Assembly (NCBI GenBank): GCA_938021675.1
Contig: CALIFY010000014.1
Coordinates: forward strand, 34,726-98,725
DNA: 64,000 nt
Origin: an uncultured Acidimicrobiales bacterium
GTDB lineage: Bacteria; Actinomycetota; Acidimicrobiia; Acidimicrobiales; SZUA-35
Direction of reading: 5' to 3'
The translations under genes were made by a program, and so were the position numbers. This document shows, one piece after another, positions 1 to 64,000 of this stretch. How positions within the stretch are numbered: position 1 is the first letter of the stretch; each line of letters begins with the position of its first letter. The notes beneath the pieces were generated by a model, which searched no databases, was not told the DNA's origin, and worked only from the letters and a program-made list of their open reading frames with translations.

Positions 1-679
1 CCTGACGCTGCCCGTCCGTCATCGTGTGCAGCTCGACTTCGCTGGTCGAATCGCCGTTGTTGTGGAACATGAAATCGGCGGAGATTCTCTCGCCGGCCAG
101 CGGTGTGATCTCGATCTGCGGCGCCGACCCGGCACCGCAATACCAGTGGACGCCTTCGGGGTACCATGTCAGAAATCCAGCCAGTGGGCGAGCGGTGTCC
201 GTCCGTCGTACGAATTCCTCAGACTCGCTGAATGCGAGCATGAGTAGCCCTCTAGGGTATCCGGCGCTCAAGGCCGACACCCAATGATCGCGGCCGTTCT
301 CTTCCGGCGATCGGCGAAGGACGTTGCGGTACACCAATTCGACGAATCGATCGTCGCTGAGCGAACCGTAGCGAACCGCGAACTCGTCCGAAATTGCGAG
401 CTCCTCGGAAATGGTTGGGAGGTCTGCTTCTCCGCTCTGGTACTTTTCGACCCAGCCGGTGAATCCGTCGGCATCCGGTTCGCGATTGAAATATGCAAGA
501 TAAAGACGCCGTATTGAATCGGTAAGTTCTGGACAGCTAGATGGTGGAACTGCTGTTTCTTCGGTTGCACTAACCGGGGTGGCCGGTCCTAATGCGAGCG
601 ATGTAATTACGAACAGGAGCGATATTGCGCTCCCGAGTACGGTGCGGCGACCGGTCACCACGTCTGTTTCTACCCCCAT
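1..679 (-). CDS. DUF4214 domain-containing protein with N-terminal signal/anchor; partial, 3' end runs off the left edge
   Basis: Not in the ORF track because there is no stop inside the window. My own minus-strand translation from ATG 679..677 gives MGVETDVVTGRRTVLGSAISLLFVITSLALGPATPVSATEE..., then YLAYFNREPDADGFTGWVEKYQSGE...DEFAVRYGSLSDDRFVELVYRNVLRRSPEENGRDHWVSAL...FSESEEF. That is the classic DUF4214 pattern. The frame stays open to position 2. Confidence 0.75.
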   Translation of the reverse strand, partial: MGVETDVVTGRRTVLGSAISLLFVITSLALGPATPVSATEETAVPPSSCPELTDSIRRLYLAYFNREPDADGFTGWVEKYQSGEADLPTISEELAISDEFAVRYGSLSDDRFVELVYRNVLRRSPEENGRDHWVSALSAGYPRGLLMLAFSESEEFVRRTDTARPLAGFLTWYPEGVHWYCGAGSAPQIEITPLAGERISADFMFHNNGDSTSEVELHTMTDGQRQ

Positions 680-818
680 GTTCTAGAAGAGTGTTGGTGA
701 ATGGCGTTGATTGAATGCCAATACTAGCGCTCATGGCTGACCGGTCGGGAAATTTCGATCCACTCGCCGCAGGCCGAGCGGCGCGATTGTCCAAATCGGT
801 CTTTCTTTCATCGGTTCG

Positions 819-3800
819 TTGCGGATGACTTGCCAATTTCTCACAGCGCTAAGCAGCAGGTTTAGGACGTCCATCATTGTTCAAGAATGGGCTTTTGTTA
901 TTGGGGTCGTCAGGGGGAAATTAACGAGCTATCGTTCGATACCAGTGACTCAGGCATGGGAATTCCCTGACCAGAGGCACAAGCCATCCGCCGCCCTTCG
1001 AGAGTTCCTGGATCCACTAAGTCCAGGCCTCTATTTGGACTGTGGACGCGCTCGGCTTCATGGTCTCGACGACGCTCTTCTCCGCGAAGCGGTGAGTCGT
1101 GGGCGCAGTGTTGGTGATGACAGTTTCGTGCTGGTCATCACCGATGTTGGCCTCATCTACTGTCGACCCTCTATCGCCTTTGCGATAGCGGCACGCTGGT
1201 CGGAGCTCTCGATGTCGGTACTGGTCGGTGAAACCGATCCGGTGCTGCTTCCGGTGGTATGGCCACATCATGGTGAACTGGACTTCACCGTGAGTCGGCG
1301 CTTGGCCACCAATGTGCTCGATTCCTGGCACCGTGCGTCGGGCAGTCCCGATCGAGGCGTTGGTCAACCGGCCGATCCAGAGGTGAACGGCGACGAACCG
1401 ACCACCCAAATGCCGGTGGTATCGACGCCGGCAACGCCGCCTCCAATTGCCGCCACGCCGCCGATGCCATCGGCCGGGTACCTGTCTTTTGAAGACGGGG
1501 CGATCGAAAGCTACGCCGCTGGGGCGCCGACGGAAACGAGCGTTGTCGCTCAAGCGCCCGAAGCCACCGAGGTCGGCCCACAGCTCGACATCGGCCCCTG
1601 GCTGGACGAGCTGGCTCCTGGTGGTACGCCGATGCCGACGTCACCGGATGGGCGAGATTGCGTTGCCGACGACGTCGTTATCGATCTCGTCGCTCCGGCC
1701 GACCGGCGAGTCGACACTGGCCAGTCGGTGGAGAATTCGCTACGAGATGCATCGCCAACCCTTGGTTCCAGCGAGCAAACATCGACCCACCGTGAGCCTC
1801 CGCCACGAACGGAGGCGGCCGGAGCGCTCTTGGCAACCACGACGATAGAGATGACGGTTGGCCCCGCATCACCAACAGATTCGCCGCTCATCGAGCGCCC
1901 TGATTGTCCCGTTCCGACCGCCGAGGCCAGCCCCCGACAAGGGCCGGATCCGCTACGCCCTCACACCGTTTCTCCGCCCGGCCCGGTCCCCGTTTCTGAA
2001 TACCAGCCATCGTCGCTGGTGGAGCGGACAGGGCTGGCTCCACCAGCCTCGCCCCCCAGACCGGACGACGAGGCTGTGGTCGCCCCGAGTCAGCCCCACG
2101 CTGATCAAGCCAGCTCGAATGTCGCCGGTGTTGGCGAGTGGGTAGTGGACTCAACCGACCCCACCGCCGAGCAACGTGGCGATGCAGCCCACGGATTCGA
2201 ACCCTCTGTCCCATACCGGGATCCGGTCGAATCGACCAACGGCTCGACCGGATCTGTAATCGACGCTGGGCCGGCAAACCAGGTCGCCACCGGCTCCGGC
2301 AACACCGCCACCGGCTCCGGCAACACCGCCACCGGGTCCGGCAACACCGCCACCGGCTCCGACAACACCGCCACCGGGTCCGACAACACCGCCACCGGGT
2401 CCGGCAACACCGCCACCGGCTCCGACAACACCGACATCCGGGCTGAAGATGAGCAAGATGGCTGGTTCCCGACCGAGGTGCGTACTGGCCAAAACGGCCA
2501 TCACCGGAACGGATCAACCGTCGAACCTCCCGAGGGTCCGGTTGCATGCAACGGCGCCCCCCAGGCCGAGACTCGGTCAGAACCGGCCGAAGTGCCTCCG
2601 AACGGGACTGGGCCAAACGGGACTGGGCCAAACCCGCACGAAGACGGGACGGTGCCGTTCACGGCGAACCACAACGGCGTCAATCGGCATCAAGGCCTCC
2701 CAAACTTGGCTCAGGTCGTCCAACCACCGATCGGCCCACAGTCGTCCGGTCAGCCTCCAGTCAACCTGCCAACAGTCGATTCGTCGACCGTTGACCGGTC
2801 ACCGCCCGCCGAAGACCGGCAACCAACCGAGCCACCGTCGGTAGAGGAGCTTCAGTACCTGAACGTCTGGCCGACGGCCCAGGAAACTGGGAATCCGACC
2901 ACGACCACGACCACCACCTCGCCGGCCGCTGGCCGCCATGATCACCTCGATCGTCCAGCCGACGAACGGGCCGTGGCCGATCGACCAGAGCCTGGACAAG
3001 GGGAACCGTACCTATTCGATCCGCCGGCGCCGAAGGAACGGTCTCCGGAACGGGCGCTGTTCAACCTTGCGGCACCCGAGCGCCAGACGCCCGACGTCCG
3101 GCGTCGGTCGACTACGGATGGATCGGCGGTGGTCGTCGACGATTCGTCTGCGCCGGACCTCGACCAAAACACCGATAGACACCAAGAGGTCGCCTTTGCC
3201 CACTGGGGGCACAACCCCACGGAGAGCGATCGGACACCGGGCCCGCTGCCGGATTGGGGTGCGACGGAGCATCCGGTCGACGGGTCACCGGTTCGGAGTA
3301 ACGGCAACGAGACACAGCGCCGACCGCACTGGTACGTAGAGGAAGATCGAATCGACGACGTTCGACAGCACGTACCACCGCCAGTGCCAAAATCCCGCCG
3401 CTCGGTAACCAAACGAGATCGTTCCGATGAGATGACATCGAACGTTGATGCAGCGCACAACTCTCGCTCCATGACGAACGTTCCGCCCGTTCCCGAAATG
3501 ATCGCCCCGCCGTCGACCCCACCGGCCGATTCGAGGCGCAATGGATTCGACGTCGACCGCATCGTGGCCTGGCTTGGCACCCCGGCATCTTGGGTAGTGG
3601 CGCTCGTCATGCTCTCGGTGGCCATCGTGATGTTGGCAATCAGCATCATCCTCTATCGGAATGGCGACACGGCGGAAGAAGCGCTCGCCGCGTCGGAGAC
3701 GGCTACCGTCGTGAACTCGCTGGCCAGTCCGACCACGTCGGTCGCCGCCGTCGATACGGCGATACAACCGATCCCCGACGCCCCGATTAGCGACCGAAAT

Positions 3801-4022
3801 GCGGCGCCCGCACACCGTGTGTCCAACGCCAACCGAAACTGCAATATCAACTACCTCAGCTGCGTTCCCATGGCCGAAGACGTGGACTGCCAAGGGGATG
3901 GTGATGGCCCGGTATACGTCACCGAGGTGGTGAACGTCGTCGGAGAAGATGTGTATGGGCTCGATACCGACAACGATGGACAAGGTTGCGAACCCGACCA
4001 ACCGCCAACCCCCACGTCCTGA
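819..4022 (+). CDS. Giant low-complexity (Pro/Thr/Ser/Asp-rich) single-pass membrane protein with a globular N-domain and a Cys-rich Excalibur-like C-terminus
   Basis: One uninterrupted ORF of 1067 aa. In-frame codons are strongly GC3-biased (gcc acc ggc tcc ggc aac acc). There is one TM helix (WVVALVMLSVAIVMLAISIILY). The C-terminus is DCQGDGDGPVY...GLDTDNDGQGCE. The true start is uncertain (GTG near 946 is possible). All antisense ORFs across it are treated as shadows. Confidence 0.6.
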   Translation: MRMTCQFLTALSSRFRTSIIVQEWAFVIGVVRGKLTSYRSIPVTQAWEFPDQRHKPSAALREFLDPLSPGLYLDCGRARLHGLDDALLREAVSRGRSVGDDSFVLVITDVGLIYCRPSIAFAIAARWSELSMSVLVGETDPVLLPVVWPHHGELDFTVSRRLATNVLDSWHRASGSPDRGVGQPADPEVNGDEPTTQMPVVSTPATPPPIAATPPMPSAGYLSFEDGAIESYAAGAPTETSVVAQAPEATEVGPQLDIGPWLDELAPGGTPMPTSPDGRDCVADDVVIDLVAPADRRVDTGQSVENSLRDASPTLGSSEQTSTHREPPPRTEAAGALLATTTIEMTVGPASPTDSPLIERPDCPVPTAEASPRQGPDPLRPHTVSPPGPVPVSEYQPSSLVERTGLAPPASPPRPDDEAVVAPSQPHADQASSNVAGVGEWVVDSTDPTAEQRGDAAHGFEPSVPYRDPVESTNGSTGSVIDAGPANQVATGSGNTATGSGNTATGSGNTATGSDNTATGSDNTATGSGNTATGSDNTDIRAEDEQDGWFPTEVRTGQNGHHRNGSTVEPPEGPVACNGAPQAETRSEPAEVPPNGTGPNGTGPNPHEDGTVPFTANHNGVNRHQGLPNLAQVVQPPIGPQSSGQPPVNLPTVDSSTVDRSPPAEDRQPTEPPSVEELQYLNVWPTAQETGNPTTTTTTTSPAAGRHDHLDRPADERAVADRPEPGQGEPYLFDPPAPKERSPERALFNLAAPERQTPDVRRRSTTDGSAVVVDDSSAPDLDQNTDRHQEVAFAHWGHNPTESDRTPGPLPDWGATEHPVDGSPVRSNGNETQRRPHWYVEEDRIDDVRQHVPPPVPKSRRSVTKRDRSDEMTSNVDAAHNSRSMTNVPPVPEMIAPPSTPPADSRRNGFDVDRIVAWLGTPASWVVALVMLSVAIVMLAISIILYRNGDTAEEALAASETATVVNSLASPTTSVAAVDTAIQPIPDAPISDRNAAPAHRVSNANRNCNINYLSCVPMAEDVDCQGDGDGPVYVTEVVNVVGEDVYGLDTDNDGQGCEPDQPPTPTS
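2286..2432 (+). repeat. In-frame tandem repeat, 7 x 21 bp (ATGSGNT/ATGSDNT heptads)
   Basis: The unit gccaccggctccggcaacacc is repeated head-to-tail seven times with G/A and c/g variants. A second small 2 x 15 bp repeat (aacgggactgggcca) lies at 2601..2630. Confidence 0.95.
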
Positions 4023-4061
4023 GCAACCGGTATCGCGTCGGTAACCGTTTGGACGGTGCTG

Positions 4062-4877
4062 TCAGCGATTGTGAACTTGCCCAACCCAATCGTCGATCTG
4101 TTCACGGCTGACCGCGGTGAGTGGCCCGTACGCTGCGGCAACCTCGTCGGCCTGCGTGGTGAGATATCCCGACGTCGCCACCTGGCCTCCTGGGGCCACC
4201 ATCGACACGATGTCGGCCGCCACCTGGCGGTGGATGGGTAACAGTAGATTGACCACGATCACATCGAATCGAGACGGATTTTCGGCGGCGGTCTCGGTGG
4301 TCGACGCGGTGGAACAGTGGATGGTCACACCGCACTCCTTCGCGTTGGCCAGCGCCGTCTCGACCGCTTCGGGGTCGATGTCTCTGGCGTGGACGTCGAC
4401 CGCGCCAAGGAGCGCGGCGGCGATGGCGAGTACACCAGATCCGGTCCCTACATCGAGGACCGACATGCCGGGCTCGACGATGGCCCCCAGCTGATCGAGG
4501 GCCAATCGGGTTGTTTGGTGTTTGCCGTGACCGAAGGTCGGTCCCGCAATGATGGGGAACCGAACCGTCCGACCGTCGACGGCGTGAACTTCCACCGTGG
4601 TTACCTGAGGCTTGCCGGTCTCGTCGCTTGGCCCGGACATGACGTCGACGGCCGTCGTCACGCTCACCGCGTCGAATCGGTGGCGGACGATCTCGGCGGC
4701 CCGGTCGGCCGCCTGTTCGCTGTCAAACCCGGCGACGACGGCATCGGTCGTCTCCCAAACCCCCGTTGTGCCAAGGTCCCAGAGTTGGGAATTCAGCAGG
4801 TCAAACGACGTGTCGGTCAGCCCAGAAGTCGGAAACTGGAGGAGCCATCCCACACCGAACCATTCTAGGAGCGACAA
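4062..4877 (-). CDS. prmA: Ribosomal protein L11 methyltransferase
   Basis: SAM-binding motif VLDVGTGSGVLAIAAALLGA..VHARDIDPEAV..A..NA, with a PrmA-type N-terminal domain. Confidence 0.8.
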   Translation of the reverse strand: MSLLEWFGVGWLLQFPTSGLTDTSFDLLNSQLWDLGTTGVWETTDAVVAGFDSEQAADRAAEIVRHRFDAVSVTTAVDVMSGPSDETGKPQVTTVEVHAVDGRTVRFPIIAGPTFGHGKHQTTRLALDQLGAIVEPGMSVLDVGTGSGVLAIAAALLGAVDVHARDIDPEAVETALANAKECGVTIHCSTASTTETAAENPSRFDVIVVNLLLPIHRQVAADIVSMVAPGGQVATSGYLTTQADEVAAAYGPLTAVSREQIDDWVGQVHNR

Positions 4878-4884
4878 TGGGTAG

Positions 4885-6564
4885 GTGGGTCAAGATCCAG
4901 CAACCATCACGCCGAACACGAACACGAACACGAACACGACTCGATCTTCGGAGCCGGAGAACGGATCGTTGCCGGTTCATGCCGCCATCGACCTTGGAAC
5001 GAATTCGTTTCACCTGGTGGTCGCCCGTGGACTCGCCGATGGCGGGTTTGAGGTCATCACAACAGAGAAGGAGATGGTGCGTCTTGGTCAGGGGAGCGGC
5101 GAAATGCGGTTGCTTACCGATGCGGCCATGGACCGAGGTGTCGACGCGCTCCGTCGCATGGCCGCCGTCGCTGCCACCCACGAAGCGGAAATCACCGCCG
5201 TCGGCACTAGCGCCATCCGAGAGGCCAACAACCAACGGGTGTTCATAGATCGAGTTCGTAGCGAGACGGGAATCGAGATAGAGGTTATCTCGGGCTTCGA
5301 AGAGGCCCGGTTGATTCACCTCGGGGTGCTGCAAGCACTCCCGGTCTATGAGACGCCACTGTTGCTGGTCGACATCGGGGGCGGAAGCACAGAATTTCTC
5401 ATCGGTCGCGGGTCGACGGTGTTGATGGCTCGCAGCCTCAAACTCGGAGCGATCCGGCTGACCGACGGGTTCTTCGGCGACGGCAAGATCACAAACAAAG
5501 CGGTTCGGGGATGCCGGGCCCACGTCAAAAACGTGTTGGCTGCCGCCTGCCGTGATTTCGAGCCGTTGACGCGAGAAGTCGCCATCGGGAGTTCGGGAAC
5601 CATCACCGCTATGGCCTCGATGATCGCCGCCCAACGGGGAGAGGAATGTCGCGATATGAACGGGGTGTCGTTCACCGCCGATGAACTCGGTGATGCGGTG
5701 GAACGGCTGATTGGCTCGACCTCGCAGGATCGTCGGGGAATCGATGGCCTCGACGCAAAACGGGCCGACATCATCGTGGGTGGCTCCATCCTCCTCGAAG
5801 GAATCTTTCGAGTCTTTGACCTCGACGCGATCACCGTGTCGGGATACGCGCTCCGCGAAGGGGTCTTGTTCGACCGGTTGGCCGCCCGTGGCACGTCATC
5901 TTTTCTCTCCACCGTCGATCGGTTGACCGACCTCCGGCGGGCAAACGTCCGCCGGTTGGCCCGCCAACTCGACCCCGATGCCGAACACGCCGAGACCGCG
6001 GCCCGCCTCGCCCTTCGACTTTTCGACCAAACACGCGAACTCCACGGTCTAGACCAGCAGGCCCGAGAACTGCTGGAGATGGCGGCAATCGTCCACAACG
6101 TCGGACTCTTTATTTCCCACTCCGCTCACCACAAACACACCTACTACATCGTTCGACATTCCGAGCAGCTCACTGGATTCACCGAACACGAGCGTGAGTT
6201 GTTGGCTTTGGTGGCGCGATATCACCGGAAAGGGATCCCGAGCGACAAACATGAGACCTTCGCCCCGCTGAGAAAGAAAGACAAGCGGTTGGTGCGGATT
6301 CTAGCCGGTCTGTTGCGGGTGGCTATCGGTCTCGACCGGAGCCACCGTGGCCTCGTGGCCGACGTGAGCGTGACGGGAACCGACGACGGGCTTGTGATCA
6401 CTCCGCTTGCGGCCATCGAGCCGGAGTCGGAGTCGGAGTCAATCGCAGGTCCCGACAGCACGACCGATATCGAGCTTGAGATCTATTCCGCCCAGGAACG
6501 TTCGGAGCTATTGGCCGTGGCCCTCGACGTCGATGTCGAGGTCGCTGGCACCGATAATTCGTAG
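4885..6564 (+). CDS. ppx: Ppx/GppA family phosphatase with C-terminal HD domain (exopolyphosphatase-like)
   Basis: AAIDLGTNSFHLVVAR, DIGGGSTEF, and later HNVGLFISHSAHHKHTYYIV (HD region). The start is uncertain. An in-frame TTG just before LPVHAAIDLG would place the microsatellite outside the CDS. Confidence 0.8.
   Translation: MGQDPATITPNTNTNTNTTRSSEPENGSLPVHAAIDLGTNSFHLVVARGLADGGFEVITTEKEMVRLGQGSGEMRLLTDAAMDRGVDALRRMAAVAATHEAEITAVGTSAIREANNQRVFIDRVRSETGIEIEVISGFEEARLIHLGVLQALPVYETPLLLVDIGGGSTEFLIGRGSTVLMARSLKLGAIRLTDGFFGDGKITNKAVRGCRAHVKNVLAAACRDFEPLTREVAIGSSGTITAMASMIAAQRGEECRDMNGVSFTADELGDAVERLIGSTSQDRRGIDGLDAKRADIIVGGSILLEGIFRVFDLDAITVSGYALREGVLFDRLAARGTSSFLSTVDRLTDLRRANVRRLARQLDPDAEHAETAARLALRLFDQTRELHGLDQQARELLEMAAIVHNVGLFISHSAHHKHTYYIVRHSEQLTGFTEHERELLALVARYHRKGIPSDKHETFAPLRKKDKRLVRILAGLLRVAIGLDRSHRGLVADVSVTGTDDGLVITPLAAIEPESESESIAGPDSTTDIELEIYSAQERSELLAVALDVDVEVAGTDNS
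4914..4937. repeat. Hexanucleotide microsatellite (GAACAC)x4
   Basis: gaacacgaacacgaacacgaacac, read directly. It sits 37-60 bp upstream of the prmA start and inside the 5' end of the longest ppx ORF, where it would encode NTNTNTNT. Confidence 0.95.
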
Positions 6565-6596
6565 CTGGCGGCGTGCCCTTTGGCGCTACCGAGGAC

Positions 6597-7250
6597 CTAC
6601 AGGCCAAAGCGTTCGAACGGAAAGTCGATCAAGGTGTCGAGCACCGCATCGGCCGCCGAGAAATCACTGGCCGCGGTCACCCGGTTCGGCACGACAACGC
6701 AGGCCATGCCGGCGGCCTTCGCCGCCGCTACCCCGTTGTAGGAGTCTTCGATGACCACGCAGGCCGACGGGTCGACCCCGAGGCGTTCGGCGGCCACGAG
6801 GAACACGTCGGGCCATGGTTTGGCGTTCGTGACGTCGTCTCGGGTGGCGAGAACCGAAAAGCGATCGATGATGTCTCGTTCGGTCAGATGCCGCTCGACC
6901 CATCGAAGCGGGGAGCTGGATGCCACCGCTACCGCTCGTCCGCGGCGGTCGGCACCGTCGAGCACGTCGAGAACGCCGAGGCGGAGGTCGGTGCCGGCAA
7001 TCATGTCGGTGTGGGCCCGCCGCCGCCTGGCCCGAATCTCCTCAATGTCATCCCTGGGCCCCAGCTCGTCCTGAAGTTCGTCGCTCCAGTGCCGGTGGTC
7101 AGCCCGACCGACCTTCAACCGAAAGTCATCCAGTTTGTAGTCGAGACCATGCCGCCGGAACTCTTGGCGGACGGTGACAAACTCACTCCATTCAGTGTCG
7201 ATAATGGTGCCGTCAAAATCGAAGATGATGGCCGTCGAGCGGTCGTTCAT
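6597..7250 (-). CDS. HAD-IA family hydrolase (beta-phosphoglucomutase-like)
   Basis: The DxDG motif IIFDFDGTIIDTE is followed by later HAD motifs (VAVASSS, VVIEDSYNGVAAAKAAGM). The start overlaps the upstream stop as ATGA. Confidence 0.8.
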   Translation of the reverse strand: MNDRSTAIIFDFDGTIIDTEWSEFVTVRQEFRRHGLDYKLDDFRLKVGRADHRHWSDELQDELGPRDDIEEIRARRRRAHTDMIAGTDLRLGVLDVLDGADRRGRAVAVASSSPLRWVERHLTERDIIDRFSVLATRDDVTNAKPWPDVFLVAAERLGVDPSACVVIEDSYNGVAAAKAAGMACVVVPNRVTAASDFSAADAVLDTLIDFPFERFGL

Positions 7251-7948
7251 CGCGCCGCTCGGTCGGCGGCGATCTGTTCCGCCATCGTGTCGAGCGTTGC
7301 TTTCCGGAATCCCGTCATCGTGCGTTCATAGGCGCCGCGGTCGAGCGACGTCAGGAGGGTCGCCTCTTCAATCGCCGTGTCCACCACGTGTTCTGGAGCC
7401 ACAACTCGGTCGAGGAAGCCGGCGTCGAGGGCTCCGGCCGGATCGGTGATCCTGGCATTGGCGATCGCTCGCTGGATATGGGTGTTGCTGAGCCGTTCGC
7501 GGGCGATCGTGTGAGCCCAGCCGGGCAGCGTCAATCCTATGGCCACCTCGTTCAGCCCGATTTTGAACGGACCATCAGCCCCGATCCGCACATCGGAACC
7601 GAGGAGCATCAAGGCGCCGCCGGCGATGGCGTGGCCGGTACAGGCGGCAACGACGGGAATTCCGCAACCGTACATGGTGCGGACCAGCTCGCCCCCGGCG
7701 GCCACCATGCCGACGATGGCCGCCATGTCGCCGGACTTGAAGACGTCGAGGTCGAACCCGGCCGAGAATCGACCGGCCCGTCCGACGATGACGGCTGCCG
7801 CCACCGACTCGTCGGCCTCAGCGGTAGTTAACGCGTCGCCAAGGGCGGCGATCATGGTCGACGACAGCGCATTGGCTTTGCCGTCGTCCATCTCGATCAC
7901 CGCGATGGTTCCGTCGCCCGCCGCGCTCGTTCGTACGTATTCGGTCAT
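7247..7948 (-). CDS. Enoyl-CoA hydratase/isomerase (crotonase) family protein
   Basis: Crotonase fold motifs (VIVGRAGRFSAGFDL, ACTGHAIAGGALMLL). I moved the start to ATG 7948 (MTEYV...) because the longer ORF to 8278 overlaps ogt and its extra residues look non-coding. Confidence 0.75.
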   Translation of the reverse strand: MTEYVRTSAAGDGTIAVIEMDDGKANALSSTMIAALGDALTTAEADESVAAAVIVGRAGRFSAGFDLDVFKSGDMAAIVGMVAAGGELVRTMYGCGIPVVAACTGHAIAGGALMLLGSDVRIGADGPFKIGLNEVAIGLTLPGWAHTIARERLSNTHIQRAIANARITDPAGALDAGFLDRVVAPEHVVDTAIEEATLLTSLDRGAYERTMTGFRKATLDTMAEQIAADRAAR

Positions 7949-8031
7949 GCCCAGAAGATAGCGGCCGACACGTCCGAGCCCCATTCGCCGCTGGTAGCGA
8001 CCGGGGGTGTAGCCGGACCCGAAATCTTCGG

Positions 8032-8583
8032 TTACAGGGCCAATCGATTCTCCGATGATTCGTGTTGCAAAAGCCAGCGTTTGATGTCGAGGCCGTAGTA
8101 GTACCCGCCGAGAGACCCGTCTCCACGAAGGGCCCGGTGACAGGGGACAATCGGAGCGATCAGATTTCGGCCGCAGGCGCTGCCGACGGCCCGGACCGCT
8201 CGGGGATTGCTCGTCGAGCGGGCCAGATCGCCATAGGTTCTGGTTTCCCCGGGCGGGATGTTGCGAAGACCCTGCCACACCTCTTGCTGAAGGTCGGTTC
8301 CGGCCTGGGACACCGGCAGATCGTCGAGGGCGGCGATGTCACCGTCCAAGTACCGAACGATGGGGTCGTCGAGCAGCCCGAGATGGTCGACGGAGCGGAG
8401 CGGGTGGCGAGACGGCTCGGGAACACGGTTCCAGAGGTCGTCGGGTGGGCAGAAGCCTGCGGCGACGACCACGTCATCGGAGGCCAAGACGGACAGCGGG
8501 CCCACCGGGGTGTTGTAGCTGCAGGAGTCGATGCTGTTGTCACTCATGATGTTCGTTTCTCGTTTCGTGTATCGAGTGGTCAT
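8032..8583 (-). CDS. ogt: Methylated-DNA--protein-cysteine methyltransferase
   Basis: Active-site PCHRAL plus the helix-turn-wing region YGDLARSTSNPRAVRAVGSACGRN. ATG 8583 directly abuts the ada-alkA stop (TGACATG). ATG 8547 is an alternative start. Confidence 0.85.
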   Translation of the reverse strand: MTTRYTKRETNIMSDNSIDSCSYNTPVGPLSVLASDDVVVAAGFCPPDDLWNRVPEPSRHPLRSVDHLGLLDDPIVRYLDGDIAALDDLPVSQAGTDLQQEVWQGLRNIPPGETRTYGDLARSTSNPRAVRAVGSACGRNLIAPIVPCHRALRGDGSLGGYYYGLDIKRWLLQHESSENRLAL

Positions 8584-8584
8584 G

Positions 8585-10126
8585 TCACGCCGGATCGAGG
8601 TCGGACGTCGCCCAGAGCAGCAACGCGGCGTACGCCCGCCACGGTTGCCATCCCTCAGCGCGACAATCCAAGTCGGTGACTGTGACATCGCCGAACGACT
8701 GCCGAAGGACGAGATCTCCGCTCGGCCAACCGTCCGGGTTGCTCAGCGCTCGCATGGCGATGTATCCGGCGGTCCAGGGCCCGATGCCGGGAATTTCCAG
8801 AAGGGCCGGTATCTGTTCGTCGATCTCGGCCGCCGGACCGAGATCGATCCGGCCCTCGGCCACCGCCTCAGCAATAGCCCGAACCGTCTGCCGGCGGCGA
8901 CCGGGAACACCGAGTTGTTCGAGCGGAGCGTTTGCCACTTGGGCTGCGGTCGGGAATCCGTGGTGGACGATCGGTCGATGACCCTCGGCCCCAGTTTCCG
9001 CGCCGGCCGTTTCCGCGCCGGTGGGGGATTCTTTTGGTTCGGTCCCGGTGGCCAACGTAACCAGTTTCGACAGGGTCGTGCAGGCTGCGGCGACGCTTAC
9101 CTGTTGGCCGATGATCGCTCTGATCGCCACTTCGAACCGGTCGAAGGCTCCGGGTAGACGGGGTAGCGGCCGTCGATCTAGTCGGCGGGACAGTTCAGGG
9201 TCGGTGGCCAGGTGAGCCGCTATCGGTTCGAGATCGGTGTCGAGATCGGCAACGGAGCGAACGAGCCCCACCAAATCGGCCAGCCGATCGAGCCGATCGA
9301 GCGAGCATCGAATGGTCAGTCGGTCGTCGTCCTCGGTGCCCCGGAGTTCGACCTGGCCGCCTGGTACGCCTCGACGGAAACCGGTCTCGTTTGCTGATTC
9401 GAGTCCTCTGATCGCCCTGGTCGATAGAAAGCGATGAAGATCGGTCCAGCGGACCGGGCCGCGGCAGGGGAGGGTGATGGTCAGATCGGTTTTGCCGGTC
9501 GGCGCGGCGTCCGGCCGTCGTCGAAGGTCGGTTGGCGTCGCTCTGAAGGCGGACCGGAACCCGTCGTTGAATTGTCGGATGCTGTTGAAGCCCGAGGCGA
9601 ACGCAATGTCGGTGATGGACAGGTTCGTTTGGTCGAGAAGAAGGCGAGCCAGCGAGAGTCGACGGGTCTGGGCGAGCTGGATTGGTCCAGTCCCCAGTTC
9701 CTGCTTGAGTTCTCTACGGAGATGCCGTTGACTCACCCCAAGTTGGGCAGCAAGGCCAACGACCCCATCTCGGTCCACAACCCCTTGTTGAATCAAACGG
9801 ACTGCCCGACCGGCCAGATCGGCCCGTCGGTTCCACTCCGGGTGACCGGGAGCGAGTTCCGGTCGGCACCGTCGGCAGGGCCGAAAGCCGGCTTCGGAAG
9901 CGGCAGCGGCGTGAGCAAAGAAGCGCACGTTTGTCGATTTTGGTGTTCTAGCTGGACAAGATGGTCGACAGAAGATGCCGGTCGATGTGACGGCGGTAAA
10001 GAATCTTCCGTCGAAACGAGCGTCTCGCTTGCTGATGGCCTGGTAGCAGGCGCCGTGATCGAGATCTGGAGGCACGTAGGAGACCTTACCCCTGGTCAGA
10101 AGAATGTTCTGGCGGAAATCGGACAC
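8585..10126 (-). CDS. Ada-type Zn-finger / AraC HTH / AlkA (HhH-GPD) fusion: methylphosphotriester-sensing regulator plus DNA-3-methyladenine glycosylase II
   Basis: Ada Zn-binding signature FFTAVTSTGIFCRPSCPARTPK...GFRPCRRCRPE. Next comes an AraC-type HTH (ITDIAFASGFNSIRQFNDGFR), then an HhH-GPD region (IPGIGPWTAGYIAMRAL). Confidence 0.85.
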   Translation of the reverse strand: MSDFRQNILLTRGKVSYVPPDLDHGACYQAISKRDARFDGRFFTAVTSTGIFCRPSCPARTPKSTNVRFFAHAAAASEAGFRPCRRCRPELAPGHPEWNRRADLAGRAVRLIQQGVVDRDGVVGLAAQLGVSQRHLRRELKQELGTGPIQLAQTRRLSLARLLLDQTNLSITDIAFASGFNSIRQFNDGFRSAFRATPTDLRRRPDAAPTGKTDLTITLPCRGPVRWTDLHRFLSTRAIRGLESANETGFRRGVPGGQVELRGTEDDDRLTIRCSLDRLDRLADLVGLVRSVADLDTDLEPIAAHLATDPELSRRLDRRPLPRLPGAFDRFEVAIRAIIGQQVSVAAACTTLSKLVTLATGTEPKESPTGAETAGAETGAEGHRPIVHHGFPTAAQVANAPLEQLGVPGRRRQTVRAIAEAVAEGRIDLGPAAEIDEQIPALLEIPGIGPWTAGYIAMRALSNPDGWPSGDLVLRQSFGDVTVTDLDCRAEGWQPWRAYAALLLWATSDLDPA

Positions 10127-10193
10127 GGCAGTTTCGAGTAGCTGTGTTCGGGAAACGTCAAGGGGGCGGCCGAGGTCGGTAGGGTCGTTTCAT

Positions 10194-10772
10194 ATGTCGG
10201 TCGTCCGATTCCCGTCCCGTCGAGCGGCGATCGTCACCTTGGTCAGCGGGGCGCTGGCACTCGGTTGTACATCCGAGGAACCCGAGCCCCAGGTGGTGAC
10301 GATTCGCCAGATCACCGAGGACCTGATCAGTGAGAACGTCGCTGATCAGGCTGGCCTTGGCCCTCTGGCACCGACCTGTCCCGATGTGACCGTCGCTGGC
10401 GTTGGCACGGAGTTCGAATGTTCGGCCACCACAGAATCTGGAGCTGTCGTATCGCTGGCGGCGCTGATCAACAACGACGGCAAGGTCGAACTTTCCACCA
10501 CCAACGTCATCACCGTCGCTGCGCTGCCTAGCTTCGAGCGGGCCGCGGTCGAAGCGTTGAACGCCAACGATCCGACCCTCGGGTTGTCGGGTGACGCGAT
10601 GGACTGCGGAATCGAGCCCATCGTTTTTCCCGTCGAACAGTCCGACGGGAAAACGATGGTCTGTGGCGTTGTCGATCCCGACACCAGCGAAGTCTTCGAC
10701 GTGACGTTCAACATCACCGATATCGAAGAGCGACAGTTCAGCGTTCAGGTCGCAGAAGCGCCGCGTTCCTAG
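10194..10772 (+). CDS. Lipoprotein with two Cys-pair repeats (DUF4333-like)
   Basis: Lipobox LALGC follows MSVVRFPSRRAAIVTLVSGA. Two similar modules each carry two Cys. The start was moved to ATG 10194. The family call is from memory only. Confidence 0.5.
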   Translation: MSVVRFPSRRAAIVTLVSGALALGCTSEEPEPQVVTIRQITEDLISENVADQAGLGPLAPTCPDVTVAGVGTEFECSATTESGAVVSLAALINNDGKVELSTTNVITVAALPSFERAAVEALNANDPTLGLSGDAMDCGIEPIVFPVEQSDGKTMVCGVVDPDTSEVFDVTFNITDIEERQFSVQVAEAPRS

Positions 10773-12844
10773 CGGGGGGAGCGGGTGAGATGGGAACTGC
10801 CGAAATCGGACCCACCGAGATGCTCGGCGAAGAATTCGTGGATGATCTCGAACCGTTCCACCCGATGCCGGGGCCGGCCGCTGCGGCTGAGCTCATGGTT
10901 TTCGCCGGGAAAGCGAACGAAAGTGGCGTTGCCGCCGGTTCGACGGATGGCGGCGAAGAGCTGTTCGGCCTGTTCGATGGGGCACCGCCAGTCCTCTTCT
11001 GAATGGAGGATGAGCACGGGGGCGGCGATGTTGGCCGCATAGGTTACCGGCGACTGGCGGATCACCTCATCGGGGTCGTCTTCGATGGTGGCTCCGACCA
11101 CGTTCGAGGTGAACCAGTTGCCGATATCGCTCGTGCCGTACATCGTCGTCCACGATGTGACCGCCCGTTCGATCAGACCAGCACGGAATCTTGGGTATTC
11201 ACCCGACCGGTGGCCGAGGACCCACGCTGCCATGAATCCGCCGTAGCTTCCGCCACCGATCCCAATTCGGTCGGCGTCGACCTCGGGCATGTCGGCCAGA
11301 TGTCGGGCCAAGGCGAGAACGTCGTGGTGGTCACGGTTTCCGAGGTCGCCGGCGATCGACGTCGCCCATGCTTCGCCGTAGCCGTCTGAGCCGCGAGGGT
11401 TCCCACCGATTACCACGTACCCGCAGGCCGCCGCCATCTGGAATTCGTCGAAGAAATGGTGGCCGTACTGGAACATCGGTCCGCCGTGCACATAGATCAG
11501 GCCGGCCCGGCCATCGATCCCGGCGGCCGGCGCTGAAGCGGGCGGTCGAGTGATCCACGCTTCGACCTCGACGTCGTCGGTGGAAGGAACGCTCACCGTT
11601 TCGACTTGAGCGAGGTCGAGTTCGGCCAGCACGTCATCGTTGAGGCCGACCAGGCGGGTCGGCGTTCCATCGTCGATACGCCAGAGTTCAGCCGGCCAAC
11701 TCGGCCCGGTGACCGCGGCCACCATCACCGAACCATCGGGTGACGCGTCGAGCGCCGAGACCTGACAATCGTCCTCGAAGACCACGGTGTGGGATCGGTC
11801 GACGAAATCGTAGCGATCGACGGCTACCCGCCCACGACGAACCCCCGGTGCCAGCACCCCGCCGTCGACGGCCACCAAGTTTCGACCTCGGAATATGGCC
11901 CGGCCGAGGTTTCCGTCGTGAGCTGTCAGCTGCGCTACCGACGCCGCCCCGCTATCGCCGACCCCGTCAACGGTGTGGACCCTGGCGAACCCGACCGCCG
12001 AGTTGTCGATGATGCCAGTGACCAGCAGGGTATTGTCGGGGTGCCAACCGACGGCCAACCACTCGCCCCCGGGTTCGGTCAAGCGGGTGGGTGGCCCCGT
12101 TGCCGGATCGATCGGGTAGAGCCATACGTGGTTGCTCCCGCTGAGATCGCGGTCCTGGTCGGTGGCCGCGGTGGCGGCAACGAATTGGCCGTCGGGGGAT
12201 ACGGCAACGGCGGAGTGATCGATCCCGACCGACCCGATGGGAACGGCGCCCACCTCGGCGTCGACATCGACCGTCCACACCTGCCGTGGCCGATCGTGGA
12301 TGGCCCCCCGACCATTGAATCGATAGTCGATCTTGGTGAGTATCTTCGGACGTCGAGCCAGCTCGTCGGCATCCACACCTTCTTGGTGAGCTGGTCGTTG
12401 GGGCGCCAACACCACGAGCCGATGATCATCGACCCACTCCAACCCGCTCGGCTTGCCGTCTTCCACCGTGAGAACTTGGCGCTCCTCACCGACCGGCCAC
12501 GACCGGACGATGATCTCTGTCGGTCGATCGGGACCCGAACGGACGAAGGCCAGCAGCTCACCGTTTGGCGAGAACCTAATGAGCGAGTCCGACGGACCGG
12601 TGGTCAGGGCGGTCAGGGCCGTCCCATCGAGCGCCACCGAGTAGAGATGTGACCGGTTACGGTCGATCTCGGCGTCGAGCGACAAGACGGTGAACACCAC
12701 CGTCCGACGGTCGGGATGGAGCGCAACCTCACCAACCGACCGGAGCCGGTACAGGTCGGTCGGACGGATCGGCCGGCGCCGGTCAACCTCTGCGTTCTCG
12801 AAATCTGCGATCACCGCATGAACATAGCTCGCACTACCCCGCAC
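10769..12844 (-). CDS. S9 family serine peptidase (prolyl oligopeptidase/acylaminoacyl-peptidase-like)
   Basis: N-terminal beta-propeller-like region. Nucleophile elbow GGGSYGGFMAAW, with later D and H regions (LILHSEEDWRCP, ENHELS). Confidence 0.85.
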   Translation of the reverse strand: MRGSASYVHAVIADFENAEVDRRRPIRPTDLYRLRSVGEVALHPDRRTVVFTVLSLDAEIDRNRSHLYSVALDGTALTALTTGPSDSLIRFSPNGELLAFVRSGPDRPTEIIVRSWPVGEERQVLTVEDGKPSGLEWVDDHRLVVLAPQRPAHQEGVDADELARRPKILTKIDYRFNGRGAIHDRPRQVWTVDVDAEVGAVPIGSVGIDHSAVAVSPDGQFVAATAATDQDRDLSGSNHVWLYPIDPATGPPTRLTEPGGEWLAVGWHPDNTLLVTGIIDNSAVGFARVHTVDGVGDSGAASVAQLTAHDGNLGRAIFRGRNLVAVDGGVLAPGVRRGRVAVDRYDFVDRSHTVVFEDDCQVSALDASPDGSVMVAAVTGPSWPAELWRIDDGTPTRLVGLNDDVLAELDLAQVETVSVPSTDDVEVEAWITRPPASAPAAGIDGRAGLIYVHGGPMFQYGHHFFDEFQMAAACGYVVIGGNPRGSDGYGEAWATSIAGDLGNRDHHDVLALARHLADMPEVDADRIGIGGGSYGGFMAAWVLGHRSGEYPRFRAGLIERAVTSWTTMYGTSDIGNWFTSNVVGATIEDDPDEVIRQSPVTYAANIAAPVLILHSEEDWRCPIEQAEQLFAAIRRTGGNATFVRFPGENHELSRSGRPRHRVERFEIIHEFFAEHLGGSDFGSSHLTRSPR

Positions 12845-12883
12845 CTGCCGGCCGAGGAGGCGACCGCTGATACTCTGGCTGGG

Positions 12884-13780
12884 ATGTCTACCACCCCTCC
12901 AGAAGGCTGGTACCCGGACCCGGCAGGAGCGTCCGGGATGGAGCGGTATTGGGATGCCGAAACCTGGACGAACCGCACCCGGCCCGTCGGCGGAGCCGAA
13001 ATCCCGACCGGGGGCGCCTCTATCCGCCGAACGGTCAGCCCTCCGGGTCCGTCCCTGCCCGATCCGGTTGTGCCCGCTCGCTCACCGGTGAGTGCCGGTG
13101 GTATGGGTGGCATTCGGACCGAGCTGCTCAGCGACGAACGTTACGCCGAGATCGGCTCGTCGGAACGGGTATCCCGGCAAAACGAACGCCTTTTAAAGGT
13201 GGTTCTTGGCGACGATGTACTGGCTAGACAAGGATCGATGGTCGCCTTCCAAGGCAAAATCGATTTCGACTACGAAGGGTCGGGCACCGCGCGGTTTCTC
13301 AAAAAGGCGGTGAGTGGCGAGGGCGTGCCGTTGATGCGTTGTTCTGGCGAAGGGGAGCTGTTTCTCGCCGATAGGGCAAACCAGGTTCACATCATCGACC
13401 TAAAAGACGGTGGGCTGACGGTCAACGGCAAAAATATCTTGGCCTTCGAACCATCGCTGAGCTGGAATGTCGAGCGGGTCAAGGGTGGCGCCATGTTGGT
13501 CGGCGGCTTATTCAAGACCCGGCTCGAGGGAGACGGTTGGGTCGCAATCACCACCGACGGTGACCCCGTGGTGCTGCAGACCGATCAGCCGACCTTCGCC
13601 GACACCGACGCTGCGGTTGCCTGGAGCTCGTCGTTGACCACCAGCATCAACAAGACATTCAAGGCGCAAGCCATTACCGGCCGAGGTTCTGGCGAGGCGG
13701 TTCAGCTGGCCTTTCAGGGCCCGGGGATCGTGATCGTTCAGCCATCCGAAGGAGAGGTTGTCCCTCCACATAGCCACTGA
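12884..13780 (+). CDS. DUF2510 (GWYPDP) N-terminal motif fused to an AIM24-family domain
   Basis: MSTTPPEGWYPDPAGASGMERYWDAETWT, then AIM24-like LKVVLGDDVLARQGSMVAFQG...GEGELFLA...GEAVQLAFQGPGIVIVQPSE. The start was moved to ATG 12884. Confidence 0.65.
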   Translation: MSTTPPEGWYPDPAGASGMERYWDAETWTNRTRPVGGAEIPTGGASIRRTVSPPGPSLPDPVVPARSPVSAGGMGGIRTELLSDERYAEIGSSERVSRQNERLLKVVLGDDVLARQGSMVAFQGKIDFDYEGSGTARFLKKAVSGEGVPLMRCSGEGELFLADRANQVHIIDLKDGGLTVNGKNILAFEPSLSWNVERVKGGAMLVGGLFKTRLEGDGWVAITTDGDPVVLQTDQPTFADTDAAVAWSSSLTTSINKTFKAQAITGRGSGEAVQLAFQGPGIVIVQPSEGEVVPPHSH

Positions 13781-13850
13781 TCGACCGACTTCGCCGACGA
13801 TTGCCCACATCCGCGGCCAGATGTTTGGCTGGGGCTAGCATCGCGGAATT

Positions 13851-14489
13851 ATGGTTTCCCGCCGCATTCGGTTGCTCGTCAGTTGCATGTTCACCATCTT
13901 GTCCATTGCCGCCTTCACGCCCTGGCAGGCCGCAGCGCAAGAGTCGACGTTCGAGGAATACTCCGCCTCCTCGGGGCTTTCAAGCGACCACGGTGATGTG
14001 TTTCGTTTGTATTGGGCCTTCTTTGATCGGGCGCCTGACGTATCCGGCGCCCGCTATTGGGCCGAGCAGTCGAACAAGTGCGTTTCGTTGCTCGCCATCA
14101 CCTGGTCGTTCGCCAACTCATCGGAGTTCATCAGCCGATACGGCCGTCTGTCCGATGGGCAATTCGTCGACCTGGTGTACAAAAACGTTCTCGGGCGAGC
14201 GGCCGACGTCGATGGTAAGAACTATTGGCTGAATGAGTTGGCAGCAAAGCGGCTGAGTCAGCCTGAGGTCATGTTGTACTTCTCGTTGGGAGACGAATTC
14301 AAGCGCCGTCACCCGCTGCCAACCGATACCCGGACGGCTTCCAGCGGGTGTGTGCCGGCGACCGACCCAGTGCCGGAGTACTCGAACTGCACCGAGGTCC
14401 GCCAGGCAGGAGCGGCTCCCATCCATCGAGGCGAACCAGGGTATGGGCCCCACCTCGATGGCGACGGAGATGGCATCGCTTGCGAGTAA
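13851..14489 (+). CDS. Secreted DUF4214 protein with C-terminal Excalibur calcium-binding domain
   Basis: Signal peptide ending WQAAAQE. DUF4214 motifs (YWAFFDRAPDVSGARYW...SSEFISRYGRLSDGQFVDLVYKNVLGRAADVDGKNYW). Excalibur motif YSNCTEVRQ...LDGDGDGIACE at the C-terminus. Confidence 0.8.
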   Translation: MVSRRIRLLVSCMFTILSIAAFTPWQAAAQESTFEEYSASSGLSSDHGDVFRLYWAFFDRAPDVSGARYWAEQSNKCVSLLAITWSFANSSEFISRYGRLSDGQFVDLVYKNVLGRAADVDGKNYWLNELAAKRLSQPEVMLYFSLGDEFKRRHPLPTDTRTASSGCVPATDPVPEYSNCTEVRQAGAAPIHRGEPGYGPHLDGDGDGIACE

Positions 14490-14537
14490 TGGCACAGATT
14501 GCGAGTATCAGCACAGCCTGCGAGTACTAGCACAGCC
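14481..14537. repeat. Tandem repeat, 3 x 19 bp
   Basis: The copies are tgcgagtaatggcacagat / tgcgagtatcagcacagcc / tgcgagtactagcacagcc. Copy 1 contains the last two codons and the stop of the preceding gene. The array fills most of the convergent gap to the RNB gene. Confidence 0.95.
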
Positions 14538-14555
14538 TTCGCTCAACCGTCCGGG

Positions 14556-15983
14556 TTAGGTTGCCGGCTCGAACTCGATGTGTCGGGTGTCGAGATCCAC
14601 CGAGGTCAGCCGCAGTTTTACCCGTTCAGCCAGCGTGCGGCCGTCGGCCTGCATCTTTGCCACTATGGCCGGTTCTCGGATCTGGACGATCGCCCGGTCA
14701 CGATCCTGGTCAACATCGACGACTACCGCGTCGAACACCTCGCCGATGCTGTGCTCCACGACCAACGCTTCGGCCATGTCCAGCATGGCGCGCTCCAGCG
14801 AGGATTCTCGTTGGCGGGCCTGGCCCATCAGCGACGGCAACTCTTCGAGGGCTTCGAGGGCCCAGGTCGGCGGCCGGCGATCGGCGTAGACGGCCAGCAG
14901 TATCTCGTTGCCGAACCGGTCGACGAGTCGGCGAAGGGGGGCGGTGACGTGGGCGTAGACCGAGGCGATAGCTCCGTGCTCGGTGAGGTCCGGTAGGGGA
15001 CCGTCGAACCCGACGTATCCGGCACCTCGTAGCGTCCGTGCCGCCTGGAGCAAAAACGCGTTGGCGGTGGCGGTGTTTGGTTCGAGGCTTCGAACGAAGT
15101 CGGCGTATGCCAACTCCTCGGGCCAGCCAAGCCCCAGAGCGTCGGCCGTTCGGCGAAGGCGGTCGATGTCGTTGCTGCGAGGGGGTGGCAGCGTGCGAAG
15201 AATGCCGACCCCGGTGTCGATCATGGTGGTGGCGGCGACGATCCCGGTCAACAAGGAGATCTGGGCGTTCCAGCCTTCGACCGGCAGCGATTCATCGAAT
15301 TCGAGGGCGTAACTGTCGCCCCGAGACACGATCTCTTGAGCAGGGAGGTTGAGGCTGACCCCTCCCCGTTCGGCCTCTCGGTCTTGGCGTAGACGACCGA
15401 TCTCTGCCAACAGACTCATCCGGTCGTCGGTGCCCTCGTCTACCCGACGTTGAGCTTCGGTATAGGAGATGGCCTCGTCGACCCGGACCGTAGCGCGCTC
15501 GAGGCGCCACGTCGTCGGCATGCCATCACCATCAAGGTCGATGGTCCACAGCAGCCCCGGTTTCTCGGATCCGGCGAGGAGGCTGGCCCGATCCTCGGAG
15601 ATGACCGGCGGGTGGAGGGGAGTGCGGAGATCGGGGCTGTAGAGGGTTGTCCCCCGGGCCCGGGCTTCGAGGTCGACCGGACCGCCGGGAGGGAGGAAGG
15701 CGCCAACGTCGGCGATGGCGTAGAGAACGCGGTACCCGTCGTCGAGACGTTCGGCGGCGAACGCTTGGTCGAGATCGGTGGCTCCCGGCGGGTCGACGGC
15801 GACCAGCGGGATGTGCCGGGCATCGATTCTCGCTGGCTGGTCGCTTGCCCCAGTCGACGGTGTCGATTCGATGGCCGCGTTCAACACGTCATCGGAGAAC
15901 TGTTCCGGTACGTCGAGTTCGGTGCGGATAGCGGTGAACGCCCGCTCGAAGGTATCAGGGGCTCGGATGACGATCCGTGGCAT
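14556..15983 (-). CDS. RNB-domain exoribonuclease (RNase II/R family)
   Basis: RNB signature VAVDPPGATDLDQAF, with the later catalytic region YAHVTAPLRRLVD. Confidence 0.8.
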   Translation of the reverse strand: MPRIVIRAPDTFERAFTAIRTELDVPEQFSDDVLNAAIESTPSTGASDQPARIDARHIPLVAVDPPGATDLDQAFAAERLDDGYRVLYAIADVGAFLPPGGPVDLEARARGTTLYSPDLRTPLHPPVISEDRASLLAGSEKPGLLWTIDLDGDGMPTTWRLERATVRVDEAISYTEAQRRVDEGTDDRMSLLAEIGRLRQDREAERGGVSLNLPAQEIVSRGDSYALEFDESLPVEGWNAQISLLTGIVAATTMIDTGVGILRTLPPPRSNDIDRLRRTADALGLGWPEELAYADFVRSLEPNTATANAFLLQAARTLRGAGYVGFDGPLPDLTEHGAIASVYAHVTAPLRRLVDRFGNEILLAVYADRRPPTWALEALEELPSLMGQARQRESSLERAMLDMAEALVVEHSIGEVFDAVVVDVDQDRDRAIVQIREPAIVAKMQADGRTLAERVKLRLTSVDLDTRHIEFEPAT

Positions 15984-16004
15984 GGGTGGTTGGTCCTCGC
16001 AGCT

Positions 16005-16064
16005 GTCGTACTTGTCGGGTAGTTGGCGTACTTGTCGGGTGGTTGGCGTACTCGGTGGTCGGGG
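16005..16064. repeat. Tandem repeat, 3 x 20 bp
   Basis: The copies are gtcgtacttgtcgggtagtt / ggcgtacttgtcgggtggtt / ggcgtactcggtggtcgggg. The array starts 22 bp upstream of the RNB start codon and ends 4 bp before the panB stop. Confidence 0.9.
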
Positions 16065-16067
16065 GTG

Positions 16068-16949
16068 TCAAACGCCGTTCGGCCGGCTGCCGTACAAACC
16101 CAGTGCCTCGGTGAGATCTTCCTTAGCCAGGTATGTCTCAGCTTCGGCCGGAAACGCTCCGGTTCGCACGTCCTTGGCGTAGCTTCGTATGGCGTCGGTT
16201 TGCTCCTCGAACGCCGCGCCGTATCGCCGAACGAAGCGCGGCTTGAAGCGGTTTTCTAGGCCGATTACGTCGTGGTACACGAGGACTTGACCATCGGTGT
16301 CCGGCCCCGCCCCGATGCCGATGATCGGAATGTCGACCGCCTCGGTGATCAGTCGCCCTGCGATGTCGGGCACGCCCTCGACGACGAGTCCGAAACACCC
16401 AGCGGACTCAAGCCGGCGGGCATCTTCAACCAAGGTGTGGACGTCCTCGGCCGTGCGGCCCTGGATTTTGAATCCTCCCATCGCCTTCGTCGACTGCGGG
16501 GTCAGCCCGAGATGTCCCATCACTGGGATCTCGGCCGCCACGATGGCCTCGACCATCGGCGTGCGTTTCTCTCCCCCCTCAAGTTTGACGGCGGTCGCGC
16601 CGGCTCGGATCAGGGTTGCGGCATTCCGAACGGTATCGATCGGCGAGAGGTGAAAGCTCATCCACGGGAGATCGCAGACGACGACCGCGGTCGGCGACGC
16701 TCGATTGACCGCAGCCATGTGGTAGGCGATGTCATCGACGGTCACCTGCAGCGTGTCGTCGTAGCCGAGCACCACCATGGCGACGGAATCGCCAACCAGG
16801 ATGAGGTCAACGTCGGCCTCGGTGGCGACCCTGGCCGATGGTGCATCGTATGCGGTGACCATCACCAGGGGCACCGCACCATTTCGGACCTTGTTGGCCC
16901 GTATGTCGGGCACCGTTCGTCGATCGGCCATCCTCGCTCCTTCCGTCAC
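16068..16949 (-). CDS. panB: 3-methyl-2-oxobutanoate hydroxymethyltransferase
   Basis: PanB motifs (MVTAYDAPSA, ILVGDSVAMVVLGY, VKLEGG, GHLGLTPQS). GTG 16949 overlaps the panC stop (GTGA). ATG 16931 is an alternative start. Confidence 0.9.
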   Translation of the reverse strand: MTEGARMADRRTVPDIRANKVRNGAVPLVMVTAYDAPSARVATEADVDLILVGDSVAMVVLGYDDTLQVTVDDIAYHMAAVNRASPTAVVVCDLPWMSFHLSPIDTVRNAATLIRAGATAVKLEGGEKRTPMVEAIVAAEIPVMGHLGLTPQSTKAMGGFKIQGRTAEDVHTLVEDARRLESAGCFGLVVEGVPDIAGRLITEAVDIPIIGIGAGPDTDGQVLVYHDVIGLENRFKPRFVRRYGAAFEEQTDAIRSYAKDVRTGAFPAEAETYLAKEDLTEALGLYGSRPNGV

Positions 16950-17857
16950 CCCGTCGGCGATTGTTGGGTCTCTGTGAAGGCTTGCCCGGCTCCGCCGACG
17001 GTGCTGGCAGTGTTGTCTATCAGGCGAGTGGTGCCAAACCAGGCGGCGATAAGTAGACGGGCGTCGGCCCCGAGTACTTCCGGTACCCGAATCGAGGTTG
17101 GGTCGACGGCTGCCGCGTAGTCGAGGCGAGCCCGCGGCTCGGCCGACACCACTTCGGTCATAGCTGCGACGATCCGTTCCGGGTCTGTTTCGCCGTCGCC
17201 GTGGAGTTCCATTCCTCGGTCGAGGGCACGGCGGAGGACAACGGCGGCGGCTCGATCCTCGGTCGTTAGGAGCGAGTTACGGCTCGACATGGCCAAACCA
17301 TCTGCTTCTCGAAGGGTGGGGCACCCGACCACTTCGACCGGAATGGAGAGATCGGTCACCATTCGTCGAACGATGGCGAGTTGTTGGTAATCCTTCTCGC
17401 CAAAGTACGCGTGGCATGGACCGATGATGTTGAACAACTTTGAGACCACGGTGGCTACCCCGCCGAAGTGTTCTGGTCTTGAGACGCCGTCCCACCGTTC
17501 GGAGAGATCGGAAACCGAGATGTTGGTCAACACGTTCCCCTGTGGGTACATCTCGTCGACCGTTGGCACAAAGAGATGATCGACTCCGTTGGTGGCGGCG
17601 ATCGCCGTGTCGCCCTCAAGGTTCCGGGGGTAGCGGTCGAGGTCTTCGTTTGGAGCGAATTGGAGTGGGTTTACGAAAATGCTGGCGACCACGACGTCGT
17701 TTCGTTCGCTGGCGGTCCGCATCAGGGATCCGTGCCCATCGTGAAGAAATCCCATAGTGGGAACGAAGCCAACCGTTGCACCGCTGGCTCGGCATTGGTC
17801 GAGTTTGGTCCGAAGCGGCGCGATCGACGTCTCAGTGGTCACGTTGGTCAAGCTCAT
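16946..17857 (-). CDS. panC: Pantoate--beta-alanine ligase
   Basis: VGFVPTMGFLHDGHGSLM and FGEKDYQQL motifs. Confidence 0.9.
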   Translation of the reverse strand: MSLTNVTTETSIAPLRTKLDQCRASGATVGFVPTMGFLHDGHGSLMRTASERNDVVVASIFVNPLQFAPNEDLDRYPRNLEGDTAIAATNGVDHLFVPTVDEMYPQGNVLTNISVSDLSERWDGVSRPEHFGGVATVVSKLFNIIGPCHAYFGEKDYQQLAIVRRMVTDLSIPVEVVGCPTLREADGLAMSSRNSLLTTEDRAAAVVLRRALDRGMELHGDGETDPERIVAAMTEVVSAEPRARLDYAAAVDPTSIRVPEVLGADARLLIAAWFGTTRLIDNTASTVGGAGQAFTETQQSPTG

Positions 17858-17972
17858 CTGATCACCATTGGTACCGTCGGCGCAGACCCGATCGATGTCG
17901 CAGCCTACGAGACGAATCTCGTTCTACGGTGAACCATAGGCCGCAGTCCTTGCAGATGGAACGGCCGCCCGG

Positions 17973-18761
17973 TCACGTGTCCGACGAAGCGCCGGAATCT
18001 GGCGATGTCCATTCTCCGAGCGCAGTAGACAGCGGTGTCCGGCCAGCGAGGCGGGCTGCTTCGTCGGCCAAGACCAGGTACGTCTGGAGTTCGGCGGGAT
18101 CGATAGCTTCAACGTGGTTGGCCACGGTTTGAACGTCGCCCCGAGCAGCTGGTCCGGTGAGCGCCGCCTGGGGGCCGAGGGCCCGCACGTTGTCCAAGGT
18201 CGAGCTCATCAAATCCCAGAACGCGTCATCGGGGACTCCAGCCGCTGTCGCCAACCGGCTGACCTGAGCGGCGAGCGCGACCAGATGGTTTGCCGCCACC
18301 GATGCCGCTGCGTGATAGGTGGCCCGGCGGTCGTCGTCGACCGTTATGGCCCGGCCCCCGAGGGCGGCGACCAGCCTCCCCGCCGCCGGGTCGCCGGCAA
18401 CAGCGAAGGTAGCGTTGGCCAGCAAGCGCTCGGCGCCGATCCGTAAGTTTGGCAGTGAGACAAGCGGGTGAACCGACCCAACCCTGGTGTGGGGGGAGAG
18501 GGCGTCGAGCCTGGTCGCCCCCGACAGATGAAGTATGGCAGCTGTCCCCGGGCTCAGGGCTTGAGCCACGTCAGCGATGGCATCGTCGGGTACAGCGAGC
18601 ACGACGATGTCGGCCTCGGCCGAGGCGTTGGTGAAGTCTGGCCGCAGCCCGTCGACTGCGTCGTGGTCCAAGATGCCGAGCGATTCCCAGCTCGTAGCCG
18701 ACAACGCGGCCTCCAGCGATCGGCCGGCACGACCGTCGCCAACGATACGAACTGTGGTCAC
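17973..18761 (-). CDS. Rossmann-like / DUF2520 domain protein (putative ketopantoate-reductase-like)
   Basis: N-terminal VRIVGDGRAGRSL dinucleotide-binding loop. The position upstream of panC is conserved in actinobacteria (recalled, not searched). Confidence 0.6.
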   Translation of the reverse strand: MTTVRIVGDGRAGRSLEAALSATSWESLGILDHDAVDGLRPDFTNASAEADIVVLAVPDDAIADVAQALSPGTAAILHLSGATRLDALSPHTRVGSVHPLVSLPNLRIGAERLLANATFAVAGDPAAGRLVAALGGRAITVDDDRRATYHAAASVAANHLVALAAQVSRLATAAGVPDDAFWDLMSSTLDNVRALGPQAALTGPAARGDVQTVANHVEAIDPAELQTYLVLADEAARLAGRTPLSTALGEWTSPDSGASSDT

Positions 18762-18854
18762 AGAGATAGCTCTACGGTACCGCTACTCGCCACACCGTGA
18801 GCGGCTGTGGCTGGTGCCGCCGCCGGTATCGGTGAGGTGGATTCGCTCAGACCC

Positions 18855-19313
18855 TCAACGAGGCGAGCCGAGTTTGTCCTTCACACGCGACATCACCTGT
18901 TCGAGGACGTACAGCTCTTGTTCGTTCATCTGATCGAACAAGAGCTGTCCGAGATCGCGTTCGAAGCCGGGCCGTGCCGAGTCGAGTGCGTTCTTGCCAA
19001 CCTCGGTGAGGATGGCCCACAGGCCTCGACGGTCGTCTTCGCATTCCTCGCGGGCGACGTAACTGGTCTCGGCTAGTCGGTCGATCCGGTAGGTGAGTCG
19101 GCTACGTGACACGAGAACCTCGCGGGCGAGGTCACTCATCCGGAGACGGTGACTCGGAGCCTCTGAGAGGGCGAGAAGTATCTCGTAGTCGGTCAGGGCC
19201 AGGTTCGATCGCGTTTGCAGCTCGTGGTCGAGCCGGTCGGCAAGTCGAACCTTGGCCGAGAGAAAAGTTCGCCACGCGGTGTGCTGGCGCGCGGTCAACT
19301 GTTCTTCGCTCAC
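18855..19313 (-). CDS. MarR family transcriptional regulator
   Basis: Winged-helix region LTDYEILLALSEAPSHRLRMSDLAREVLVSRSRLTYRIDRL...DDRRG. Size is about 150 aa. Confidence 0.8.
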   Translation of the reverse strand: MSEEQLTARQHTAWRTFLSAKVRLADRLDHELQTRSNLALTDYEILLALSEAPSHRLRMSDLAREVLVSRSRLTYRIDRLAETSYVAREECEDDRRGLWAILTEVGKNALDSARPGFERDLGQLLFDQMNEQELYVLEQVMSRVKDKLGSPR

Positions 19314-19491
19314 CCTTCGGATCCTACGGCGGACAGGGGAAAGGAATGCGGTTCGCTAGAGCGAATCAGATTCAATTCTTTAACATCACATCGGCGAGTG
19401 TGAATCATGGGAATTCGGCAGTGTCCTGCGTGGCTATTGCGACATGAATCGACAAACATGTCGGCGGGGCTTACGGGGCGGCGGTAGATTG

Positions 19492-20316
19492 TTAGCGGCG
19501 TTGGCAGTGAGGGCACCACGTGGCGACCCTATTGTCGATCACTGTTGAGCGTAGTGCATTTGAACAACGTCGGCACGGTCGACCGACTCGACCGTATGCT
19601 TCAAGGGCGTTCTGATTGTCTCCAGACCGCCCTTCGGCGTCCCGGTAATCCCGAAGCGTGGTGCCACCATTCTCGATACCTCGGCCCAAAACGACGCGAA
19701 TCGCATCGAGAAGATCGGCTGCTCGACCTTTCCCGATCCTGGTTGCTTTGGGGTTGATCTTTGCCAGCCACAAGGCCTCGTCGGCATAGATATTGCCGAC
19801 ACCGGCGACCGGACGTTGCGACAACAGCTGCACCTTGATGGGTCGCCTGCTCCTTGCCAGCCGCTGCCAAAACTGCTCGCTATCGAATGTTTCGTCGAAT
19901 GGCTCGGGGCCGGCGGTGTGCAGCGTGGGGATCGAAGAGTAGTCGCCGGCCGAAACGACCCGAATGCGACCGAATCTCCGGACGTCGTGATAGGTCAGCA
20001 GCCGGCGATCGTCGAGTAGCCACCAAGCCCGGAGGTAGGCATCGTCCGGATCTTCCTCGACCGATGGGTCGCGGCCACTACTCCGGATAGCTAACCGGCC
20101 CGTCATGCCGAGATGGATGATGAGTTCACGGCCGTCGTCGAGTCCAAAAATGAGAAACTTGCCGCGCCGGCCGTCTTCGGTGAACTCGACCCCAGTGGCA
20201 TCCCTAGCCGGAGTGAACTTGGCCGACGGGTGCGAACCGGCCTCGACGACCCTCCGGCCGATCAGCTCGGGTCCGAGCTGTCGCCGGATCGTTTCCACTT
20301 CGGGAAGTTCAGGCAT
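19492..20316 (-). CDS. mutM: Formamidopyrimidine-DNA glycosylase / Nei family
   Basis: N-terminal MPELPEVE, an H2TH region, and a C-terminal zinc finger CRRCSNAL...WCPHCQ. Confidence 0.85.
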   Translation of the reverse strand: MPELPEVETIRRQLGPELIGRRVVEAGSHPSAKFTPARDATGVEFTEDGRRGKFLIFGLDDGRELIIHLGMTGRLAIRSSGRDPSVEEDPDDAYLRAWWLLDDRRLLTYHDVRRFGRIRVVSAGDYSSIPTLHTAGPEPFDETFDSEQFWQRLARSRRPIKVQLLSQRPVAGVGNIYADEALWLAKINPKATRIGKGRAADLLDAIRVVLGRGIENGGTTLRDYRDAEGRSGDNQNALEAYGRVGRPCRRCSNALRSTVIDNRVATWCPHCQRR

Positions 20317-20346
20317 GACGCCGCCTCCGACGGCGGGCGATGTCGG

Positions 20347-21642
20347 TCACGGAGCTGCAACCCCGCCGGTAAGTGCTTTGGCGACCGCCCGACCAGAACC
20401 CAACGCTCCGTTGATAGAGGCGTCTCGCGTATGGTCGCCACAGATCCACACGCCGTCGTTGGTTCGCAACGCCCCGCTTCGATCGTGGCCGACGGGATGG
20501 GTTGGCTGTGCCCGGTCTATCCTGTCGACCCGCAGGGTTTCCCATTTTGTTACGACCGACCCGAACCAAGACTGGAGCTGGTCGACGACGCCGGTGACGA
20601 GTTCCTCCCCATGGGGGCCGCCGGGCCGGTGTGGGGTGGAAGCCACGATCGTGGCCGCTCCGGTTGGGGCGTAGCCGGCGCTGATTTGGCTCATCGCCAC
20701 CATCGAGTTGATGGGCCCAGACCCACTGCCGTTCAATATGAGGACGGGATCGTCGATCGGCGACTCGTCCGCTCCGAACCAGATCGACGTCACCCCACGC
20801 CAACCCCTCGGCTCGATGCCGGTAAGGTCGGCCGCTTCGGTCATGCCGGTCGCCACGATGACCTCATCGGCATGAACGATCTGTCCGTCGGAGAGCCTGA
20901 CGCTTCCCGGCTTGACCGAGTGGACGGGAGTGTCGAATCGCAGAGCACTCTCGGGCAGTCGACTGGCTAACTGATCCGAGATTGCCCCCATCCCGGCGGC
21001 CGGAACCACCGCGTCGCCCCCAGCCAGCATCCGAAACACGAACTCGAGTACCCGGCTTGACCCTCCGAGATCGGGGTCGAGGGTGATACCGGCGAACAAC
21101 GGACCCAAAAAACGGTCGATCATCGTGTCGCTGAATCCGGCATCGGAAAGACGCTGACGCCCGGTCGACTCCGACCGCTGCCACAGGTCGGCGAGGGTGC
21201 CCCGCCCAACCTTGCGGCGGAAGGCCAGGATCTTGGCCTTGTCGATCGGTGACCCGATCGGGGCCCGGATCGTGTCGACTACCGACTTTGGTTGGCGAAA
21301 CGGATCACCGACGCGATGGAAGGCATCGTCGAAGCGAACCAGGGCACCGGGTGAGAACGGGCGAAGGTCGAGAGCTTCGTAGTCGAGAAGTGCTCGGGCT
21401 TCGGGATAGCCGCTCAACAGGACTTGGAAACCGCGATCGAGGCGGTGACCGTCTACCACGTCGGTCCGGACGCGGCCGCCAGGGCCGTCCGATGCTTCCA
21501 AGACCACAACATCGTGGCCGGCCGAGGTGAGCTCCACCCCTGCGGCTAATCCGGCGAGACCTGCTCCAACTATCGCTATGTCCACCCGATGGTTGTAGCA
21601 GCCTCTGTTGAAGATCGCCCGATTAAGGCCGGGTAGAACCAC
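20347..21642 (-). CDS. FAD-dependent oxidoreductase (amine oxidase / desaturase-like)
   Basis: Dinucleotide fold DIAIVGAGLAGLAAGVELTSAGHDVVVLEASDGPGGR. The start is uncertain (GTG 21642 or GTG 21585). Confidence 0.7.
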   Translation of the reverse strand: MVLPGLNRAIFNRGCYNHRVDIAIVGAGLAGLAAGVELTSAGHDVVVLEASDGPGGRVRTDVVDGHRLDRGFQVLLSGYPEARALLDYEALDLRPFSPGALVRFDDAFHRVGDPFRQPKSVVDTIRAPIGSPIDKAKILAFRRKVGRGTLADLWQRSESTGRQRLSDAGFSDTMIDRFLGPLFAGITLDPDLGGSSRVLEFVFRMLAGGDAVVPAAGMGAISDQLASRLPESALRFDTPVHSVKPGSVRLSDGQIVHADEVIVATGMTEAADLTGIEPRGWRGVTSIWFGADESPIDDPVLILNGSGSGPINSMVAMSQISAGYAPTGAATIVASTPHRPGGPHGEELVTGVVDQLQSWFGSVVTKWETLRVDRIDRAQPTHPVGHDRSGALRTNDGVWICGDHTRDASINGALGSGRAVAKALTGGVAAP

Positions 21643-21735
21643 TAATATTTCCGTCCACCTGTCGAAGAGGAGCTACCTCGTTCGTCGTGGTGATGAAGCG
21701 GGCGCTGGACCTACCAGCGTCGACCCAAGGGAGAA

Positions 21736-22098
21736 GTGATGAAGTACGCCTGTTTGATTTACTCCGACGAGAACGATCCGACAATCCACCCGGATCCAGG
21801 AAGCCCCGAGATGGCCGAAACGATGGCTGCGTATCAGGCTTTCGGAACCGAAGCCGAGGGCGCGGGCGTGATCGTCGGTGGTGAGGCGTTGGTTCCAACG
21901 TCGGCCGCTACCTCGGTCCAAGTGCGTGATGGCGAGGTGGTGACCACCGACGGCCCGTTCGCCGAAACGAAAGAGCAGCTCGGCGGGTTTTACCTGCTCG
22001 ACTGTGAGACCCTCGATGAGGCGGTGTCGTGGGCGGCCAAGATCCCGGGGTCGTTCTATGGAACCGTCGAGGTTCGACCGGTCGTCGAGTTTGACTAG
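21736..22098 (+). CDS. YciI-like (DGPF) family protein
   Basis: MKYACLIYSDE...DGPFAETKEQLGGFYLLDCETLDEAVSWAAKIP. Confidence 0.8.
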   Translation: MMKYACLIYSDENDPTIHPDPGSPEMAETMAAYQAFGTEAEGAGVIVGGEALVPTSAATSVQVRDGEVVTTDGPFAETKEQLGGFYLLDCETLDEAVSWAAKIPGSFYGTVEVRPVVEFD

Positions 22099-22126
22099 CC
22101 ACCGACCGGTGTCCGCATCCTGACCG

Positions 22127-23392
22127 ATGAACGTTAACCGTCGGGTCGAGCAACTGGTTCGCGATGAGTGGCCCCGTCTCGTCGCCACGTTGATGGGTGA
22201 CCTCGGCGACCTGAGTCTGGCCGAGGACGCAGCCCAAGATGCGGCCGAGGTCGCCCTGCGTCGCTGGCTCGACGACGGTATTCCCGATCGGCCCGGCGCC
22301 TGGATCACTACGGTGGCCAGACGTCGGGCCGTCGATCGAATACGTCGAGAGCGGGTCGGCCGGGAGAAGGCCGCCAAACTGGCTCGCCTCGAGGCCCGCT
22401 TGGAAGGCGACGACGCGATCGGCGAAGATCATCACGCCGCCGGGGCCGAGCTGCTGCGCGACGATCAGCTTGGGTTGCTGTTCGGCTGTTGTCATCCGGC
22501 GTTGTCGATCGAGGCCCAGATGGCGCTCACCCTTCGGTCGATCGGGGGACTGACAACTCAGGAGATCGCCAAGGCGTTCCTCGTGCCCGAGTCGACGATG
22601 GCGCAACGACTGGTGCGAGCGAAGCGCAAGATAGCGGCCGCCGCAATCCCGTTCCGGATTCCGGGCGACAGTGAGCTTCTCGGTCGAGTGGGTGTCGTTC
22701 ACCATGTGCTCTACCTCATTTACAACGAGGGCTACGCCGCCAGTCACGGCGACGACCTGATACGGCATGAGTTGACGACCGAAGCCATCCGGTTGTCTCG
22801 GCTCTTGGCCTCTCTCTTGCACGACGATGCGGAGACTCACGGACAGCTCGCACTGTTTCTGTTCACCGAGTCACGCCGCCAATCTCGCACCGACGCCGGC
22901 GGCGATCTGGTGCTGCTCGGCGATCAAGATCGAAGCCGTTGGGATGCCTCGCTCATCGCCGAAGGGCGAACAGCCCTCGACCGGGCAATCGCTCGCAACG
23001 CCCCTGGGCCGTTCCAGCTCGAGGCGGCGATCAACGCCCTTCACGCTGATGCCGCCGACGCTGAGGCTACCGATTGGCGACAGATCTCGATGTTGTATCG
23101 AGAACTTCGCCGGTACCGGCCGACGCCGATCGTCACCTTGAACCAAGCGGTGGCGGTAGCGATGGCCCATGGCCCGTCGGCCGGTCTGACGATGCTCGAG
23201 CGAAAGAACTTGGCCGCTGACCTCGACGGCTACGCCCTGTTCCATTCGACGCGAGCCGATCTTCTTCGGCGGCTCGGTGACGCAGCCCCCGTCGGCGAAG
23301 CCGAGGCCGCCTACCGCCGGGCCATCGAGTTGACCGAAAACGAACCGCAGCGGCGGTTTCTGCGTAAACGGCTGAAAGAGGTGTCGCCGTAG
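22127..23392 (+). CDS. ECF sigma factor with long C-terminal (TPR-like) extension, ECF42-like
   Basis: Sigma-70 region 2 (DAAQDAAEVALRRW...WITTVARRRAVDRIRRE) and region 4 (LRSIGGLTTQEIAKAFLVPESTMAQRLVRAKRKI). A helical extension of about 230 aa follows. The gene sits next to a YciI/DGPF gene. Confidence 0.75.
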   Translation: MNVNRRVEQLVRDEWPRLVATLMGDLGDLSLAEDAAQDAAEVALRRWLDDGIPDRPGAWITTVARRRAVDRIRRERVGREKAAKLARLEARLEGDDAIGEDHHAAGAELLRDDQLGLLFGCCHPALSIEAQMALTLRSIGGLTTQEIAKAFLVPESTMAQRLVRAKRKIAAAAIPFRIPGDSELLGRVGVVHHVLYLIYNEGYAASHGDDLIRHELTTEAIRLSRLLASLLHDDAETHGQLALFLFTESRRQSRTDAGGDLVLLGDQDRSRWDASLIAEGRTALDRAIARNAPGPFQLEAAINALHADAADAEATDWRQISMLYRELRRYRPTPIVTLNQAVAVAMAHGPSAGLTMLERKNLAADLDGYALFHSTRADLLRRLGDAAPVGEAEAAYRRAIELTENEPQRRFLRKRLKEVSP

Positions 23393-23411
23393 TCTCTGGG
23401 GGCCTCGGCGA

Positions 23412-24800
23412 CTACCGGCTCTGGACCACTGAAGCCTTTGGTGCTGGCTCTTCCCCGCTCGTCGTGCTGCTCACCGGCCTGCGGTACGGTTCGACCAGCG
23501 CATCGGTTCGACCGGACCACAAGAAGATCGCCCCGCCAAACGCGGTGAATCCGGCAGCCAGCCAATAGCCGATCGGAACCGAGACAATCCCTTCGACCAG
23601 ACCGTCGGTGCCGAGATCGACCTCGAAGGTCCGCTCGATGGCCCACATCGTGGCCAGTGCCGCCAGCGCCAGCGAGGCGATGGTCAGGAACGGGGGATAG
23701 GCCGGCGTACGGCGCAACAGGAACAGGCCAGGGAACAGCAACAAAATGACGGCCACCTGCCCGATCTCGATGCCGATGTTACGGCCGAGCAGCGAGAGCA
23801 GCTGGCTGGATCGGGAGACGTCTAGGTCCGAGACGAGTGAGGCGAAGCCCATGCCGTGGAATAGGCCAAAGACGAAGGACAAGCTCCACTCGCGGTTCGG
23901 GAAGACGGGCCGGAGGTTGTGCAGGGCAGCGGCCACGATGGAGAGCGCAATGATGGTTTCCACCACCTTGGAGGGCGGCGTCGGCAGCCAACCCATCCCG
24001 GCCAGGGTGAAGGTGATCGAGTGAGCGATAGTGAAGAACGTGGCGATCTTCACTACCCGCCACAAGGATGCACCGAAGCCGTCCATCGGCTGCCAGCGGC
24101 CGGCAAACACGAGCACCGACGGGAGCAACAGGGCGAGGACGAACAGGATGTGATCTGGACCGGTCTTGATGTGGTCGATTCCGAGGGTGATGCTAGATGC
24201 CAGGTTGCCCCACAACCCACGGGCCCCGAGGTCCACCCGCTGGTCGCGCTCGCCGGCGGTGTAGGTGACGAGTAGTTCCTTATCGGGAGCGAACTCGCCG
24301 GCGGCGTAACCACCGGTGATCAGTAGTAGACCATCCCGGCCGTCGATCTCGTCGAAGAACGGGTCGAACGTGACGTCGATCTCGGTGGGCGTCGCATCGG
24401 GGAGCGCGTCGTCTGCCACCCGATACTGGACCACGGCGAACGCAAGCTCGCCCGGCGCTTCCCGGAACAGGTCGACCTGGTCGAAGGTGATGGGCCAGGT
24501 CTCGCCGTCGATCCCGATTCGCAGATGCTCAGCCGCGTATGCCCGCAGCGCATCGGCGTTGTCTCGAAGCGTTTGCTCGATCTCTGGGTCTGTTCCCGAT
24601 AGGTCAAGCCCCAGTACCTCGGCCACGTCGCCAACGGCGAACTCAACCCGTCCATCGACTGCGCCGTCGGCCAGGAAGAGGTAGACGTACGGCTGCTCGG
24701 TGGTGTGGGCGGCGGCAGGACCGGCCCCGAAGCTAAGCGACAACGCCGAGACGATGCCGAGGGCGACGAGAACCCGGACGAGTCGCTTTGGTCCGATCAC
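23412..24800 (-). CDS. HupE/UreJ_2-type membrane protein with ~200 aa extracytoplasmic N-domain
   Basis: GIDHIKTGPDHILFVLALLLP, FTIAHSITFTLA and LFHGMGFAS, in a multi-TM C-terminal half. Signal peptide ...GAGPAAA|HTTEQ. I set the start at GTG 24800, which overlaps the upstream stop (GTGA). Confidence 0.7.
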   Translation of the reverse strand: MIGPKRLVRVLVALGIVSALSLSFGAGPAAAHTTEQPYVYLFLADGAVDGRVEFAVGDVAEVLGLDLSGTDPEIEQTLRDNADALRAYAAEHLRIGIDGETWPITFDQVDLFREAPGELAFAVVQYRVADDALPDATPTEIDVTFDPFFDEIDGRDGLLLITGGYAAGEFAPDKELLVTYTAGERDQRVDLGARGLWGNLASSITLGIDHIKTGPDHILFVLALLLPSVLVFAGRWQPMDGFGASLWRVVKIATFFTIAHSITFTLAGMGWLPTPPSKVVETIIALSIVAAALHNLRPVFPNREWSLSFVFGLFHGMGFASLVSDLDVSRSSQLLSLLGRNIGIEIGQVAVILLLFPGLFLLRRTPAYPPFLTIASLALAALATMWAIERTFEVDLGTDGLVEGIVSVPIGYWLAAGFTAFGGAIFLWSGRTDALVEPYRRPVSSTTSGEEPAPKASVVQSR

Positions 24801-25735
24801 GGGTTCGCTTCGCCTCGACGACGAGCAAACATCACGCCCGCTCCTGCGACCGCCAGCCCAACGAGCACGGCAGGGGCGATCCACGTTGTCGAGCCGCTGC
24901 CGGTATCACCATCGTTGTCGGAGGTCGACGACGCGGCGGCCGCTTCGTCCGAGGTGTCATCGGAGGTGTCATCGGAGGTGTCACTGAGGGCGTCGTTGGA
25001 GGTTTCGACAGCATCATCGTCAAGCACGCCGTCCGGCGCCTCGGCCTCGCCCGATTCCATCGCCTCTTCGACCATCTCCAGATCGATCTCGCCCTGGCCT
25101 TCGTCGAGATCACCCGATGGTTCCTCGCCTGCAGGCGTCGAGTACCAGGCCTGAAGCGGTGCGGCGAGTTCGGCGAAGGACGATGGTCGATCGCCGCTCC
25201 GTTCGGTTTCGGTGAAGAAAATCTCCCGCTCGCCGATTGCCACGGTAAACCGTGAGGCTGCGCCACCGGTGACGACACCTTGATACCGCCCTCCCTGAGC
25301 GGTGCCTTCAAGTATGGCGAGGCGGACGTAGGAGGTCTTGCTGAACTCTTCGTCGAATGTTTCGCGCATCTCGGGAACGATCTTGGTGACCGACCCGTCC
25401 GGAGCGGTGAGATCGACGACTGGAAGCTCGGCGTCATCCAAGTCGATTTCTGGCGCCAGGTTTGGAATGAGCAGGGCGACATAGAGGTCGTCGCCTTCCC
25501 GAAGGTCGAACTCGAAGCCTCTCGTATCACCCGCGTTGAGGACAGAGCCGTACAATGCCCAGGAGATGGTGCCGTCGGGCATATACGGGCCGGTGTCTGG
25601 TGTTGTCTGATCGTCGTCGAGGAAGATCGGATCGTGGGCGCTTGCCCTCCCCGCAAAGCCGAGTATGACGGCCCCCGCAGCGAACAGGGCTACCGCAGCC
25701 CTGCGTCGTGTTCTCCCGATCGATCTGTTGATCAC
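24797..25735 (-). CDS. Secreted beta-rich protein with acidic Ser/Asp/Thr tail and C-terminal TM anchor; function unknown
   Basis: Signal peptide ...GFAGRASA|HDPIF. The acidic low-complexity region includes an SDDT repeat (12-bp units at 24951..25010). It is followed by WIAPAVLVGLAVAGAGVMFARRRGEANP. Confidence 0.6.
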   Translation of the reverse strand: MINRSIGRTRRRAAVALFAAGAVILGFAGRASAHDPIFLDDDQTTPDTGPYMPDGTISWALYGSVLNAGDTRGFEFDLREGDDLYVALLIPNLAPEIDLDDAELPVVDLTAPDGSVTKIVPEMRETFDEEFSKTSYVRLAILEGTAQGGRYQGVVTGGAASRFTVAIGEREIFFTETERSGDRPSSFAELAAPLQAWYSTPAGEEPSGDLDEGQGEIDLEMVEEAMESGEAEAPDGVLDDDAVETSNDALSDTSDDTSDDTSDEAAAASSTSDNDGDTGSGSTTWIAPAVLVGLAVAGAGVMFARRRGEANP

Positions 25736-25944
25736 CGAAACGTCCTTCCGTCAATGTTGCAACGTTTTTCGGCGCTGGCGGTCGATCGGATGCAGTGCTA
25801 CCGAACATGCATGAATAACTCAAGTTTGAAATAGAAGTAAATTCAGTTTGGTACTTGTCGCTGAATACGACGAGCCGTGGTCTGAATTTCCTTCTTGACC
25901 CCCCGCTTCGTTCGGCCTGGATATGTTGTTCCTAAGGGGGGAAG

Positions 25945-26934
25945 GTGCGAGTATTTCATCGACATGCCGACGGTCGGATACAACAGCGCAACCCAGGTAT
26001 GTTCGAGGTTGATCTGACTGGGTGGTTCTGTGGTGCCGTCCAGCCTGGTGATCTGGTCTTGACGGGTTGTTCCGATGTGGTATCTCGTCTGGTCCAGCTT
26101 TTTACCGGCAGCGATTTTAGTCATGCTGCCATCGTTACTGGATCGGGCACGGTGGTCGAGGCGTACGACTATGGCTTAACTCCTCAGGAGGATGACGGTG
26201 GGGCATACGAGACCCCCTTTGATGTGCTTCTGAAGAGGGGTGCGTTGGATCGGATCATGATCCGCCGCCCGGTTGATTTGGATGCCGACAGTCTGGAACG
26301 GACGGTCAGGTTTGCCCTGAACAATGCGCCACCGTTCCCCAATGTTGGTGTCATGGCTACCGTTCTTCTACTCGTCACCGCCAGACCACTCGGTCAACGG
26401 GTTCTCCGAGGGTTGCGACGGATCGGTTTCGATGGCGCTTTCGGGCGTGCTCTGATACGTGTGGTGGCCGACGGGCCTGAACACTGTCACTGCTCGGAAC
26501 TGGTCGTTCGGCTGTACTCGGGTGCCGAGGTTCCTCTGGTCTGGAGAGATCCGGCCCTCGGGCCGTACATGCCACTGGTGTCAGCTGCTGTTCGACGTGG
26601 TGATGGCACGATCCGGGTTGATCGAAAGCTTCGAGGCAAGGTCGCATCCCTCAACCGTCACCTAGGGCGCAAAGCGTTCGGCGGCGATCGGGTGATGGTC
26701 GACGTCGAGGACACCCCTATCCAGGTGGTCGGCGCCATGCTGGTCGCGGTGTTGCAGACCCAGTCGATGCTAAAAAGAGCGATCCTCGCTCGGGTGCAGA
26801 GCGCCCACAACCATGAATCGGATATAGCCGACTTGATCGTCCCCGCTGACCTCGAACGGGTTGAACCATTTGAAACGATCGGATGCGTAGTTAAACGGCG
26901 AGACGGTTGGTGCCACGTTGGGCCACCGGTATGA
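25945..26934 (+). CDS. Permuted papain-fold (YiiX / peptidase C92-like) protein
   Basis: PGDLVLTGCSDVVSRLVQLFTGSDFSHAAIVTGSGTVVEAYD, and downstream HCHCSELVVRLY (Cys in a CSELV context, as in the YiiX family). A GTG start follows a strong SD (aaggggggaag). The upstream 200 bp are visibly AT-richer than the surroundings. Confidence 0.55.
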   Translation: MRVFHRHADGRIQQRNPGMFEVDLTGWFCGAVQPGDLVLTGCSDVVSRLVQLFTGSDFSHAAIVTGSGTVVEAYDYGLTPQEDDGGAYETPFDVLLKRGALDRIMIRRPVDLDADSLERTVRFALNNAPPFPNVGVMATVLLLVTARPLGQRVLRGLRRIGFDGAFGRALIRVVADGPEHCHCSELVVRLYSGAEVPLVWRDPALGPYMPLVSAAVRRGDGTIRVDRKLRGKVASLNRHLGRKAFGGDRVMVDVEDTPIQVVGAMLVAVLQTQSMLKRAILARVQSAHNHESDIADLIVPADLERVEPFETIGCVVKRRDGWCHVGPPV

Positions 26935-27030
26935 CGAACTACTCGATGCATGACGACGACCATGAGGACGCTCGGACGTCGATCCATTTTGATGGCGGTT
27001 TCGCTGTCGTCGGACCGCAGCGCAATCGGC

Positions 27031-28062
27031 TCAGCAGGCGTTGGCGGTGACTTCGTTGTCGGCGACCGACGTCGATGACGAAGTCGGTCGAATGCCGAGG
27101 ATGCGACAGGTGGCCACCGTGAGTTCTGGGCGGTTCATCGTATAAAAGTGAAAGTGTCGGACGCCGCGTTCGGCAAGCTCACGGCATTGTTCTGCCGCCA
27201 CTGTGGCCGCAACCAACCGGTGGATCTCTGGAGCGTCGTCGAGGCCGTCGAACAACTCGGGCATCCACTCTGGAATATTGGTCCCACATCGGTTGGCGAA
27301 CCGGGAGATGTTTTTGAATGAGGTGATCGGCATAATTCCGGCGACGATCGGGATCGAGATGCCGGCCGCCCGGCACCGATCTTGAAATCGTAGGAAGGTG
27401 TCGTTGTCGTAGAAGAACTGGGTGATGGCCCGGTCGGCTCCGGCGTCGATCTTTTCCTTCAATCGGTCGAGATCAGCAGCAGCCGACAAGGCCTTTGGAT
27501 GAACCTCGGGATATGCCGCCACCGAGATCTCCACCTCGTCGCCGACTTGTTCTCGGATGCCCGACACGAGTTCGGCCGCGGAGGCGAAACCGGTCGTTTC
27601 CGGTGCCGTGGTTCCCTGATCGGCCGGTGGGTCGCCACGAAGGGCGACGATGTGGTCGACTCCGCGATCTCGATACCGGTCGACCATGGCCAAGGTCTCA
27701 TCTTTGCTGGCAGCCACAGTGGTCAGATGCCCGGCTAGCCGAAGGGTCGTCCCAGCGATGAGCCGGTCGAGCGTGTCGAGCGTGCGGTCACGGTTCGATC
27801 CCCCGGCGCCGTATGTGACCGAGGCGAAGCTCGGTCCGAGCCGGTCGAGTTCGGCGGCGCATCCGACCAGCCGGTCGGTCGCCTCCTCGGAATTTGGGGG
27901 AAAGAATTCGAACGACACCTCAAGCTCGGCTCGGAGGGGGATCGCCGGCCAGGGTCGGCGAGCCAATCGTTCGGCGGCATCGCCAAGGTCGATCTCGGCT
28001 TGGGCGGCTTCGGTTGCCCGGTCGGCGGGGATAGGCCGGGGCGGAACTCCGTGGTCGGTCAT
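27031..28062 (-). CDS. metF: 5,10-methylenetetrahydrofolate reductase
   Basis: VSFEFFPP, SVTYGAGGS, and a TIM-barrel MTHFR pattern throughout. Confidence 0.85.
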   Translation of the reverse strand: MTDHGVPPRPIPADRATEAAQAEIDLGDAAERLARRPWPAIPLRAELEVSFEFFPPNSEEATDRLVGCAAELDRLGPSFASVTYGAGGSNRDRTLDTLDRLIAGTTLRLAGHLTTVAASKDETLAMVDRYRDRGVDHIVALRGDPPADQGTTAPETTGFASAAELVSGIREQVGDEVEISVAAYPEVHPKALSAAADLDRLKEKIDAGADRAITQFFYDNDTFLRFQDRCRAAGISIPIVAGIMPITSFKNISRFANRCGTNIPEWMPELFDGLDDAPEIHRLVAATVAAEQCRELAERGVRHFHFYTMNRPELTVATCRILGIRPTSSSTSVADNEVTANAC

Positions 28063-28063
28063 G

Positions 28064-29185
28064 TTAGGACACCTGCTGCGGGTTGTCGGTCTCGGTTGAA
28101 TTTGGGGCCGCCGCCGCCCACACGCTGACGGTGAGGAGTCGGTCGGAATCGGCGGCGATCTGGCTGGGGGGAAGGTGGTGAATCTGGTCGGGGGTAAGGC
28201 CGGCGTCTGCGAACCAATTCAGTACCTCCCCGTCGGCGAATCCAAGCCGGCGGTGGGCGTGATCTGAACGGAGGCTCTCCAAACGATGCGGTGCGAAGTC
28301 GACGACGGTCAGAAGCCCACCAGGTCGTAGTGCGGCGGCGGAGGCGGTTATGGCTGCTCCCGGGTCGTCGAGGAAGTGTAGGACGTGGTGAAGGACTGCC
28401 GCATCAAATCGGCTCGATCCGATGTCGAGGGCGTAGACGTTTGCTTGTCGGACCGAGCAGTGGTCGAATCCGAGAGCGGTCAGGTTGCTCCTGGCGAGCC
28501 GGAGCATCCCGGCACTCAGGTCGACGCCAAGTCCTGAGTCGATCGACCGACCGAAGATTTCGAGAATGCGACCGGTGCCGGTACCAACATCGAGTAGCGA
28601 TTCGATCGGTCGGCCGTCGATCCGGTGGTTGCCGACGGTCGTCAACAACGCAGCTTCCACCTCTCCGTCAGCTACGTGGAGTGAACGGATGTCATTCCAG
28701 CTGGTGGCGATTTCCTCGAAGTACCGGCCGGCAGCATCGGCCCGCTCCGCCCTGATCGCGGACAATCGCTGCCGATCGGCGGCGACCGTCGTATCTTCGG
28801 GGTCGACTATTCCGTGCACGGTCTTGAATAGCCGTCGACCTGGTTCGCGGCGGGTGGGAGAGAAAAACGCATTCGTGCCTTCGGCGTGACGGTCGAGGAG
28901 GCCGGCCTCGCACAGGAGGCGAAGGTGGCGGCTGACCCGCGGCTGTGTCTGACCGAGAACTCGGCACAATTCGGACACCGTCAGCTCCCCTTCGGCCAGG
29001 ATGGCCAGAATCCGGAGTCTTGTTTGCTCGCCTGCAGCGCGGAGGGTGGCCAGCGCAGTATCGAGATTTGCTCCACCGGCCGTGGCGTGAGAGCTGTCGG
29101 CGACGGCCAATCGCTCGATTGGTTCTCTACGTTTCTCGCCAGAAGTCGTGCTAGTTGCGCCGGAGCGTGGTTCGGTGGCGGTCAC
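28064..29185 (-). CDS. ArsR-family HTH fused to a SAM-dependent-methyltransferase-like domain (SahR-like regulator)
   Basis: ArsR HTH (RLRILAILAEGELTVSELCRVLGQTQPRVSRHLRLLCEAGLL), then a methyltransferase motif I (LLDVGTGTGRILE). Only 1 nt separates it from metF. Confidence 0.75.
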   Translation of the reverse strand: MTATEPRSGATSTTSGEKRREPIERLAVADSSHATAGGANLDTALATLRAAGEQTRLRILAILAEGELTVSELCRVLGQTQPRVSRHLRLLCEAGLLDRHAEGTNAFFSPTRREPGRRLFKTVHGIVDPEDTTVAADRQRLSAIRAERADAAGRYFEEIATSWNDIRSLHVADGEVEAALLTTVGNHRIDGRPIESLLDVGTGTGRILEIFGRSIDSGLGVDLSAGMLRLARSNLTALGFDHCSVRQANVYALDIGSSRFDAAVLHHVLHFLDDPGAAITASAAALRPGGLLTVVDFAPHRLESLRSDHAHRRLGFADGEVLNWFADAGLTPDQIHHLPPSQIAADSDRLLTVSVWAAAAPNSTETDNPQQVS

Positions 29186-29209
29186 GAGTCCTCTGCTCCC
29201 TAGTCAAGC

Positions 29210-29240
29210 TTTACGTCAAGCTGGTCAAGCTTGACGTAAA
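29210..29240. promoter_or_regulatory. Perfect inverted repeat, 12-bp arms with 7-bp spacer (candidate operator and/or hairpin)
   Basis: tttacgtcaagc-tggtcaa-gcttgacgtaaa. It is nested with three copies of gtcaagct and the 12-bp palindrome gtcaagcttgac (29224..29235). It lies 25-55 bp upstream of the SahR-like GTG start. Confidence 0.55.
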
Positions 29241-29241
29241 T

Positions 29242-29257
29242 ATAAAGATATCTTTAT
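29242..29257. promoter_or_regulatory. Perfect 16-bp AT-rich palindrome (candidate operator)
   Basis: ataaagat|atctttat, read directly. This is an exceptional AT-rich symmetric element in a high-GC context, between the alkA-like stop and the SahR-like start. Confidence 0.5.
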
Positions 29258-29273
29258 CTATAGTCAATAGCCA

Positions 29274-30155
29274 CTAGTGGCCGAGATGAAGACCGTCGTC
29301 ATCCAGCGAGAGCTTCGGGCCGTATTTCGGCGCCGATCCGGCCGACTTTGCCAGGCGGACGACCCGCCACCGGTGGCCGACATAGGGCTCGAGCAGTTCG
29401 AGCATCCGCTCGTCGGTCCCTCGGGGTTCGCCAGCGAGGAACCACGCGACGGTATTGGGGATGTGGAAGTCGCCGATCGGCACGGCATCGGGATCACCGA
29501 AGGCGACCGCCGTGGTGAGAGCTGCGGTCCATGGGCCGATGCCACGGATTCGTTGCAGTCGGGCCGCGGCCGCTTGCGGCGACTTCGCCCCAAGATTCCC
29601 AATGCGTGACAGTTCCCGTCCAGCTCGGATGAGCGTCTCGGCTCGTTTCCGTTCCACGCCGAGTGGATGGAAGTCGTAGTACCCCATCTCCGCAACCCGT
29701 TGTGGCGATGGCAACACCCAACCGGTCCGCGGCCCGGGGGCCGGGTCGCCATAGCGACGAGCCAGCAGCTGTCGAGACCGCTTGGCATGCTGGACCTGAA
29801 CCTTTTGACCGAGAATCGCTCCGATGAGCGCATCCCAGGGTCGGTCGGTTCTCGCCAACTTGAACGGTTTTTGTCGCCAGAGAGTACCGACGATCCCGTC
29901 GGGACGGAATCCGGTCACGTCGTCTTGCGAACCGAGTATCCGAGGGGCCTGGTCGAGCAGCCACCCCGCGCCGGGTCCCCACGACTCAACCTCGATCCCG
30001 GTGTCGGACGTGCGGGTCAAGCTGATCGAGCCAGGACCATCAGGGGTTCTTGTCGTCCACCAGAACTCGGTCGGACCAACCAACACCGGATTCTTGGCCC
30101 CCCGGACGGTCTCCCGAACGTTCAGCGTCGCCGGAATGTCGATCGTCCGCTTCAT
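29274..30155 (-). CDS. HhH-GPD superfamily DNA glycosylase (AlkA-like)
   Basis: WDALIGAILGQKVQVQHAKRSRQLL...LQRIRGIGPWTAALTTAVAFGDPDAVPIGD. The start was moved to ATG 30155 (MKRTIDIP...) because the upstream extension is Arg-rich junk. Confidence 0.7.
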   Translation of the reverse strand: MKRTIDIPATLNVRETVRGAKNPVLVGPTEFWWTTRTPDGPGSISLTRTSDTGIEVESWGPGAGWLLDQAPRILGSQDDVTGFRPDGIVGTLWRQKPFKLARTDRPWDALIGAILGQKVQVQHAKRSRQLLARRYGDPAPGPRTGWVLPSPQRVAEMGYYDFHPLGVERKRAETLIRAGRELSRIGNLGAKSPQAAAARLQRIRGIGPWTAALTTAVAFGDPDAVPIGDFHIPNTVAWFLAGEPRGTDERMLELLEPYVGHRWRVVRLAKSAGSAPKYGPKLSLDDDGLHLGH

Positions 30156-30199
30156 CGCCGCGAGCCTAGCCCGACGCGGATTGAGGAATCGACGCTCCG

Positions 30200-31684
30200 C
30201 TAGTCGAGTAAACCGGTAACGACGAACTCTGCTCGGCGGCTCTCCGACGCGGTGCGTTCGTCGTCGCCGACCGTTGCGCCTTCTTCGCCCCGGGCGTCGA
30301 TATCGACCTGGCTGCGGTCGACACCCTGCAGAAGCCAATAGTTGATAACCGCCTGGCCCCGTTGCTCGGCAACCTTGCGATTCACCTCTTCGCTGCCAAC
30401 GGCATCGGTTCGACTGATGATAGAGATCGTTGCCTGCGGATTCTGACGCAGCAGTACTGCCCCAAGATCAAGGATCGGGAGGAAGGCTGGATCGACCTCC
30501 ACACTGTTGAAGGGGAACAGCACCACGTCGTCTACGTAGACCGGGGCGCTCTCGCCGGGGTTGATAACCGCTGCCGGGTCGACCGTGTACCCATTGACAA
30601 CGTTTTCAGGGCCGACGACGGCCGCCGCCTTTTGCTCGATCTGTTCGCCGACCTCCTCGCTTGGAACCGCACCGCTGAGGTAGACCTTGCCGCTGCGAAG
30701 CACGGCCTGTCTGCCGGAGTCATTATCGATGCTGTCCTCGGAGGCACCGGTGGCCGCCCGTTCTGAAGCGGCGGTCTCGGTGTTGGCGCCGTCGTCTGTT
30801 GCGTCGTCGGTTCTGTCGACCCCGCCACCGGTCCGAGCATCGGCGGAGGCCTCGGTCGCCCCGCCGACTGCTGCATCGTCGTCAGAGTCGGGCTCACCAT
30901 CGGTGGGCAGGGTGGGTGCTGTCTCGTTGGCCTTCACCGAACCTTCTGCGTCGCCGGTGGTGTCTTCCGCTGCCGGTGGGTCCGCCACTTCTCCGGCGTT
31001 GCTGGCTTGGACCGCTTCAGCGGCCGAACCGGTGATCGTTTCGGTGTCCGTTGACCCGTCCGACTGGGTAAACAGATATCCGAGGGTTCCCATGCCGACG
31101 ACGACCAGCACGCCTAGCAGTGCCAACCCGACGACCTTGGCCGAGCGCCGCTTCGATCGTGTACTCTCGCCGTCGATCGAATCGGATGCCCCGGACCTGC
31201 CGATGAGGTTGGCCGACGGGTTTTTAGGATCAACGCGGCGCTCTATCTCTTCCGACGGCATCTTTTCCGGTTGTCCTGAGGTCGCTGGCCCAGGTGAAGC
31301 CGTGCTCCTCGGCAAGGTATTCGGCAAGGTATTCGGCGGGATTGTCGCCGTCGAACCTTCGGCGTTCGTCTTCTTTTCGGTCGACGCCGCTACGGGACCG
31401 GTGACCGCCGCGTTATCGCTCGGATCGATGTCTGTTTCGGTGTGATCATGGGCGCCCCGGCGGCGCTCGAGCTGACGGCGACGCCGCGGCGAACTCGACG
31501 GTCCCTCACCGGTCTTTGCCCCTAGGCCAGGATGAATCGGTCGGCTCGGTTCCTGCTCTCTGAGCTGGTTGTTGGTCTCGGGTTCGGTTTCCTGCCCTTT
31601 GGCCGGAACCTCGTTGGCCGCGGTGTCGGCCGTTCGATTCGCCCAGCTCGGCAGCTCGTCAAAATCACTCATCTCGGCCACCAC
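30200..31684 (-). CDS. OmpA-family (OmpA_C-like) envelope protein with disordered acidic N-region and one TM
   Basis: TM helix VVGLALLGVLVVVGMGTLGYLF. C-terminal OmpA-like region FPFNSVEVDPAFLPILDLGAVLL...ISRTDAVGSEEVNRKVAEQRGQAV...RRAEFVV. Confidence 0.75.
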   Translation of the reverse strand: MVAEMSDFDELPSWANRTADTAANEVPAKGQETEPETNNQLREQEPSRPIHPGLGAKTGEGPSSSPRRRRQLERRRGAHDHTETDIDPSDNAAVTGPVAASTEKKTNAEGSTATIPPNTLPNTLPRSTASPGPATSGQPEKMPSEEIERRVDPKNPSANLIGRSGASDSIDGESTRSKRRSAKVVGLALLGVLVVVGMGTLGYLFTQSDGSTDTETITGSAAEAVQASNAGEVADPPAAEDTTGDAEGSVKANETAPTLPTDGEPDSDDDAAVGGATEASADARTGGGVDRTDDATDDGANTETAASERAATGASEDSIDNDSGRQAVLRSGKVYLSGAVPSEEVGEQIEQKAAAVVGPENVVNGYTVDPAAVINPGESAPVYVDDVVLFPFNSVEVDPAFLPILDLGAVLLRQNPQATISIISRTDAVGSEEVNRKVAEQRGQAVINYWLLQGVDRSQVDIDARGEEGATVGDDERTASESRRAEFVVTGLLD

Positions 31685-31800
31685 TTCCTCGTCTTATCCC
31701 CACCCCGGACAAGGGTATCGGTGGAGGTCCATGCAAAACCAACAAGCGGTGCGCAGTCGATGAAGCGTTCGTCACCGCTCTCTCGCCGGTGTCCTGTGGC

Positions 31801-32562
31801 CTACACGAGCGGCCAGGGCCAGCGGTGTCCGCCGGTGTCGTCGGCAGGGAACTGCCCTATCTCAAGAAGCGCCGTGGTTCGAGTCATCATGGCGTCGGTT
31901 TCGAACGGATCGAGAAGCGAGGTCAACTCGTCGGGCGGACCGGTTTCGACGAACTCGGCGAGAGCGGTACGGATCGGTTCGGGAAGTGGGTCGCCGACGT
32001 AATCCCACAGAACGGTCCGAAGCTTGAATTGCGCGTGGAACGACAGTCCGTGATCGATGCCATACACCCGGCCGTCACGACCGAGAAGACAATGGCCAGA
32101 TTTTCGGTCGGTGTTATTGGCGATCACGTCGAGCGTGCACAGCCGCTCAAGGTCGGATCGACCGATACCGCTCTCACGCAGAGTGAAATAGTGCTGGTCG
32201 AAGTCGGCGTCGACGAACGCTTGAATCGACCCCTCACCAAAGGGTCCGTCGGCAAGCGCGGTCGGTGGTACGACATCCCACCCGAGGGCGTCGGATAGTC
32301 GAAACATCGCAACTTCGCGCCGGAACAGGTCGCCGGGAAAATCCCATAGCGGGCGTTCGCCCCGGCCGGGCTTGTAGATCGCAGGATGGGTGCGGTCTGC
32401 GGTGTCGGTGACCGTTACCAGCAAGGTGGCGTTTGAGCTGTCCGCCATCCTGGCTTCGACCACGATCTCACCGGTCTGGAACAGGTCGATCAACTCGTCG
32501 GCCGGAAGATCGAACGCACTCTCGGTCGACTCGTTTGGTCCGTCGGAGCCGTCGTCGTCCAT
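31801..32562 (-). CDS. SCO1664-family protein (PI3/4-kinase-like fold)
   Basis: AIYKPGRGERPLWDFP...GSIQAFVDAD...DVIANNTDRKSGHCLL...YGIDHGLSFH. The start is set at ATG 32562, which shares one nt with the DUF3090 stop (TGATG). Confidence 0.7.
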   Translation of the reverse strand: MDDDGSDGPNESTESAFDLPADELIDLFQTGEIVVEARMADSSNATLLVTVTDTADRTHPAIYKPGRGERPLWDFPGDLFRREVAMFRLSDALGWDVVPPTALADGPFGEGSIQAFVDADFDQHYFTLRESGIGRSDLERLCTLDVIANNTDRKSGHCLLGRDGRVYGIDHGLSFHAQFKLRTVLWDYVGDPLPEPIRTALAEFVETGPPDELTSLLDPFETDAMMTRTTALLEIGQFPADDTGGHRWPWPLV

Positions 32563-33074
32563 CAGTTCAGACGAGGGCAGGAGTGGCCTTCCGGATCGAG
32601 TGGTTGACCGCAGAGGCGGCATGGGGGCCGGCCCTTGGTCATCAGCTCGTTTGACATGGCGACAAAGCCGGCTGCTTGGTCGGCACGGACGTGAGCCCGG
32701 ATCTTGCCGCCATCGGACTCGCCGAACAGCATGGCGTCCTCTTCGTCGGCCTCATCATCGGGCTGTTGTTCTTGAATCACGATGACAACCTCGCCATCGG
32801 CTTCGTCGAGCCCGACCGCTATCTGGCCCACCGTCCACTCGGCAACGGTCGGTTCGATAAGTGGCTGGGCTTCCGGGGGAACGTCGACCGACGGGAGGTC
32901 GTCTAGGGCTCCCTTGAGATATTGGGCGAGGGCGCGAACCTGCTGCTTTTCAAGCCGCACCGTCACGGTGGCCTCCTCGTCGCCGAGCTGAAGGTAGAAC
33001 ACCCGTTGACCGGGTTCGCCAATGGCTCCGGCCGTGAAGTGGGTGACGTTTCTAAACTCGAAGGAATCGCTCAT
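32562..33074 (-). CDS. DUF3090 family protein
   Basis: FTAGAIGEPGQRVFYLQ and the C-terminal Cys/His motif PPCRLCGQPLDPEGHSCPRLN. Confidence 0.75.
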   Translation of the reverse strand: MSDSFEFRNVTHFTAGAIGEPGQRVFYLQLGDEEATVTVRLEKQQVRALAQYLKGALDDLPSVDVPPEAQPLIEPTVAEWTVGQIAVGLDEADGEVVIVIQEQQPDDEADEEDAMLFGESDGGKIRAHVRADQAAGFVAMSNELMTKGRPPCRLCGQPLDPEGHSCPRLN

Positions 33075-33089
33075 ACCAATCCCGGAACC

Positions 33090-33743
33090 TCAGCTGGGAA
33101 CCAGCGCTTGTAAATCATCGCCCATCGAATTCACACCGAGCACTATCGGACCCCCAAATCCGTAGGTGATGACCGAAACAGAGCATGGGCCGACCACGAT
33201 CCGTTGGAACAGGTCGAGGTGGGTGCCGAGCGCATCGGCCACAACAGCCTTGATCGGATCGGCGTGTGACACCACGACGATCTTCTGACCGGGGTGCTCG
33301 CCAACAAGTTTGTGGATGGTGCCCACGATCCGTTGCTGCATTTCGGAAAACGATTCGCCGTCGGGGAACCGAAACCCGCTCGGGTAGTTCTGAACCCGTT
33401 GCCACTCCGCCAGTTTCGAAAGGTCCCCGAGTTTCCGTCCCGTCCAGCGACCGAAGTCGGCTTCGAGCAGACCTTTGTTGACCTTCACTTTCTGGCCGAG
33501 GGCGGCGGCGATGGGGGCTGCGGTCTCCCGCGTACGTTCCATAGGCGAGGCGTAGACCGCTGCAATCGATCGCTTTCCGATGGCCGCGATCCGCTCTGCC
33601 GCTCGTTCGGCCTGGGCCACGCCTTCATCGGCTAGGTGTAGGCCTTTGGCCCGGCCGGGGAGGACCTGCCCGGTCGTCGGAGTGCGGCCGTGGCGGACCA
33701 ACAGCACCGTTGTCGGTTTGCTTTTGGTTGACCGGGCCATCAT
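33090..33743 (-). CDS. Histidine phosphatase superfamily protein (MSMEG_4193-type putative phosphomutase)
   Basis: LLVRHGRT catalytic motif and a later SHADPIK. The gene sits upstream of the DUF3090 and SCO1664-family genes. Confidence 0.75.
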   Translation of the reverse strand: MMARSTKSKPTTVLLVRHGRTPTTGQVLPGRAKGLHLADEGVAQAERAAERIAAIGKRSIAAVYASPMERTRETAAPIAAALGQKVKVNKGLLEADFGRWTGRKLGDLSKLAEWQRVQNYPSGFRFPDGESFSEMQQRIVGTIHKLVGEHPGQKIVVVSHADPIKAVVADALGTHLDLFQRIVVGPCSVSVITYGFGGPIVLGVNSMGDDLQALVPS

Positions 33744-33860
33744 CGAACCCTATCGAAGGGCCGCGACCATGCGTCGGCGCCAAAGCGGTCGGCCGTCGGC
33801 AGCTTCCCCCGTGGGTCGGTTCTCGTAGTAAGAGTCAACGGTGAGGCTATCGTCACCGCC

Positions 33861-34529
33861 ATGGGAGACAGCTTGACGCTGGTCGGAGAGGATGTCGCTT
33901 CCTGTCGGATGTGCCCTCGGCTCGTCGAGTGGCGAGAGCGGGTGGCGGCCGAGAAACGGGCCGCATTCTTGGACCAGACCTACTGGGGTCGGGGTGTGCC
34001 GGCCTTCGGCGACCCGGAGGCGGCGGTGGCGGTGATCGGACTGGCCCCGGCCGCCCACGGGGCGAACCGAACCGGACGGATGTTCACCGGCGACCGTTCC
34101 GGCGATTGGCTCTATCGGGCCCTCCACCGGGCAGGATTCGCCAACCAACCGAGCAGTGTCGATCTCCACGATGGGTTGCACTTGACCGGCGCCATCGTTA
34201 CGTCGCCGGTGAAATGCGCTCCGCCGGCGAACAAGCCGACCACCGAGGAGCGCGACACCTGCCGGTCGTTCTTCGAACGAGAACTTGCGTTGGTCAACCC
34301 GAAGGTGTTCGTGGTGCTCGGAGGGTTCGCCTTCCAGGCGATGTGCCGCCATTTCGACCTACGGCCGCGACCCACCTTCGGGCACGGCGTCGAGGTGGCA
34401 CTCGACTCCGGCAGCACGATCGTGTGTAGCTACCACGTCTCTCAACAGAACACCTTCACCGGTCGCCTCACCGAGGAGATGCTCGATGCAGTGTTCGCCC
34501 GTGCCCGAGACCTGGCGCTGCTCGACTAA
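33861..34529 (+). CDS. Uracil-DNA glycosylase, family 5 (UdgB-like)
   Basis: CRMCPRL, then GLAPAAHGANRTGRMFTGD (a GLAPA-type motif, not the GEAPG of family 4), and a C-terminal HVSQQN. Confidence 0.75.
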   Translation: MGDSLTLVGEDVASCRMCPRLVEWRERVAAEKRAAFLDQTYWGRGVPAFGDPEAAVAVIGLAPAAHGANRTGRMFTGDRSGDWLYRALHRAGFANQPSSVDLHDGLHLTGAIVTSPVKCAPPANKPTTEERDTCRSFFERELALVNPKVFVVLGGFAFQAMCRHFDLRPRPTFGHGVEVALDSGSTIVCSYHVSQQNTFTGRLTEEMLDAVFARARDLALLD

Positions 34530-34539
34530 CGTCTTCGGA

Positions 34540-34857
34540 ATGCGGCCATTGGGCATCAGAATTTGGTTAGTGGCGGTGGCGGGAAGTCTGCTGCTGGCCG
34601 CCTGCGGGGTCGATGAGCCAACCGACTTCACCGCCGACAACCGCAGCGGTTTTATGGCCGCCTGCACCCGCTCGCTCGATGACACCCAACTGGTGACCGA
34701 CGTGTGCCGGTGCGTGTTCGCCGCGACCTCCGACGAGCTTTCGTTTGTCGAGTTTTCGTCCATCGACCGTCAGCTTCAAGAGAACCCCGAACAGGAGCTC
34801 CCGGAAGAAGTTCTCGACGTCATCGCCGAATGTGTCATCGAGGTTGGCGAGCTCTGA
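34540..34857 (+). CDS. Small lipoprotein, unknown function
   Basis: MRPLGIRIWLVAVAGSLLLAAC lipobox. The start was moved to ATG 34540. Confidence 0.5.
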   Translation: MRPLGIRIWLVAVAGSLLLAACGVDEPTDFTADNRSGFMAACTRSLDDTQLVTDVCRCVFAATSDELSFVEFSSIDRQLQENPEQELPEEVLDVIAECVIEVGEL

Positions 34858-34897
34858 ACAGGCGGTGGTTGGAGGTGGTGGAGTAGCCTCGGTGGCG

Positions 34898-36076
34898 ATG
34901 ACCGACGCCACTTCCGCTTCACCCGGCGAGACGACCGTTCCCCAAAAACCCCGTTGGACGTTCCAGTGGAAAGAGCTGTACGACGAGGTCATCACGTCCG
35001 GGTTGTGCACCGGCTGCGCGGGGTGCGTGATCGCCTGCCCGCACGACGTGATCGGCTACGAACACAAACCGGGGGCGTATACCCCATTTCACTTGGAAGA
35101 AGAGTTGGGGCTGGCCAACTGTGTGCACGGTGAAAAGGGCTGCACCTCGTGCACCAGGGCGTGCCCCCGTTTCCGGTCTTGGGAGACCGAAGCCGATGAA
35201 CACCTCTTCGGACGGGTGAGAGAGCCGAGCGAAAAGTCGGGCATCTACAAAGACATCCTCCTCGTGCGGGCAACCGACGATCGGATTTACGAGAATGGCC
35301 AGGACGGTGGGTTGGTGTCGGCCATCCTGATTTGGTGCCTTGAGAACGACATCATCGATGGTGCGTTGGTGTCGATGTTGGAAGGGGGTGCCGGCGGCTG
35401 GAAAGCGATCCCCGGGGTGGCTACCAATATCGAAGAAGTTATGGCATCGGCCGGTAGCCGGTATACCTACTCGGCCAACACCATGGCGTTCGACGAGGCC
35501 CGAGACCGGGGCTTGGACAAACTGGCGCTCGTCGGGATGAGCTGCCAAACATCGATTGGCCCGGTGATGTGGCACCGAAAGGTGGGGAAGGTCTCGAAAC
35601 CCATCAAACTCAACATCGGGTTGTTGTGCTCAAAGTCGTTCGATGACTCGATGTTCGACGAACTTTTCTATTACAAATATGGGCTGGCCAAAGACGACAT
35701 CGTAAAGATGAATATCAAGGGGGTGTTCCAGGTATGGATGCGAAACGGCGACTACCACGAGATCAACCTTAAGGAATGCCACGCTTGGACACGAGAAGGG
35801 TGCAATCATTGCCCCGACTTTGCTGCTGAACATGCCGACATTTCCACCGGGGGCATCGGAAACGAGACGGACTGGACGTTGACTGTGGTTCGAACTGACC
35901 TGGGTCGGGCCGTCATCGATGCCATGATCACCGACGGCGTGGTCGAGACCCGACCCGGTGACGATGATCCGGCGGCTATAGCGCTCATGCACCGCCTGGC
36001 CGAGAAGAGCAGGCAGCGATGGCCGGCGTGGGCAAACGGCGAAGCGCGGGTTGGTCTGTCGCCGAAGAAGGCGTAG
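34898..36076 (+). CDS. FrhB/FdhB-family (coenzyme F420 hydrogenase/dehydrogenase beta subunit-like) Fe-S flavoprotein
   Basis: N-terminal ferredoxin-like CTGCAGCVIACP. The C-terminal region has CNHCPDFAAEHADISTGG, typical of the FrhB C-terminal domain. The start was moved to ATG 34898. Confidence 0.65.
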   Translation: MTDATSASPGETTVPQKPRWTFQWKELYDEVITSGLCTGCAGCVIACPHDVIGYEHKPGAYTPFHLEEELGLANCVHGEKGCTSCTRACPRFRSWETEADEHLFGRVREPSEKSGIYKDILLVRATDDRIYENGQDGGLVSAILIWCLENDIIDGALVSMLEGGAGGWKAIPGVATNIEEVMASAGSRYTYSANTMAFDEARDRGLDKLALVGMSCQTSIGPVMWHRKVGKVSKPIKLNIGLLCSKSFDDSMFDELFYYKYGLAKDDIVKMNIKGVFQVWMRNGDYHEINLKECHAWTREGCNHCPDFAAEHADISTGGIGNETDWTLTVVRTDLGRAVIDAMITDGVVETRPGDDDPAAIALMHRLAEKSRQRWPAWANGEARVGLSPKKA

Positions 36077-36102
36077 CGGCTGCCGGTCGTCGTCGGGCTG
36101 GG

Positions 36103-36759
36103 TTAGCCCTCGGCCGGCTGGCCGACGATCGCCGTGATCTCGGCAACGTCGCCGTTTTGGATGGCGTTTCCTGCTCGGCCTTTTGCCTCGAATTCTGAGG
36201 CATTCCACTCTTCGGCGAGGGCGAGGAGTTGTTCGTAGTTGTAGCCGGCGTCCCAGTATGCAGCGTAGGCGTCGAGGTCATCCTCGTTCCAGCCGTCGGG
36301 AGTCGCCGTCGGGGGTTGGCCGACGATCGCCGTGATCTCTGCCATGTCGCCGTTTTGGATGGCGTTTCCTGCGCGGCCTTTTGCTTCGAATTGTGAGGTG
36401 TTCCATTCTTCGGCGAGGGCGAGGAGTTGTTCGTGGTTGTAGCCGGCGTCCAGGTATGCGGCGTAGGCGTCGAGGTCATCCTCGTTCCAGCCGCTCATCG
36501 GGTCGATACTCGTTGGGGTCGAGGATCCGGTACCGGAGTCCTCGTTGACGGTCGGTGGTTCGTTAGGAGCGGCTGGCTCGGTTGTTATCGTCGGCTCAGA
36601 CGCCAGGGTGACGCCGGCAAAGCCAACACCGACCACGGTCACCGCGGCAACGGCGCCGTAGGTCAGACGTTGCCGGCTCCGGCGACGTCTGGCATCGATG
36701 TCATAGATCTCTTCGAGGCTTGGCGGCGGTAGTTCGGTGTTGTCGGCAGGTCGTATCAT
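36103..36759 (-). CDS. Membrane-anchored protein with 2 x ~60-aa novel repeat module; putative anti-sigma/sensor partner of the adjacent ECF sigma
   Basis: The ATG overlaps the sigma stop (ATGA). The cytoplasmic tail is about 30 aa. One TM helix (LTYGAVAAVTVVGVGFAGVTLA), a Pro/Thr linker, then two copies of GWNEDDLDAYAAY.DAGYN.EQLLALAEEWN.S.FEAKGRAGNAIQNGD.AEITAIVGQP. No classical anti-sigma domain was recognised. Confidence 0.65.
   Translation of the reverse strand: MIRPADNTELPPPSLEEIYDIDARRRRSRQRLTYGAVAAVTVVGVGFAGVTLASEPTITTEPAAPNEPPTVNEDSGTGSSTPTSIDPMSGWNEDDLDAYAAYLDAGYNHEQLLALAEEWNTSQFEAKGRAGNAIQNGDMAEITAIVGQPPTATPDGWNEDDLDAYAAYWDAGYNYEQLLALAEEWNASEFEAKGRAGNAIQNGDVAEITAIVGQPAEG
36115..36492 (-). 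repeat. Two tandem ~180-bp coding repeats (period 198 bp), paralogous to 38357..38782
   Basis: Copies at 36115..36294 and 36313..36492. There are long identical DNA runs with the second locus, for example the 36-mer gaggagttgttcgtagttgtagccggcgtcccagta at 36223..36258 and at 38474..38509. Confidence 0.9.
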
Positions 36760-37280
36760 CGCTGCTCTTCCTCTTCGGCCGTAAGTGCATCTCGTAGTCG
36801 TCGTCTTGCGTTGCTTAGCGTGGCCGAAGCTGAGCCGGCGCTGGTGTTCATCTGCGCCGCCACCTCGGCCTCCGACAGTTCGTCCCAGTAACGCAGTTGT
36901 ACGGCGGTCCGCATCCGATCTGGAAGATCGTTGACCAATTCGACAACCGAATCGAGCCCGTGGCCTTGGATGGCGATGTCTGGCTCATCGATCTTCGTTG
37001 GCAAGCGGCCTTGTTCGATCTTGGCGATAGCCCGTTTCTCGATTTGTCTTCGTCGCCACGCTCGTCGGGAGAGATTGATAGCGGTACGAAAAACCCAGCC
37101 CTCGGGCGACTCCATCCGACCAACACGGCGCCACTTGGCATACGCCCGGGCAAAGGCCTCGGCCGCGAGCTCGCGACCGAGTACCGGGTCGCCGACCTGC
37201 TGGGCGATGCGCCTTGATAGTGGCTCGGCAACATCGGCGTACCAGCTCTCGAATGAGAGTTCGCCATCCGAAGGGGTCAT
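36756..37280 (-). CDS. ECF (sigma-70 family group 4) sigma factor
   Basis: Region 2 (ELAAEAFARAYAKWRRV...GWVFRTAINLSRRAWRRR) and region 4 (DLPDRMRTAVQLRYWDELSEAEVAAQMNTSAGSASATLSNARRRLRDAL). 174 aa. Confidence 0.85.
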   Translation of the reverse strand: MTPSDGELSFESWYADVAEPLSRRIAQQVGDPVLGRELAAEAFARAYAKWRRVGRMESPEGWVFRTAINLSRRAWRRRQIEKRAIAKIEQGRLPTKIDEPDIAIQGHGLDSVVELVNDLPDRMRTAVQLRYWDELSEAEVAAQMNTSAGSASATLSNARRRLRDALTAEEEEQR

Positions 37281-37294
37281 CGGTTCGAGATGAT

Positions 37295-38326
37295 TTACGG
37301 TAGAGCTCGTTTGAGTTCCTCCAAGCCGGCAAGGATCTGTCCAGGGTTGTCGGCGCCGGGCAGGATCCGGATCTCGACGGTGTCCTTAGTTCGAGCGCCC
37401 TTCCTGAGGTTGACGAGGTTCAGATCGCAATACTTGGTCAGCGGAATGGTGCGCAGCCACATCAGCACCTCAGGCCAGGACCGATCGGTGAAACCCGGTT
37501 GACGGACACCATCGACCAACTCTGGGGGTAACGGCGATAACCGACGGCAAGCCTGGTTAGTGCCGAGCGTAGACCACAGCGCATCACGTTCAGAGAATAA
37601 CTCGATCAATCGGGCCAGAGCCGGCGCGGTTCGAAACGGCTCCGCGTCGAGATGGATATGAACCGCAGCCTCGGCTGGGATCGTGAATCCAAGATCTCTG
37701 GCCGGGCCGAGCAAGGCTTCGAGTGCGTCCTCGAAGCTGCCGGTCAGCGGCGGGGTGACGATCTCGCAGACCCGCTCTCGTTCGCCACCTTGGGGAGCAA
37801 TCATTGCGATGGTGTCGCCACCTCGATCGTCGAGGCGGAATCGGTTCCCGTCAAGAGCTTCCACCGCCGAGCCGAACGCAGCCGCCATTGGTCCTAGCAT
37901 CGACTCGGCGGATGCGGTCGGGTCACAGATTTGTTGTGCCAACCGAAGGAGGCGGGGTTCATCACTCAGGATCCGAAACCACCCCGGCTCCGGCATTTTG
38001 TGGATGTCGAGATCGGTGTTGATCGTGACGTCATCGACGAGCCGACAACGCATCGCACCGTTGGCCTCGTCAACTTCAAACCCACGGGTGAGGTGATGAA
38101 AAACTGGACGGCCTTCCACCAACGATGGTTCGGCATCGTGGTGGAAGACCGTCCTGATCGACCCTCCACACTGTTCGGCGAACTCTTCGGCCAGCGTGTG
38201 CCGGCTGGCACCGGACGGTGCGAGAAGTTCGACCTCGAACCCCAGCCGGTCCCAATGGCCGGTACGGGCTGGGTGGTCCGACCATGTGACGGTGTCGGAC
38301 TGGCGTGGAGTGTCAGATGTTGCCAT
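37295..38326 (-). CDS. Amidoligase_2-type (glutamine-synthetase-like COOH-NH2 ligase fold) enzyme, substrate unknown
   Basis: Ordered motifs match the putative-amidoligase family as I recall it: LGFEVELLAP (GxExE strand), VCEIVTPPLTG, AAVHIHLDA, KYCDLNLVNL, TVEIRILPGADN. No signal peptide or TM helix. Confidence 0.6.
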   Translation of the reverse strand: MATSDTPRQSDTVTWSDHPARTGHWDRLGFEVELLAPSGASRHTLAEEFAEQCGGSIRTVFHHDAEPSLVEGRPVFHHLTRGFEVDEANGAMRCRLVDDVTINTDLDIHKMPEPGWFRILSDEPRLLRLAQQICDPTASAESMLGPMAAAFGSAVEALDGNRFRLDDRGGDTIAMIAPQGGERERVCEIVTPPLTGSFEDALEALLGPARDLGFTIPAEAAVHIHLDAEPFRTAPALARLIELFSERDALWSTLGTNQACRRLSPLPPELVDGVRQPGFTDRSWPEVLMWLRTIPLTKYCDLNLVNLRKGARTKDTVEIRILPGADNPGQILAGLEELKRALP

Positions 38327-38344
38327 GTGGGTGTGGGATATGGG

Positions 38345-38923
38345 TCAGCCGTTGGCCGGTTGGCCGACGATTGCGGTGATTTCGGTGATTTCTGTGGTGT
38401 CGCCGTCTTGGATGGCGTTTCCTGCTCGGCCTTTTGCTTCGAATTCTGAGGTGTTCCATTCTTCGGCGAGGGTGAGGAGTTGTTCGTAGTTGTAGCCGGC
38501 GTCCCAGTACGCGGTGTATGCGTCGAGGTCGTCTTCGTTCCAGCCGTCGGGGGTGTCGGGTGGTGGGGGTTGGTCCGGTCCTGCTGGTTGGCCGACGATT
38601 GCGGTGATTGCGTTGATTTCTGTGGTGTTGCCGTCTTGGATGGCGATGCCCGCTCGAGCCTTCGCCTCGAAGTTCGACGTGTTCCATTCGATGGCAAGAG
38701 CCTCAAGCTGTTCGAAGCTATAGCCGGCCATCCAAAAGGCCGCGTAGGCATCGAGCGTGGCCTGATCGATATCCATGCCCTCCACGTTGATGAGAGGGGC
38801 CGGGTTCTTGGCGGTTGGCGTGTCGTCGGGAGTTTGGGCCAGTGCCAGACCGGAAACCGCACCGGCGACGGGAAAGGCCAGTGCTGAGGCAGCGGCGAAC
38901 TTCAGCTTTTTGGAATTGAGCAT
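38345..38923 (-). CDS. Secreted protein with 2 x the same ~60-aa novel repeat module
   Basis: Sec-type signal MLNSKKLKFAAASALAFPVAGAVSGLALA|QTPDD (start set at ATG 38923, SD gaagga). It carries two modules homologous to those of 36103..36759. Confidence 0.7.
   Translation of the reverse strand: MLNSKKLKFAAASALAFPVAGAVSGLALAQTPDDTPTAKNPAPLINVEGMDIDQATLDAYAAFWMAGYSFEQLEALAIEWNTSNFEAKARAGIAIQDGNTTEINAITAIVGQPAGPDQPPPPDTPDGWNEDDLDAYTAYWDAGYNYEQLLTLAEEWNTSEFEAKGRAGNAIQDGDTTEITEITAIVGQPANG
38357..38782 (-). repeat. Two tandem coding repeats paralogous to 36115..36492
   Basis: Copies at 38357..38545 (close to the 36-kb copies) and 38585..38782 (more diverged). There is a 9-bp EIT duplication in copy 2. 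Confidence 0.9.
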
Positions 38924-39012
38924 TGGCAGCGGTCCTTCTGTAGGGAACACCTAAAGAAGCCTCAGATGCATCGGTTCCCTTAGCCGCGGCCGGATTATTC
39001 TGATGGTTGTCG

Positions 39013-40341
39013 CTACTCGTTGGCCGTGGCGACGATCGGGGAGGTGGCGGCGGTAATGACCGAGCCGGTCTCCGAGGCGAACGCGGTGGTGACGCCGATC
39101 GGGGTGCCATCTACTCGTTCACCGAGATGGTTCGTTACCTGGCAGGTGCCATCGTCGTTGATAACCAGAACGGTTCCGCAGTAGTCGGGCATGTCCTCAA
39201 CCGATTCTCCAAGCACGATGAGGCCCATCTCGTTGTTCTGAACCGATTCGTGGGAGAAGCCGGCTCGCTCGAAGTGCAAGAGGCCGTCGGCCAGAGCGAC
39301 GCAGTACCCGGTGCTGTCCGTCGGGAACAGCGACGGCGGAAGTACCGATGTCCACTTCCAATCCTCGACGAGGTTCTTTGATGTGACGATGGAGAATTCG
39401 AGATCGCCGAGCACCGAGAGAGCTGCGAGAGATAGCACCGCCGAGCGAGCGGTAGCCAACGCTGCCGAACGGCTGCCGACAATTCCGAGCGGACCATACA
39501 GCAAGTTGGCGGTCACCGGAACCCAGGGCAAGAAGCTCATGTTCTCGATCGGTTCGTACAGCTCTTCTGGTATCTGCTCAGGCTCGTCGAACCGGGGCTC
39601 CCAGGGAATGGTGCAGTAGGCGACAGCGAAACGGCCGAACAACGGGTGGTCGACGCCCCGTTCCCACAAGCCTGGTTCGAGTCGGCCGAGCCTGGTCCGT
39701 AGTTCCTCGGGATTGGGGTGGAGTAGGCGGTGGCGGTCGGCGGTGGCGTTTCTGGTCTGACGGATCGATTGGAGAAACGCCCAGGCCTGGGCGTTCAATT
39801 CTAGGTCGCTTGTTTCGCTGGTCTGCCGGGAGAACAATGAGCTGAGGAACGAGTCGCGGCCGGACCCGGTCGTCTGTTGGTCTTCGATGAAACTCGGGAC
39901 TTCGATCGCCGGTGTCGGTTGACGGGCCGCTTCGATGGTGGCGACGATCGAAGCGGCTGTGGCCGGTGGGCGGGGAGGGCGCACGGTGAAGCAGGCGCTC
40001 CCGACGTGGAGCACAGACTCACCGATCGGCATGGCTTCGGTCACCGGCGCTTGATCGACGAGTGCGTCGACCGAACCAGGAACCACCATGACGGTGTCAA
40101 CGTCTTGGACCGCCAACGAAAATCCAATGTCCCGGTCGGACTCGCGGAATTGGAACAACCCGGAGTGAAGTGGCATGACGGTTCCAGATGTCAACCCTGC
40201 AACCTGCCGCATCTCGAGCAGCACGTCGGCAGGGGCGCCATCGGTGGTCGCCGCATCGTCGCCGTTTTGAAACGGCGGTGCAGTCGGGTCGAGAGAGAAG
40301 TCATCCATCTCGGGATTGGGTGCGATTGCTGGATCGTTCAT
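39013..40341 (-). CDS. Hypothetical protein: FHA-like beta-rich N-region plus degenerate FtsK/SpoIIIE-like domain (Walker A lysine absent)
   Basis: Start moved to ATG 40341 (MNDPAIAPN...). YGPLGIVGSRSAALATARSAVLSLAA...LEFSIVTSKN...VLPP lines up with the FtsK-family pattern PH.LvAGtTGSGKS...L..l...l.liDpK...lPH, but it lacks the GKS/T. No TM helix was seen. This is pattern recognition only. Confidence 0.4.
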   Translation of the reverse strand: MNDPAIAPNPEMDDFSLDPTAPPFQNGDDAATTDGAPADVLLEMRQVAGLTSGTVMPLHSGLFQFRESDRDIGFSLAVQDVDTVMVVPGSVDALVDQAPVTEAMPIGESVLHVGSACFTVRPPRPPATAASIVATIEAARQPTPAIEVPSFIEDQQTTGSGRDSFLSSLFSRQTSETSDLELNAQAWAFLQSIRQTRNATADRHRLLHPNPEELRTRLGRLEPGLWERGVDHPLFGRFAVAYCTIPWEPRFDEPEQIPEELYEPIENMSFLPWVPVTANLLYGPLGIVGSRSAALATARSAVLSLAALSVLGDLEFSIVTSKNLVEDWKWTSVLPPSLFPTDSTGYCVALADGLLHFERAGFSHESVQNNEMGLIVLGESVEDMPDYCGTVLVINDDGTCQVTNHLGERVDGTPIGVTTAFASETGSVITAATSPIVATANE

Positions 40342-40995
40342 CCAACGGACAATTCTACGCGGTTCTCGAAGCTGATCCTGACCCAGGAGGAACAAGGAGG
40401 GTCGTCGGGGGTGCGCATGGTGTCTAGTCGACCACGAATCGAAACCGGACGGTAATCCTACGGTTGGTGATGACCCGTTCCAGGTGTCGACCCGAGGGGG
40501 TCTATGGCCGGCTTGTCGCCAAGATCGAAGCCCTTCTCGGTCGTGTCGCGTCATACCTAAGTTCGCCATCGGTTGGCAGCCGGCGCCCCGTCTCGCCGGG
40601 CCCGGAAAGCTGCAGCCCCGGCTCATGGCCACGATCTCGAGGGAACCGATCGTGCAGTTAGGGAGGGATGACTCCTGGCAAGGTTTGATGTTTGAGGCCA
40701 ACCGGTGGTGGGAATACTTCATTAGTACGTTCCTGCGAGTCGCCGGTCACGGTAGATGACGGCCACTGCTTGAGTGGTAAGTGCGAGTCGCTAGCGAAAA
40801 ACGAGAACCTGGTAGTTGGAGCCTCAAAGTGACTCTGGCCGTGGATAACGGGCTTCCATCGCAACAGCCGGTTGAACCGTGAAGGCCAACCCAAAAGACC
40901 CGGCCCGTCGGTTTTTGGTACTGGCTCTGTCGAGAAACTCTGGCTGTTGCCCAGATGCTGCCAAGAGCCGAGACGACCCCGAGCAGGAAGTGTAG

Positions 40996-42651
40996 ATGTC
41001 GAGCCCCAAAAGTCTTATAGCGCCGGACGTTGATACGGCTGACCAGATGCAAGCCGTACCTGCCCCATCGTCAACGGAAACCTCCACTGGTGATGATACG
41101 TCGGGCGACGAAGTGAACGGTGGTAGCGGTCTTCTGGCCCAGGCCTATTCGCGCCGGATACTTGGGCCCGTTGTGCTTTCAATGGCGGTACTGATGTATG
41201 TGATCTTCTTTTCGAGGAGGTCTATTGCCACCCACGACTCGCTGTCCGCCGGCGCCTATGATATGGGCATCTTTGACCAGGGAATCTGGCTGCTCTCTCG
41301 GTTTCAGTCTCCGTTTTCAACGATTATCGGCCGCCAACTCTTCGGCGATCACGCCTCGTTCAGTTTGGCTTTTCTAGCGCCGGGGTATTGGCTCTTCCCC
41401 GGGTCGGAGTTTTTGCTCGTCGCTCAGACCGTTGGATTGGCGTCAGCGGTGGTCCCGCTGTATCTCACCGCTCGTCGAGAATTGGGTGACTCTCTGGCAT
41501 CGGTGGCAATACCGATCGCCTACCTACTTCACCCTTCGGTCAACGGGGCCAATATGGAGAACTTCCACCCTGATTCTTTTCTCGCACCGATGATCGCAAT
41601 GGCTATCTACGCCGCGAAACAGGAACGGTGGCGGATTTTTGTCGTCTCGGTAGTGCTCGCCCTCTTGACCAAAGAAGATACTGCGTTCGTGATCGCCCCG
41701 CTCGGAGCCTGGGTGTTCGCCACCAAAGACCGCAGAATTGGTCTACTGACGGTCTTCGGATCGTTGGCCTACATGGCGATTGCTCTTCTTGTCTTTATGC
41801 CGGCGTTCGGTGTTCCCCCGGACCGCAACGCGTGGAGGCTGCCGTTCGGCGGCATCGGCGGAATAGTGCGGACCAGCTTCACTGAACCGACGGTCATGGT
41901 CCAGCACCTGTTGTCGGGGCAGCGGCCTAGCTATCTCCTGCAGATGTCGCTACCGTTCGGCTGGCTGTTCAAGTCGCCTCTGGCTTTGGCCAGCTCGATC
42001 GTCGTGTTGATCAACTTGGTGAGCGTCTTCAGGTTTCAACACGAGATTTCACGACACTACAGTATTGCTGCCATTCCCGCCCTCGCCTTCGCAGCCATCG
42101 AAACCATACGGCGTCTGGAGGGGCGCGTTAAGCGGCTTCTCGCCACGGGGTTTCTGCTCGCCCTTTCGATGTACAGCTCATATTTCTGGGCCCAGACGCC
42201 CTGGAACCCAGACTACTCCCACGACTGGGAAGAGTTGACCTCGGCCCCTCGGGTACTGGCGGCCCGCGACGTCGTGAATCGTGTGCCAGACGACGCTGCG
42301 ATCTCCGGGAACGCATCCATTGTCTCGTTCCTCGCTCACCGACCCGAGGTCTACGTCTTTCCGAACCCTTTCCTAGGTCAGGCGTACGGAGACGACGCCT
42401 TCATATCCGGACCGGGGGACCCTGACCGAGCGGACAGGATCGACTACATCCTGATCGAGCGAGACCAGGACTACCCTTACACCCATCCAGATGGCACGGT
42501 GATGTACGGCCGAGAGGAAATTCTGCCATCTTTCGAACTTATCTACGAAGACGAGTTCTGGGAGCTTTACCTCAGGAATCCATCGGTGCCCGTGCCCCAA
42601 CTAGATCGAATTCCCTTTGAACAACGCTACGTCGATGACTGGATCGGCTAA
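40996..42651 (+). CDS. DUF2079 family integral membrane protein (GT-C-like)
   Basis: Multi-TM protein with the characteristic AYDMGIFDQGIWLLSRF...GDHASFSLAFLAP region. Confidence 0.7.
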   Translation: MSSPKSLIAPDVDTADQMQAVPAPSSTETSTGDDTSGDEVNGGSGLLAQAYSRRILGPVVLSMAVLMYVIFFSRRSIATHDSLSAGAYDMGIFDQGIWLLSRFQSPFSTIIGRQLFGDHASFSLAFLAPGYWLFPGSEFLLVAQTVGLASAVVPLYLTARRELGDSLASVAIPIAYLLHPSVNGANMENFHPDSFLAPMIAMAIYAAKQERWRIFVVSVVLALLTKEDTAFVIAPLGAWVFATKDRRIGLLTVFGSLAYMAIALLVFMPAFGVPPDRNAWRLPFGGIGGIVRTSFTEPTVMVQHLLSGQRPSYLLQMSLPFGWLFKSPLALASSIVVLINLVSVFRFQHEISRHYSIAAIPALAFAAIETIRRLEGRVKRLLATGFLLALSMYSSYFWAQTPWNPDYSHDWEELTSAPRVLAARDVVNRVPDDAAISGNASIVSFLAHRPEVYVFPNPFLGQAYGDDAFISGPGDPDRADRIDYILIERDQDYPYTHPDGTVMYGREEILPSFELIYEDEFWELYLRNPSVPVPQLDRIPFEQRYVDDWIG

Positions 42652-42830
42652 CAAACACAAGTTCGATAGTTCGTCGGTCTCAACCGGTCCAGGTGAATCG
42701 TCGGTTGGTGGCGGCGAGATTGGTGGCGGCTACTATCTGCCCGACAAGCTCCAGCCGGTCCACCCTCTGACGAGGGAACGACCCGTCGTCGATCGGAGCA
42801 AGCAGCGCCGATTGCTGGCCGGCCTCTAGG

Positions 42831-43460
42831 TCAAGTCCGTTGCGGGCGGTCGAGGTCGTTTCGGAGACGGGCGCATGGTGTTCGTGCATCACAGCCGATG
42901 AGGTGGTCGTTGACTACCCCCATCGCTTGCATGGCCGCATAGGCCGTGGTCGGACCGACGAACCGGAAGCCCAGTCGTTTCAGTTCCTTGCTCAGAGCGG
43001 TCGATTCCGGAGTGGCGGCGGGCACCTCGGCCATCCGCTCGGGACCTGGCGGTTCCGGTGGCTCGAACGACCAGAGTATTCCGGCCAGCGTGTGCCCGTC
43101 GTCCCAAAGGGAACGAAGGCACCGGGCGTTTGAAATGGTCGCCTCGATCTTGCCTCGATGGCGGATGATGCGGGCGTCGTCGAGCAGCTGCTCGACGTTC
43201 GCTTCGTCGTATTCGGCCACCGTGGTGGCATCGAAGTCGGCGAACACCTCACGAAACGCCGGGCGTTTGCGGAGGATGGTCAACCACGACAAGCCCGACT
43301 GAAAACCCTCAAGGCACATTTTTTCGAACAGGGTCCGTTCATCGGTGGTCGGACGGCCCCACTCGTCGTCGTGATAACTCTGATAGTCAGGGGTCGACGC
43401 ACCCCAACGGCAACGGACGACGCCGTCGGTGCCCGTCTCCAGATCATCGTTCATAGCCAC
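42831..43460 (-). CDS. tag: DNA-3-methyladenine glycosylase I
   Basis: RCRWGASTPDYQSYHDDEWGRP...LFEKMCLEGFQSGLSWLTILRKR. Confidence 0.9.
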   Translation of the reverse strand: MAMNDDLETGTDGVVRCRWGASTPDYQSYHDDEWGRPTTDERTLFEKMCLEGFQSGLSWLTILRKRPAFREVFADFDATTVAEYDEANVEQLLDDARIIRHRGKIEATISNARCLRSLWDDGHTLAGILWSFEPPEPPGPERMAEVPAATPESTALSKELKRLGFRFVGPTTAYAAMQAMGVVNDHLIGCDARTPCARLRNDLDRPQRT

Positions 43461-43493
43461 GGTCGTTCGCCGTTCCTTAGATGTGCCGTCAAC

Positions 43494-43826
43494 TCAGATG
43501 GTCGGTAGCTGATCTGGCATGAGGGCGGTGCCGCTCTGCCGTTGATCGTCGATCAGGTCGCGATCACACGCCCAGCACAGAAACTCGGCCCGCGTGGACA
43601 TGATCGACAGCTGGGTGCCTCGAGATTTCTCGACTATGGCAACCGGCGCTTCATACAGGTCGCCGGCTCCGCATCGAGGGCAACGGCGTTCCGGGTCGCG
43701 CTGCCAGGAGGTTCCGCACGCCTGGCAATCGACGGTGATCAGATCGCCGTCTCGTCGGCCCCGAAGATCGTCGGATTCTCGGCAGCCAGGACAGGAGAGA
43801 TCGTCGCTGCTACTCACCCCACCCAT
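43494..43826 (-). CDS. Small double zinc-ribbon protein (4 x CxxC), unknown function
   Basis: CPGC...CQAC...CPRC...CWAC. Start set at ATG 43826. The ORF remains open upstream to ATG 43997, through the 15-bp tandem repeat (see findings). Confidence 0.55.
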   Translation of the reverse strand: MGGVSSSDDLSCPGCRESDDLRGRRDGDLITVDCQACGTSWQRDPERRCPRCGAGDLYEAPVAIVEKSRGTQLSIMSTRAEFLCWACDRDLIDDQRQSGTALMPDQLPTI

Positions 43827-43910
43827 CGTAGCGACGTCGCGCCACCTCGTCCCGTTGGATAGCACCACCCGTCGGCCGTGCGGTGCCAGCACCGTACCGA
43901 GTTGAATCAC

Positions 43911-43985
43911 ACAGCATTTAGTGACACAGCATTTAGTTACACCGCATTTAGTTGCACAGCATTTGGTGACACCGCATTTTGTTAG
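43911..43985. repeat. Tandem repeat, 5 x 15 bp (plus a degenerate sixth copy to ~44000)
   Basis: The copies are acagcatttagtgac / acagcatttagttac / accgcatttagttgc / acagcatttggtgac / accgcattttgttag. The array lies in the divergent region between the zinc-ribbon gene and the LCP gene. Confidence 0.95.
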
Positions 43986-44103
43986 ACCGCATCGCATCGT
44001 CTCCGGTCGTGGTTTCTGCTACTAACCTCGGTTCACCCGCCGCATCGTCTCTGCGAGAAGTACGTCTATCCGTGCGAGCCTCAAGAGACAGGAGACTGTT
44101 CTG

Positions 44104-45384
44104 ATGACCGCCGCAACACCTCATGGAGTCCCGATACCTGAACCGGCACCGAACGTTCCCCTCGGGCCCCGAGAGGAAGAGCCGAGACGGTCCGTCCGGT
44201 GGGTTCGGCGCCCGGCGGCGATCGCCTTTCTCGTGGCGATCGCCATCGTGGTGATCCTGCTGTCTCTTGTGGCGTGGGGCCTCAAACGCTTCGGCGATAT
44301 TCCAACCGTCGGTGTCGCCGGGTTAGATCCGGTGCCATCGGAGGGAGCGTCGAACTGGCTGTTGGTCGGTACCGACGATCGCACCGGGATCGATCCGTCA
44401 GAACCAGACGCCGGGTACTTCCTCGGTGAGCCGTTGGAGGGGCGACGAACCGACACCATCGTGCTGGCCCGGATCGATCCCGAAGCCGGAACGATCGATC
44501 TGTTGTCAATTCCCCGGGATCTATGGGTACCGATCGCCGGTAGCGGGCAATCGGGCCGAATCAACGGGGCATTCAACGTCGCTTCGCCCGGCGGCGACGG
44601 CGGGTTGTCGGCCAGTAACGGCGGATCGCGGCTGGTGGCCACCATCGAATCGGCCCTCGACGTACCGATCCATCACTACGTCGAGGTGAACTTCGTTGGG
44701 TTTCGCCAGCTTGTCGACACCCTCGGCGGCGTTCCGATGGAGTTCGAGTATCCGGCCCGCGATGCCGGTTCGGGACTGGACGTCGGGACGTCGGGATGCA
44801 AGATACTCGACGGGAATACCGCGCTGGCTTTGGCGCGGAGTCGGAATTTCGAATGGTTCGACGGGGCCGGGTGGCAATCCGACCCGACCGGTGACGTTGG
44901 TCGGACCGCTCGGCAACGGGAGCTGTTGGCCAAGTTGGCCGGTGAAACCGGTCGACGGATTGGTCTGAGCAACCCACTCCTCGCTGACAACATGGCGGTG
45001 GCGGCGTCGAACGCCATCACGCTTGACGAACGAACAAGTGTCTTCCAGCTGTTCGACGCGGCCCGAACAGCCCGGTCGGGGATCGACCAGATCGAGGGGT
45101 ACGCCCTTCCGGTCGTCGATCATCAGACCGAAAGTGGGGCGCAGGTTCTCCTGTTGAGCGAGACGGCGGCCATCCCGGTGCTCGGTGCCTTCCGGAGCCA
45201 GGACCGAGAGCCCATTCCCTTTGACGCCCCGCCGACCTTGCCCGAACGAGAGGCAGGCGATGCCGCACCGCCCGGCCCGGAACCGGCTGGACCGAAAGCT
45301 GAAAACGACGAGGCCGACGATAGGGAAGAACGGGCAGCATCGGGCGAGGGGAACGACCGCTCCAACGAGCTTGAGTCGTGCTAG
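44104..45384 (+). CDS. LCP (LytR-CpsA-Psr) family cell-wall glycopolymer ligase
   Basis: N-terminal TM helix, then NWLLVGTDDRTG...RTDTIVLARIDPEAGTIDLLSIPRDLWVPI...INGAF. Confidence 0.85.
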   Translation: MTAATPHGVPIPEPAPNVPLGPREEEPRRSVRWVRRPAAIAFLVAIAIVVILLSLVAWGLKRFGDIPTVGVAGLDPVPSEGASNWLLVGTDDRTGIDPSEPDAGYFLGEPLEGRRTDTIVLARIDPEAGTIDLLSIPRDLWVPIAGSGQSGRINGAFNVASPGGDGGLSASNGGSRLVATIESALDVPIHHYVEVNFVGFRQLVDTLGGVPMEFEYPARDAGSGLDVGTSGCKILDGNTALALARSRNFEWFDGAGWQSDPTGDVGRTARQRELLAKLAGETGRRIGLSNPLLADNMAVAASNAITLDERTSVFQLFDAARTARSGIDQIEGYALPVVDHQTESGAQVLLLSETAAIPVLGAFRSQDREPIPFDAPPTLPEREAGDAAPPGPEPAGPKAENDEADDREERAASGEGNDRSNELESC

Positions 45385-45387
45385 CCG

Positions 45388-45984
45388 CTACCGGTCGAAG
45401 AGCGAAGCGAGAAGATCTTCAGCGACCTCGGCCGCTGTGCCATCATCAGGCGTATACCGGCGTTCCGGTTCCATCGGTGGCTCATAGGGGTCGTCGATCC
45501 CCGTCATTCCGGTAATCTCGCCGGCTCGAGCCCGCCTATAGAGGTCTTTGGGATCGCGTCGCTCGCATTCGGCAAGTGGCGTATCGACAAAGACCTCTAT
45601 GAACGGCAATCCGGCCTCGGCGTGGAGCGACCGGGCGAACTGTCGAGCTGACACATACGGACTGATCAACGGCACGATCGACAGGTGACCGGCATCGGTG
45701 AACAACCGAGCGACATGGGCCACCCGACGAATGTTCTCGAAGCGGTCGTCTTCGGAGAACCCGAGGTCTCCGTTCAACCCTTGACGTAGATTGTCGCCGT
45801 CGAGCAAATAGGCCGGCCAATCGGCGGTGATGGCCTGTTTTTCCAGCTCGACCGCGATCGACGACTTTCCAGATCCGGACAGACCGGTCAACCACACCGT
45901 GACGCCGCCTCGTCCCCCCGTCGTCTCCCATCGAAGCTGGCGGTCGACGGAACTGGGATGCCAGGTGGTGTTGGCCGTACGCAT
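45388..45984 (-). CDS. cysC: Adenylyl-sulfate (APS) kinase
   Basis: P-loop VWLTGLSGSGKSSIA and DGDNLR. Confidence 0.9.
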   Translation of the reverse strand: MRTANTTWHPSSVDRQLRWETTGGRGGVTVWLTGLSGSGKSSIAVELEKQAITADWPAYLLDGDNLRQGLNGDLGFSEDDRFENIRRVAHVARLFTDAGHLSIVPLISPYVSARQFARSLHAEAGLPFIEVFVDTPLAECERRDPKDLYRRARAGEITGMTGIDDPYEPPMEPERRYTPDDGTAAEVAEDLLASLFDR

Positions 45985-45996
45985 CGCCCGGCCGGC

Positions 45997-47253
45997 CTAC
46001 GACGTCTCTCGGATCATCCCGGCACCGACGGTGACGTTTGTCGTCTCGTCGACCAAGATGAAGCTACCGGTGGTGCGGTTCCGCCGGTAGGTATCGGCGA
46101 AGAGCGGTTTCGTGGTGCGAAGCCGTACCCGACCGATCTCGTTTAGCCCAAGAGCTGTCGCATCCGAATCTCGGTTCGAGGTGTTGATATCGAGTCGATA
46201 ACGGAAGTCCTTCACGAGCGCCCGGGCCCAATTGGTGGTGTGTTTGATGGCCAGCTTCGTCCCGGGAGTCAGGGGAGTAGTATCTGCCATCCAGCAGACC
46301 ATGGCCTCAAGGTCTTGGGTAATCGCCGGCTGGTTATTGATCCGGCAGATCATGTCGCCCCGGCTCACGTCGAGCTCGTCTTCGAGTAGCACGGTGACCG
46401 CCATCGGAGAGTATGCCTCGTCGAGCTCAGAGCCGTCTGGGCCGAGCACGGATCGGATCCTCGTGGTGAACCCCGATGGGAGCACGGCGACTTCGTCGCC
46501 TGGTTTGAGTACTCCACCGGCCACCGAGCCGCCGTAGCCACGGAAGTCTGGATGTTCCGAACTCTTGGGGCGAACCACATATTGGACCGGGAACCGGACA
46601 TCGACCATGTTGCGGTCCGACGCGATGTGTACCTCTTCGAGGTGATGGAGCAGAGTGGCACCCCGGTACCAGTCCATATTGGCTGACCGTTCGACCACGT
46701 TGTCGCCGTGGAGGGCCGACATCGGAATGAACGTGAGGTCGGGCACGTCGAGCCGGGCCGCGAACGAGGAGTACTCCGCTCGAATGTTTTCGAACACTTC
46801 CTGGTCGTAGTCGACAAGGTCCATTTTGTTGATGGCCAGGACCAGGTGAGGAATCCGCAGAAGGGTTGCGATGAATGAGTGGCGTCGCGACTGCTCGACG
46901 ATTCCCTTCCTGGCATCGATGAGGATGATGGCCAGGTCGGCGGTCGAGGCGCCGGTCACCATGTTCCGGGTGTATTGGATGTGGCCCGGCGTGTCGGCGA
47001 TGATGAACTTACGACGGGGTGTGGTGAAGTATCGGTGGGCGACGTCGATGGTGATGCCCTGCTCCCGTTCGGCCCGGAGACCGTCGGTCAGCAGCGCCAA
47101 ATCGGTGTATTCGTCGCCGCGGCTGGCGCTCGTTTTCTCGATCGATTCGAGCTGATCCTCGAAAATCGACTTGGAGTCATACAGCAGACGGCCGATCAGC
47201 GTGCTCTTGCCGTCGTCGACCGAGCCAGCGGTGGCCAGGCGTAGTAGGTCCAT
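45997..47253 (-). CDS. cysN: Sulfate adenylyltransferase subunit 1 (GTPase)
   Basis: ATAGSVDDGKSTLIGRLL, DTPGH and NKMD. The start was moved to ATG 47253 (SD gaggtg upstream) because the longer ORF overlaps cysD. Confidence 0.9.
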   Translation of the reverse strand: MDLLRLATAGSVDDGKSTLIGRLLYDSKSIFEDQLESIEKTSASRGDEYTDLALLTDGLRAEREQGITIDVAHRYFTTPRRKFIIADTPGHIQYTRNMVTGASTADLAIILIDARKGIVEQSRRHSFIATLLRIPHLVLAINKMDLVDYDQEVFENIRAEYSSFAARLDVPDLTFIPMSALHGDNVVERSANMDWYRGATLLHHLEEVHIASDRNMVDVRFPVQYVVRPKSSEHPDFRGYGGSVAGGVLKPGDEVAVLPSGFTTRIRSVLGPDGSELDEAYSPMAVTVLLEDELDVSRGDMICRINNQPAITQDLEAMVCWMADTTPLTPGTKLAIKHTTNWARALVKDFRYRLDINTSNRDSDATALGLNEIGRVRLRTTKPLFADTYRRNRTTGSFILVDETTNVTVGAGMIRETS

Positions 47254-47305
47254 CAGCTCATCACCTCGCGCTCGTAGGAGTTTGCAACCACATGTGGGCG
47301 TCTCA

Positions 47306-48211
47306 TTAGAAGTAGCCCTCCTTCTTCCGGTCCTCCATAGCGGCTTCGGCTGTGCGGTCGTCGGCCCGGGTGGCACCACGTTCGGTGATTCGGGTGACCG
47401 CGACCTCGTCGATGACCTGTTCGAAGTTGGTGGCCGGAGATTCGACGGCACCGGTACACGTGGCATCACCGATAGTACGGAAGCGGACGAGGCGGTTTTC
47501 GATCGTCTCGTTTTCCATCGGTTGCAGGAACTCGGTCACGCCGAGCCACATCCCGTCGCGCTCGAATACCTCACGGTTGTGAGCGAAGTAGACGTCTGGA
47601 ACTTCGATCTCTTCGTCGCGGAGGTAATGCCACACGTCGAGCTCGGTCCAGTTTGAAATGGGGAACACTCGCATGTGTTCGCCCGGCTTGTATCGGCCGT
47701 TGTACAGGTTCCACAGTTCGGGCCGCTGGCCCTTTGGATCCCACTGGCCGAACTCGTCGCGGAAGCTGTACACCCGCTCTTTCGCCCTGGCCTTCTCTTC
47801 GTCGCGGCGGGCGCCACCGAACAGCGCGTCGAAGCGGTGTTCGGCGATGGCGTCGAGTAGTACGCCGGTCTGAAGCCGGTTCCGGGAGGCGCGGGGCCCG
47901 GTCTCTTCGACCGCCTTGCCGGCGTCGATGGCCTCTTGGACCGAGGCGACGACCAGGCGGAGCCCGTATTGGGCGACGACCTTGTCTCGGAATGCGATGA
48001 CCTCGGGGAAGTTATGGCCGGTATCGACGTGCATCACCGGGAAGGGCAGAGGCGCCGGAGCGAACGCTTTGAGCGCCAACTGGAGCACGACGATCGAGTC
48101 TTTGCCGCCCGAAAACAGCAGTGCCGGTCGTTCAAATTCGGCCGCCACTTCGCGGATGATGTGTACGGCCTCCGATTCAAGGTAGGCCAGATGAGAGAGC
48201 TTAGTTTTCAT
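47306..48211 (-). CDS. cysD: Sulfate adenylyltransferase subunit 2
   Basis: LESEAVHIIREVAAEFERPALLFSGGKDSIVVL (PAPS-reductase-like PP-loop). Confidence 0.9.
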   Translation of the reverse strand: MKTKLSHLAYLESEAVHIIREVAAEFERPALLFSGGKDSIVVLQLALKAFAPAPLPFPVMHVDTGHNFPEVIAFRDKVVAQYGLRLVVASVQEAIDAGKAVEETGPRASRNRLQTGVLLDAIAEHRFDALFGGARRDEEKARAKERVYSFRDEFGQWDPKGQRPELWNLYNGRYKPGEHMRVFPISNWTELDVWHYLRDEEIEVPDVYFAHNREVFERDGMWLGVTEFLQPMENETIENRLVRFRTIGDATCTGAVESPATNFEQVIDEVAVTRITERGATRADDRTAEAAMEDRKKEGYF

Positions 48212-48351
48212 GAGTGATGATTCACCGTGGAGAGGCGGCGGGTGGACCGATCCAGGATACCGAGGTCTGGCCGGCTTGTCGGCAATGAGCCTTACCCAGG
48301 CTTAGGGGCGGTTTGACTGCTCAAGGGCGGTTTGGTCGCTTCCGATACCTC

Positions 48352-48807
48352 ATGTGTATGCATGTGTTGTTTGTTTGCTCATCTGGTGGGCATCTTGCCC
48401 AGCTCTTACGGCTGAAGCCGTGGTGGGAGGACCGCGAACGGGCGTGGGTGACGTTTGACCTACCGGACGCCCGCTCCAAGTTGGCCGGTGAACACCTCAT
48501 CCCTGCTCACTTCCCGACGACCCGTCATATCGGAAACCTGATCCGAAACACGTTTCTGGCAGCCAGGGTGCTCTGGTCCCACCGGCCCGACGTTGTGGTG
48601 TCCAACGGCGCAGGCGTGGCCATTCCGTTCTTCGTCTTTGCCCGGCTTCTCAGAATTCCGACCGTATACCTTGAGGTCTACGACCGTGTCGACTCGACGA
48701 CCATGACCGGTCGGGTGTGCCGGCCGCTGTCGTCGTTGTTTCTCGTCCAATGGCCAGAACAACAAGCGTTGTACTCCGGCAGTGACCTGGTCGGACCAAT
48801 CTACTGA
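48352..48807 (+). CDS. Alg14-like glycosyltransferase membrane-anchor subunit (PssD-like)
   Basis: VLFVCSSGGHLAQLLRL...VVSNGAGVAIPFFVFARLLRIPTVYLE. The start is either ATG 48352 or 48358. Confidence 0.65.
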   Translation: MCMHVLFVCSSGGHLAQLLRLKPWWEDRERAWVTFDLPDARSKLAGEHLIPAHFPTTRHIGNLIRNTFLAARVLWSHRPDVVVSNGAGVAIPFFVFARLLRIPTVYLEVYDRVDSTTMTGRVCRPLSSLFLVQWPEQQALYSGSDLVGPIY

Positions 48808-49349
48808 TGAGGCGAAACCAACGAGACGACTGGTCACCTGAGGTACCGCAAGTAGTTGTATCGGTCGGGACCGACATCCACCGATTCGATCGTCTGATGA
48901 CTTGGGTGGATCGTTGGGCCGCGGACCGATCGGAGACCTCGATACAAGTCCAGCGGGGTACGTCGTACGCCCCTCGTCGCCTGGAATCGGTCGAACTATT
49001 GCCCCACGCGGACCTGTTGCGATTGTTCACCTCGGCCGCTGCGGTGGTTTGCCACGGAGGGCCGTCGACGGTGATGGACGCCAGACAGTCTGGCCGTCTC
49101 CCCATCGTCGTGGCCAGGGATCCAGCGTTTGGTGAGCACGTCGACGATCATCAGCTTCGCTTTGCCAACCATTTAGACCGCCACGGACTGGCCAGAGTGG
49201 TCGACTCCGAGGAAGAGCTCTGTCGGTCCATCGACGAGGCGCTGGCCGATCCGGTGGCCTTCGCTGTTTCGGTCGGAGCCGATACCGCGGTCGGGGTGGT
49301 CGAATTCGCCAAGGCCGTCGATGACCTCCTCGGCAACTCGGAGGTTTGA
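48807..49349 (+). CDS. Alg13-like glycosyltransferase catalytic subunit (GT28 C-terminal domain, PssE-like)
   Basis: VVVSVGTDIHRFDRL...VVCHGGPSTVMDA...LPIVVAR. The ATG shares one nt with the upstream stop (TGATG). Confidence 0.65.
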   Translation: MRRNQRDDWSPEVPQVVVSVGTDIHRFDRLMTWVDRWAADRSETSIQVQRGTSYAPRRLESVELLPHADLLRLFTSAAAVVCHGGPSTVMDARQSGRLPIVVARDPAFGEHVDDHQLRFANHLDRHGLARVVDSEEELCRSIDEALADPVAFAVSVGADTAVGVVEFAKAVDDLLGNSEV

Positions 49350-49350
49350 T

Positions 49351-50271
49351 ATGACCGAACATCTCGACGATCGCTCGGTGACCGTGATCATCGCCACCCG
49401 AGACCGACCTGAACTCCTCGTTCGAGCCATCGATGCCGTCGCCGCGCAACGGCACGATGATCGGGTCGAGGTGGTCGTCGTGTTTGACCAGACCGAAGCC
49501 GACGAGAGTTTGGAGCGGGTGGCCGGCCCATCTGTCGTGGTTACCAGCAACGTTCGCAGCCCTGGCCTGGCCGGGGCGCGCAACAGTGGTATCGATTTGG
49601 CCCGTCACCGGTGGATCGCCTTCTGCGACGATGACGACGAGTGGTTGCCAGGAAAGCTCCAAGCCCAGTTTGACGCGCTGGCTGAGATGCCAACAGCTCG
49701 GGCCGCCTGCACCGGCATTCTCGTTCGATACGACGGGACCGACACAGCCCGGATCCCCGATCGTGAATTGCTGACCTTCGAAGGGTTCCTCCGCGACCGG
49801 ATGACCGAAGTTCATCCGTCGAGTTGGTTGGTCGACTCCGACACGCTGAGGGACGGGATCGGCCTTGTCGACGAGGAGTTGCCGGGCGGGTACGCCGAGG
49901 ACTACGACCTCTTTCTACGAACCGCCCGGGTCACACCGATAGCGGTTGCCCCGCAACCTTTGGTTCGGGTCTGGTGGCACGGAGGGTCGTACTTCTTTGA
50001 ACGTTGGCAACTGATCGATGAAGCCCTTGAGTACCTCGTCGACAAGTACCCCGAGTTTCGGGATGAGCCGGCGGGGTTTGCCCGGATCCGAGGTCAGCAG
50101 GCAGTGGCTCGAGCGGCCGTCGGAAATCGGCGCCATGCCATGCGGGCCGTTCTTGCTGCCGCCCGTCGAAACCCGGTCGAAAAACGCCTCCCGCTGGCGT
50201 TGGCCGTCGCCGCGGGATTCGACGCGGAGTCGGCCTTACGAGGCGCTCACCGCTTCGGCCGAGGAATCTAA
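49351..50271 (+). CDS. Family 2 glycosyltransferase
   Basis: VTVIIATRDRPELLVRAIDAVAAQ...FCDDDDEW (DxD). The start ATG 49351 is preceded by GGAGG. Confidence 0.8.
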   Translation: MTEHLDDRSVTVIIATRDRPELLVRAIDAVAAQRHDDRVEVVVVFDQTEADESLERVAGPSVVVTSNVRSPGLAGARNSGIDLARHRWIAFCDDDDEWLPGKLQAQFDALAEMPTARAACTGILVRYDGTDTARIPDRELLTFEGFLRDRMTEVHPSSWLVDSDTLRDGIGLVDEELPGGYAEDYDLFLRTARVTPIAVAPQPLVRVWWHGGSYFFERWQLIDEALEYLVDKYPEFRDEPAGFARIRGQQAVARAAVGNRRHAMRAVLAAARRNPVEKRLPLALAVAAGFDAESALRGAHRFGRGI

Positions 50272-50423
50272 TTCGGCCGGAGTCAGTCCGCACGGGAACC
50301 CCACCCGCCATGACGTAGACGGTGATGTTCGAACGGCCACGGTGGGCTGCTGGCCATGCCGCCGCAGACGACGACCAGTCCAGCAACCTCACCCGCCCTT
50401 CGACCATTCTTGGAGTTGAACGT

Positions 50424-51611
50424 TCAGTCCCGAATCGCCTCTCCCGAGGCCGGATCAAAGAAGTGGAAACGGCCCGTGTCGACCGCTATCTCCAACTCGT
50501 CACCGATTTTGATGCCGGAGCGTGGGCTGAACCGGCCGGTGTAGATGGCGCTGTCTCCGTGTCGGGTCGCCTCGACCGCGTCTTCGCCCTCGAATTCGGC
50601 GTCCATAATGGCGAACGGTTCGGCATCGACCGGGAAGTGAGCGATCACTTCCGAGCCGAGCGACTCGACCAGGGTGATCTCACTCTTCAACCGACGGTCG
50701 GGTGGGGTGTCTGGCAGAATCGCCGCGTCTTCTGTGTCCTCGGGTCGGATACCGACGACGATGTCTTGGCCGAGTTTTGACTGAAGTGATTGGCGGGCCG
50801 CCCACAGCTCAGGAGCGATCGATAGCTGTTGACTCCCCACCTTGACCGTCGGCTCATCGGCAGAGTCCCCGAGGGTGGCGTTCATCAGATTCATGGATGG
50901 AGAGCCGATAAAGCCAGCCACGAACACGTTGTCGGGGCTGTCATATAGGTTTGACGGCGAATCGACCTGTTGGAGCACACCTCGCTTGAGTACCGCGACC
51001 CGATCGCCCATCGTCATGGCCTCGACCTGGTCGTGGGTTACGTAGATGGTTGTGACGCCGAGATTGCGTTGGAGCGATGCGATCTCCGCTCGCATCTGAA
51101 CCCGGAGCTTGGCGTCCAAGTTGGACAGGGGTTCGTCCATAAGAAAGGCCGCCGGTTGACGGACGATGGCTCGGCCCATCGCTACCCGCTGCCGCTGGCC
51201 TCCAGAGAGCTGCCCTGGCTTGCGGTCGAGGTACTCGGTGAGATCGAGGGTGGCGGCCGCTTTGTCTACCCGGGTCTTGATCTCGGTTTTCGGCACCTTG
51301 GCCAGTTTGAGCGCGAAGCCAATATTGTCGGCCACCGACATGTGGGGGTACAAGGCATAGTTCTGGAACACCATGGCGATGTCCCGGTCCTTGGGGTGGA
51401 CATCGTTGACCACCCGCTCGCCGATCCGCAACTCACCCCCACTGATCTCTTCAAGGCCAGCAACCATGCGGAGGGCGGTGGACTTACCGCACCCCGATGG
51501 TCCGACCAGCACAAGGAACTCTCCGTCTCCGATGTCGAGGTTGAGGTCGTGGATGGCGTGATAACCGTTCGGATAGACCTTCTCGAGATTGTCGAGCACT
51601 ACGTCTGCCAT
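50424..51611 (-). CDS. Sugar ABC transporter ATP-binding protein (MalK/MsiK/UgpC-like)
   Basis: Walker [10 protein letters not shown], signature [10 protein letters not shown], Walker [12 protein letters not shown], and a C-terminal regulatory TOBE-like domain. Confidence 0.9.
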
Positions 51612-51621
51612 TGGAAAATTC

Positions 51622-52623
51622 CTATCCTTTCACCGAGCCGGCCAGGAGGCCGCGAACAAAGAAGCGTTGTAAGAGGAAGAACACCACGAGCGGAACGAAC
51701 GCCTGGACAAAGGCGCCGGCCGAAAGTAAGTGTTCTCGAAGGCCGAACTCTCCGGCCAGCGATGCGATCTTGATCGTCGCCGGGTGAGCAGCACCGTTCG
51801 AGCCGGTCATGGTGAGGGCGATCAGGTAGTCGTTCCACGTCCACAGGAATTGAAAGATTGCAAACGCTGCCAACACCGGAACCGATAGCGGCAAGACCAG
51901 TCGCCAAAAGATGGTGAAGTGGTCGGCCCCGTCGATCCTGGCCGACTCAAACAAGTCGGAGGGGAGTTGGCTGATGTAGTTGTGCAGCAAGAAGATGGCG
52001 AACGGCATGGCAAATGCGGTGTGGGTAATCCACACCGCGGTCGTCGTGCCGGCCAACCCGAGATCAGGGATGATCGTCACCGTCTTGTCGAGCCAGGGGA
52101 TCGTGAGGTGGGCGCCGTTGGAGTAGGCCTGGAGGAGCGGGATAAGCGCTACCTGGTTCGGGATTGCCAACAACGACACCGTGGCGATAAACACCTGCTG
52201 CCGGTACTTGAAATCGATCCAAGCGAATGCGTATGCGGCGAAGGCGGCGATAGCGATCGGGATGATCGTAGCCGGAATGGCGATGGCGAAGCTGTTGACG
52301 AGACCTTCTTTGAGTCCGCCGGTCGCCTCCGCGCTGAGCACATCCTGATAGTTGGCGAGGCCGAGGCCTTCCTCATCTGCCGGGAACCGCCACCACCCGC
52401 TGGCCCGTTGGGCATCTCGGGGGCGGAACGAATTCACAAACAGGCTGAAGGTTGGCAGCGTCCAGACCATAACGATGATCCACAGCAGCCAGGTCGGGAT
52501 GGACGACAGCAGCCGGTATACCCGGGCTGTGCCTCCGTCTTCTCCGACCACGGAGGCTGCGGCTTGGGTCCCACCGGAATCGACCGGGTCGACGGTGGTT
52601 GAAGCTGTGCTTGTAGCCGCCAT
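51622..52623 (-). CDS. Carbohydrate ABC transporter permease (MalG-like)
   Basis: EAA-loop region [22 protein letters not shown]. The start was moved to ATG 52623, 2 nt after the upstream permease stop. Confidence 0.85.
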
Positions 52624-52625
52624 GG

Positions 52626-55490
52626 TCAGACCTCTCGCTGCATGGTTCGGATGTTGTACGTCATGACCGGGACGACGGCTACGAAGAGCACGATGGCCAA
52701 CGCCGAGCCAAGACCGAAGTTGAGTTCGGTGAATGCTCGCTGCCACATCTCGTTGGCCACTACCTGGGTATCGAAGTTGCCGTTGGTCATCACCTTCACA
52801 ATGTCGAACACCTTCATGACGAGAACGATCAACGTTGTGACCACCACTCCCACCGTTGGGGCGATGGAGGGGAGGGTGATCCTCCAAAAGATCTGGCTGT
52901 CGTTTGCGCCGTCCATCTTGGCCGCCTCCACGAACTCGGCGGGAACGGCCTTGATAGCAGCGGAGAAAATGACCATGGCGAAACCGGTCTGAATCCAGAT
53001 CAGTACCAGCATGAGCCACAGGTTGTTGAACGGCTGAGAGTCCTGGAGGAACAGGATCGTCGTGCCTTCGAGCACGCCGTTTTCAGCTTCCACCCCGGTG
53101 CCGCCAAGCCCACCGCCGACGGTGAATCGATAGAGAGCCCACAGAAACGGAGCGATGAGAACGACCGAGCCCCCGAAGGCGCCACGGGCACCGGTCCGCC
53201 AGAACAGAACCGCCAACACCGCAAGGGCACCCAGAATGGCGACGAGTATGGCGATGCCAACCACCTGACCGGTTCCGCCTTGGCTGACTCGACCGAGTTC
53301 TACCCAAAGCGAATTCATTACCCCGGTCTGTTCCTTTGAAGGATCTCGGGCGATGTACATGAAACGCCAGATAATGCCGGCCCCAACGAAGGAGATGGCA
53401 AGCGGCATGAACACGAACGATTTGGCGATGTTCTCGTGGTTGGCCCGGTCGGCCAGCACCGCCACGGCCAGGCCGAGCACCGTCGCCAGCAAGGTGACGG
53501 TGAAGACCCACCAGAGGTTGTTGAACAACGTGCCGCGGAGGGTGGAGAACAACGCCATGGCGAACAGAAACAGTCCGGCTCCAGCCAAGATGCTCGGGGT
53601 GCCGGCCATGTCGACCCTGGCCTGCGGGGCTGCTTCGCCGATCCGTGTGCCGATTGGGACGATGAGGGTCACCAGCCCGGCGATGGCGAGGCCGATGATG
53701 GCCAACCAGTTCCCCCCTGACGCCCCGTCGCTTTGCTGACCGAGCACGTATTCGAGGATGGCCAGCAGAATGAGCGTGCTGCCGATGCCGGTTCGAATGG
53801 CTTTCCCGCCGCCGAAGCTGTTGCCGGTCGTTCGGCCGAGGTACAAACCGATGCCGAGTGCAAGCACCACAAGCACGATGGCGGTTCCGGTCAACACGCT
53901 GCCGAACATATTGAGTCGGTTGGTGTAGTCGAAGCTTTTGGGATCGGTGAAGATCGACTGGTAGTTCTCAAGCCCAACGAAGGTTTCGCTTCGCTCGTCG
54001 AACACCGACAGATATATGGTGCGGAGCAGCGGGATGATGAGACCGGCCCCGATGAACGCCAGCGCAGGGGCGAGGAAGATCGGCCCCCGAGCCCGGCGTT
54101 CCAGATCGGAGCGGCCCACAGCGTCGAGCCACGGTTTCGCCCCGTAGCGGAGGCCGGCAAGGGCGCCGGCGATGCCGGTCGCGGTCAGGGTTTCTACCTC
54201 GGGGCCGCCCCCGAGCGTGGGCAAGCCAAAGGTGGCGAGCAACCAGCCGATGAGGGCGCCGGTGGTGGCTCCGACAACAGGGGTGCGCCGTCTCACAAGG
54301 CCCAGGCCGGCGCCGGCCGCGGCGCCGATCAATGGAGCAGCGACCAGCGGTAGCGTCTCCAAACGAGGTTGGTGGATGTTCTTGAGTAGGCCACCGATGA
54401 CGAGGCCGATGGCGGCGCCGCCGACGGTGGCCACGATGGCTCGAACCCGATCGTCGGGGAATTTGCTGATGGCGAATCCCAGAGCACCACACAGTAAGGC
54501 GCCGATGGTGGCGGTCCACATAACCCGGATCGAGGTGTCGACCGGAATGCGCTCAAGAAACAATGCGCCCCACACCAACCCGATCCCGGCACCGATGCCG
54601 GCCCCCATGGTCCGGCCACGCTTGCGGTCGTCACGCATGGCCCCGAGACCTTGCCCGGTGGCGAGACCGAGCCCAGCGCCGGCCACAACGCCGGCCACCA
54701 TCATCGTCGTTTCGTTCGTGTTGATCCAGCTGTGAAGATTGGTGGCTACCGATTCGCGGGGACCGAGAATCTGCAGTAGGCGGTTCCCGTCCAGCACGCC
54801 GAACAGTACGAAACCGATCGCTGCGCCGGCAGCTGTGGAGAATTGGGACCAGTTCTTGCCCGAGCGGTCGAACAACATGTTGGCTGCAACGAACACCGCG
54901 GCGCTGCCGCCGACTGCGAGCGCGACCGCCCACAGCGTGTCGGCGATCTTGTCCATCTCGGGGCTAGCTAAGGCCCGGCCGACGCGGTCGAAGGCCTGAA
55001 GCCAGTCGACGGCGCCGATACCGGCTAGTACACCACCGGCCGGTGGCAGCCACCGCCGTATCTGTTGTGGGGTGTCGGAGGAGCCGAGAAAGGCGAATGT
55101 TGCCAGGGTCGCCACGGCGATCGCCGCGAACTGGGCCAGCTTCGTTGGCGCCCACGCCGCGGTACTGGCTACTGCCAGCAGTACCGCCGAGAATGCGGCG
55201 AGACCGAGCGATACCGCGGAACGGTTGTTGACGAGGAGCGATGCGACCTTCCCGACGACAACCCCAACGATGATCGCCACCACCAAATTGACCAGGAACG
55301 GCAACGCCCCTCGATCGAGAAGAGTGACCGTCGTGGCGATACCGGCCGCAGCGCCGGTTACCGGCGGAATGGTCGATGCCTGACCGAACGTGGTCTGGAC
55401 TTTCTGGAGTATCTGATTGACGGCGAGTCCAATGACCGCGGCCGTCGCCAGAAGAATTCCCCAGCTGATGATGTCTCGGAGTAGCTCCAC
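52626..55490 (-). CDS. Unusually large (954 aa) carbohydrate ABC transporter permease (MalF-like C-half with ~470 aa Gly/Ala-rich polytopic N-extension)
   Basis: A single ORF. The C-terminal region carries the EAA loop (FVEAAKMDGANDSQIFWRITLP). The N-terminal half is a series of hydrophobic Gly/Ala-rich helices with no recognised domain. Confidence 0.75.
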   Translation of the reverse strand: MELLRDIISWGILLATAAVIGLAVNQILQKVQTTFGQASTIPPVTGAAAGIATTVTLLDRGALPFLVNLVVAIIVGVVVGKVASLLVNNRSAVSLGLAAFSAVLLAVASTAAWAPTKLAQFAAIAVATLATFAFLGSSDTPQQIRRWLPPAGGVLAGIGAVDWLQAFDRVGRALASPEMDKIADTLWAVALAVGGSAAVFVAANMLFDRSGKNWSQFSTAAGAAIGFVLFGVLDGNRLLQILGPRESVATNLHSWINTNETTMMVAGVVAGAGLGLATGQGLGAMRDDRKRGRTMGAGIGAGIGLVWGALFLERIPVDTSIRVMWTATIGALLCGALGFAISKFPDDRVRAIVATVGGAAIGLVIGGLLKNIHQPRLETLPLVAAPLIGAAAGAGLGLVRRRTPVVGATTGALIGWLLATFGLPTLGGGPEVETLTATGIAGALAGLRYGAKPWLDAVGRSDLERRARGPIFLAPALAFIGAGLIIPLLRTIYLSVFDERSETFVGLENYQSIFTDPKSFDYTNRLNMFGSVLTGTAIVLVVLALGIGLYLGRTTGNSFGGGKAIRTGIGSTLILLAILEYVLGQQSDGASGGNWLAIIGLAIAGLVTLIVPIGTRIGEAAPQARVDMAGTPSILAGAGLFLFAMALFSTLRGTLFNNLWWVFTVTLLATVLGLAVAVLADRANHENIAKSFVFMPLAISFVGAGIIWRFMYIARDPSKEQTGVMNSLWVELGRVSQGGTGQVVGIAILVAILGALAVLAVLFWRTGARGAFGGSVVLIAPFLWALYRFTVGGGLGGTGVEAENGVLEGTTILFLQDSQPFNNLWLMLVLIWIQTGFAMVIFSAAIKAVPAEFVEAAKMDGANDSQIFWRITLPSIAPTVGVVVTTLIVLVMKVFDIVKVMTNGNFDTQVVANEMWQRAFTELNFGLGSALAIVLFVAVVPVMTYNIRTMQREV

Positions 55491-55598
55491 CCCTATCCCT
55501 TCGAGCGCTCTGTGGTTTCTAGCTTTGTAGAGATGGCCCGTTTGGTCGGCCTCTCCGGTTGCCAGGTAGCAACATTGGTATGCGGCGGCTAAAAGGCC

Positions 55599-55631
55599 GG
55601 AAGGGGCGCCGACTTGGTCGACGCCCCTTCC
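55599..55631 (-). terminator. GC-rich hairpin between the SBP and permease genes (candidate intra-operon attenuator/terminator)
   Basis: The arms ggaaggggcg and cgccccttcc flank an inner cgac/gtcg pair. On the minus strand it is followed by ggccttttag (a short U-run). It lies about 45 nt downstream of the SBP stop. Confidence 0.4.
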
Positions 55632-55677
55632 GAAATGGTTCTTAGCGCATGTCGCTATGCGCCGGGCGACGAACCGG

Positions 55678-57120
55678 TCAGCCTTCTGGCCAACTTTCTT
55701 CGATCGCCGTCGCCGCTTCGTCGACGCTCTTGTCGCCGTTCACCGCCGCGGTTCCTTCGGTCCAGAAGGTTCCGGCGCCGACATCGGCTGGCATCTGGTC
55801 AGACGCATCAAACCGTGCGACGTCGGAGTTTGCCATGATGTCGAGGAACGAGGTTTCCAGGGGCTGATACAGCGACGGGTCGGCACCGTTTGCTACCGAT
55901 AGGAAGCCGGAGAGTCCGCCGTCTTTACGGGCGGTCTGAGCTTCCTGGCGGGCATCGGCGTACTCCGGTGAGCTGAAGTACTCCATGACCGCCCACACCT
56001 CGGGAGCGTCGCGGAAGGCGCCGGCCTGCGTGCCAGCAACCAGTACCGGTTGTCCTTCGTTTGATGGGAAGTAGAAGACGTCGATTGCGCCCTCACTGCC
56101 GTCGGCAAAAGCCGTGCCTTCTGGGATGAAGGCGGCGAAGAAGCTTGCCTGACGGTGCATGAGGCAGTCGCCGTCGACCAAGGGTTGGCCGTTGTCACCG
56201 AACGGGGTGGCAGCGATTGAACCGCCGGCCGCGAAGACCGCTCCCGGGGTGTTCCACAGGTCGATTACGGCCTGCATCTGGGTGACTACAGCCTCATCGT
56301 TGAATGGAATCTCGTGGTTGACCCACTGGTCGTAGGTGTCGGCTCCGGCGAAGCGGAGCACCATGTCTTCGGTCCAGTCGGTGAAGGTCCAACCTGTTGC
56401 GGGACCGGATTCGATTCCGACGCACAACGGGGTGTTGCCGTCTGTGACGGCGGTTCCGACCAGCTCGGCGAACTCATCGAACGTCGACGGAACTTCGTAG
56501 CCGAGTTCCTCGAACCGAGATGGCTGGTACCACACCAAGGACTTCAGGTCGGCCTTGTTTGGCACGCCGTATTGGGTGCCGTCGACGACGCCGAAGTTGT
56601 TCCAATCTTCTGGCCAGTTCTCGTTTGAGGTGGCGACCAGGTCGTCCGGCAAGGGGAGAATGAACTCTTCGCGGGCGAACTCGGCCAGCTTGCCTGGCTG
56701 GGGGAAGATGAAGATGTCTGGCGGATTGCCGCCCGACGCCTGTGCATTGATTTGATCGGCAGCGTCGCGGGCGCCGGTGTATTGGATGTCTATGCCGGTC
56801 TCCTCGGCGAAGACATCGAGGGCGTCTTGCATGGCCCCGGCCTCTTCGTCGGAACTCTCCGGGCCAAAGACGCTGACGGTGGTGCCGGCCAGATCGCCGT
56901 CGGCCATGGCGTCTTCGTCGCCCTCGTCCTCCGGTGCCTCGTCCTCCTCGTCACCGTCGCCGTCGCCGTCGACGGCATCATCTGCATCGTCAGCCGCGTC
57001 CTCCACGGCATCGGTGCCGGCATCGACCGCGTCGTCAGCCTCGTCACCTGAGCACGCGGCTGCGACGAGCGACAGCCCGAACAGCAACGCCAGGAGTGTT
57101 TTCCATCGCGAAGTACGCAT
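55678..57120 (-). CDS. Sugar ABC transporter substrate-binding lipoprotein (family 1 SBP)
   Basis: Lipobox LSLVAAAC, a long acidic D/E/A linker, then an SBP fold (PDIFIFPQPG, typical of the maltose/trehalose-type family). Confidence 0.85.
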   Translation of the reverse strand: MRTSRWKTLLALLFGLSLVAAACSGDEADDAVDAGTDAVEDAADDADDAVDGDGDGDEEDEAPEDEGDEDAMADGDLAGTTVSVFGPESSDEEAGAMQDALDVFAEETGIDIQYTGARDAADQINAQASGGNPPDIFIFPQPGKLAEFAREEFILPLPDDLVATSNENWPEDWNNFGVVDGTQYGVPNKADLKSLVWYQPSRFEELGYEVPSTFDEFAELVGTAVTDGNTPLCVGIESGPATGWTFTDWTEDMVLRFAGADTYDQWVNHEIPFNDEAVVTQMQAVIDLWNTPGAVFAAGGSIAATPFGDNGQPLVDGDCLMHRQASFFAAFIPEGTAFADGSEGAIDVFYFPSNEGQPVLVAGTQAGAFRDAPEVWAVMEYFSSPEYADARQEAQTARKDGGLSGFLSVANGADPSLYQPLETSFLDIMANSDVARFDASDQMPADVGAGTFWTEGTAAVNGDKSVDEAATAIEESWPEG

Positions 57121-57245
57121 CTGAAACCTTTCTGATATTCCTTGCCCCGGAGGGCGGTTCTCCCCAGAGTCGGCGCCGTGAGGGCCCGACTCCCTTCGGG
57201 CGATTTACCCGAAGACGCTCGGTTGGCGAAGCTGCAAGATCATTC

Positions 57246-57259
57246 TGCAAACGCTTACA
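57246..57259. promoter_or_regulatory. Candidate LacI/GalR-family operator
   Basis: TGCAAACGCTTACA fits the family consensus TGnAAnCGnTTnCA at every fixed position. It lies 126 bp upstream of the SBP start. Confidence 0.6.
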
Positions 57260-57480
57260 CGAGCGATCATCGTACTCTAGCCAAATCCCTGGTAATGGCA
57301 AGGAGTTCGACACGACATAGCGGTGACGTTGTTGTGACGGAGGTCGCAGTCCCGTCACAACACTGTCATGCCAGTGCTGCGGGGTTGTGCCGCTCGTCGG
57401 CTCTATGAGTGGTGTTTGCTTGTCCGTCAACACCCTTCCCTCGGCGCCATCAAGCCGCTACAGTCCCAGTTCAACAAGGC

Positions 57481-57494
57481 TGCAACCGCTTACA
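57481..57494. promoter_or_regulatory. Candidate LacI/GalR-family operator
   Basis: TGCAACCGCTTACA differs from the first site at one base. It lies about 50-65 bp upstream of the GH13 gene start. Confidence 0.6.
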
Positions 57495-57545
57495 ATTCTT
57501 GCGGAGCACGCCAGCCTTATGCCGTGATACTGGAGTGAACCACCG

Positions 57546-59213
57546 TTGAAAGAGAGACACGTGACCGAAAACTTCGACGACCACCCAGACGCCGTCGACG
57601 TGCGCTGGTGGCATGACGCCGTGGGCTACGAGGTCTACATTCGCTCCTTCGCCGATGGCGATGGCGATGGGATCGGCGACCTGCACGGACTGGTGGAGCG
57701 CCTCGACCACATCGCCGATCTTGGAGCAACTCTGGTTTGGGTCACACCGATCTACCCGTCACCGATGGCCGACTTCGGATATGACGTCGCAGACTACTGC
57801 GGTGTCAATCCGATCTACGGCGATCTGGATGTCTTTGATCGCCTGGTTGCCGAAGCCCATGACCGCGGGCTCAAAGTGGTGGTCGACATCGTCCCAAATC
57901 ACACATCGGATCAGCATCCCTGGTTCGTAGACGCCCGATCGGGACCGGACAGCGACTATCGCGATTACTACATCTGGCGCGATCCGGCGCCGGACGGAGG
58001 CCCACCGAACAACTGGGTCAGTTACTTCGGCGGCCCTGCTTGGACGTTCGATCCGGCCTCGAACCAGTACTACCTCCACCTGTTCCTCCCCGAACAACCC
58101 GATCTCGATTGGGCCAACCCGGCGGTGGCAGACGCCTTCGACGACGTGCTTCGGTTCTGGCTCGACCGCGGCATCGACGGCTTCAGGATCGACGTTGCCC
58201 AAGCGATGGGCAAAGACGGCCAGCTTCGCTCAAACCCGCAGATCGGGCCGTGGGACGACACCGCTCCTCGATGGCAACAATGGGACGCCTTCGATCATCG
58301 TCACGACATCCTCCAACCGTCGACGCTCGACATCTTCCGGCGATGGAACAAGGTGGTCGAACCGTACGACGCATTACTGCTCGGCGAAACGTACGTGTTC
58401 GACGCCGGAGACCTCGCTCGACTCTTGCCGGGCGAAGGACTCCACGTCGGATTCTGGTTTGAGTTGATGCACGTTGGGTGGTCGGCACAAGACGTACGTA
58501 ACGCCATCGCCGCCCCGCTTGAACGGGTCGCCGACCGCCGATCGATCGGGTGGGCCCTGGCCAGCCACGACGAGCAGCGTCCGCCCACTCGCTTCGCCCC
58601 GGCCGCCGATGACACCCAGACCGGAGAAGGGTCTCGGGATGGGGCTGACCTTGGCCGGCGGCGAGCGTTGGCGTTGACGACCCTCCTTTTCGGACTGCCA
58701 GGTTTGCCTGTCCTCTACCAGGGAGAGGAGCTCGGCCTTGTCGATGGTGAGGTGTCAGATGAGCGTCGGGCCGACCCGGTTGGGGCCGACGTTACGCTGT
58801 CCCGAGATGGGTGTCGTACGCCGATGCCGTGGGATCGGGGGCCCGGCCATGGGTTTTCTACCGCGACCGACACGTGGTTGCCCATGGGCGGCCGTACCGA
58901 CGACGACTCCGCGGCAGCCCAACGGGACGACCCCACATCGTCTTTTTCGGCGTACCGGGCGCTGGTGAAGGCCCGCCGAGAGACGCCCGAATTGCTCGAA
59001 CCCGACCTATCGTGGCTCGACCGAGACGGTGAGACCTGGCCACACGTCGTAGCCTACGAACGTGGATCCGTCGTTGTCGCCGCCAATATCGGCTCCGAGC
59101 CGATCGAACTCACCGGGATCGACGGAACGATAGTGTTCTCGACTGCGGGCCGGTCGGGAGAGTTCGTTGATCCAACTCTGGAGCCAGCCGACGCCGTGAT
59201 CGTGAGGAGATGA
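57546..59213 (+). CDS. GH13 alpha-glucosidase (oligo-1,6-glucosidase / trehalose-6-P hydrolase-like)
   Basis: WWHDAVGYEVYIRSFADGDGDGIGDL, DIVPNHTS, GFRIDVA, and EE..L regions. The start may be GTG 57561. Confidence 0.85.
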   Translation: MKERHVTENFDDHPDAVDVRWWHDAVGYEVYIRSFADGDGDGIGDLHGLVERLDHIADLGATLVWVTPIYPSPMADFGYDVADYCGVNPIYGDLDVFDRLVAEAHDRGLKVVVDIVPNHTSDQHPWFVDARSGPDSDYRDYYIWRDPAPDGGPPNNWVSYFGGPAWTFDPASNQYYLHLFLPEQPDLDWANPAVADAFDDVLRFWLDRGIDGFRIDVAQAMGKDGQLRSNPQIGPWDDTAPRWQQWDAFDHRHDILQPSTLDIFRRWNKVVEPYDALLLGETYVFDAGDLARLLPGEGLHVGFWFELMHVGWSAQDVRNAIAAPLERVADRRSIGWALASHDEQRPPTRFAPAADDTQTGEGSRDGADLGRRRALALTTLLFGLPGLPVLYQGEELGLVDGEVSDERRADPVGADVTLSRDGCRTPMPWDRGPGHGFSTATDTWLPMGGRTDDDSAAAQRDDPTSSFSAYRALVKARRETPELLEPDLSWLDRDGETWPHVVAYERGSVVVAANIGSEPIELTGIDGTIVFSTAGRSGEFVDPTLEPADAVIVRR

Positions 59214-60244
59214 ATGCAGTGACCTCGGTGGGGAGATCGGTGACAATCCAGGACGTGGCAAACGACTCCGGGGTGTCGGTGGCCACCGTCAGCCGGGCGT
59301 TGCGCGGCCTCCCGAACGTCGCGCCGTCGACCCGCGAACGTGTTCAGGAGTCGGCCGAGCGGCTTGATTATCATCCAGACCCGGCGGCCGCCCGGCTAGC
59401 GTCGGGACGATCCCGTACCGTCGCGATGGCCGTGCCCAGCCTCGATTCTTGGTACTTCACGCAGGTCATGGCCGGGGTCGAAGCGGTGCTGACCGCAGCG
59501 GGATACGACCTGTTAGTGTTCGCGATCGATAGTGACTCAGCGCGGCGGCGGATGACCCAAGGCCCGTTGGTAAAGCGGGCCGATGGGTTGATCATCGTGA
59601 ACATCAAGTTGTCGGCCGACGAGTCGGCCGCACTGGCATCAGCCGGCGTCAAGGTCGTGTCTGTAGGGGCCGCCTCCGATAGCTTCTCTTCGGTACGGGT
59701 CGACGATGAGCGGGTTGCCGAATTGGCCGTAGAGCATCTGATGTCGCTCGGACATCGCCGCATCGGGCTGGCCGGACATGGCGATGATCCAATGAAGTTC
59801 GACGTGCCGCTCGACCGACGGTCGGGGTACCGGAACGTGCTTGAGCGGGCTGGTCTTACCGTCGACGAAGAGCTGGAACGGGGTGCCGGGTTCTCGGTCG
59901 CCGGCGGGTCTGAGGCCGCGGCCCATCTTCTCGACCTCGACGACCCTCCGACGGCGATTTTCGCCATGTCGGACGAGACGGCTTTTGGCGTGATGCGGGC
60001 GGTATGGGATCGGGGATTGCGAGTGCCCGAGGACGTCTCAGTAGTGGGTGTCGACGACCACGAGTTTTCGGCGGTCGTCGGTCTCACAACGATCCGCCAA
60101 GATGTGACCGAACACGGATCGGTGGCGGCACGGCTTTTGCTCGACCGATTCGTCGACCCAGCGATCGAAGCGACAAAGTACGCTGTGCCGATCGCGTTGA
60201 TCGAACGGAAGACGACGAGCGCGCCAGCAGTGATTCGGCACTGA
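59210..60244 (+). CDS. LacI family transcriptional regulator
   Basis: HTH VTIQDVANDSGVSVATVSRALRG plus a periplasmic-binding-protein-like effector domain. ATGA overlap with the GH13 stop. Confidence 0.85.
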   Translation: MNAVTSVGRSVTIQDVANDSGVSVATVSRALRGLPNVAPSTRERVQESAERLDYHPDPAAARLASGRSRTVAMAVPSLDSWYFTQVMAGVEAVLTAAGYDLLVFAIDSDSARRRMTQGPLVKRADGLIIVNIKLSADESAALASAGVKVVSVGAASDSFSSVRVDDERVAELAVEHLMSLGHRRIGLAGHGDDPMKFDVPLDRRSGYRNVLERAGLTVDEELERGAGFSVAGGSEAAAHLLDLDDPPTAIFAMSDETAFGVMRAVWDRGLRVPEDVSVVGVDDHEFSAVVGLTTIRQDVTEHGSVAARLLLDRFVDPAIEATKYAVPIALIERKTTSAPAVIRH

Positions 60245-60281
60245 CGCCGAGACACGAAGAACAACAAGGGGGAACGCAGCC

Positions 60282-61187
60282 ATGCCGGAGAGTTCGTTGG
60301 TCGACCCGTCGCCTCGAACCATCGGGTCGTTACAAGTTGGCCCATTGGCCTTTGGGTTGTGGCGATTCACCAACCCAGACATCACGCAGGCGACGGCGTT
60401 ACTCGAAGCCGCCCTCGACGCCGGATGCAACCTGATCGACACCGCCGATGTGTACGGATTCGATTGGGGCGGGACGGGGTTTGGAACCGTCGAAGACATC
60501 CTCGGTCAGGTATTGGCGGCATCGCCAGGACTCCGCGATCGGATGGTGCTGACCACCAAGGGCGGAATCCGACCGCCGGTGCCATACGACTCCAGCCCTC
60601 GTTATCTCCGCAGTGCGTTGGAGGATTCACTCCGCCGTATGGGGGTCGATCGCGTCGAGCTGTACCAAATACATCGACCGGACCTGTTCGGGCACCCGGC
60701 TGAGACCGCCGACACCTTGCTGTCCATGATCGACGATGGTCTGGTGGCTGCCGTCGGGGTCTCGAATTACACGCCGGCTCAGACCGGCGCCCTTGCGGCT
60801 CACCTGGATGGAAAACTGGCGACGACGCAGCCCGAGTTCTCAGTCGCTCAACTCGATCCGTTGCGCGACGGCACCCTCGATCTCTGTCTGGAGACCGGCA
60901 CGGTGCCGCTCGCTTGGAGCCCGCTCGGTGGGGGCCGTATTCCCAGTGGCGATGACCTGCCGACGGGTCTTGTCGAGACACTCGATCGGCTTGCCGAACG
61001 AGAAGGCGTCGATCGCTCAGCGATCGCCTTGGCTTTCGTGCTGTGCCATCCCGCACGGCCGGTGGCCATCCTCGGCACTCAGAACCCAGACCGGATCGCC
61101 TCATCGATGACCGCGCTCGGTGTGCGTCTCGACCGCAACGATGTCTACGACTTGATCGAGGCGTCGGAGGAGACGCCACTCCCATGA
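60282..61187 (+). CDS. Aldo/keto reductase
   Basis: NLIDTADVYG, LTTKGG and ELYQIHRPD motifs. Confidence 0.8.
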   Translation: MPESSLVDPSPRTIGSLQVGPLAFGLWRFTNPDITQATALLEAALDAGCNLIDTADVYGFDWGGTGFGTVEDILGQVLAASPGLRDRMVLTTKGGIRPPVPYDSSPRYLRSALEDSLRRMGVDRVELYQIHRPDLFGHPAETADTLLSMIDDGLVAAVGVSNYTPAQTGALAAHLDGKLATTQPEFSVAQLDPLRDGTLDLCLETGTVPLAWSPLGGGRIPSGDDLPTGLVETLDRLAEREGVDRSAIALAFVLCHPARPVAILGTQNPDRIASSMTALGVRLDRNDVYDLIEASEETPLP

Positions 61188-62290
61188 CCGAAACGACGCC
61201 ACCGGAGATCGCCTGGTTCTCCGCCCTCTGCGACGATGACTATGAGTTTCTCGGGGTCCCCAACCCGGAGTTGGTATCGTCGTGGCCCCATTGCCGCGAC
61301 ATCGTCACCACCGCCGACAACCTGGGGTTCGACAATGTCCTCCTGCCATCGGGCTACGAACTGGGCATCGACGCGGTGGCCTTCGCCTCGGCGGTGGCCA
61401 CCGTCACCGAACGGATACACCTGTTGCTGGCGGTTCGGATGGGTGAACTCTGGCCGCCCCAATTGGCTCGACAGTTAGCAACCGTCGATCAGATGGCCGG
61501 CGGCCGTTTGACCATCAACATCATTTCCAGCGACCTGCCCGGGCAGAAGTTGGACTCCGAACCTCGCTATCAGCGGACCCTGGAATACATGGAAGTGCTC
61601 CGCCTCCTGCTCGATCGCCAGGCGGTCGACTATCACGGAGAGTTCGTGGAACTGACGCTCGATCCACCTCGTATCGGAGCGGTCGACGGGCGGTGTCCTC
61701 CCTTTTACTTCGGTGGATTTTCCGACGCGGCCAAGGAGACGGCGGCCGCCGCGGCCGACGTGTTCCTCACCTGGCCGGACACGGTTGCATCGGTCGGGGC
61801 CACCGTGACCGATATGCGACAGCGAGCCGACCGCCACGATCGCCGGTTGGCTTATGGTCTCCGGTCGCACGTGATCGTTCGGGAGACCGAGGCCGAGGCG
61901 GTGGAGGCGGCCCGCCGCCTGATCTCACGTCTCGATCCCGACACCGGCGCGTCGATCCGCCAAAAGTCGTTAGACGCCACCTCGGTCGGCGTGTCCCGCC
62001 AAGCCGAACTCCGTGACGCTGCCGATGACGATGGTTTCGCCGAACCGAACCTGTGGACCGGCATCGGCCGGGCCAGAAGCGGGGCCGGAGCGGCCATCGT
62101 GGGCGACCCGGACCAAGTGGTTGCCAAACTTGAGGCGTACCGGGAGATTGGCATCGACGCCTTCATCCTGTCGGGGTATCCCCATAGGGCCGAGGCGGAG
62201 CTGGTGGCTGAACACGTCCTTCCCCGACTGTCCCACCGGCCGTTCAAGCCGGACTTCTCCCGGCGCCGTCAGCCGGAGATGCCGTCATGA
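61184..62290 (+). CDS. LLM-class (luciferase-like) flavin/F420-dependent oxidoreductase
   Basis: Luciferase-like TIM-barrel pattern (LATVDQMAGGRLTINIISS...). The start was moved to ATG 61184, overlapping the AKR stop (ATGA). Confidence 0.7.
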   Translation: MTETTPPEIAWFSALCDDDYEFLGVPNPELVSSWPHCRDIVTTADNLGFDNVLLPSGYELGIDAVAFASAVATVTERIHLLLAVRMGELWPPQLARQLATVDQMAGGRLTINIISSDLPGQKLDSEPRYQRTLEYMEVLRLLLDRQAVDYHGEFVELTLDPPRIGAVDGRCPPFYFGGFSDAAKETAAAAADVFLTWPDTVASVGATVTDMRQRADRHDRRLAYGLRSHVIVRETEAEAVEAARRLISRLDPDTGASIRQKSLDATSVGVSRQAELRDAADDDGFAEPNLWTGIGRARSGAGAAIVGDPDQVVAKLEAYREIGIDAFILSGYPHRAEAELVAEHVLPRLSHRPFKPDFSRRRQPEMPS

Positions 62291-63405
62291 GTGCCGACCC
62301 GGCCGGCGGGACGGCGCCCGAGGTTATCGAAAGTGACCTCCGCTACGGAATTATCGGCGCTGGGATGATGGGGGTCGAGCACATCGTCAATCTCAACGCG
62401 CTCGACGGTGCTCGGGTGGTGGCCGCCGCCGATCCTCATGAGCCATCGAGGGTTGCCGCCACCGAAGCAGCCGACAACTCTATCGACCTGTATGAGCGGT
62501 ACCAGGACCTGCTCGACGCAGGAAACTGTGACGCGCTCGTGGTGGCCACCCCGAACCACACTCACGTCGATGTACTGGCCGATGTCTTGACCACCGAGCT
62601 TCCGGTTTTGATCGAAAAGCCGATGTGTACCACCGTCGAGGACTGCAGGAAAGTGGTCTCCATGGCTGCCGATCGGTCGGCCCCGGTGTGGGTTGGGCTT
62701 GAATACCGGTACATGGCTCCGGTCGCTCGCCTCATCCAACAGGTTCGGTCCGGGGTCGTCGGTCCGGTCAGGATGGTGGCGATCCGAGAGCACCGGTTCC
62801 CGTTCCTTCAAAAGGTAGACGACTGGAATCGCCTGAGCCGACAGACCGGCGGCACGTTGGTCGAGAAGTGCTGTCATTTTTTCGATCTGATGAACCTGCT
62901 TGTCGGCGAGCGTCCGCGTCGAGTGTTCGCTTCTGGCGGCCAGGATGTGAATCACCTCGATGAGGTGTATGGCGGTGAGCGGTCCGACATTCTCGACAAC
63001 GCGTTCGTCATCGTCGATTACGAGGGCGGGGCGCGGGCGTCGCTCGATCTGTGCATGTTCGCCGAGGCGACGAGGAACCAGGAGGAGGTGTCGGTCGTCG
63101 GTGATGCCGGCAAGATCGAGGCCCTTCTTCCCCAGAACGAGGTACGGGTCGGTCGTCGGGGCGAGCACACCATCGGGTCGGTCGATGTCGAATCGGTGCG
63201 TCCGGGGGATCTCGATCACGTCGGTCACATCGGCCAGCATCACGGCTCGTCGTTCGTGGAGCATCAACGGTTCTTGGCCGCCATCCGAGCCGGGGTTCCG
63301 CCTGAGGTGACGGTCCACGATGGTCTGATTTCGGTCGCTCTCGGCGTCGCCGCCCATCGCAGCATCGAGACGGGTGGTCCGGTCGACATGAGCGACGTGT
63401 TGTAG
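62287..63405 (+). CDS. Gfo/Idh/MocA family NAD(P)-dependent oxidoreductase
   Basis: LRYGIIGAGMMGVEHIVNL Rossmann start and an EKPM motif. ATGA overlap with the upstream stop. Confidence 0.8.
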   Translation: MSADPAGGTAPEVIESDLRYGIIGAGMMGVEHIVNLNALDGARVVAAADPHEPSRVAATEAADNSIDLYERYQDLLDAGNCDALVVATPNHTHVDVLADVLTTELPVLIEKPMCTTVEDCRKVVSMAADRSAPVWVGLEYRYMAPVARLIQQVRSGVVGPVRMVAIREHRFPFLQKVDDWNRLSRQTGGTLVEKCCHFFDLMNLLVGERPRRVFASGGQDVNHLDEVYGGERSDILDNAFVIVDYEGGARASLDLCMFAEATRNQEEVSVVGDAGKIEALLPQNEVRVGRRGEHTIGSVDVESVRPGDLDHVGHIGQHHGSSFVEHQRFLAAIRAGVPPEVTVHDGLISVALGVAAHRSIETGGPVDMSDVL

Positions 63406-63513
63406 CGGCCGTCCTCGGCTGGTCTGGCTCTGCGCGACGGCGGCCGGACGTTCTCACAACAGACTGACGGTAAATAGCCGGCAAACGTTCGTTGTCGGCG
63501 ATAGTCGCCGGTT

Positions 63514-63957
63514 ATGAGCGCTCCTAGTGTGTGGATCATGGATCCTGGTGTCGGCGTTCTTTTCCTCTGTGTCCACAATGCGGGTCGGTCTCAGATGGCT
63601 GCTGGATTCCTGAGAACACGTAGTAGCGACCGGGTTCGGGTGTTGTCGGCCGGGTCTGATCCCGGTGAGACGATCAATCCGGTAGCGGTGGAAGCTATGG
63701 CTGAGGTGGGGATTGATATTTCCGGGAACACGCCCCAGCGGTGGACCGAAGAGATGCTTGATGAGGTCGACGTCGTGGTCACGATGGGTTGCGGAGATAC
63801 CTGTCCGGTGGTGCCCGGAACGCGTTACCTCGATTGGGAATTGACCGACCCGGCCGGCCGGGGACTCGAACTGGTGCGTGCCGTGCGGGACGAGATCGAG
63901 GAACGGGTCACCAAGTTGGTCGCAGAGTTGGCTGTACATCCGGAGGATGTGGTGTGA
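63514..63957 (+). CDS. arsC: Arsenate reductase, LMW-PTP type
   Basis: CX5R P-loop LFLCVHNAGRSQMA and later Cys residues (MGCGDTCP). The start may be ATG 63538. Confidence 0.8.
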   Translation: MSAPSVWIMDPGVGVLFLCVHNAGRSQMAAGFLRTRSSDRVRVLSAGSDPGETINPVAVEAMAEVGIDISGNTPQRWTEEMLDEVDVVVTMGCGDTCPVVPGTRYLDWELTDPAGRGLELVRAVRDEIEERVTKLVAELAVHPEDVV

Positions 63958-64000
63958 CGGCCAACCGCTTGGAGTCCCGGCTCGCTGCGGAGTTTGTCGG
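63954..64000 (+). CDS. Start of a possible MIP-family channel (partial, 15 codons only)
   Basis: GTG overlaps the arsC stop (GTGA). VTANRLESRLAAEFVG resembles the N-terminus of aquaporin-type channels (..AEF.GT). This is very little sequence. Confidence 0.25.
   Translation, partial: MTANRLESRLAAEFV

Follow-up and report, generated by a model that had tools for sequence, protein, structure and literature searches.

What does an ECF sigma factor control when its gene is packed together with those of an amidoligase and of two proteins built from the same repeat, and which of these parts forms the core of the system? Such a cassette is present in the window, i.e., the whole 64,000-nucleotide stretch of DNA from an uncultured Acidimicrobiales bacterium that was analysed here. 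An open reading frame check of the window yields four minus-strand genes encoding proteins of 192, 343, 174 and 218 residues (Table 1), with spacings of 18 nt and 14 nt followed by a 4-nt ATGA overlap, as the first-pass annotation had described in proposing an operon-like cassette. No sigma-70-like promoters are found inside the cassette, and terminator-like sites within it occur at chance level. Synteny in relatives, which had been suggested as a check, is indeed observed: the four-gene set recurs with other flanking genes in L001, L002 and L004, and in 14 loci overall, which rules out a chance arrangement on comparative sequence grounds. These comparisons indicate that the four genes form a real operon, and the conserved promoter predicted in front of them fits self-regulation. 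The gene upstream, which encodes 569 aa at 39013-40722, does not qualify as a fifth member, since the genes that relatives have in its place are unrelated. A reading of the region as a mobile element or defence island was likewise rejected: PADLOC gives 0 matches, PHROG matches are marginal only, and the GC content of the cassette is that of its surroundings. The earlier statement that no system of such make-up has been described is in line with the literature search, which found no account of one.

Table 1. Positions of the genes and sequence features of the cassette in the window.
Feature	Coordinates	Strand	Basis
Gene 1: exported two-module repeat protein, 192 aa	38345..38923	-	ORF + homologues
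Gene 2: Amidoligase_2-family (glutamine-synthetase-like) ligase, 343 aa	37295..38326	-	PF12224 + homologues
Gene 3: ECF sigma factor, 174 aa	36756..37280	-	Sigma70_r2, r4_2, Sigma70_ECF
Gene 4: single-pass membrane protein, putative anti-sigma/sensor, 218 aa	36103..36759	-	ORF; start overlaps sigma stop (ATGA)
Signal peptide, residues 1-29, MLNSKKLKF...GLALA|QT	38837..38923	-	sequence: basic n-region, hydrophobic core, ALA-Q cleavage-type site
Secreted protein module 1	38585..38773	-	~73% DNA identity to other three copies
Secreted protein module 2	38357..38545	-	90-92% DNA identity to both sensor modules
Sensor module 1	36313..36492	-	module alignment
Sensor module 2	36115..36294	-	module alignment
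Cytoplasmic tail, residues 1-31, conserved PPSLEEIYDIDARRRR	36667..36759	-	sequence + relatives
Transmembrane segment, residues 32-53	36601..36666	-	read from sequence
ECF-type promoter motif AAGGGAAC-N14-CTTCTT	38954..38981	-	31 nt upstream of gene 1 ATG; promoter role inferred

The gene 2 product matches the Pfam family Amidoligase_2 (PF12224, E=5.1e-13, 49.9 bits against a cut-off of 22), with residues 27-326 aligning to model positions 4-229 of 245; the amidoligase assignment made at first reading thus passes HMM significance. The Amidoligase_2/GS-like COOH-NH2 ligases were reportedly defined by Iyer et al. in Mol Biosyst in 2009. The protein lacks a signal peptide, and 639 homologues carry the PF12224 annotation; the nearest ligase locus, that of an Acidimicrobiaceae MAG (L006), encodes an enzyme with 61% identity. 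Residues E31, E33, H62, D64, E66, R183, R185, E188, H223, H225, D227, R232, E318 and R320 are invariant in 20 orthologues, and the motifs ExE, HxDxE, RxRxxE, HxHxD and ExR are invariant both in these and across phyla. We infer that the conserved acidic, histidine and arginine residues are involved in metal/ATP binding. An AlphaFold2 model of the ligase (pLDDT 90.9) has glutamine synthetase as its top Foldseek match, which is weak (E=0.019), and a search of the ligase profile against PDB sequences gives chance matches only. With its above-threshold PF12224 match, its invariant acidic/His/Arg residues and its distant resemblance to the glutamine synthetase fold, the protein is like other Amidoligase_2/GS-like ligases, and its sequence places it in the ATP-dependent carboxylate-amine ligase fold, as a predicted amide-bond former. 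To our knowledge, no member of this Amidoligase_2 clade has an assigned substrate or a solved structure.

Both repeat proteins of the window contain two copies of one ~60-aa module, and alignment of the four copies bears out the earlier claim to that effect. In DNA, identity is 90-92% among three of the copies and ~73% for the fourth. Homologues of the gene 1 product mostly consist of a signal peptide and two modules; in the wider family, modules of ~45-60 aa occur in 2-9 tandem copies with Pro-rich linkers between them. AlphaFold2 predicts four helices in each module of the gene 1 protein, with pLDDT >90 in both. A tryptophan and a lysine are invariant among 49 diverse modules, and a Gly-Tyr pair is nearly so. 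More than 95% of the module proteins have a Sec-type signal peptide or a membrane anchor, and a signal-peptide-type segment is present in 69 of the 70 complete module proteins from metagenome loci. The module layout resembles that of ligand-binding or wall-binding repeats. As in the LysM, PG_binding_1, CW_7 and SPOR repeats, small (~45 aa) folded units with conserved aromatic residues are strung together in 2-9 copies by Pro-rich linkers in exported or anchored proteins; however, Pfam does not relate the module to any of these families by sequence, and the PDB search gives no structural match.

The module was also compared with characterised domains, as the first-pass annotation had advised, and none was matched in Pfam, NCBIfam or the PDB. 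Six module proteins from three clades give 0 Pfam matches at E<=1, and NCBIfam, PADLOC and PHROGs assign the repeat proteins to no meaningful family; matches to lasso_cyano, EHN and YcaO were discounted as weak, short and below cut-off. When the two-module model is compared with the PDB by Foldseek, no match falls below E=2.7, the power of this comparison being limited by the flexible linkage of the two domains and by disordered regions; the module profile hits only chance cytochrome c matches among PDB sequences. An exhaustive representative search replaced a word-indexed profile search, in which an alignment of the module over 46 aa had brought up no more than 10 short fragments. The sensor domain of the system is represented in neither Pfam nor NCBIfam, and no relative of it has a solved structure.

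The gene 3 product consists of sigma-2 and sigma-4 domains only, within 174 aa, as is characteristic of ECF (group 4) sigma factors. It exceeds the Pfam cut-offs for Sigma70_r2 (25.8 bits vs 24), Sigma70_r4_2 (43.7 vs 25.7) and Sigma70_ECF (22.8 vs 21.1), as well as the NCBIfam cut-off for TIGR02937 (56.6 bits vs 42.9). Its best NCBIfam match is the SigE-family model TIGR02983 (E=2.4e-30), with 105.6 bits, below the cut-off of 141.55. The sigma factors of L001, L008 and L010 share 48-60% identity with that of the window. The latter resembles the actinobacterial SigE-family ECF sigma factors in this best match and in the adjacent single-pass membrane protein with an arginine-rich juxtamembrane tail, but differs from them in its sub-threshold TIGR02983 score and in its identity of only 28-30% to the sigma factors of loci with the order sigma-module protein-ligase, which carry a classic SigE-family sequence. 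Because the two linked sigma subfamilies are only 28-30% identical, the coupling of a sigma factor to the other genes may have arisen more than once. For the ECF38/39/51/222 clade, putative anti-sigma factors of the single-pass type are described as shared (Casas-Pastor et al. 2021, PMC7826278). Within the literature covered, which leaves supplementary group descriptions outside its scope, no paper links such an ECF group to an amidoligase or to the module.

Gene 4 directly follows the sigma gene, next to it as an anti-sigma gene would be. This adjacency, which in the window includes the ATGA overlap, is repeated in L001, L002 and L004, and the gene position and an N-terminal motif, PPSL(E/D/G)EIxxIxxRR, are kept in L001, L002, L004, L008 and L010. 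A stretch of RRRRSRQR directly precedes the hydrophobic segment of residues 32-53; with its positive charges N-terminal to the transmembrane segment, the protein probably has its sensor modules facing outward. The protein matches 0 Pfam families and NCBIfam models below threshold only, as do its relatives, the tail giving a weak N-terminal match to NF038083 (CU044_5270; E=7e-4, 19.4 bits vs a cut-off of 100). No recognisable anti-sigma domain (class I ASD/ZAS, RskA, FecR, DUF4179 and similar) is present. The first-pass annotation, which saw about 30 cytoplasmic residues and no classical anti-sigma domain, was thus correct on both points, the residues numbering 31. As this tail fits no known anti-sigma domain, sigma binding by it is an assumption.

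The promoter motif lies in front of gene 1. Its consensus AAGGGAWY-N14-CTYSTY occurs once in the window, against 0.04 occurrences expected, and once each in L001, L002, L004, L005, L006 and L010, a count of six in which L006 appears to duplicate L002. It is located upstream of the first module gene in the five of these relatives with an aligned or extracted upstream region, and is absent from the remaining 165 loci. Cassettes of the Promicromonospora type have an analogous but different motif before their first gene, and loci with the order sigma-module protein-ligase have one before the sigma gene. The motif is presumably read by the sigma factor encoded in the operon. Of the earlier proposal that the ligase is under control of this sigma factor, the part borne out by the sequence is the location of the ligase gene downstream of a sigma-type promoter motif. 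Gene 1 likely starts at the ATG at 38923, which is preceded by AGAAGGA, and not at the GTG at 38950, because the motif ends at 38954 and the predicted transcript start would fall approximately at that GTG.

Which of these components belong together is evident from 85 ligase loci, obtained from protein look-ups, a genome scan and the window, in which gene orders are coded as M (module protein), L (ligase) and S (ECF sigma factor). A module-repeat gene adjoins the ligase gene in 82 of the 85 loci, and in 31 of the 34 metagenome loci flanked by 1.5 kb or more at each end (GC 35-76%). The module gene may lie upstream or downstream of the ligase gene, or be divergent from it, with a 4-nt overlap in L169 and spacings of 18-35 nt elsewhere. 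No third conserved gene (exporter, transporter, peptidase or second enzyme) surrounds the M-L pair in either locus set, and no M-L fusions occur among the 120 ligase homologues listed or the best 150 module proteins. Ligase-only and module-only loci both occur. Neighbours confined to single lineages include a rhomboid gene (L086), CsoR/CopA genes (L018, L019, L084) and RimK/GNAT genes (L003). An ECF sigma gene stands next to the M-L pair in 74 of the 85 loci, in the orders S-M-L (55 loci), M-L-S-M (14) and S-M-L-M (1); the order permutes across loci and the gene set stays together. In the S-M-L loci the sole module protein, encoded directly after the sigma factor in the usual place of an anti-sigma factor, has 2-5 modules behind an N-terminal tail and a transmembrane segment. 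Across phyla, the M-L pair is maintained in the absence of a sigma factor, and outside Actinomycetota no third gene is conserved with it. For this last reason, the comparison points to the module protein and the ligase as the old core, and to the ECF sigma factor with its module-bearing, anti-sigma-like protein as an actinobacterial addition. This reverses the initial view, which had placed the sigma factor at the centre and treated the secreted paralogue as accessory. The M-L pair is widespread and previously undescribed.

The reading that we favour, though only tentatively, is that the operon is a receptor-type anti-sigma loop controlling a cytoplasmic amidating enzyme, built on the older M-L unit. 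The ancestral unit would have comprised an exported tandem helical-module protein and a cytoplasmic ATP-dependent Amidoligase_2 ligase, and in Actinomycetota an ECF sigma factor would have been gained together with a single-pass protein whose ectodomain is the same module. The membrane protein would be the anti-sigma factor, its short conserved tail holding the sigma factor and its outward modules acting as receptor for an extracytoplasmic ligand. This ligand might be a component of the envelope, with the ligase amidating carboxylates of its precursor, or a compound from outside on which the ligase acts after its entry into the cell. Changed ligand occupancy would inactivate the anti-sigma factor and free the sigma factor, which would transcribe the four genes from the motif observed at 38954-38981, giving more ligase and more secreted module protein. 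The latter would bind the same ligand outside and so close a homeostatic loop.

Some observations fit such a loop less well and lead to its main rival, in which the ligase would modify each module in the cytoplasm, ahead of Sec export or membrane insertion, by forming an amide bond between the invariant lysine (or a conserved acidic side chain) and an amino acid, an amine or an acyl group. Each module would serve as a carrier or acceptor, much as lipoyl and biotinyl domains do for LplA and BirA and LysW does for LysX, and the anti-sigma form would signal whether it has itself been modified. We regard this as unlikely, though less so than the other alternatives. The enzyme class joins carboxylates to amines, the pairing of M and L is one-to-one across phyla, often tight and without a third gene, and the lysine and tryptophan are invariant; the lysine, which this model also predicts, counts against the loop. 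Module proteins without a signal peptide adjoin the ligase in L169 and L130, where both would be cytoplasmic, which favours direct enzyme-substrate contact. Three Acidimicrobiales loci, in which the ligase gene lies beside CsoR/CopA-like genes without a module gene, also speak against the loop. Yet the rival has to reconcile a cytoplasmic ligase with module proteins that are nearly all exported or anchored, and modules predicted to be folded rather than disordered would require modification to precede folding and export. Moreover, ligase-only and module-only loci exist, and in S-M-L loci the enzyme would modify only its own sensor unless the sigma factor has distant targets. A more specific version, in which the module is a new protein-borne acceptor domain whose invariant lysine is loaded by the GS-fold ligase in the cytoplasm before export, with the anti-sigma modules reporting the loading and thereby controlling the ligase, is also rather unlikely; if true, it would link ECF signalling to a route of post-translational modification not known before.

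The first-pass annotation had instead proposed that the secreted paralogue binds the sensor ectodomain as a decoy or homotypic partner. As a co-anti-sigma factor, decoy or anti-anti-sigma factor it would set sigma activity through the secreted/sensor ratio, the ligase being merely a regulon member. The two proteins share the module and would be co-expressed from one predicted promoter, and in the window their modules are 70-87% identical (~90% in DNA). This near-identity, on which the proposal was based, is peculiar to one lineage: in the closest relatives of the same gene order the identity is only 26-42%, and the likeness in the window is the outcome of a lineage-specific gene conversion. 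In addition, 55 of the 85 loci have a sigma factor, sensor and ligase but no separate secreted paralogue, so that such a partner is not essential to the sigma switch, and the M-L pair is widespread without sigma factor or sensor. The proposal thus appears improbable. Far less probable still is the absence of any functional link, with the sigma/anti-sigma pair acting on unrelated distant genes and the ligase and repeat genes merely lying nearby or belonging to a mobile or defence island. Its support is circumstantial, in that the sigma factor may have further targets outside the window, and synteny already contradicts it: across orders of Actinomycetota the genes stay together although their order permutes and their flanks differ. 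The conserved promoter motif before the first cassette gene, and the PADLOC, PHROG and GC results given above, also oppose it.

The favoured anti-sigma loop has its closest counterpart in the sigV-rsiV-oatA operon of Bacillus subtilis, a receptor-type ECF sigma/anti-sigma operon with a co-transcribed envelope-modifying enzyme. Both operons combine an ECF sigma factor with a single-pass anti-sigma factor (putative in the cassette) behind a conserved promoter (predicted in the cassette), as is typical of ECF operons under auto-regulation, and in both an ectodomain would act as ligand receptor and a same-operon enzyme as output, envelope modification by the cassette enzyme being a proposal. In contrast to the RsiV fold, the cassette sensor has a novel tandem helical module as ectodomain; its tail comprises only 31 residues without a recognisable anti-sigma domain; its enzyme is a cytoplasmic ATP-dependent amidoligase and not a membrane acyltransferase; and a co-expressed secreted paralogue of the sensor domain is added. 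By analogy, PafA-Pup and LysX-LysW also have a dedicated small-protein partner encoded beside the ligase, but the cassette partner is an exported multi-module protein and not a cytoplasmic tag or carrier, and the cassette ligase is not an ATP-grasp enzyme. Pup/PafA-type tagging was rejected: the ligase matches PF12224 only, the module proteins carry signal peptides, and their C-termini are varied (GQPANG, LGQD, LLSA and others) without a GGQ/GGE end. A RiPP/graspetide-like precursor with its ligase was also rejected, given that the enzyme is GS-like and not ATP-grasp, that the modules are predicted as folded four-helix units (pLDDT >90), and that each protein has a Sec-type signal peptide or a transmembrane anchor.

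Few bacterial signalling devices are as abundant as ECF sigma factors, of which most groups have neither a known signal nor a known output. The present system offers a defined enzymatic output within a sigma operon, and the sigma-free M-L pairs of many phyla make its chemistry approachable apart from regulation. A partner that is almost always encoded beside the ligase provides a concrete handle on finding the substrate of this Amidoligase_2 clade, and Actinoplanes, Promicromonospora, Cellulomonas, Kineosporia and Sanguibacter are culturable hosts for genetics. If the ligase modifies envelope precursors or the module itself, the cassette would represent a new envelope-homeostasis or protein-modification pathway.

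The four minus-strand open reading frames proposed by the first-pass annotation were all found at exactly the coordinates claimed, and the spacings from gene 1 to gene 4 match as well, with gaps of 18 and 14 nt followed by a 4-nt overlap (ATGA). Together they show an operon-type layout. The GC content of the cassette is that of its surroundings, no sigma-70-like promoter was found inside the cassette region, and terminator-like sites occur there at chance level only. The ORF immediately upstream, also transcribed from the minus strand, belongs to no Pfam family and shows no synteny with the cassette in relatives; between its residues 318–469 and the N-terminal part of EccC/EssC (type VII secretion) there is only a weak match, far under the cut-off at E=3.8e-9. 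The product of the convergent downstream gene has a 4Fe-4S ferredoxin part at its N-terminus, and this gene has no relation to the cassette.

Positions of the cassette genes and of other features in the window and in numbered loci from other genomes and metagenomes
Source	Feature	Position	Strand	Length	Remarks
Window	Gene 1, secreted protein	38345-38923	minus	192 aa	typical signal peptide at N-terminus; two modules
Window	Gene 2, ligase	37295-38326	minus	343 aa	Amidoligase_2 (Pfam)
Window	Gene 3, sigma factor	36756-37280	minus	174 aa	ECF sigma (Pfam)
Window	Gene 4, membrane protein	36103-36759	minus	218 aa	two modules
Window	AAGGGAWY-N14-CTYSTY	38954-38981	minus		single site
Window	Upstream ORF	39013-40722	minus	569 aa	
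Window	Downstream gene	34745-36076	plus		F420-reducing hydrogenase/dehydrogenase beta-subunit-like; FrhB_FdhB_N/C, E=2e-29
L003	Locus of orphan module protein	5392-10252			Cellulomonas sp.
L003	P0016	8001-8591			two modules
L003	RimK-type ATP-grasp ligase	6159-7103			
L008	Four-gene cluster	4131-7871			
L018, L019, L084	Ligase orthologue	about 5940-6970			
L086	Rhomboid intramembrane protease gene	2377-3444			72% GC contig
L130	Module protein	4234-4662			no signal peptide
L169	Locus of module protein	3413-5229			module protein without signal peptide
L170	P0167	5915-7843		642 aa	nine modules; no signal peptide

The amidoligase assignment of gene 2 is HMM-significant: PF12224 scores 49.9 bits, where 22 is the cut-off, at E=5.1e-13. 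The enzyme lacks a signal peptide, its predicted catalytic residues are invariant in 20 orthologues, and its orthologous family, far larger than the set obtained with the membrane protein, comprises 639 matches, most of those listed at about 50% identity or above, with homologues from Actinoplanes, Krasilnikovia, Kineosporia, Humibacter and Acidimicrobiia, among others. The best PDB fold matches of the ligase model (pLDDT 90.9), human glutamine synthetase (E=0.019) followed by McsB (E=0.25), are both weak; they agree with a glutamine synthetase-like fold, but show that the ligase has no close relative of known structure. Gene 3 matches Sigma70_r2, r4_2 and Sigma70_ECF in Pfam, and its best NCBIfam match is TIGR02983, the actinobacterial SigE family (E=2.4e-30, under the model's own cut-off).

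Pfam gives no family for genes 1 and 4. In the gene 4 product, 31 residues and a run of arginines precede a hydrophobic segment (residues 32–53), which is followed by a Pro/Thr-rich linker and two modules; computation detected no known domain in it, in line with the earlier view that it has no recognisable classical anti-sigma domain. The four module copies in the window are readily aligned with one another. The core consensus, xAFxxAGYxYxDAxxLAxLWx(5-9)AKxxAGxxLLxGxxLP, contains an invariant Trp and Lys and a nearly invariant Gly-Tyr in 49 diverse copies, and in the AlphaFold2 model each module is made of four short helices, at pLDDT above 90. The module corresponds to no characterised domain: no match was obtained in Pfam, NCBIfam or PDB sequences, nor among PDB folds, where the search had limited power because the query was a flexible two-domain model. 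At the DNA level, the two modules of the sensor (36115-36492) share 90–92% identity with each other and with the second of the two secreted modules (which together span 38357-38773), and the first secreted module is ~73% identical to the other copies. Identity between secreted and sensor modules is 70–87% in the window versus 26–42% (protein) in the nearest same-order relatives. Near-identity of these modules is therefore not a system-wide trait; it points to gene conversion, of recent date, between two genes of one operon that lie 2 kb from each other.

A search with the membrane protein yielded only 19 proteins, mostly signal-peptide proteins with two modules. On the contigs that encode them, the same four genes, in the same order and despite unrelated flanks, are present in three metagenome-derived genomes (L001, L002 and L004), a synteny which excludes a chance neighbourhood of the cassette genes. 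The fourth gene of these three loci keeps an N-terminal motif, PPSL(G/E/D)EIxxIxxRR, and a transmembrane segment, while its modules have diverged far more. The proposed co-occurrence of module, amidoligase and ECF sigma was surveyed in 85 ligase loci, namely 80 taken from one-genome-per-species contigs, five from an earlier look-up minus L003, and the window; the queries run against all stop-to-stop ORFs were the four proteins of the cassette together with iterated profiles of the module (an HMM) and of the sigma. A module-repeat ORF directly adjoins the ligase in 82 of the 85 loci, and an ECF sigma lies within the cluster in 74. The prevailing order, in Micromonosporaceae and others, is sigma-module-ligase (S-M-L; 55/85), in which the sole module protein directly follows the sigma and carries 2–5 modules after a tail of ~45 residues (LRxAFxxHExLAPDxxxV...RRRR) and a transmembrane segment. 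The window's order, module-ligase-sigma-module (M-L-S-M), occurs in 14 of the 85 loci, with Promicromonospora, Cellulomonas, Sanguibacter and Humibacter as hosts besides Acidimicrobiia-type MAGs, and a module-ligase pair with no sigma found at the locus in eight (Kineosporia, Egibacteraceae and others), several of these on short or incomplete contigs. Thus the gene set is conserved while its order permutes. All-against-all clustering of the survey loci revealed no further gene conserved across clades.

Several single loci deviate from these arrangements. The only S-M-L-M locus (1/85), L008, contains in order a sigma, a secreted four-module protein, a ligase and an anti-sigma-like protein, so that two genes intervene between the sigma and the protein presumed to be its anti-sigma, although the set of four remains together. 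In three Acidimicrobiales MAGs (L018, L019 and L084; 3/85 loci), the ligase stands without a module gene nearby, directly after genes for a CsoR-like repressor and a CopA-like P-type ATPase, identified by sequence motifs only; the arrangement may indicate a connection with copper or metal stress, or may be coincidental within one lineage. The orphan module protein P0016 of L003 has no Amidoligase_2 neighbour and sits among a RimK-type ATP-grasp ligase, a DUF4126 protein and a GNAT acetyltransferase. The RimK-type ligase and the acetyltransferase belong to other amide-forming enzyme classes, and the arrangement may reflect non-orthologous replacement of the ligase, or chance. A rhomboid protease gene right after the module-ligase pair was seen only once, in L086.

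A conserved bipartite motif is located upstream of the first gene in M-L-S-M cassettes. It has the form TAAGGGAAY-N14-CT(T/C)(C/G)T(C/T) in the window and in L001, L002, L004, L005 and L010. The relaxed pattern AAGGGAWY-N14-CTYSTY has one site in the window (0.04 expected) and a single site per locus in six relatives; in the five loci just named this site precedes gene 1, the sixth (L006) being an apparent duplicate of L002 with identical ORF hits; it is absent from the 165 other loci. Promicromonospora/Cellulomonas-type cassettes carry GACTCCACA-N16-CGTCTTA at the same place, and S-M-L loci (L013–L083, about 50 from Micromonosporaceae and related groups) a strongly conserved TGCACA-N~17-CGTC about 40–60 nt upstream of the sigma GTG start. 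The window sigma shares 48–60% identity with the sigmas of L001, L008 and L010 and only 28–30% with S-M-L sigmas, and the motif differences among cassette types match the two sigma subfamilies. The motif is a candidate ECF-type promoter, probably used by the cassette's own sigma. Its position favours the ATG at 38923 over the GTG at 38950 as the start of gene 1, and would place all four genes, the ligase included, under one ECF-type promoter.

The module-ligase pair extends beyond Actinomycetota. An exhaustive module profile search gave 724 cluster representatives, the best 147 of which are all 'module-only' proteins with 2–9 copies, each with a signal peptide or with a tail and transmembrane segment, and none fused to other domains. 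A Cys-containing subtype derives from non-actinobacterial contigs, and in both of the two contigs looked up an Amidoligase_2 gene lies 25–34 nt downstream; in an alphaproteobacterial (Maricaulis) locus the pair is divergently oriented. Scanning metagenomes with a cross-phylum ligase alignment (44–52% identity) gave 80 loci with GC contents from 35% to 76%. Among the 34 of these loci whose flanks reach 1.5 kb or more on either side, a module ORF is adjacent in 31 and about 700 nt away in one more. Over all metagenome loci the module gene precedes the ligase on its strand in 34, lies downstream in 25 and is divergent in 11. A sigma is found only in the few loci of high GC, and no other conserved gene was found around the pair. 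The core is therefore module protein plus ligase; their pairing is ancient, and the ECF coupling is an actinobacterial elaboration of it.

We tentatively favour, at somewhat short of an even chance, a receptor-type loop in which the modules would recognise a ligand outside the cytoplasm that has a chemical connection to the reaction of the ligase. The membrane protein would be the anti-sigma factor, its modules the receptor and the ligase the effector. The ligand could be an envelope polymer whose precursor carboxylates get amidated or, alternatively, a compound from outside that undergoes conjugation after entering the cell. Occupancy of the sensor would control release of the sigma, which would then drive the whole operon, and the secreted paralogue would bind the same ligand outside the cell. 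Such a loop accounts for the two compartments and the lack of a dedicated exporter, as well as for the S-M-L loci without a secreted paralogue and the ligase-only and module-only loci. The homotypic pairing of secreted paralogue and sensor, put forward initially, is at odds with those 55 S-M-L loci and with how little the secreted and sensor modules resemble each other in relatives, and seems distinctly improbable.

In the main rival, which we consider rather unlikely, the invariant lysine of every module would be loaded by the ligase prior to export. Strict module-ligase pairing, tight gene coupling and the chemistry of the enzyme class would all suit such loading, as would the rare module proteins without a signal peptide. 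It meets a compartment problem, since the modules are predicted to be exported and the ligase is not, and the modules are also predicted to be folded. A hydrophobic N-terminal segment is present in 69 of the 70 N-terminally complete module proteins of the metagenome loci, and ligase-module fusions are absent among the 120 listed ligase homologues and the top 150 module proteins. Two module proteins without a signal peptide are encoded in L130 and L169. In the latter a stop codon 15 nt upstream of the ATG leaves no room for one, and the last 4 nt of the module gene overlap the start of the ligase gene; module protein and ligase would thus share the cytoplasm. The nine-module protein P0167 of L170, with a coiled-coil-like N-terminus, has no Amidoligase_2 gene within 6 kb and is neighboured by uncharacterised genes of 190, 229 and 306 aa.

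In the paper library searched, no paper was found that connects ECF or anti-sigma systems to an amidoligase, PF12224 is treated there nowhere beyond phage annotation, and the main text of the ECF re-classification (Casas-Pastor et al. 2021, PMC7826278) does not mention an amidoligase/module context; this agrees with the first-pass statement that no described system joining an ECF sigma, a module sensor and an amidoligase was known to it. The regulatory principle, an ECF sigma with a single-pass anti-sigma, is of a known kind. As far as checked, there is no earlier description of the sensor module or its short tail, nor of the enzyme output and the module/ligase pair shared across phyla, and there is a minority chance that they represent a new protein-modification pathway.

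Follow-up and report, generated by a model that had tools for sequence, protein, structure and literature searches.

A family of tandem helical modules, mostly predicted to be exported, is linked to an Amidoligase_2 enzyme in three bacterial phyla

Introduction

In ECF sigma factor systems with a single-pass anti-sigma factor, such as RseA/RseB-sigmaE or the class II systems (e.g., CnrY), the sigma factor comprises regions 2 and 4, the next gene is translationally coupled and its product spans the membrane once (N-in) and bears a variable domain on the outside, and an accessory exported protein comes from the same operon. All of these features recur at the locus described here. However, its outside domain belongs to a new repeat family, the ~31-aa tail matches no recognized anti-sigma domain, and the partnership with a cytoplasmic amidoligase is obligatory, including in taxa without the sigma factor. 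The accessory protein also departs from the RseA/RseB type, being a paralogue of the putative sensor domain itself.

Amidoligase_2 enzymes belong to the glutamine-synthetase-like carboxylate-amine ligase superfamily (GS, GCS2/YbdK, PafA/Dop), whose members GS, GCS2, and PafA join carboxylates to amines. The amidoligases were reportedly defined by Iyer et al. in 2009. Pfam reportedly describes a GATase-like peptidase or an AIG2 cyclotransferase as the usual neighbors of the family. The enzyme of our locus passes the Pfam threshold with its acidic, His, and Arg motifs conserved, but, compared with Amidoligase_2 at large, it represents a distinct and tightly conserved orthologous group (37–63% identical across phyla) whose fixed neighbor is an exported repeat protein.

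Several cytoplasmic enzymes, encoded next to their partners, modify repeat proteins that are then exported (Aah/AIDA-I, TibC/TibA, HMW1C/HMW1), and the adjacency of enzyme and repeat-bearing partner genes is also found here. Other ligases target Lys residues of small domains arranged in tandem (LplA/LipB on lipoyl domains; PafA-Pup) with one Lys acceptor per repeat, for which a candidate exists in our modules; tandem domains with Ala/Pro-rich linkers are a further likeness. In contrast, those modifiers are glycosyltransferases or unrelated ligases, and their acceptors are beta-structures or short repeats.

Results

Four module copies in one operon

The window is a stretch of 64,000 nucleotides from an uncultured Acidimicrobiales bacterium. 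Within it, a gene for a secreted protein (S), a Pfam Amidoligase_2 enzyme, an ECF sigma factor, and a gene for a membrane-anchored protein (A) form one tight four-gene operon, all on the minus strand:

38951..38990, minus strand: possible promoter region of the operon (GGCTAAGGGAAC ... CTTCTTTAGG), from direct reading of the sequences
38345..38923, minus strand: gene S, secreted two-module protein, 192 aa (ORF list and translation)
38837..38923, minus strand: predicted Sec-type signal peptide of S (MLNSKKLKFAAASALAFPVAGAVSGLALA, cleaved before QT), inferred from sequence
38585..38782, minus strand: module S1, diverged copy (matches the family HMM)
38357..38545, minus strand: module S2 (protein and DNA alignment)
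37295..38326, minus strand: cytoplasmic amidoligase, 343 aa, Pfam Amidoligase_2 (PF12224), without signal peptide
36756..37280, minus strand: ECF-type sigma factor, 174 aa (Sigma70_r2, Sigma70_r4_2, and Sigma70_ECF matches)
36103..36759, minus strand: gene A, membrane-anchored two-module protein, 218 aa, anti-sigma-factor-like layout
36601..36666, minus strand: predicted single transmembrane helix of A, residues ~32–53 (LTYGAVAAVTVVGVGFAGVTLA), from a hydropathy scan
36313..36492, minus strand: module A1 (protein and DNA alignment)
36115..36294, minus strand: module A2, the copy taken for structure prediction (protein alignment)

The four copies that a sequence-only reading of this DNA had reported were recovered in these two proteins, with peptides matching its transcription. 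They are 60–66 aa long and share 65–92% amino acid identity, with 36 invariant columns in the protein alignment and, for the other three, 92, 87, and 65% identity to A1. At the DNA level, A1, A2, and S2 are 89–92% identical to one another, and S1 is 67–73% identical to the others. The similarity of the four copies is far beyond chance. Both proteins stop three residues past their last module, in ...GQPAEG and ...GQPANG, as had been noticed. An exact look-up of the window's own proteins returned no record.

The most likely start of S is the ATG at 38923 (192 aa), from which the identical database protein P0001 is called, with an AGAAGGA ribosome-binding site ~10 nt upstream; the GTG at 38950, which opens the longest ORF, is less likely. 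The predicted signal peptide has a Lys-rich n-region, a hydrophobic stretch (Kyte-Doolittle >1.4 at residues 18–21, numbered on the long ORF), and an A-L-A cleavage motif. The possible promoter region is common to the window and its closest relative, L045, this version occurring in these two sequences only. Because a regular-expression test of the motif was confounded, the pattern also matching the antisense of the module coding D-A-V-x-L-A-x-L-W, this observation comes from visual alignment.

The sigma factor contains sigma-70 regions 2 and 4 only; against NCBIfam, it scored above the cutoff for TIGR02937 and below it for TIGR02983 (SigE-fam_strep, E 2.4e-30). Its stop codon overlaps the start codon of A by 4 nt (ATGA, 36756–36759). 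In A, the hydrophobic segment (residues 32–53) is preceded by RRRRSRQR, which by the positive-inside rule would place the N-terminus inside and the modules outside. The modules would thus make up the whole exported part of both S and A. From its layout, A resembles an anti-sigma factor and may be a regulator of the sigma factor with the modules as its outer part. Its cytoplasmic tail matched no recognized anti-sigma domain and no Pfam family and has an L-x-PPSL-x2-[IV] motif in common with L044; residues 23–77 matched the NCBIfam family CU044_5270_fam weakly (E 7e-4, 19 bits against a cutoff of 100). A match to NCBIfam "lasso_cyano" (residues 203–214, E 5e-4, 20 bits against a cutoff of 33) was dismissed as a chance match to 12 residues.

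A compact fold without catalogued relatives

AlphaFold2 modeling of a 66-aa A2 construct (model m9feaa9f2453d) gave a pLDDT of 92.3 and a pTM of 0.78, with predicted helices at residues 7–18, 23–32, 37–49, and 54–60, so the module is confidently modeled as a compact four-helix domain in this lineage. The first three helices (~44 columns) are kept across the family described below, and the fourth corresponds to EITAIVGQP, replaced in most relatives by an L-P-[VI]-x-P tail. The three-helix module proposed earlier was hence right as to its helical nature and its family-wide core, but one helix short for the window's own copies. A single-sequence AlphaFold2 model of S was unusable (pLDDT 43).

The module had been called unrecognized, and it stayed so in every catalog searched. 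Pfam-A (2025) gave no match for the module proteins of the window, 10 diverse full-length members, or 105 single modules; among these 105, the best single match to Pfam-A or NCBIfam had an E of 0.0038, and no family recurred. NCBIfam r20 gave no significant match, a profile search of PDB sequences had a best E of 0.58, and Foldseek had a best E of 3.9 (TM 0.40) against PDB and 1.1 against BFVD. The module family is therefore uncatalogued, being absent from Pfam, NCBIfam, and PDB.

Small all-alpha domains of 45–60 aa (UBA, SAP/HeH, PG_binding_1, homeodomain-like three-helix bundles) resemble the module in that they comprise three or four short helices, with a Gly-aromatic turn following the first. 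However, they show no sequence or profile match to it, and their Foldseek matches are at noise level (UBA E 9.4, SAP E 5.2, homeodomains E 5.5; TM-scores ≤0.45). A UBA-like identity, suggested by the G-Y turn and the A-L...N pattern, was dropped, as neither Pfam nor Foldseek supported it. We also rejected a RiPP-like multi-core precursor (e.g., graspetides), as the modules fold compactly (pLDDT 92), the proteins begin with a Sec signal or membrane anchor, and the enzyme is a GS-fold Amidoligase_2, not an ATP-grasp. PADLOC gave no match to anti-phage defense.

A family of tandem modules

An exhaustive HMMER search with the four-copy profile among 1.84 billion representatives retrieved 278 protein clusters at E ≤1e-3 (89 at E ≤1e-10), defined at 50% identity; the family is widespread and holds at least 278 clusters. 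Word-indexed homolog searches with the modules returned nothing or three short fragments only, and window-specific peptide patterns matched nothing in initial scans of genomes and metagenomes. An alignment of 110 modules proved too diverse to derive patterns from, and one of 13 modules from a subfamily worked.

Family proteins carry 1–9 modules, nearly all of them 2–9 in tandem, and consist of an export signal, a Pro/Ala-rich linker, the modules, and essentially nothing else, a make-up shared with polymer-binding repeats. All are named only "hypothetical protein" in databases. The core of ~44 aa reads A-[FY]-[FW]-x-[AS]-G-Y-x-Y-x-D-A-x2-L-A-x2-W-x5-[ED]-A-K-x2-A-G-x2-[LI]-L-x-G, and in 423 aligned modules, the Trp is conserved at 99%, the Lys at 97%, a Leu at 95%, three Gly at 88, 85, and 82%, and a Tyr at 84%. 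Even module copy numbers dominate. In ~28 representatives, a single Cys alternates between columns 13 and 3 in successive modules, which fits inter-module disulfides and paired modules.

Of 150 representatives, 119 have a signal peptide or N-in membrane anchor, as do nearly all Gram-negative neighbors. Whether the module is always extracytoplasmic, as the sequence-only reading had wondered, can thus be answered with "usually": complete members of a cyanobacteria-like subgroup start at module 1 without a signal peptide. The C-terminal Gly mentioned in that reading did not hold as a family feature: it ends only 35 of the 150 representatives (23%), about twice the expectation from tail composition (p = 6e-5), and 41 end in Pro. 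No conserved Gly and no GG motif of a ubiquitin- or Pup-like C-terminal tag was seen in this set. The window modules are Ala-rich and very acidic (net −8 to −12). A cation or polyamine sponge or an EF-hand was rejected, as the mean module charge is neutral or positive in 18 of the 150 proteins and there is no DxDxDG loop.

Linkage to an amidoligase

The operon enzyme matches PF12224 with an E of 5e-13 (49.9 bits against a cutoff of 22), covering model positions 4–229 of 245. It has 639 homologs, named "amidoligase family protein", and all 120 of those listed carry PF12224. In 47 orthologs, 67 residues are at least 95% conserved, including the GxExE, RER..E, HxHxD, and ExR motifs. Judged by these GS-type motifs, the enzyme appears intact, and the superfamily chemistry expected of it is the ATP-dependent joining of a carboxylate and an amine into an amide.

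An amidoligase ortholog was found at 46 of 49 module-seeded genome loci (phmmer E 1e-65 to 1e-130) and, reciprocally, a module ORF alongside the enzyme at 72 of 80 amidoligase-seeded metagenome loci. The pairing spans Actinobacteria, Proteobacteria, and cyanobacteria. The modules are thus genetically locked to amidoligase orthologs at no fewer than 90% of the 129 loci in three phyla; four or five orthologs with adequate flanks had no module neighbor. The module and amidoligase genes frequently overlap by 4 nt (e.g., L029, L039, L054, L063). An ECF sigma factor joins in Actinobacteria, at ~38 of the 49 genome loci and 24 of the 80 metagenome loci, and the sigma-then-module-protein order recurs in these numbers. 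The commonest actinobacterial order is sigma factor, module-bearing anti-sigma-like protein, and amidoligase, with no secreted paralog within ~10 kb flanks. Proteobacterial loci encode the module protein and the amidoligase but neither a sigma factor nor an anti-sigma form. No other gene of the neighborhood is conserved, whether a transporter, a further biosynthetic gene, a hydrolase, or an "eraser". The literature searched contained no description of this pairing or cassette. The operon context of amidoligase and ECF sigma factor, the most informative feature of the locus, was absent from the sequence-only reading.

These data bear on the idea that the repeats are fast-evolving, lineage-specific filler, acidic and of low complexity or merely structural, in coincidental synteny with the enzyme. 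Their acidic, Ala-rich composition and uninformative database names would suit such an origin. However, the compact and confident fold, the position-specific conservation across phyla, and the reciprocal linkage of at least 90% in unrelated taxa, in a family of 278 clusters, effectively refute it, and we consider that it can hardly be right.

The modules could also be homotypic interaction domains, in which case S, as a decoy or co-anti-sigma factor, would bind to the identical modules in A in the manner of RseB on RseA; the amidoligase would then be the main member of the regulon, with no chemical link to the modules. The occurrence of one domain in the secreted and membrane-anchored proteins of a single operon speaks for this, the ~90% DNA identity of A1, A2, and S2 is consistent with concerted evolution of interacting copies, and the even copy numbers and alternating Cys suggest module-module packing. 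However, the secreted paralog is missing at most actinobacterial loci, and the amidoligase link persists in proteobacterial loci without the anti-sigma form, so S-A pairing cannot explain the conserved core. We regard this explanation as quite improbable.

The conserved lysine as a candidate acceptor

Alternatively, the modules may be dedicated protein substrates of the amidoligase, one amide being formed per module before export. The most plausible site would be the near-invariant Lys of [ED]-A-K, acylated by a small carboxylic acid, for instance glutamate; once modified, the repeats would act outside the cell and, on A, the modification state would tune sigma release. Across phyla, the two genes keep strictly together and no third is conserved with them, as is typical of an enzyme and a substrate dedicated to it, and the frequent 4-nt overlaps point the same way. 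The Lys is conserved at 97% next to an enzyme whose superfamily joins carboxylates to amines, and one acceptor per module, in 1–9 tandem copies with Ala/Pro-rich linkers, recalls tandem lipoyl domains. Cytoplasmic modifiers adjoining exported repeat proteins have precedent (Aah/AIDA-I and its like), family members without a signal peptide would share the compartment of the enzyme, and C-terminal Gly is about twofold enriched.

However, the enzyme and the mature substrate would reside in different compartments. S would be exported unfolded, since its signal is of the Sec type (KK), and for the Gram-negative forms, folding with disulfides seems to come only once they have been exported. The sole module protein within ~10 kb flanks in the commonest actinobacterial layout is anti-sigma-like, so the enzyme would be dedicated to a regulator. 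Helical periodicity suggests that the Lys lies on the same face of helix 3 as conserved small and hydrophobic residues and could be structural, and there is no conserved hydrolase or "eraser" nearby. On balance, we hold the substrate reading to be a serious but somewhat unlikely possibility. Its extension to a new protein-modification system, in which the GS-fold amidoligase covalently modifies the near-invariant Lys of each exported module and the state of the anti-sigma form is the signal controlling the sigma factor, would be loosely analogous to lipoylation or pupylation, but on secreted proteins; we consider it unlikely.

Discussion

Our preferred reading, held tentatively and at less than even confidence, is that the modules serve, outside the cytoplasm, to bind or sense a molecule that depends on the amidoligase, with feedback through the sigma factor. 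The modules would bind outside the cytoplasm, probably acting in pairs, tandem copies providing avidity. The ligand would be a molecule of the envelope or medium whose formation or modification requires the amidoligase, for example, a precursor of the wall or envelope with a carboxylate group, which would be amidated in the cytoplasm and then take the usual envelope export route out of the cell. On A, the occupancy of the modules would determine, through the membrane, whether the sigma factor is held or released; the sigma factor would in turn drive the operon and close a feedback loop on the amidoligase. S, a copy that is either soluble or associated with the wall, would bind this ligand too and serve as a buffer, decoy, or co-sensor. 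The actinobacterial order of sigma factor, module-bearing anti-sigma-like protein, and amidoligase without a secreted paralog is most simply read as a sensor with its output enzyme.

Several observations stand against the binding or sensor role. As proteobacterial loci have no sigma factor, sensing cannot be the ancestral role. A purely structural role could account for the near-invariant Trp, Lys, Gly, and Tyr, and a Lys conserved at 97% beside a carboxylate-amine ligase fits an enzyme-substrate pair equally. The short tail of A resembles no recognized anti-sigma domain, and four or five amidoligase orthologs stand without a module gene beside them. Export signals are missing from a few complete members of the family, and the cassette has no conserved transporter or further biosynthetic gene.

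The analysis adds a new family, comprising no fewer than 278 clusters (50% identity), with a confident structural model. It also exposes a conserved cassette of an exported repeat protein and a cytoplasmic GS-fold amidoligase, joined in Actinobacteria by an ECF sigma/anti-sigma pair, which is found in cultivable genera (e.g., Actinoplanes, Cellulomonas, Kineococcus, and Kineosporia) as well as in environmental metagenomes. Whichever explanation holds, the cassette places one clade of the uncharacterized Amidoligase_2 family in a biological setting for the first time and adds a new predicted sensor domain to ECF signaling. If the substrate model is true, it would also represent a new post-translational modification of secreted proteins.

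Operon organization

Two module-bearing proteins, one secreted (S) and one membrane-anchored (A), are encoded together with an amidoligase and an ECF sigma factor in a four-gene operon on the minus strand (36103-38950). The genes are separated by 18 nt and 14 nt, and the last two overlap by 4 nt.

Genes of the operon in the window, in order of transcription
38345-38923, minus strand: S, 192 aa, putative signal peptide MLNSKKLKFAAASALAFPVAGAVSGLALA, then QT... and two modules (S1 and S2, S1 being the diverged copy)
37295-38326, minus strand: amidoligase, 343 aa, matching Pfam Amidoligase_2 (E 5e-13)
36756-37280, minus strand: ECF sigma factor, regions 2 and 4 only
36103-36759, minus strand: A, 218 aa, two modules (A1 and A2)

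From N- to C-terminus, A comprises a 31-residue cytoplasmic part with RRRRSRQR at its end, a single hydrophobic helix, a linker rich in Pro and Thr, and the two modules; its position and topology are anti-sigma-like. The amidoligase lacks a signal peptide. Sixty-seven of its residues are kept at ≥95%, including GxExE, RER..E, HxHxD and ExR motifs, and its 639 detectable homologues carry no annotation other than "amidoligase family protein". Several long ORFs (100-300 aa) overlap the real genes between 36000 and 39000 in other frames or on the opposite strand; these, such as 37966-38862 on the minus strand, are the Arg/Pro-rich shadow ORFs usual for high-GC DNA and are not genes.

The module and its fold

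The four modules lie exactly where the sequence-only reading had placed them and have 36 invariant columns in common. A1 and A2 (36115-36492) and S2 (38357-38545) have 89-92% DNA identity despite belonging to two genes 2 kb apart, so these three copies were duplicated or homogenised recently; the identity of S1 to them is only 67-73%. Each of the relatives P0005, P0008 and P0013 has two modules of clearly unlike type, and the comparison points to duplication or gene conversion having occurred recently in this genome.

The module had been described as unrecognised, and it still matches no named domain. Pfam-A gave no match for the module proteins of the window or for ten diverse full-length members, and 105 single modules scanned individually returned no recurring family. 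NCBIfam r20 and PADLOC had no match to the module either, and a PDB sequence search with two profiles reached a best E of only 0.58. AlphaFold2, given A2 and a 105-sequence alignment, produced a model with a pLDDT of 92.3 and a pTM of 0.78, containing four helices (residues 7-18, 23-32, 37-49 and 54-60). Foldseek returned zero matches to this model at E≤0.001 (best E 3.9 with a TM of 0.40 in the PDB, and E 1.1 in BFVD). These results establish the domain and its fold model. The three-helix structure first proposed fits the core common to the whole family, 44 columns spanning helices 1-3, but not the window lineage, to which the fourth helix (EITAIVGQP) is confined; in most relatives an L-P-[VI]-x-P tail takes its place.

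Family architecture and location

Against 1.84 billion representative proteins, a profile built from the four copies matched 278 clusters at E≤1e-3, of which 89 reached E≤1e-10; S itself (P0001) was the best match. A further profile iteration, on the best 150 of the 278, gave 466 domain hits. Among these 150 representatives, 60 proteins carry two copies, 31 three and 41 four, up to a maximum of nine, with even numbers in excess. Beyond an export or anchor segment and the modules, the proteins have no further content, and every named member is a "hypothetical protein". Over 423 modules, conservation is highest for W (99%), K (97%) and L (95%), followed by three Gly (82-88%), Y (84%) and D (81%), the last replaced by Q in the window subfamily.

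Proteins almost always end 3-15 residues past the last module. The C-terminal Gly seen in both window proteins is a tendency rather than a defining trait of the family: it occurs in 35 of the 150 representatives, about 2-fold enriched against tail composition (Gly makes up 11.7% of the eight residues before the last one; p = 6e-5). Pro is the final residue in 41 of the 150, exactly at the conserved L-P-[VI]-x-P motif.

An exported location is established for most of the family. A signal-peptide-like start is present in 90 of the 150 representatives, a membrane helix behind a cytoplasmic tail of 30-80 aa in 29, and the remainder are mostly fragments; on low-GC and Gram-negative contigs, nearly all module proteins adjoining an amidoligase have classical signal peptides. 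About 28 of the 150 have exactly one Cys per module, alternating between HMM columns 13 and 3 (13>3>13>3). Examples are P0042, P0065, P0116, P0117 and P0144, and the pattern also occurs in loci L095, L108, L118 and L126. It fits disulfide bonding from one module to the next and speaks for an oxidising environment outside the cytoplasm as well as for structural units of two modules, the latter in agreement with the excess of even copy numbers.

The sequence-only reading had raised the question of whether the module is always extracytoplasmic. At least six complete cyanobacteria-like proteins open directly on module 1 without a signal peptide. In P0067, P0075, P0088, P0118, P0122 and P0131, apparently cyanobacterial, module 1 stands at the very start (M-A-x-S-D-W-H-P-x-G...), and several of this subgroup have a C-terminal Cys. 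P0010 has a coiled-coil-like N-terminus followed by nine modules. This protein and the signal-less subgroup may be cytoplasmic versions of the domain. The feature first noticed is real and its interpretation holds, with corrections to helix number, C-terminal Gly and location.

Linkage to the amidoligase

Gene context gave the main result. A 13-module alignment was used to scan 185,579 species genomes, and the ORFs of the resulting 49 loci were scored with the module HMM and with the sigma factor and amidoligase sequences of the window. The loci belong to Kineococcus, Cellulomonas, Actinoplanes, Actinotalea, Kineosporia, Quadrisphaera, Acidimicrobiales MAGs, two alphaproteobacteria and one cyanobacterium. 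An amidoligase orthologue is present in 46 of the 49 (E 1e-65 to 1e-130) and the other three are contig ends; it adjoins the module gene in 45 and lies 7 kb off in the cyanobacterial L047. An ECF sigma factor was found in ~38 of the 49, and all-against-all clustering revealed no further conserved neighbour. The loci closest to the window are from Acidimicrobiales and Acidimicrobiaceae MAGs; L045 matched the window amidoligase at E 3e-130 and the sigma factor at E 8e-62.

The reciprocal scan of metagenome contigs, seeded with an amidoligase alignment, gave 80 loci: a module ORF stands beside the enzyme in 72 of them, and a sigma factor is also present in 24. Despite enough flank, no module neighbours the amidoligase in L089/L091, L103 and L110; in L089/L091 these rare orthologues lie between genes for a response-regulator/cyclase-like protein, a small membrane protein rich in Cys and a clostripain-like protein. 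Within the paper library searched, no description of a module-amidoligase cassette was found.

Layouts of the cassette
(i) Arrangement of the window: a secreted module protein, then amidoligase, sigma factor and a membrane-anchored module protein
(ii) Arrangement seen most often in Actinoplanes and Kineococcus: sigma factor, then a membrane-anchored module protein, then amidoligase
(iib) Variant of (ii) in which an additional, secreted module protein precedes the amidoligase
(iii) Arrangement of Proteobacteria: a periplasmic module protein with the amidoligase and nothing else

Cellulomonas phragmiteti (L014) carries two cassettes less than 10 kb apart. One has the full gene set of layout (i); in the other, which lies at the edge of the locus, no secreted module gene was detected. 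A single genome can therefore hold a duplicated cassette.

Upstream motifs and surroundings

Ten Cellulomonas-type loci (L002, L008, L014, L021, L027, L031, L034, L037, L041 and L043) have the motif [CG]CACA-N16/17-CG[CA]GT[CT] some 40-70 nt ahead of the cassette's first gene; a regex-based test of its enrichment was confounded. The window and L045 have in common GGCTAAGGGAA...CTTCTT, upstream of S at 38951-38990. Such clade-specific motifs are consistent with possible ECF-dependent, autoregulated promoters.

Directly upstream of the operon, an ORF of up to 569 aa (39013-40722, minus strand) matches type VII secretion EccCa/EssC (TIGR03924, E 3.8e-9) over model positions 92-251, the N-terminal pre-ATPase part only. 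It lacks an ATPase domain, gave no match in Pfam and is not conserved beside the cassette in other loci. The window has a GC content of 59-65% and genes typical of actinobacterial chromosomes. A cluster of DUF3090, histidine-phosphatase-family and PI3/PI4-kinase-like proteins (31801-33743, minus strand), typical of such chromosomes, supports a chromosomal actinobacterial rather than a mobile-element origin.

Proposed role of the modules

We tentatively favor a sensor model, at somewhat less than an even chance as a whole. The modules would bind an extracytoplasmic molecule dependent on the amidoligase; A would relay this information through the membrane to the sigma factor, which would drive the operon, and S would be a soluble copy with the same ligand. 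The strongest argument is layout (ii), where the membrane protein is the sole module protein found in the ~10 kb flanks examined, with the amidoligase as the one other gene, so that the set reads as a sensor and its output. If the cytoplasmic ligase acts on an envelope precursor, no dedicated exporter would be needed, and none was found.

The main alternative, which we consider somewhat less likely, is that the modules are protein substrates of the amidoligase. It is in keeping with a Lys in [ED]-A-K that hardly varies, with superfamily chemistry that forms amides and with a core of strictly two genes, and there are precedents for exported repeat proteins modified in the cytoplasm. However, enzyme and modules occupy different compartments, S has a Sec-type signal, and layout (ii) also speaks against a substrate role. 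A purely homotypic interaction between S and A seems improbable, as it leaves unexplained the loci in which either form is missing.

The module represents a new domain family within signalling architecture of a familiar kind, and the cassette links it to an amidoligase clade that is still uncharacterised.

Follow-up and report, generated by a model that had tools for sequence, protein, structure and literature searches.

The window, a 64,000-nucleotide stretch of DNA from an uncultured Acidimicrobiales bacterium, contains a four-gene cassette whose members are tightly packed on the same strand in the order secreted repeat protein, amidoligase, ECF sigma factor, and membrane repeat protein. From upstream to downstream, the features are as follows:

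38951..38980, minus strand: candidate ECF-type promoter, AGGGAAC-N14-CTTC, recognized in the nucleotide sequence.
38345..38950 (probable ATG at 38923), minus strand: secreted repeat protein (R), from its translation, module alignments, module HMM matches, and an AF2 model of the module.
37295..38326, minus strand: amidoligase (A), a cytoplasmic carboxylate-amine ligase of the Amidoligase_2 family, from Pfam, an AF2 model, BFVD matches, and invariant residues.
36756..37280, minus strand: ECF (group IV) sigma factor of 174 amino acids, from matches to Sigma70_r2, Sigma70_r4_2, and Sigma70_ECF.
36103..36759, minus strand: putative anti-sigma factor or sensor (R-TM) of 218 amino acids, from its translation, module matches, and a shared N-terminal motif.

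The stop codon of the secreted repeat gene and the start of the amidoligase gene are separated by 18 nt, the amidoligase stop and the sigma start by 14 nt, and the start of R-TM overlaps the sigma stop by 4 nt. The secreted repeat protein consists of a classical Sec signal peptide (cleavage after ALA), a Pro/Thr linker, and two four-helix modules, encoded at about 38579-38770 and 38348-38557. R-TM has a short Arg-rich N-terminal cytoplasmic segment (PPSLEEIYDIDARRRRSRQR), one transmembrane helix, a linker, and two external modules (about 36304-36501 and 36106-36303). Neither repeat protein gave a Pfam or NCBIfam match above the cut-off, and no anti-sigma domain (zf-HC2/RskA-type ASD) was found in R-TM, for which Pfam was empty and the NCBIfam matches were all sub-threshold. 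Its putative anti-sigma role is suggested by the 4-nt overlap, the N-in single-helix topology, and the conserved short N-terminus. The N-terminal motif PPSL[ED]EI..I..RRR is kept among acidimicrobial membrane repeat proteins; between orders, conservation is seen in the module but not in the N-terminal segment. The sigma factor has sigma-2 and sigma-4 domains only, and its length lies within the range of about 170-200 amino acids typical of ECF factors. It scored 56.6 bits with TIGR02937 (cut-off, 42.9), and the nearest subfamily model was TIGR02983, with a score under its cut-off.

The amidoligase ORF, with an ATG start and the stop codon included, encodes a protein of 343 amino acids. The first-pass annotation, made from the letters of the window, had placed the product of this ORF among the putative GS/GCS2-like amidoligases on the basis of five ordered motifs, and all five are present: LGFEVELLAP (residues 28-37), VCEIVTPPLTG (186-196), AAVHIHLDA (220-228), KYCDLNLVNL (298-307), and TVEIRILPGADN (316-327). 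A Pfam HMM search agreed with the family assignment; Amidoligase_2 (PF12224) matched residues 27-326 with 49.9 bits and an E-value of 5.1e-13, against a gathering score of 22, and no other Pfam family matched even at E ≤ 10. NCBIfam has no model for the protein. No signal peptide was found, and the gene occurs as one copy in its 4.4-Mb genome. The AF2 model had a pLDDT of 91.3 and a pTM of 0.88, with residues 1-20 predicted to be disordered. The fold pointed to the same family: in a comparison with BFVD, whose entries are predicted viral structures and not solved ones, 27 structures matched the model at E ≤ 1e-3, most of which carry the name amidoligase, and the best match was from Arthrobacter phage Salgado (E = 3.2e-8, TM 0.45). 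The identity to the matched phage enzymes was only 11-20%. We regard membership of the Amidoligase_2 family as solid.

Residue conservation was assessed in an alignment of 27 homologues with 46-62% identity. E31 and E33 (GFE.EL); R183, R185, and E188 (ERER.CE); E219, H223, H225, and D227 (EAAVH.H.D); N257, C260, and R262; K298, D301, and N303; and E318 and R320 (TVE.R.LPG) are all invariant. The acidic and other putative ligand residues to be checked for the assignment, namely E31, E33, E188, H223, H225, D227, E318, and R320, are thus retained throughout. Their ExE / E / HxH / ExR pattern looks like the one by which GS-type carboxylate-amine ligases handle metal, ATP, and the acyl phosphate, and the protein is predicted to be a carboxylate-amine ligase that is active, cytoplasmic, and ATP-dependent. 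Of the description as GS/GCS2-like, the family part holds, whereas a direct superposition on GS or GCS2 is weakly supported. A Foldseek search of the model against the PDB returned nothing at E ≤ 1e-3, and the only enzymatically coherent match, human glutamine synthetase, was weak (probability 0.51, TM 0.30); PDB sequence and profile searches were empty. An hhalign comparison of the enzyme alignment with 14 GCS2 (PF04107) sequences taken from related genomes gave an E-value of 0.0023 and a probability of 12.6%, a weak match in which the TVE.R strand alone was aligned. The link to the GS/GCS2 superfamily rests mainly on the published description of the Amidoligase_2 family.

Amidoligase homologues with 48-63% identity were found in Acidimicrobiia, Micromonosporaceae (Actinoplanes and Krasilnikovia), Kineosporiaceae, Promicromonosporaceae, Cellulomonadaceae, Microbacteriaceae, and Pseudonocardia. 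Six homologous loci with gene calls had a sigma gene and unannotated proteins beside the amidoligase, and aligning the unannotated neighbor proteins revealed a module of approximately 60 amino acids that is common to both repeat proteins. With HMMs built for the module, the sigma factor, and the enzyme, we scanned 84 non-redundant homologous loci, which had the following gene orders:

Sigma, membrane repeat protein, amidoligase: 56/84 loci.
Secreted repeat protein, amidoligase, sigma, membrane repeat protein (the order in the window): 13/84 loci.
The order in the window without a detectable final repeat protein: 3/84 loci.
Mixed gene order: 1/84 loci.
Repeat protein and amidoligase, sigma absent: 7/84 loci.
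Amidoligase by itself: 4/84 loci.

A module-bearing gene lies immediately upstream of the amidoligase gene in 80 of the 84 loci, and an ECF sigma gene lies within the cassette in 73. At the junction between the module gene and the amidoligase gene, a gap of 18 nt or less or a 4-nt overlap was seen in 7/7 loci checked (the six gene-called loci and the window). The pair of module and enzyme is kept without a sigma gene in Kineosporia and Egibacteraceae, and two loci (L019 and L024) have the pair with no sigma gene within 6 kb. In an alphaproteobacterial MAG (L064), one of the four loci counted as amidoligase by itself, a module protein is encoded divergently. Among 34 taxonomically diverse loci, no further conserved cassette gene was found, neither a transporter nor a second enzyme. 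The core of the system is the enzyme and the module, with the sigma factor as a frequent but not obligatory third member, and the sigma neighborhood of the amidoligase is not accidental.

Amidoligase_2 systems have reportedly been described beside a GAT-like thiol peptidase or an AIG2-type cyclotransferase. The first-pass annotation had pointed out that the window has neither, and that the neighbors are instead an ECF sigma factor and secreted repeat proteins. Both points were confirmed. Among 16 flanking ORFs, which together span 30.2-45.4 kb of the window, none encodes a GAT-like or AIG2-like protein, and no such gene is conserved in the 34 diverse loci; the neighbors have, respectively, Sigma70 domain matches and a Sec signal peptide or a single transmembrane helix. 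The unusual context can moreover be extended, since the sigma and repeat neighborhood is kept across several actinobacterial orders. Other genes near the cassette were rejected as members because they are not conserved in the other loci: a 569-amino acid ORF upstream (39013..40722), which has weak EccCa/EssC similarity, and nearby DUF2079 and LytR-CpsA-Psr genes.

The distribution of the enzyme and the module was then compared across approximately 590 sampled genomes; both were present in 13, both were absent in 579, and neither ever occurred alone. In the genome of the window and 40 relatives, the two were found in the same 7/41 genomes, always adjacent, and neither was found in the other 34; the seven positive genomes belong to one genus and represent 7/25 of its species. 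In Micromonosporaceae, the same 6/151 genomes have both and 145 have neither, and both are absent from 400 further genomes spread over the phylum. The module without the enzyme was not found in the relative, phylum, or family samples. The raw chance odds of such an overlap are below 1e-7 for each sample, with the related genomes not being independent of one another. Module-free enzymes form one clade only, on a long branch, from three Acidimicrobiales MAGs. In this sister clade, the amidoligase gene ends a csoR-copZ-copA copper-efflux operon, and the module was found nowhere in the three genomes, which indicates that the enzyme can have a module-independent substrate.

The module has the consensus A[FY][FW]xAGYx[YW][DE][DE]AxxLAx[LI]W-x5-9-[AV]Kxx[AG]Gxx[LI]LxG, and an AF2 model shows four short helices (pLDDT 88). 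It had no Pfam or NCBIfam match, and a Foldseek search of the model against the PDB returned nothing significant; the module is previously undescribed. Conservation was counted over 245 modules from 81 loci. The tryptophan and the lysine are both present in 245/245 modules, and arginine never takes the place of the lysine; in addition, one glycine is conserved in 99%, one leucine in 98%, and the members of a GY pair in 95% and 91%. The invariant lysine could be a site of modification, but a role in binding a ligand is just as conceivable. When 1.84 billion representative proteins were searched with a profile of the module, 812 were found, and the best 150 of these are 113-642 amino acids long and carry 2-9 modules. 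No additional domain above the cut-off was found in the 10 module proteins tested. A role as a general wall anchor was rejected because the module is never fused to other domains in these proteins; small proteins dedicated to the module would look like a substrate or a dedicated partner of the enzyme rather than a general wall anchor.

The candidate promoter of the window lies 28 nt upstream of the ATG at 38923. A motif common to the acidimicrobial loci, including the window, TAAGGRAAY-N14-17-C(G/T)TC, precedes the first cassette gene in four further loci (L002, L006, L007, and L039). In Actinoplanes-type loci, a different motif, [TC][GC]CACA-N15-18-[CG]GT[CT], occurs with its last base 5-9 nt upstream of the sigma start; 47/77 upstream regions carry it, against 0.4 expected from shuffles, and it also precedes the secreted repeat gene in Promicromonospora and Cellulomonas loci. 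These motifs look like ECF-type -35/-10 pairs and stand ahead of the cassette, regardless of which gene comes first in it. Such a placement fits autoregulation of the whole operon, which is probably read from the ECF-type promoter. A genome-wide search with AAGGGAAY-N13-17-CKTC gave five matches against four for a control pattern, so the motif was not enriched and no regulon could be derived. A scan for sigma-70 consensus promoters and terminators inside the cassette gave nothing beyond chance.

With a cytoplasmic enzyme and an exported module, either the enzyme would act on the module before export, or it would make a product that is bound outside. We tentatively favor, at less than even odds, a reading in which the lysine of the module receives a carboxylate from the ligase before export. 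The amidoligase would be the catalytic member of a self-contained four-gene operon, and its obligate partner would be the four-helix module, not the sigma factor as such. The ligase would convert a small carboxylate, perhaps one of glutamate type, to an acyl phosphate, and the acyl group would then be transferred to the ε-amine of the invariant lysine in each module while the repeat proteins are still cytoplasmic, ahead of Sec export. Once modified, the modules might serve the anti-sigma protein and its secreted paralogue as a sensing surface outside the cytoplasm. In its full form, namely that a dedicated protein-lysine ligase puts an acyl or aminoacyl group (e.g. of γ-glutamyl type) on every module and that the anti-sigma protein senses through it, the proposal is rather doubtful; if true, the system would be an extracytoplasmic counterpart of lipoyl and biotinyl domains or of pupylation.

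Modification of the lysine is favored because the module is confined to dedicated proteins, because its gene lies immediately upstream of the ligase gene, because the sole invariant polar residue of the module is an amine and never arginine, and because no transporter or second enzyme accompanies the pair. An ε-amine is the kind of nucleophile used by such ligases. In Actinobacteria, the GS-fold ligase PafA links the carboxylate of a glutamate to lysines of proteins, and lipoate and biotin protein ligases amidate the invariant lysine of small tandem domains separated by Ala/Pro linkers. Adhesin repeats are also modified by cytoplasmic enzymes before Sec export, as in Aah/AIDA-I and HMW1C/HMW1. 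The main problem for lysine modification is topology, since the enzyme has no export signal and the modules are exported, either behind a Sec signal peptide or on the C-terminal side of a signal-anchor helix. The modules would have to be modified before they cross the membrane, an awkward requirement for a membrane-anchored protein. The module-free clade linked to copA, which lies on a long branch, also counts against it.

The main rival follows the logic of SLH domains and CsaB, in which a ligand is synthesized and then bound or sensed by a cognate module. The ligase would attach an amide-linked group to a molecule that is exported in any case (a lipid, say, or a precursor of peptidoglycan or of a wall glycopolymer), or would make a small amide metabolite; the exported module would bind the product non-covalently, and the anti-sigma protein would monitor it, with the sigma factor driving the ligase to close a homeostatic loop. 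We consider this reading possible but, taken by itself, on the unlikely side. It fits the topology better than lysine modification, with the enzyme inside and the modules outside, and it accounts for the strict co-inheritance of enzyme and module, is compatible with an ECF-type promoter ahead of the cassette, and leaves the enzyme of the copA-linked clade able to act on something else. It also echoes the cell-wall modification that has been proposed for phage Amidoligase_2/GATase pairs (Iyer et al. 2009, as cited in PMC10580990). By contrast, the cassette has no transporter or further biosynthetic gene, and the module is never joined to enzymes or other proteins and does not occur elsewhere in the genome, unlike true wall-binding modules. 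A lysine that is never replaced by arginine in 245 modules would be unusual for simple carboxylate binding, and the tight order of module gene and ligase gene is more typical of enzyme-substrate pairs.

The amidoligase could instead be a plain effector of the regulon with no molecular link to the module, a stress output that provides a protective amide or detoxification, while the sigma and anti-sigma proteins sense the envelope through the repeats and co-inheritance reflects shared operon membership only. The presence of the sigma gene in 73/84 cassettes, the ECF-type promoter upstream, and the joining of the sister-clade enzyme to another stress operon, csoR-copZ-copA, all agree with this, but the pair survives without sigma within 6 kb (L019 and L024) and in divergent orientation (L064), and the module never occurs without the enzyme in the three genome samples. 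Both observations would be unexpected if the module were merely a sensor domain, and we regard this reading as improbable. It is more improbable still, to the point that we give it little weight, that the ligase modifies the sigma factor or the cytoplasmic N-terminus of R-TM and thereby tunes sigma release. All three proteins would be cytoplasmically accessible and are co-translated, and the N-terminal motif is conserved in the acidimicrobial membrane proteins; however, loci without the sigma factor and the membrane protein retain the secreted repeat protein and the ligase, and between orders it is the module, not the N-terminal segment, that is conserved. A plain effector and a modification inside the cell both fail to explain the pairs without sigma.

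We know of no Amidoligase_2 member with an identified substrate, and none was reported in the literature searched. The search likewise found no paper that links amidoligases with ECF sigma factors or describes the link between enzyme and module; a co-mention of amidoligase and anti-sigma factor merely cites the 2009 family paper, and the main text of the ECF reclassification paper makes no mention of amidoligase. Amidoligases named elsewhere in that literature are ATP-grasp or GNAT enzymes and have no bearing on the cassette. The cassette suggests a so far unstudied pairing of enzyme and partner in the cell envelope of actinobacteria, and it offers a clean handle, with one enzyme, one strictly co-inherited partner domain, and a single invariant lysine. 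The ECF sigma factor and its promoter provide a built-in transcriptional reporter, and culturable hosts carry the system (Actinoplanes, Promicromonospora, Cellulomonas, and Kineosporia). If lysine modification is correct, the system would represent a new protein modification carried outside the cell; if a ligand is made and bound instead, the envelope would contain a new molecule together with a sensor specific to it. Either outcome, if true, would give the first function for the Amidoligase_2 family and a new anti-sigma sensor domain.

Compared with known systems, the enzyme is closest to those of the phage and proteobacterial cassettes of the phiEco32 and LUZ24/UFV-P2 types, in which an amidoligase is accompanied by a class-II GATase-like protein, with or without an ATP-grasp, COOH-NH2_lig, or AIG2/GGCT protein (in phage UFV-P2, the cassette is ORF21-28; comparison gene table, PMC3890496). 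The family is the same by HMM and by predicted fold, the acidic/His/Arg signature is shared, and the amidoligases on both sides are biochemically uncharacterized. Unlike the phage cassettes, the present one has no GATase-like, AIG2-like, ATP-grasp, or second ligase gene, and its partners are an ECF sigma factor and an exported repeat module.

The regulatory part resembles σE-RseA-RseB of Escherichia coli and σV-RsiV of Firmicutes. As there, the sigma gene overlaps the gene for a single-pass membrane protein with an outside domain, and an autoregulation-type promoter, a secreted paralogue or partner of the sensor domain, and an enzyme gene in the operon complete the likeness; the σV-RsiV operons of Firmicutes carry wall-modifying enzymes. 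Unlike in those modules, R-TM has no recognized anti-sigma domain and its sensor domain is the new module, and the enzyme encoded in the operon, a cytoplasmic amidoligase, is strictly co-inherited with the sensor module, also where the sigma factor is missing.

PafA with Pup, and LplA and BirA with lipoyl and biotinyl domains, are similar only in how they work, through an ATP-dependent carboxylate-amine ligase and a small domain with one invariant lysine, often present in tandem copies with Pro/Ala-rich linkers between them. No relationship to Pup_ligase (PafA/Dop) was seen in Pfam at E ≤ 10, because PF12224 was the sole match at that threshold. The acceptor would here be exported, unlike in those systems, and the likeness is one of analogy. 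For the synthesis of a ligand, the corresponding works-like system is SLH/CsaB, in which a cytoplasmic enzyme modifies a wall polymer and a co-distributed exported helical repeat binds it; SLH domains occur on many different proteins per genome, whereas the present module occurs in no more than one or two proteins of the cassette. Set beside these systems, the cassette is a combination of a known but uncharacterized enzyme family, a standard sigma/anti-sigma scaffold, and a new partner domain.

Compared as DNA, each of the two modules of the membrane repeat gene (36106-36501 in the window) is a near-exact match to the secreted repeat gene's second module, at a distance of 2.2 kb. Of the two modules in the secreted repeat gene (38348-38770), the first is clearly more diverged. 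This pattern in the nucleotide sequence suggests that sequence has recently passed from one repeat gene to the other, by duplication or gene conversion. Within the genus of the window's genome, the cassette was found in 7 of 25 species (G000-G012 and G420-G431), and two of the cassette-bearing genomes, G424 and G430, contain two copies of the amidoligase gene. This patchy presence, together with the two-copy genomes, indicates that the cassette has been frequently gained, lost or duplicated within the genus.

Other genes around the cassette in the window include the following.

30200-31684, minus strand: OmpA/BON-domain protein containing a long stretch of low complexity
34745-36076, plus strand: stand-alone FrhB/FdhB-family Fe-S flavoprotein (F420 hydrogenase/dehydrogenase beta-like)
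39013-40722, minus strand: long ORF, 569 aa as listed, with weak EccCa/EssC similarity
40996-42651, plus strand: DUF2079/PMT_2-like membrane protein
44104-45384, plus strand: LytR-CpsA-Psr protein

The OmpA/BON, DUF2079/PMT_2-like and LytR-CpsA-Psr genes are further envelope genes flanking the cassette; none of the three is kept with it in other genomes. The long ORF, whose true start is probably later than listed, bears a weak resemblance to type VII secretion ATPases of the EccCa/EssC kind, in their N-terminal part (E about 4e-9, far below the cut-off), has no Pfam match, and is not conserved beside the cassette in other loci. No partner subunits are encoded near the flavoprotein gene.

In the homologous loci of Actinoplanes and its relatives (L004 and L015-L087), the sigma gene starts at a conserved GTG (GTGACCTTCGAG), and a promoter-like TGCACA-N16-CGTC motif is located about 5-9 nt upstream of this start. 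Because the motif lies so close to the GTG, the sigma mRNA is probably leaderless in these loci.

Enzyme and module are also paired beyond the Actinomycetota, in a MAG that carries the label Maricaulis (Alphaproteobacteria; L064:5001-7074). There the two genes run divergently, the module is a Cys-containing variant, and the surroundings hold no sigma gene. In Acidimicrobiales MAGs (L020, L021/L103 and L085), a sister clade of the amidoligase that sits on a long branch has lost the sigma gene as well as the repeat module. The amidoligase gene of this clade is adjoined by a convergent Ser/Thr kinase-WD40 gene and forms the end of a csoR-copZ-copA copper-efflux operon, a setting which hints that the sister-clade enzyme may have a role in metal stress.
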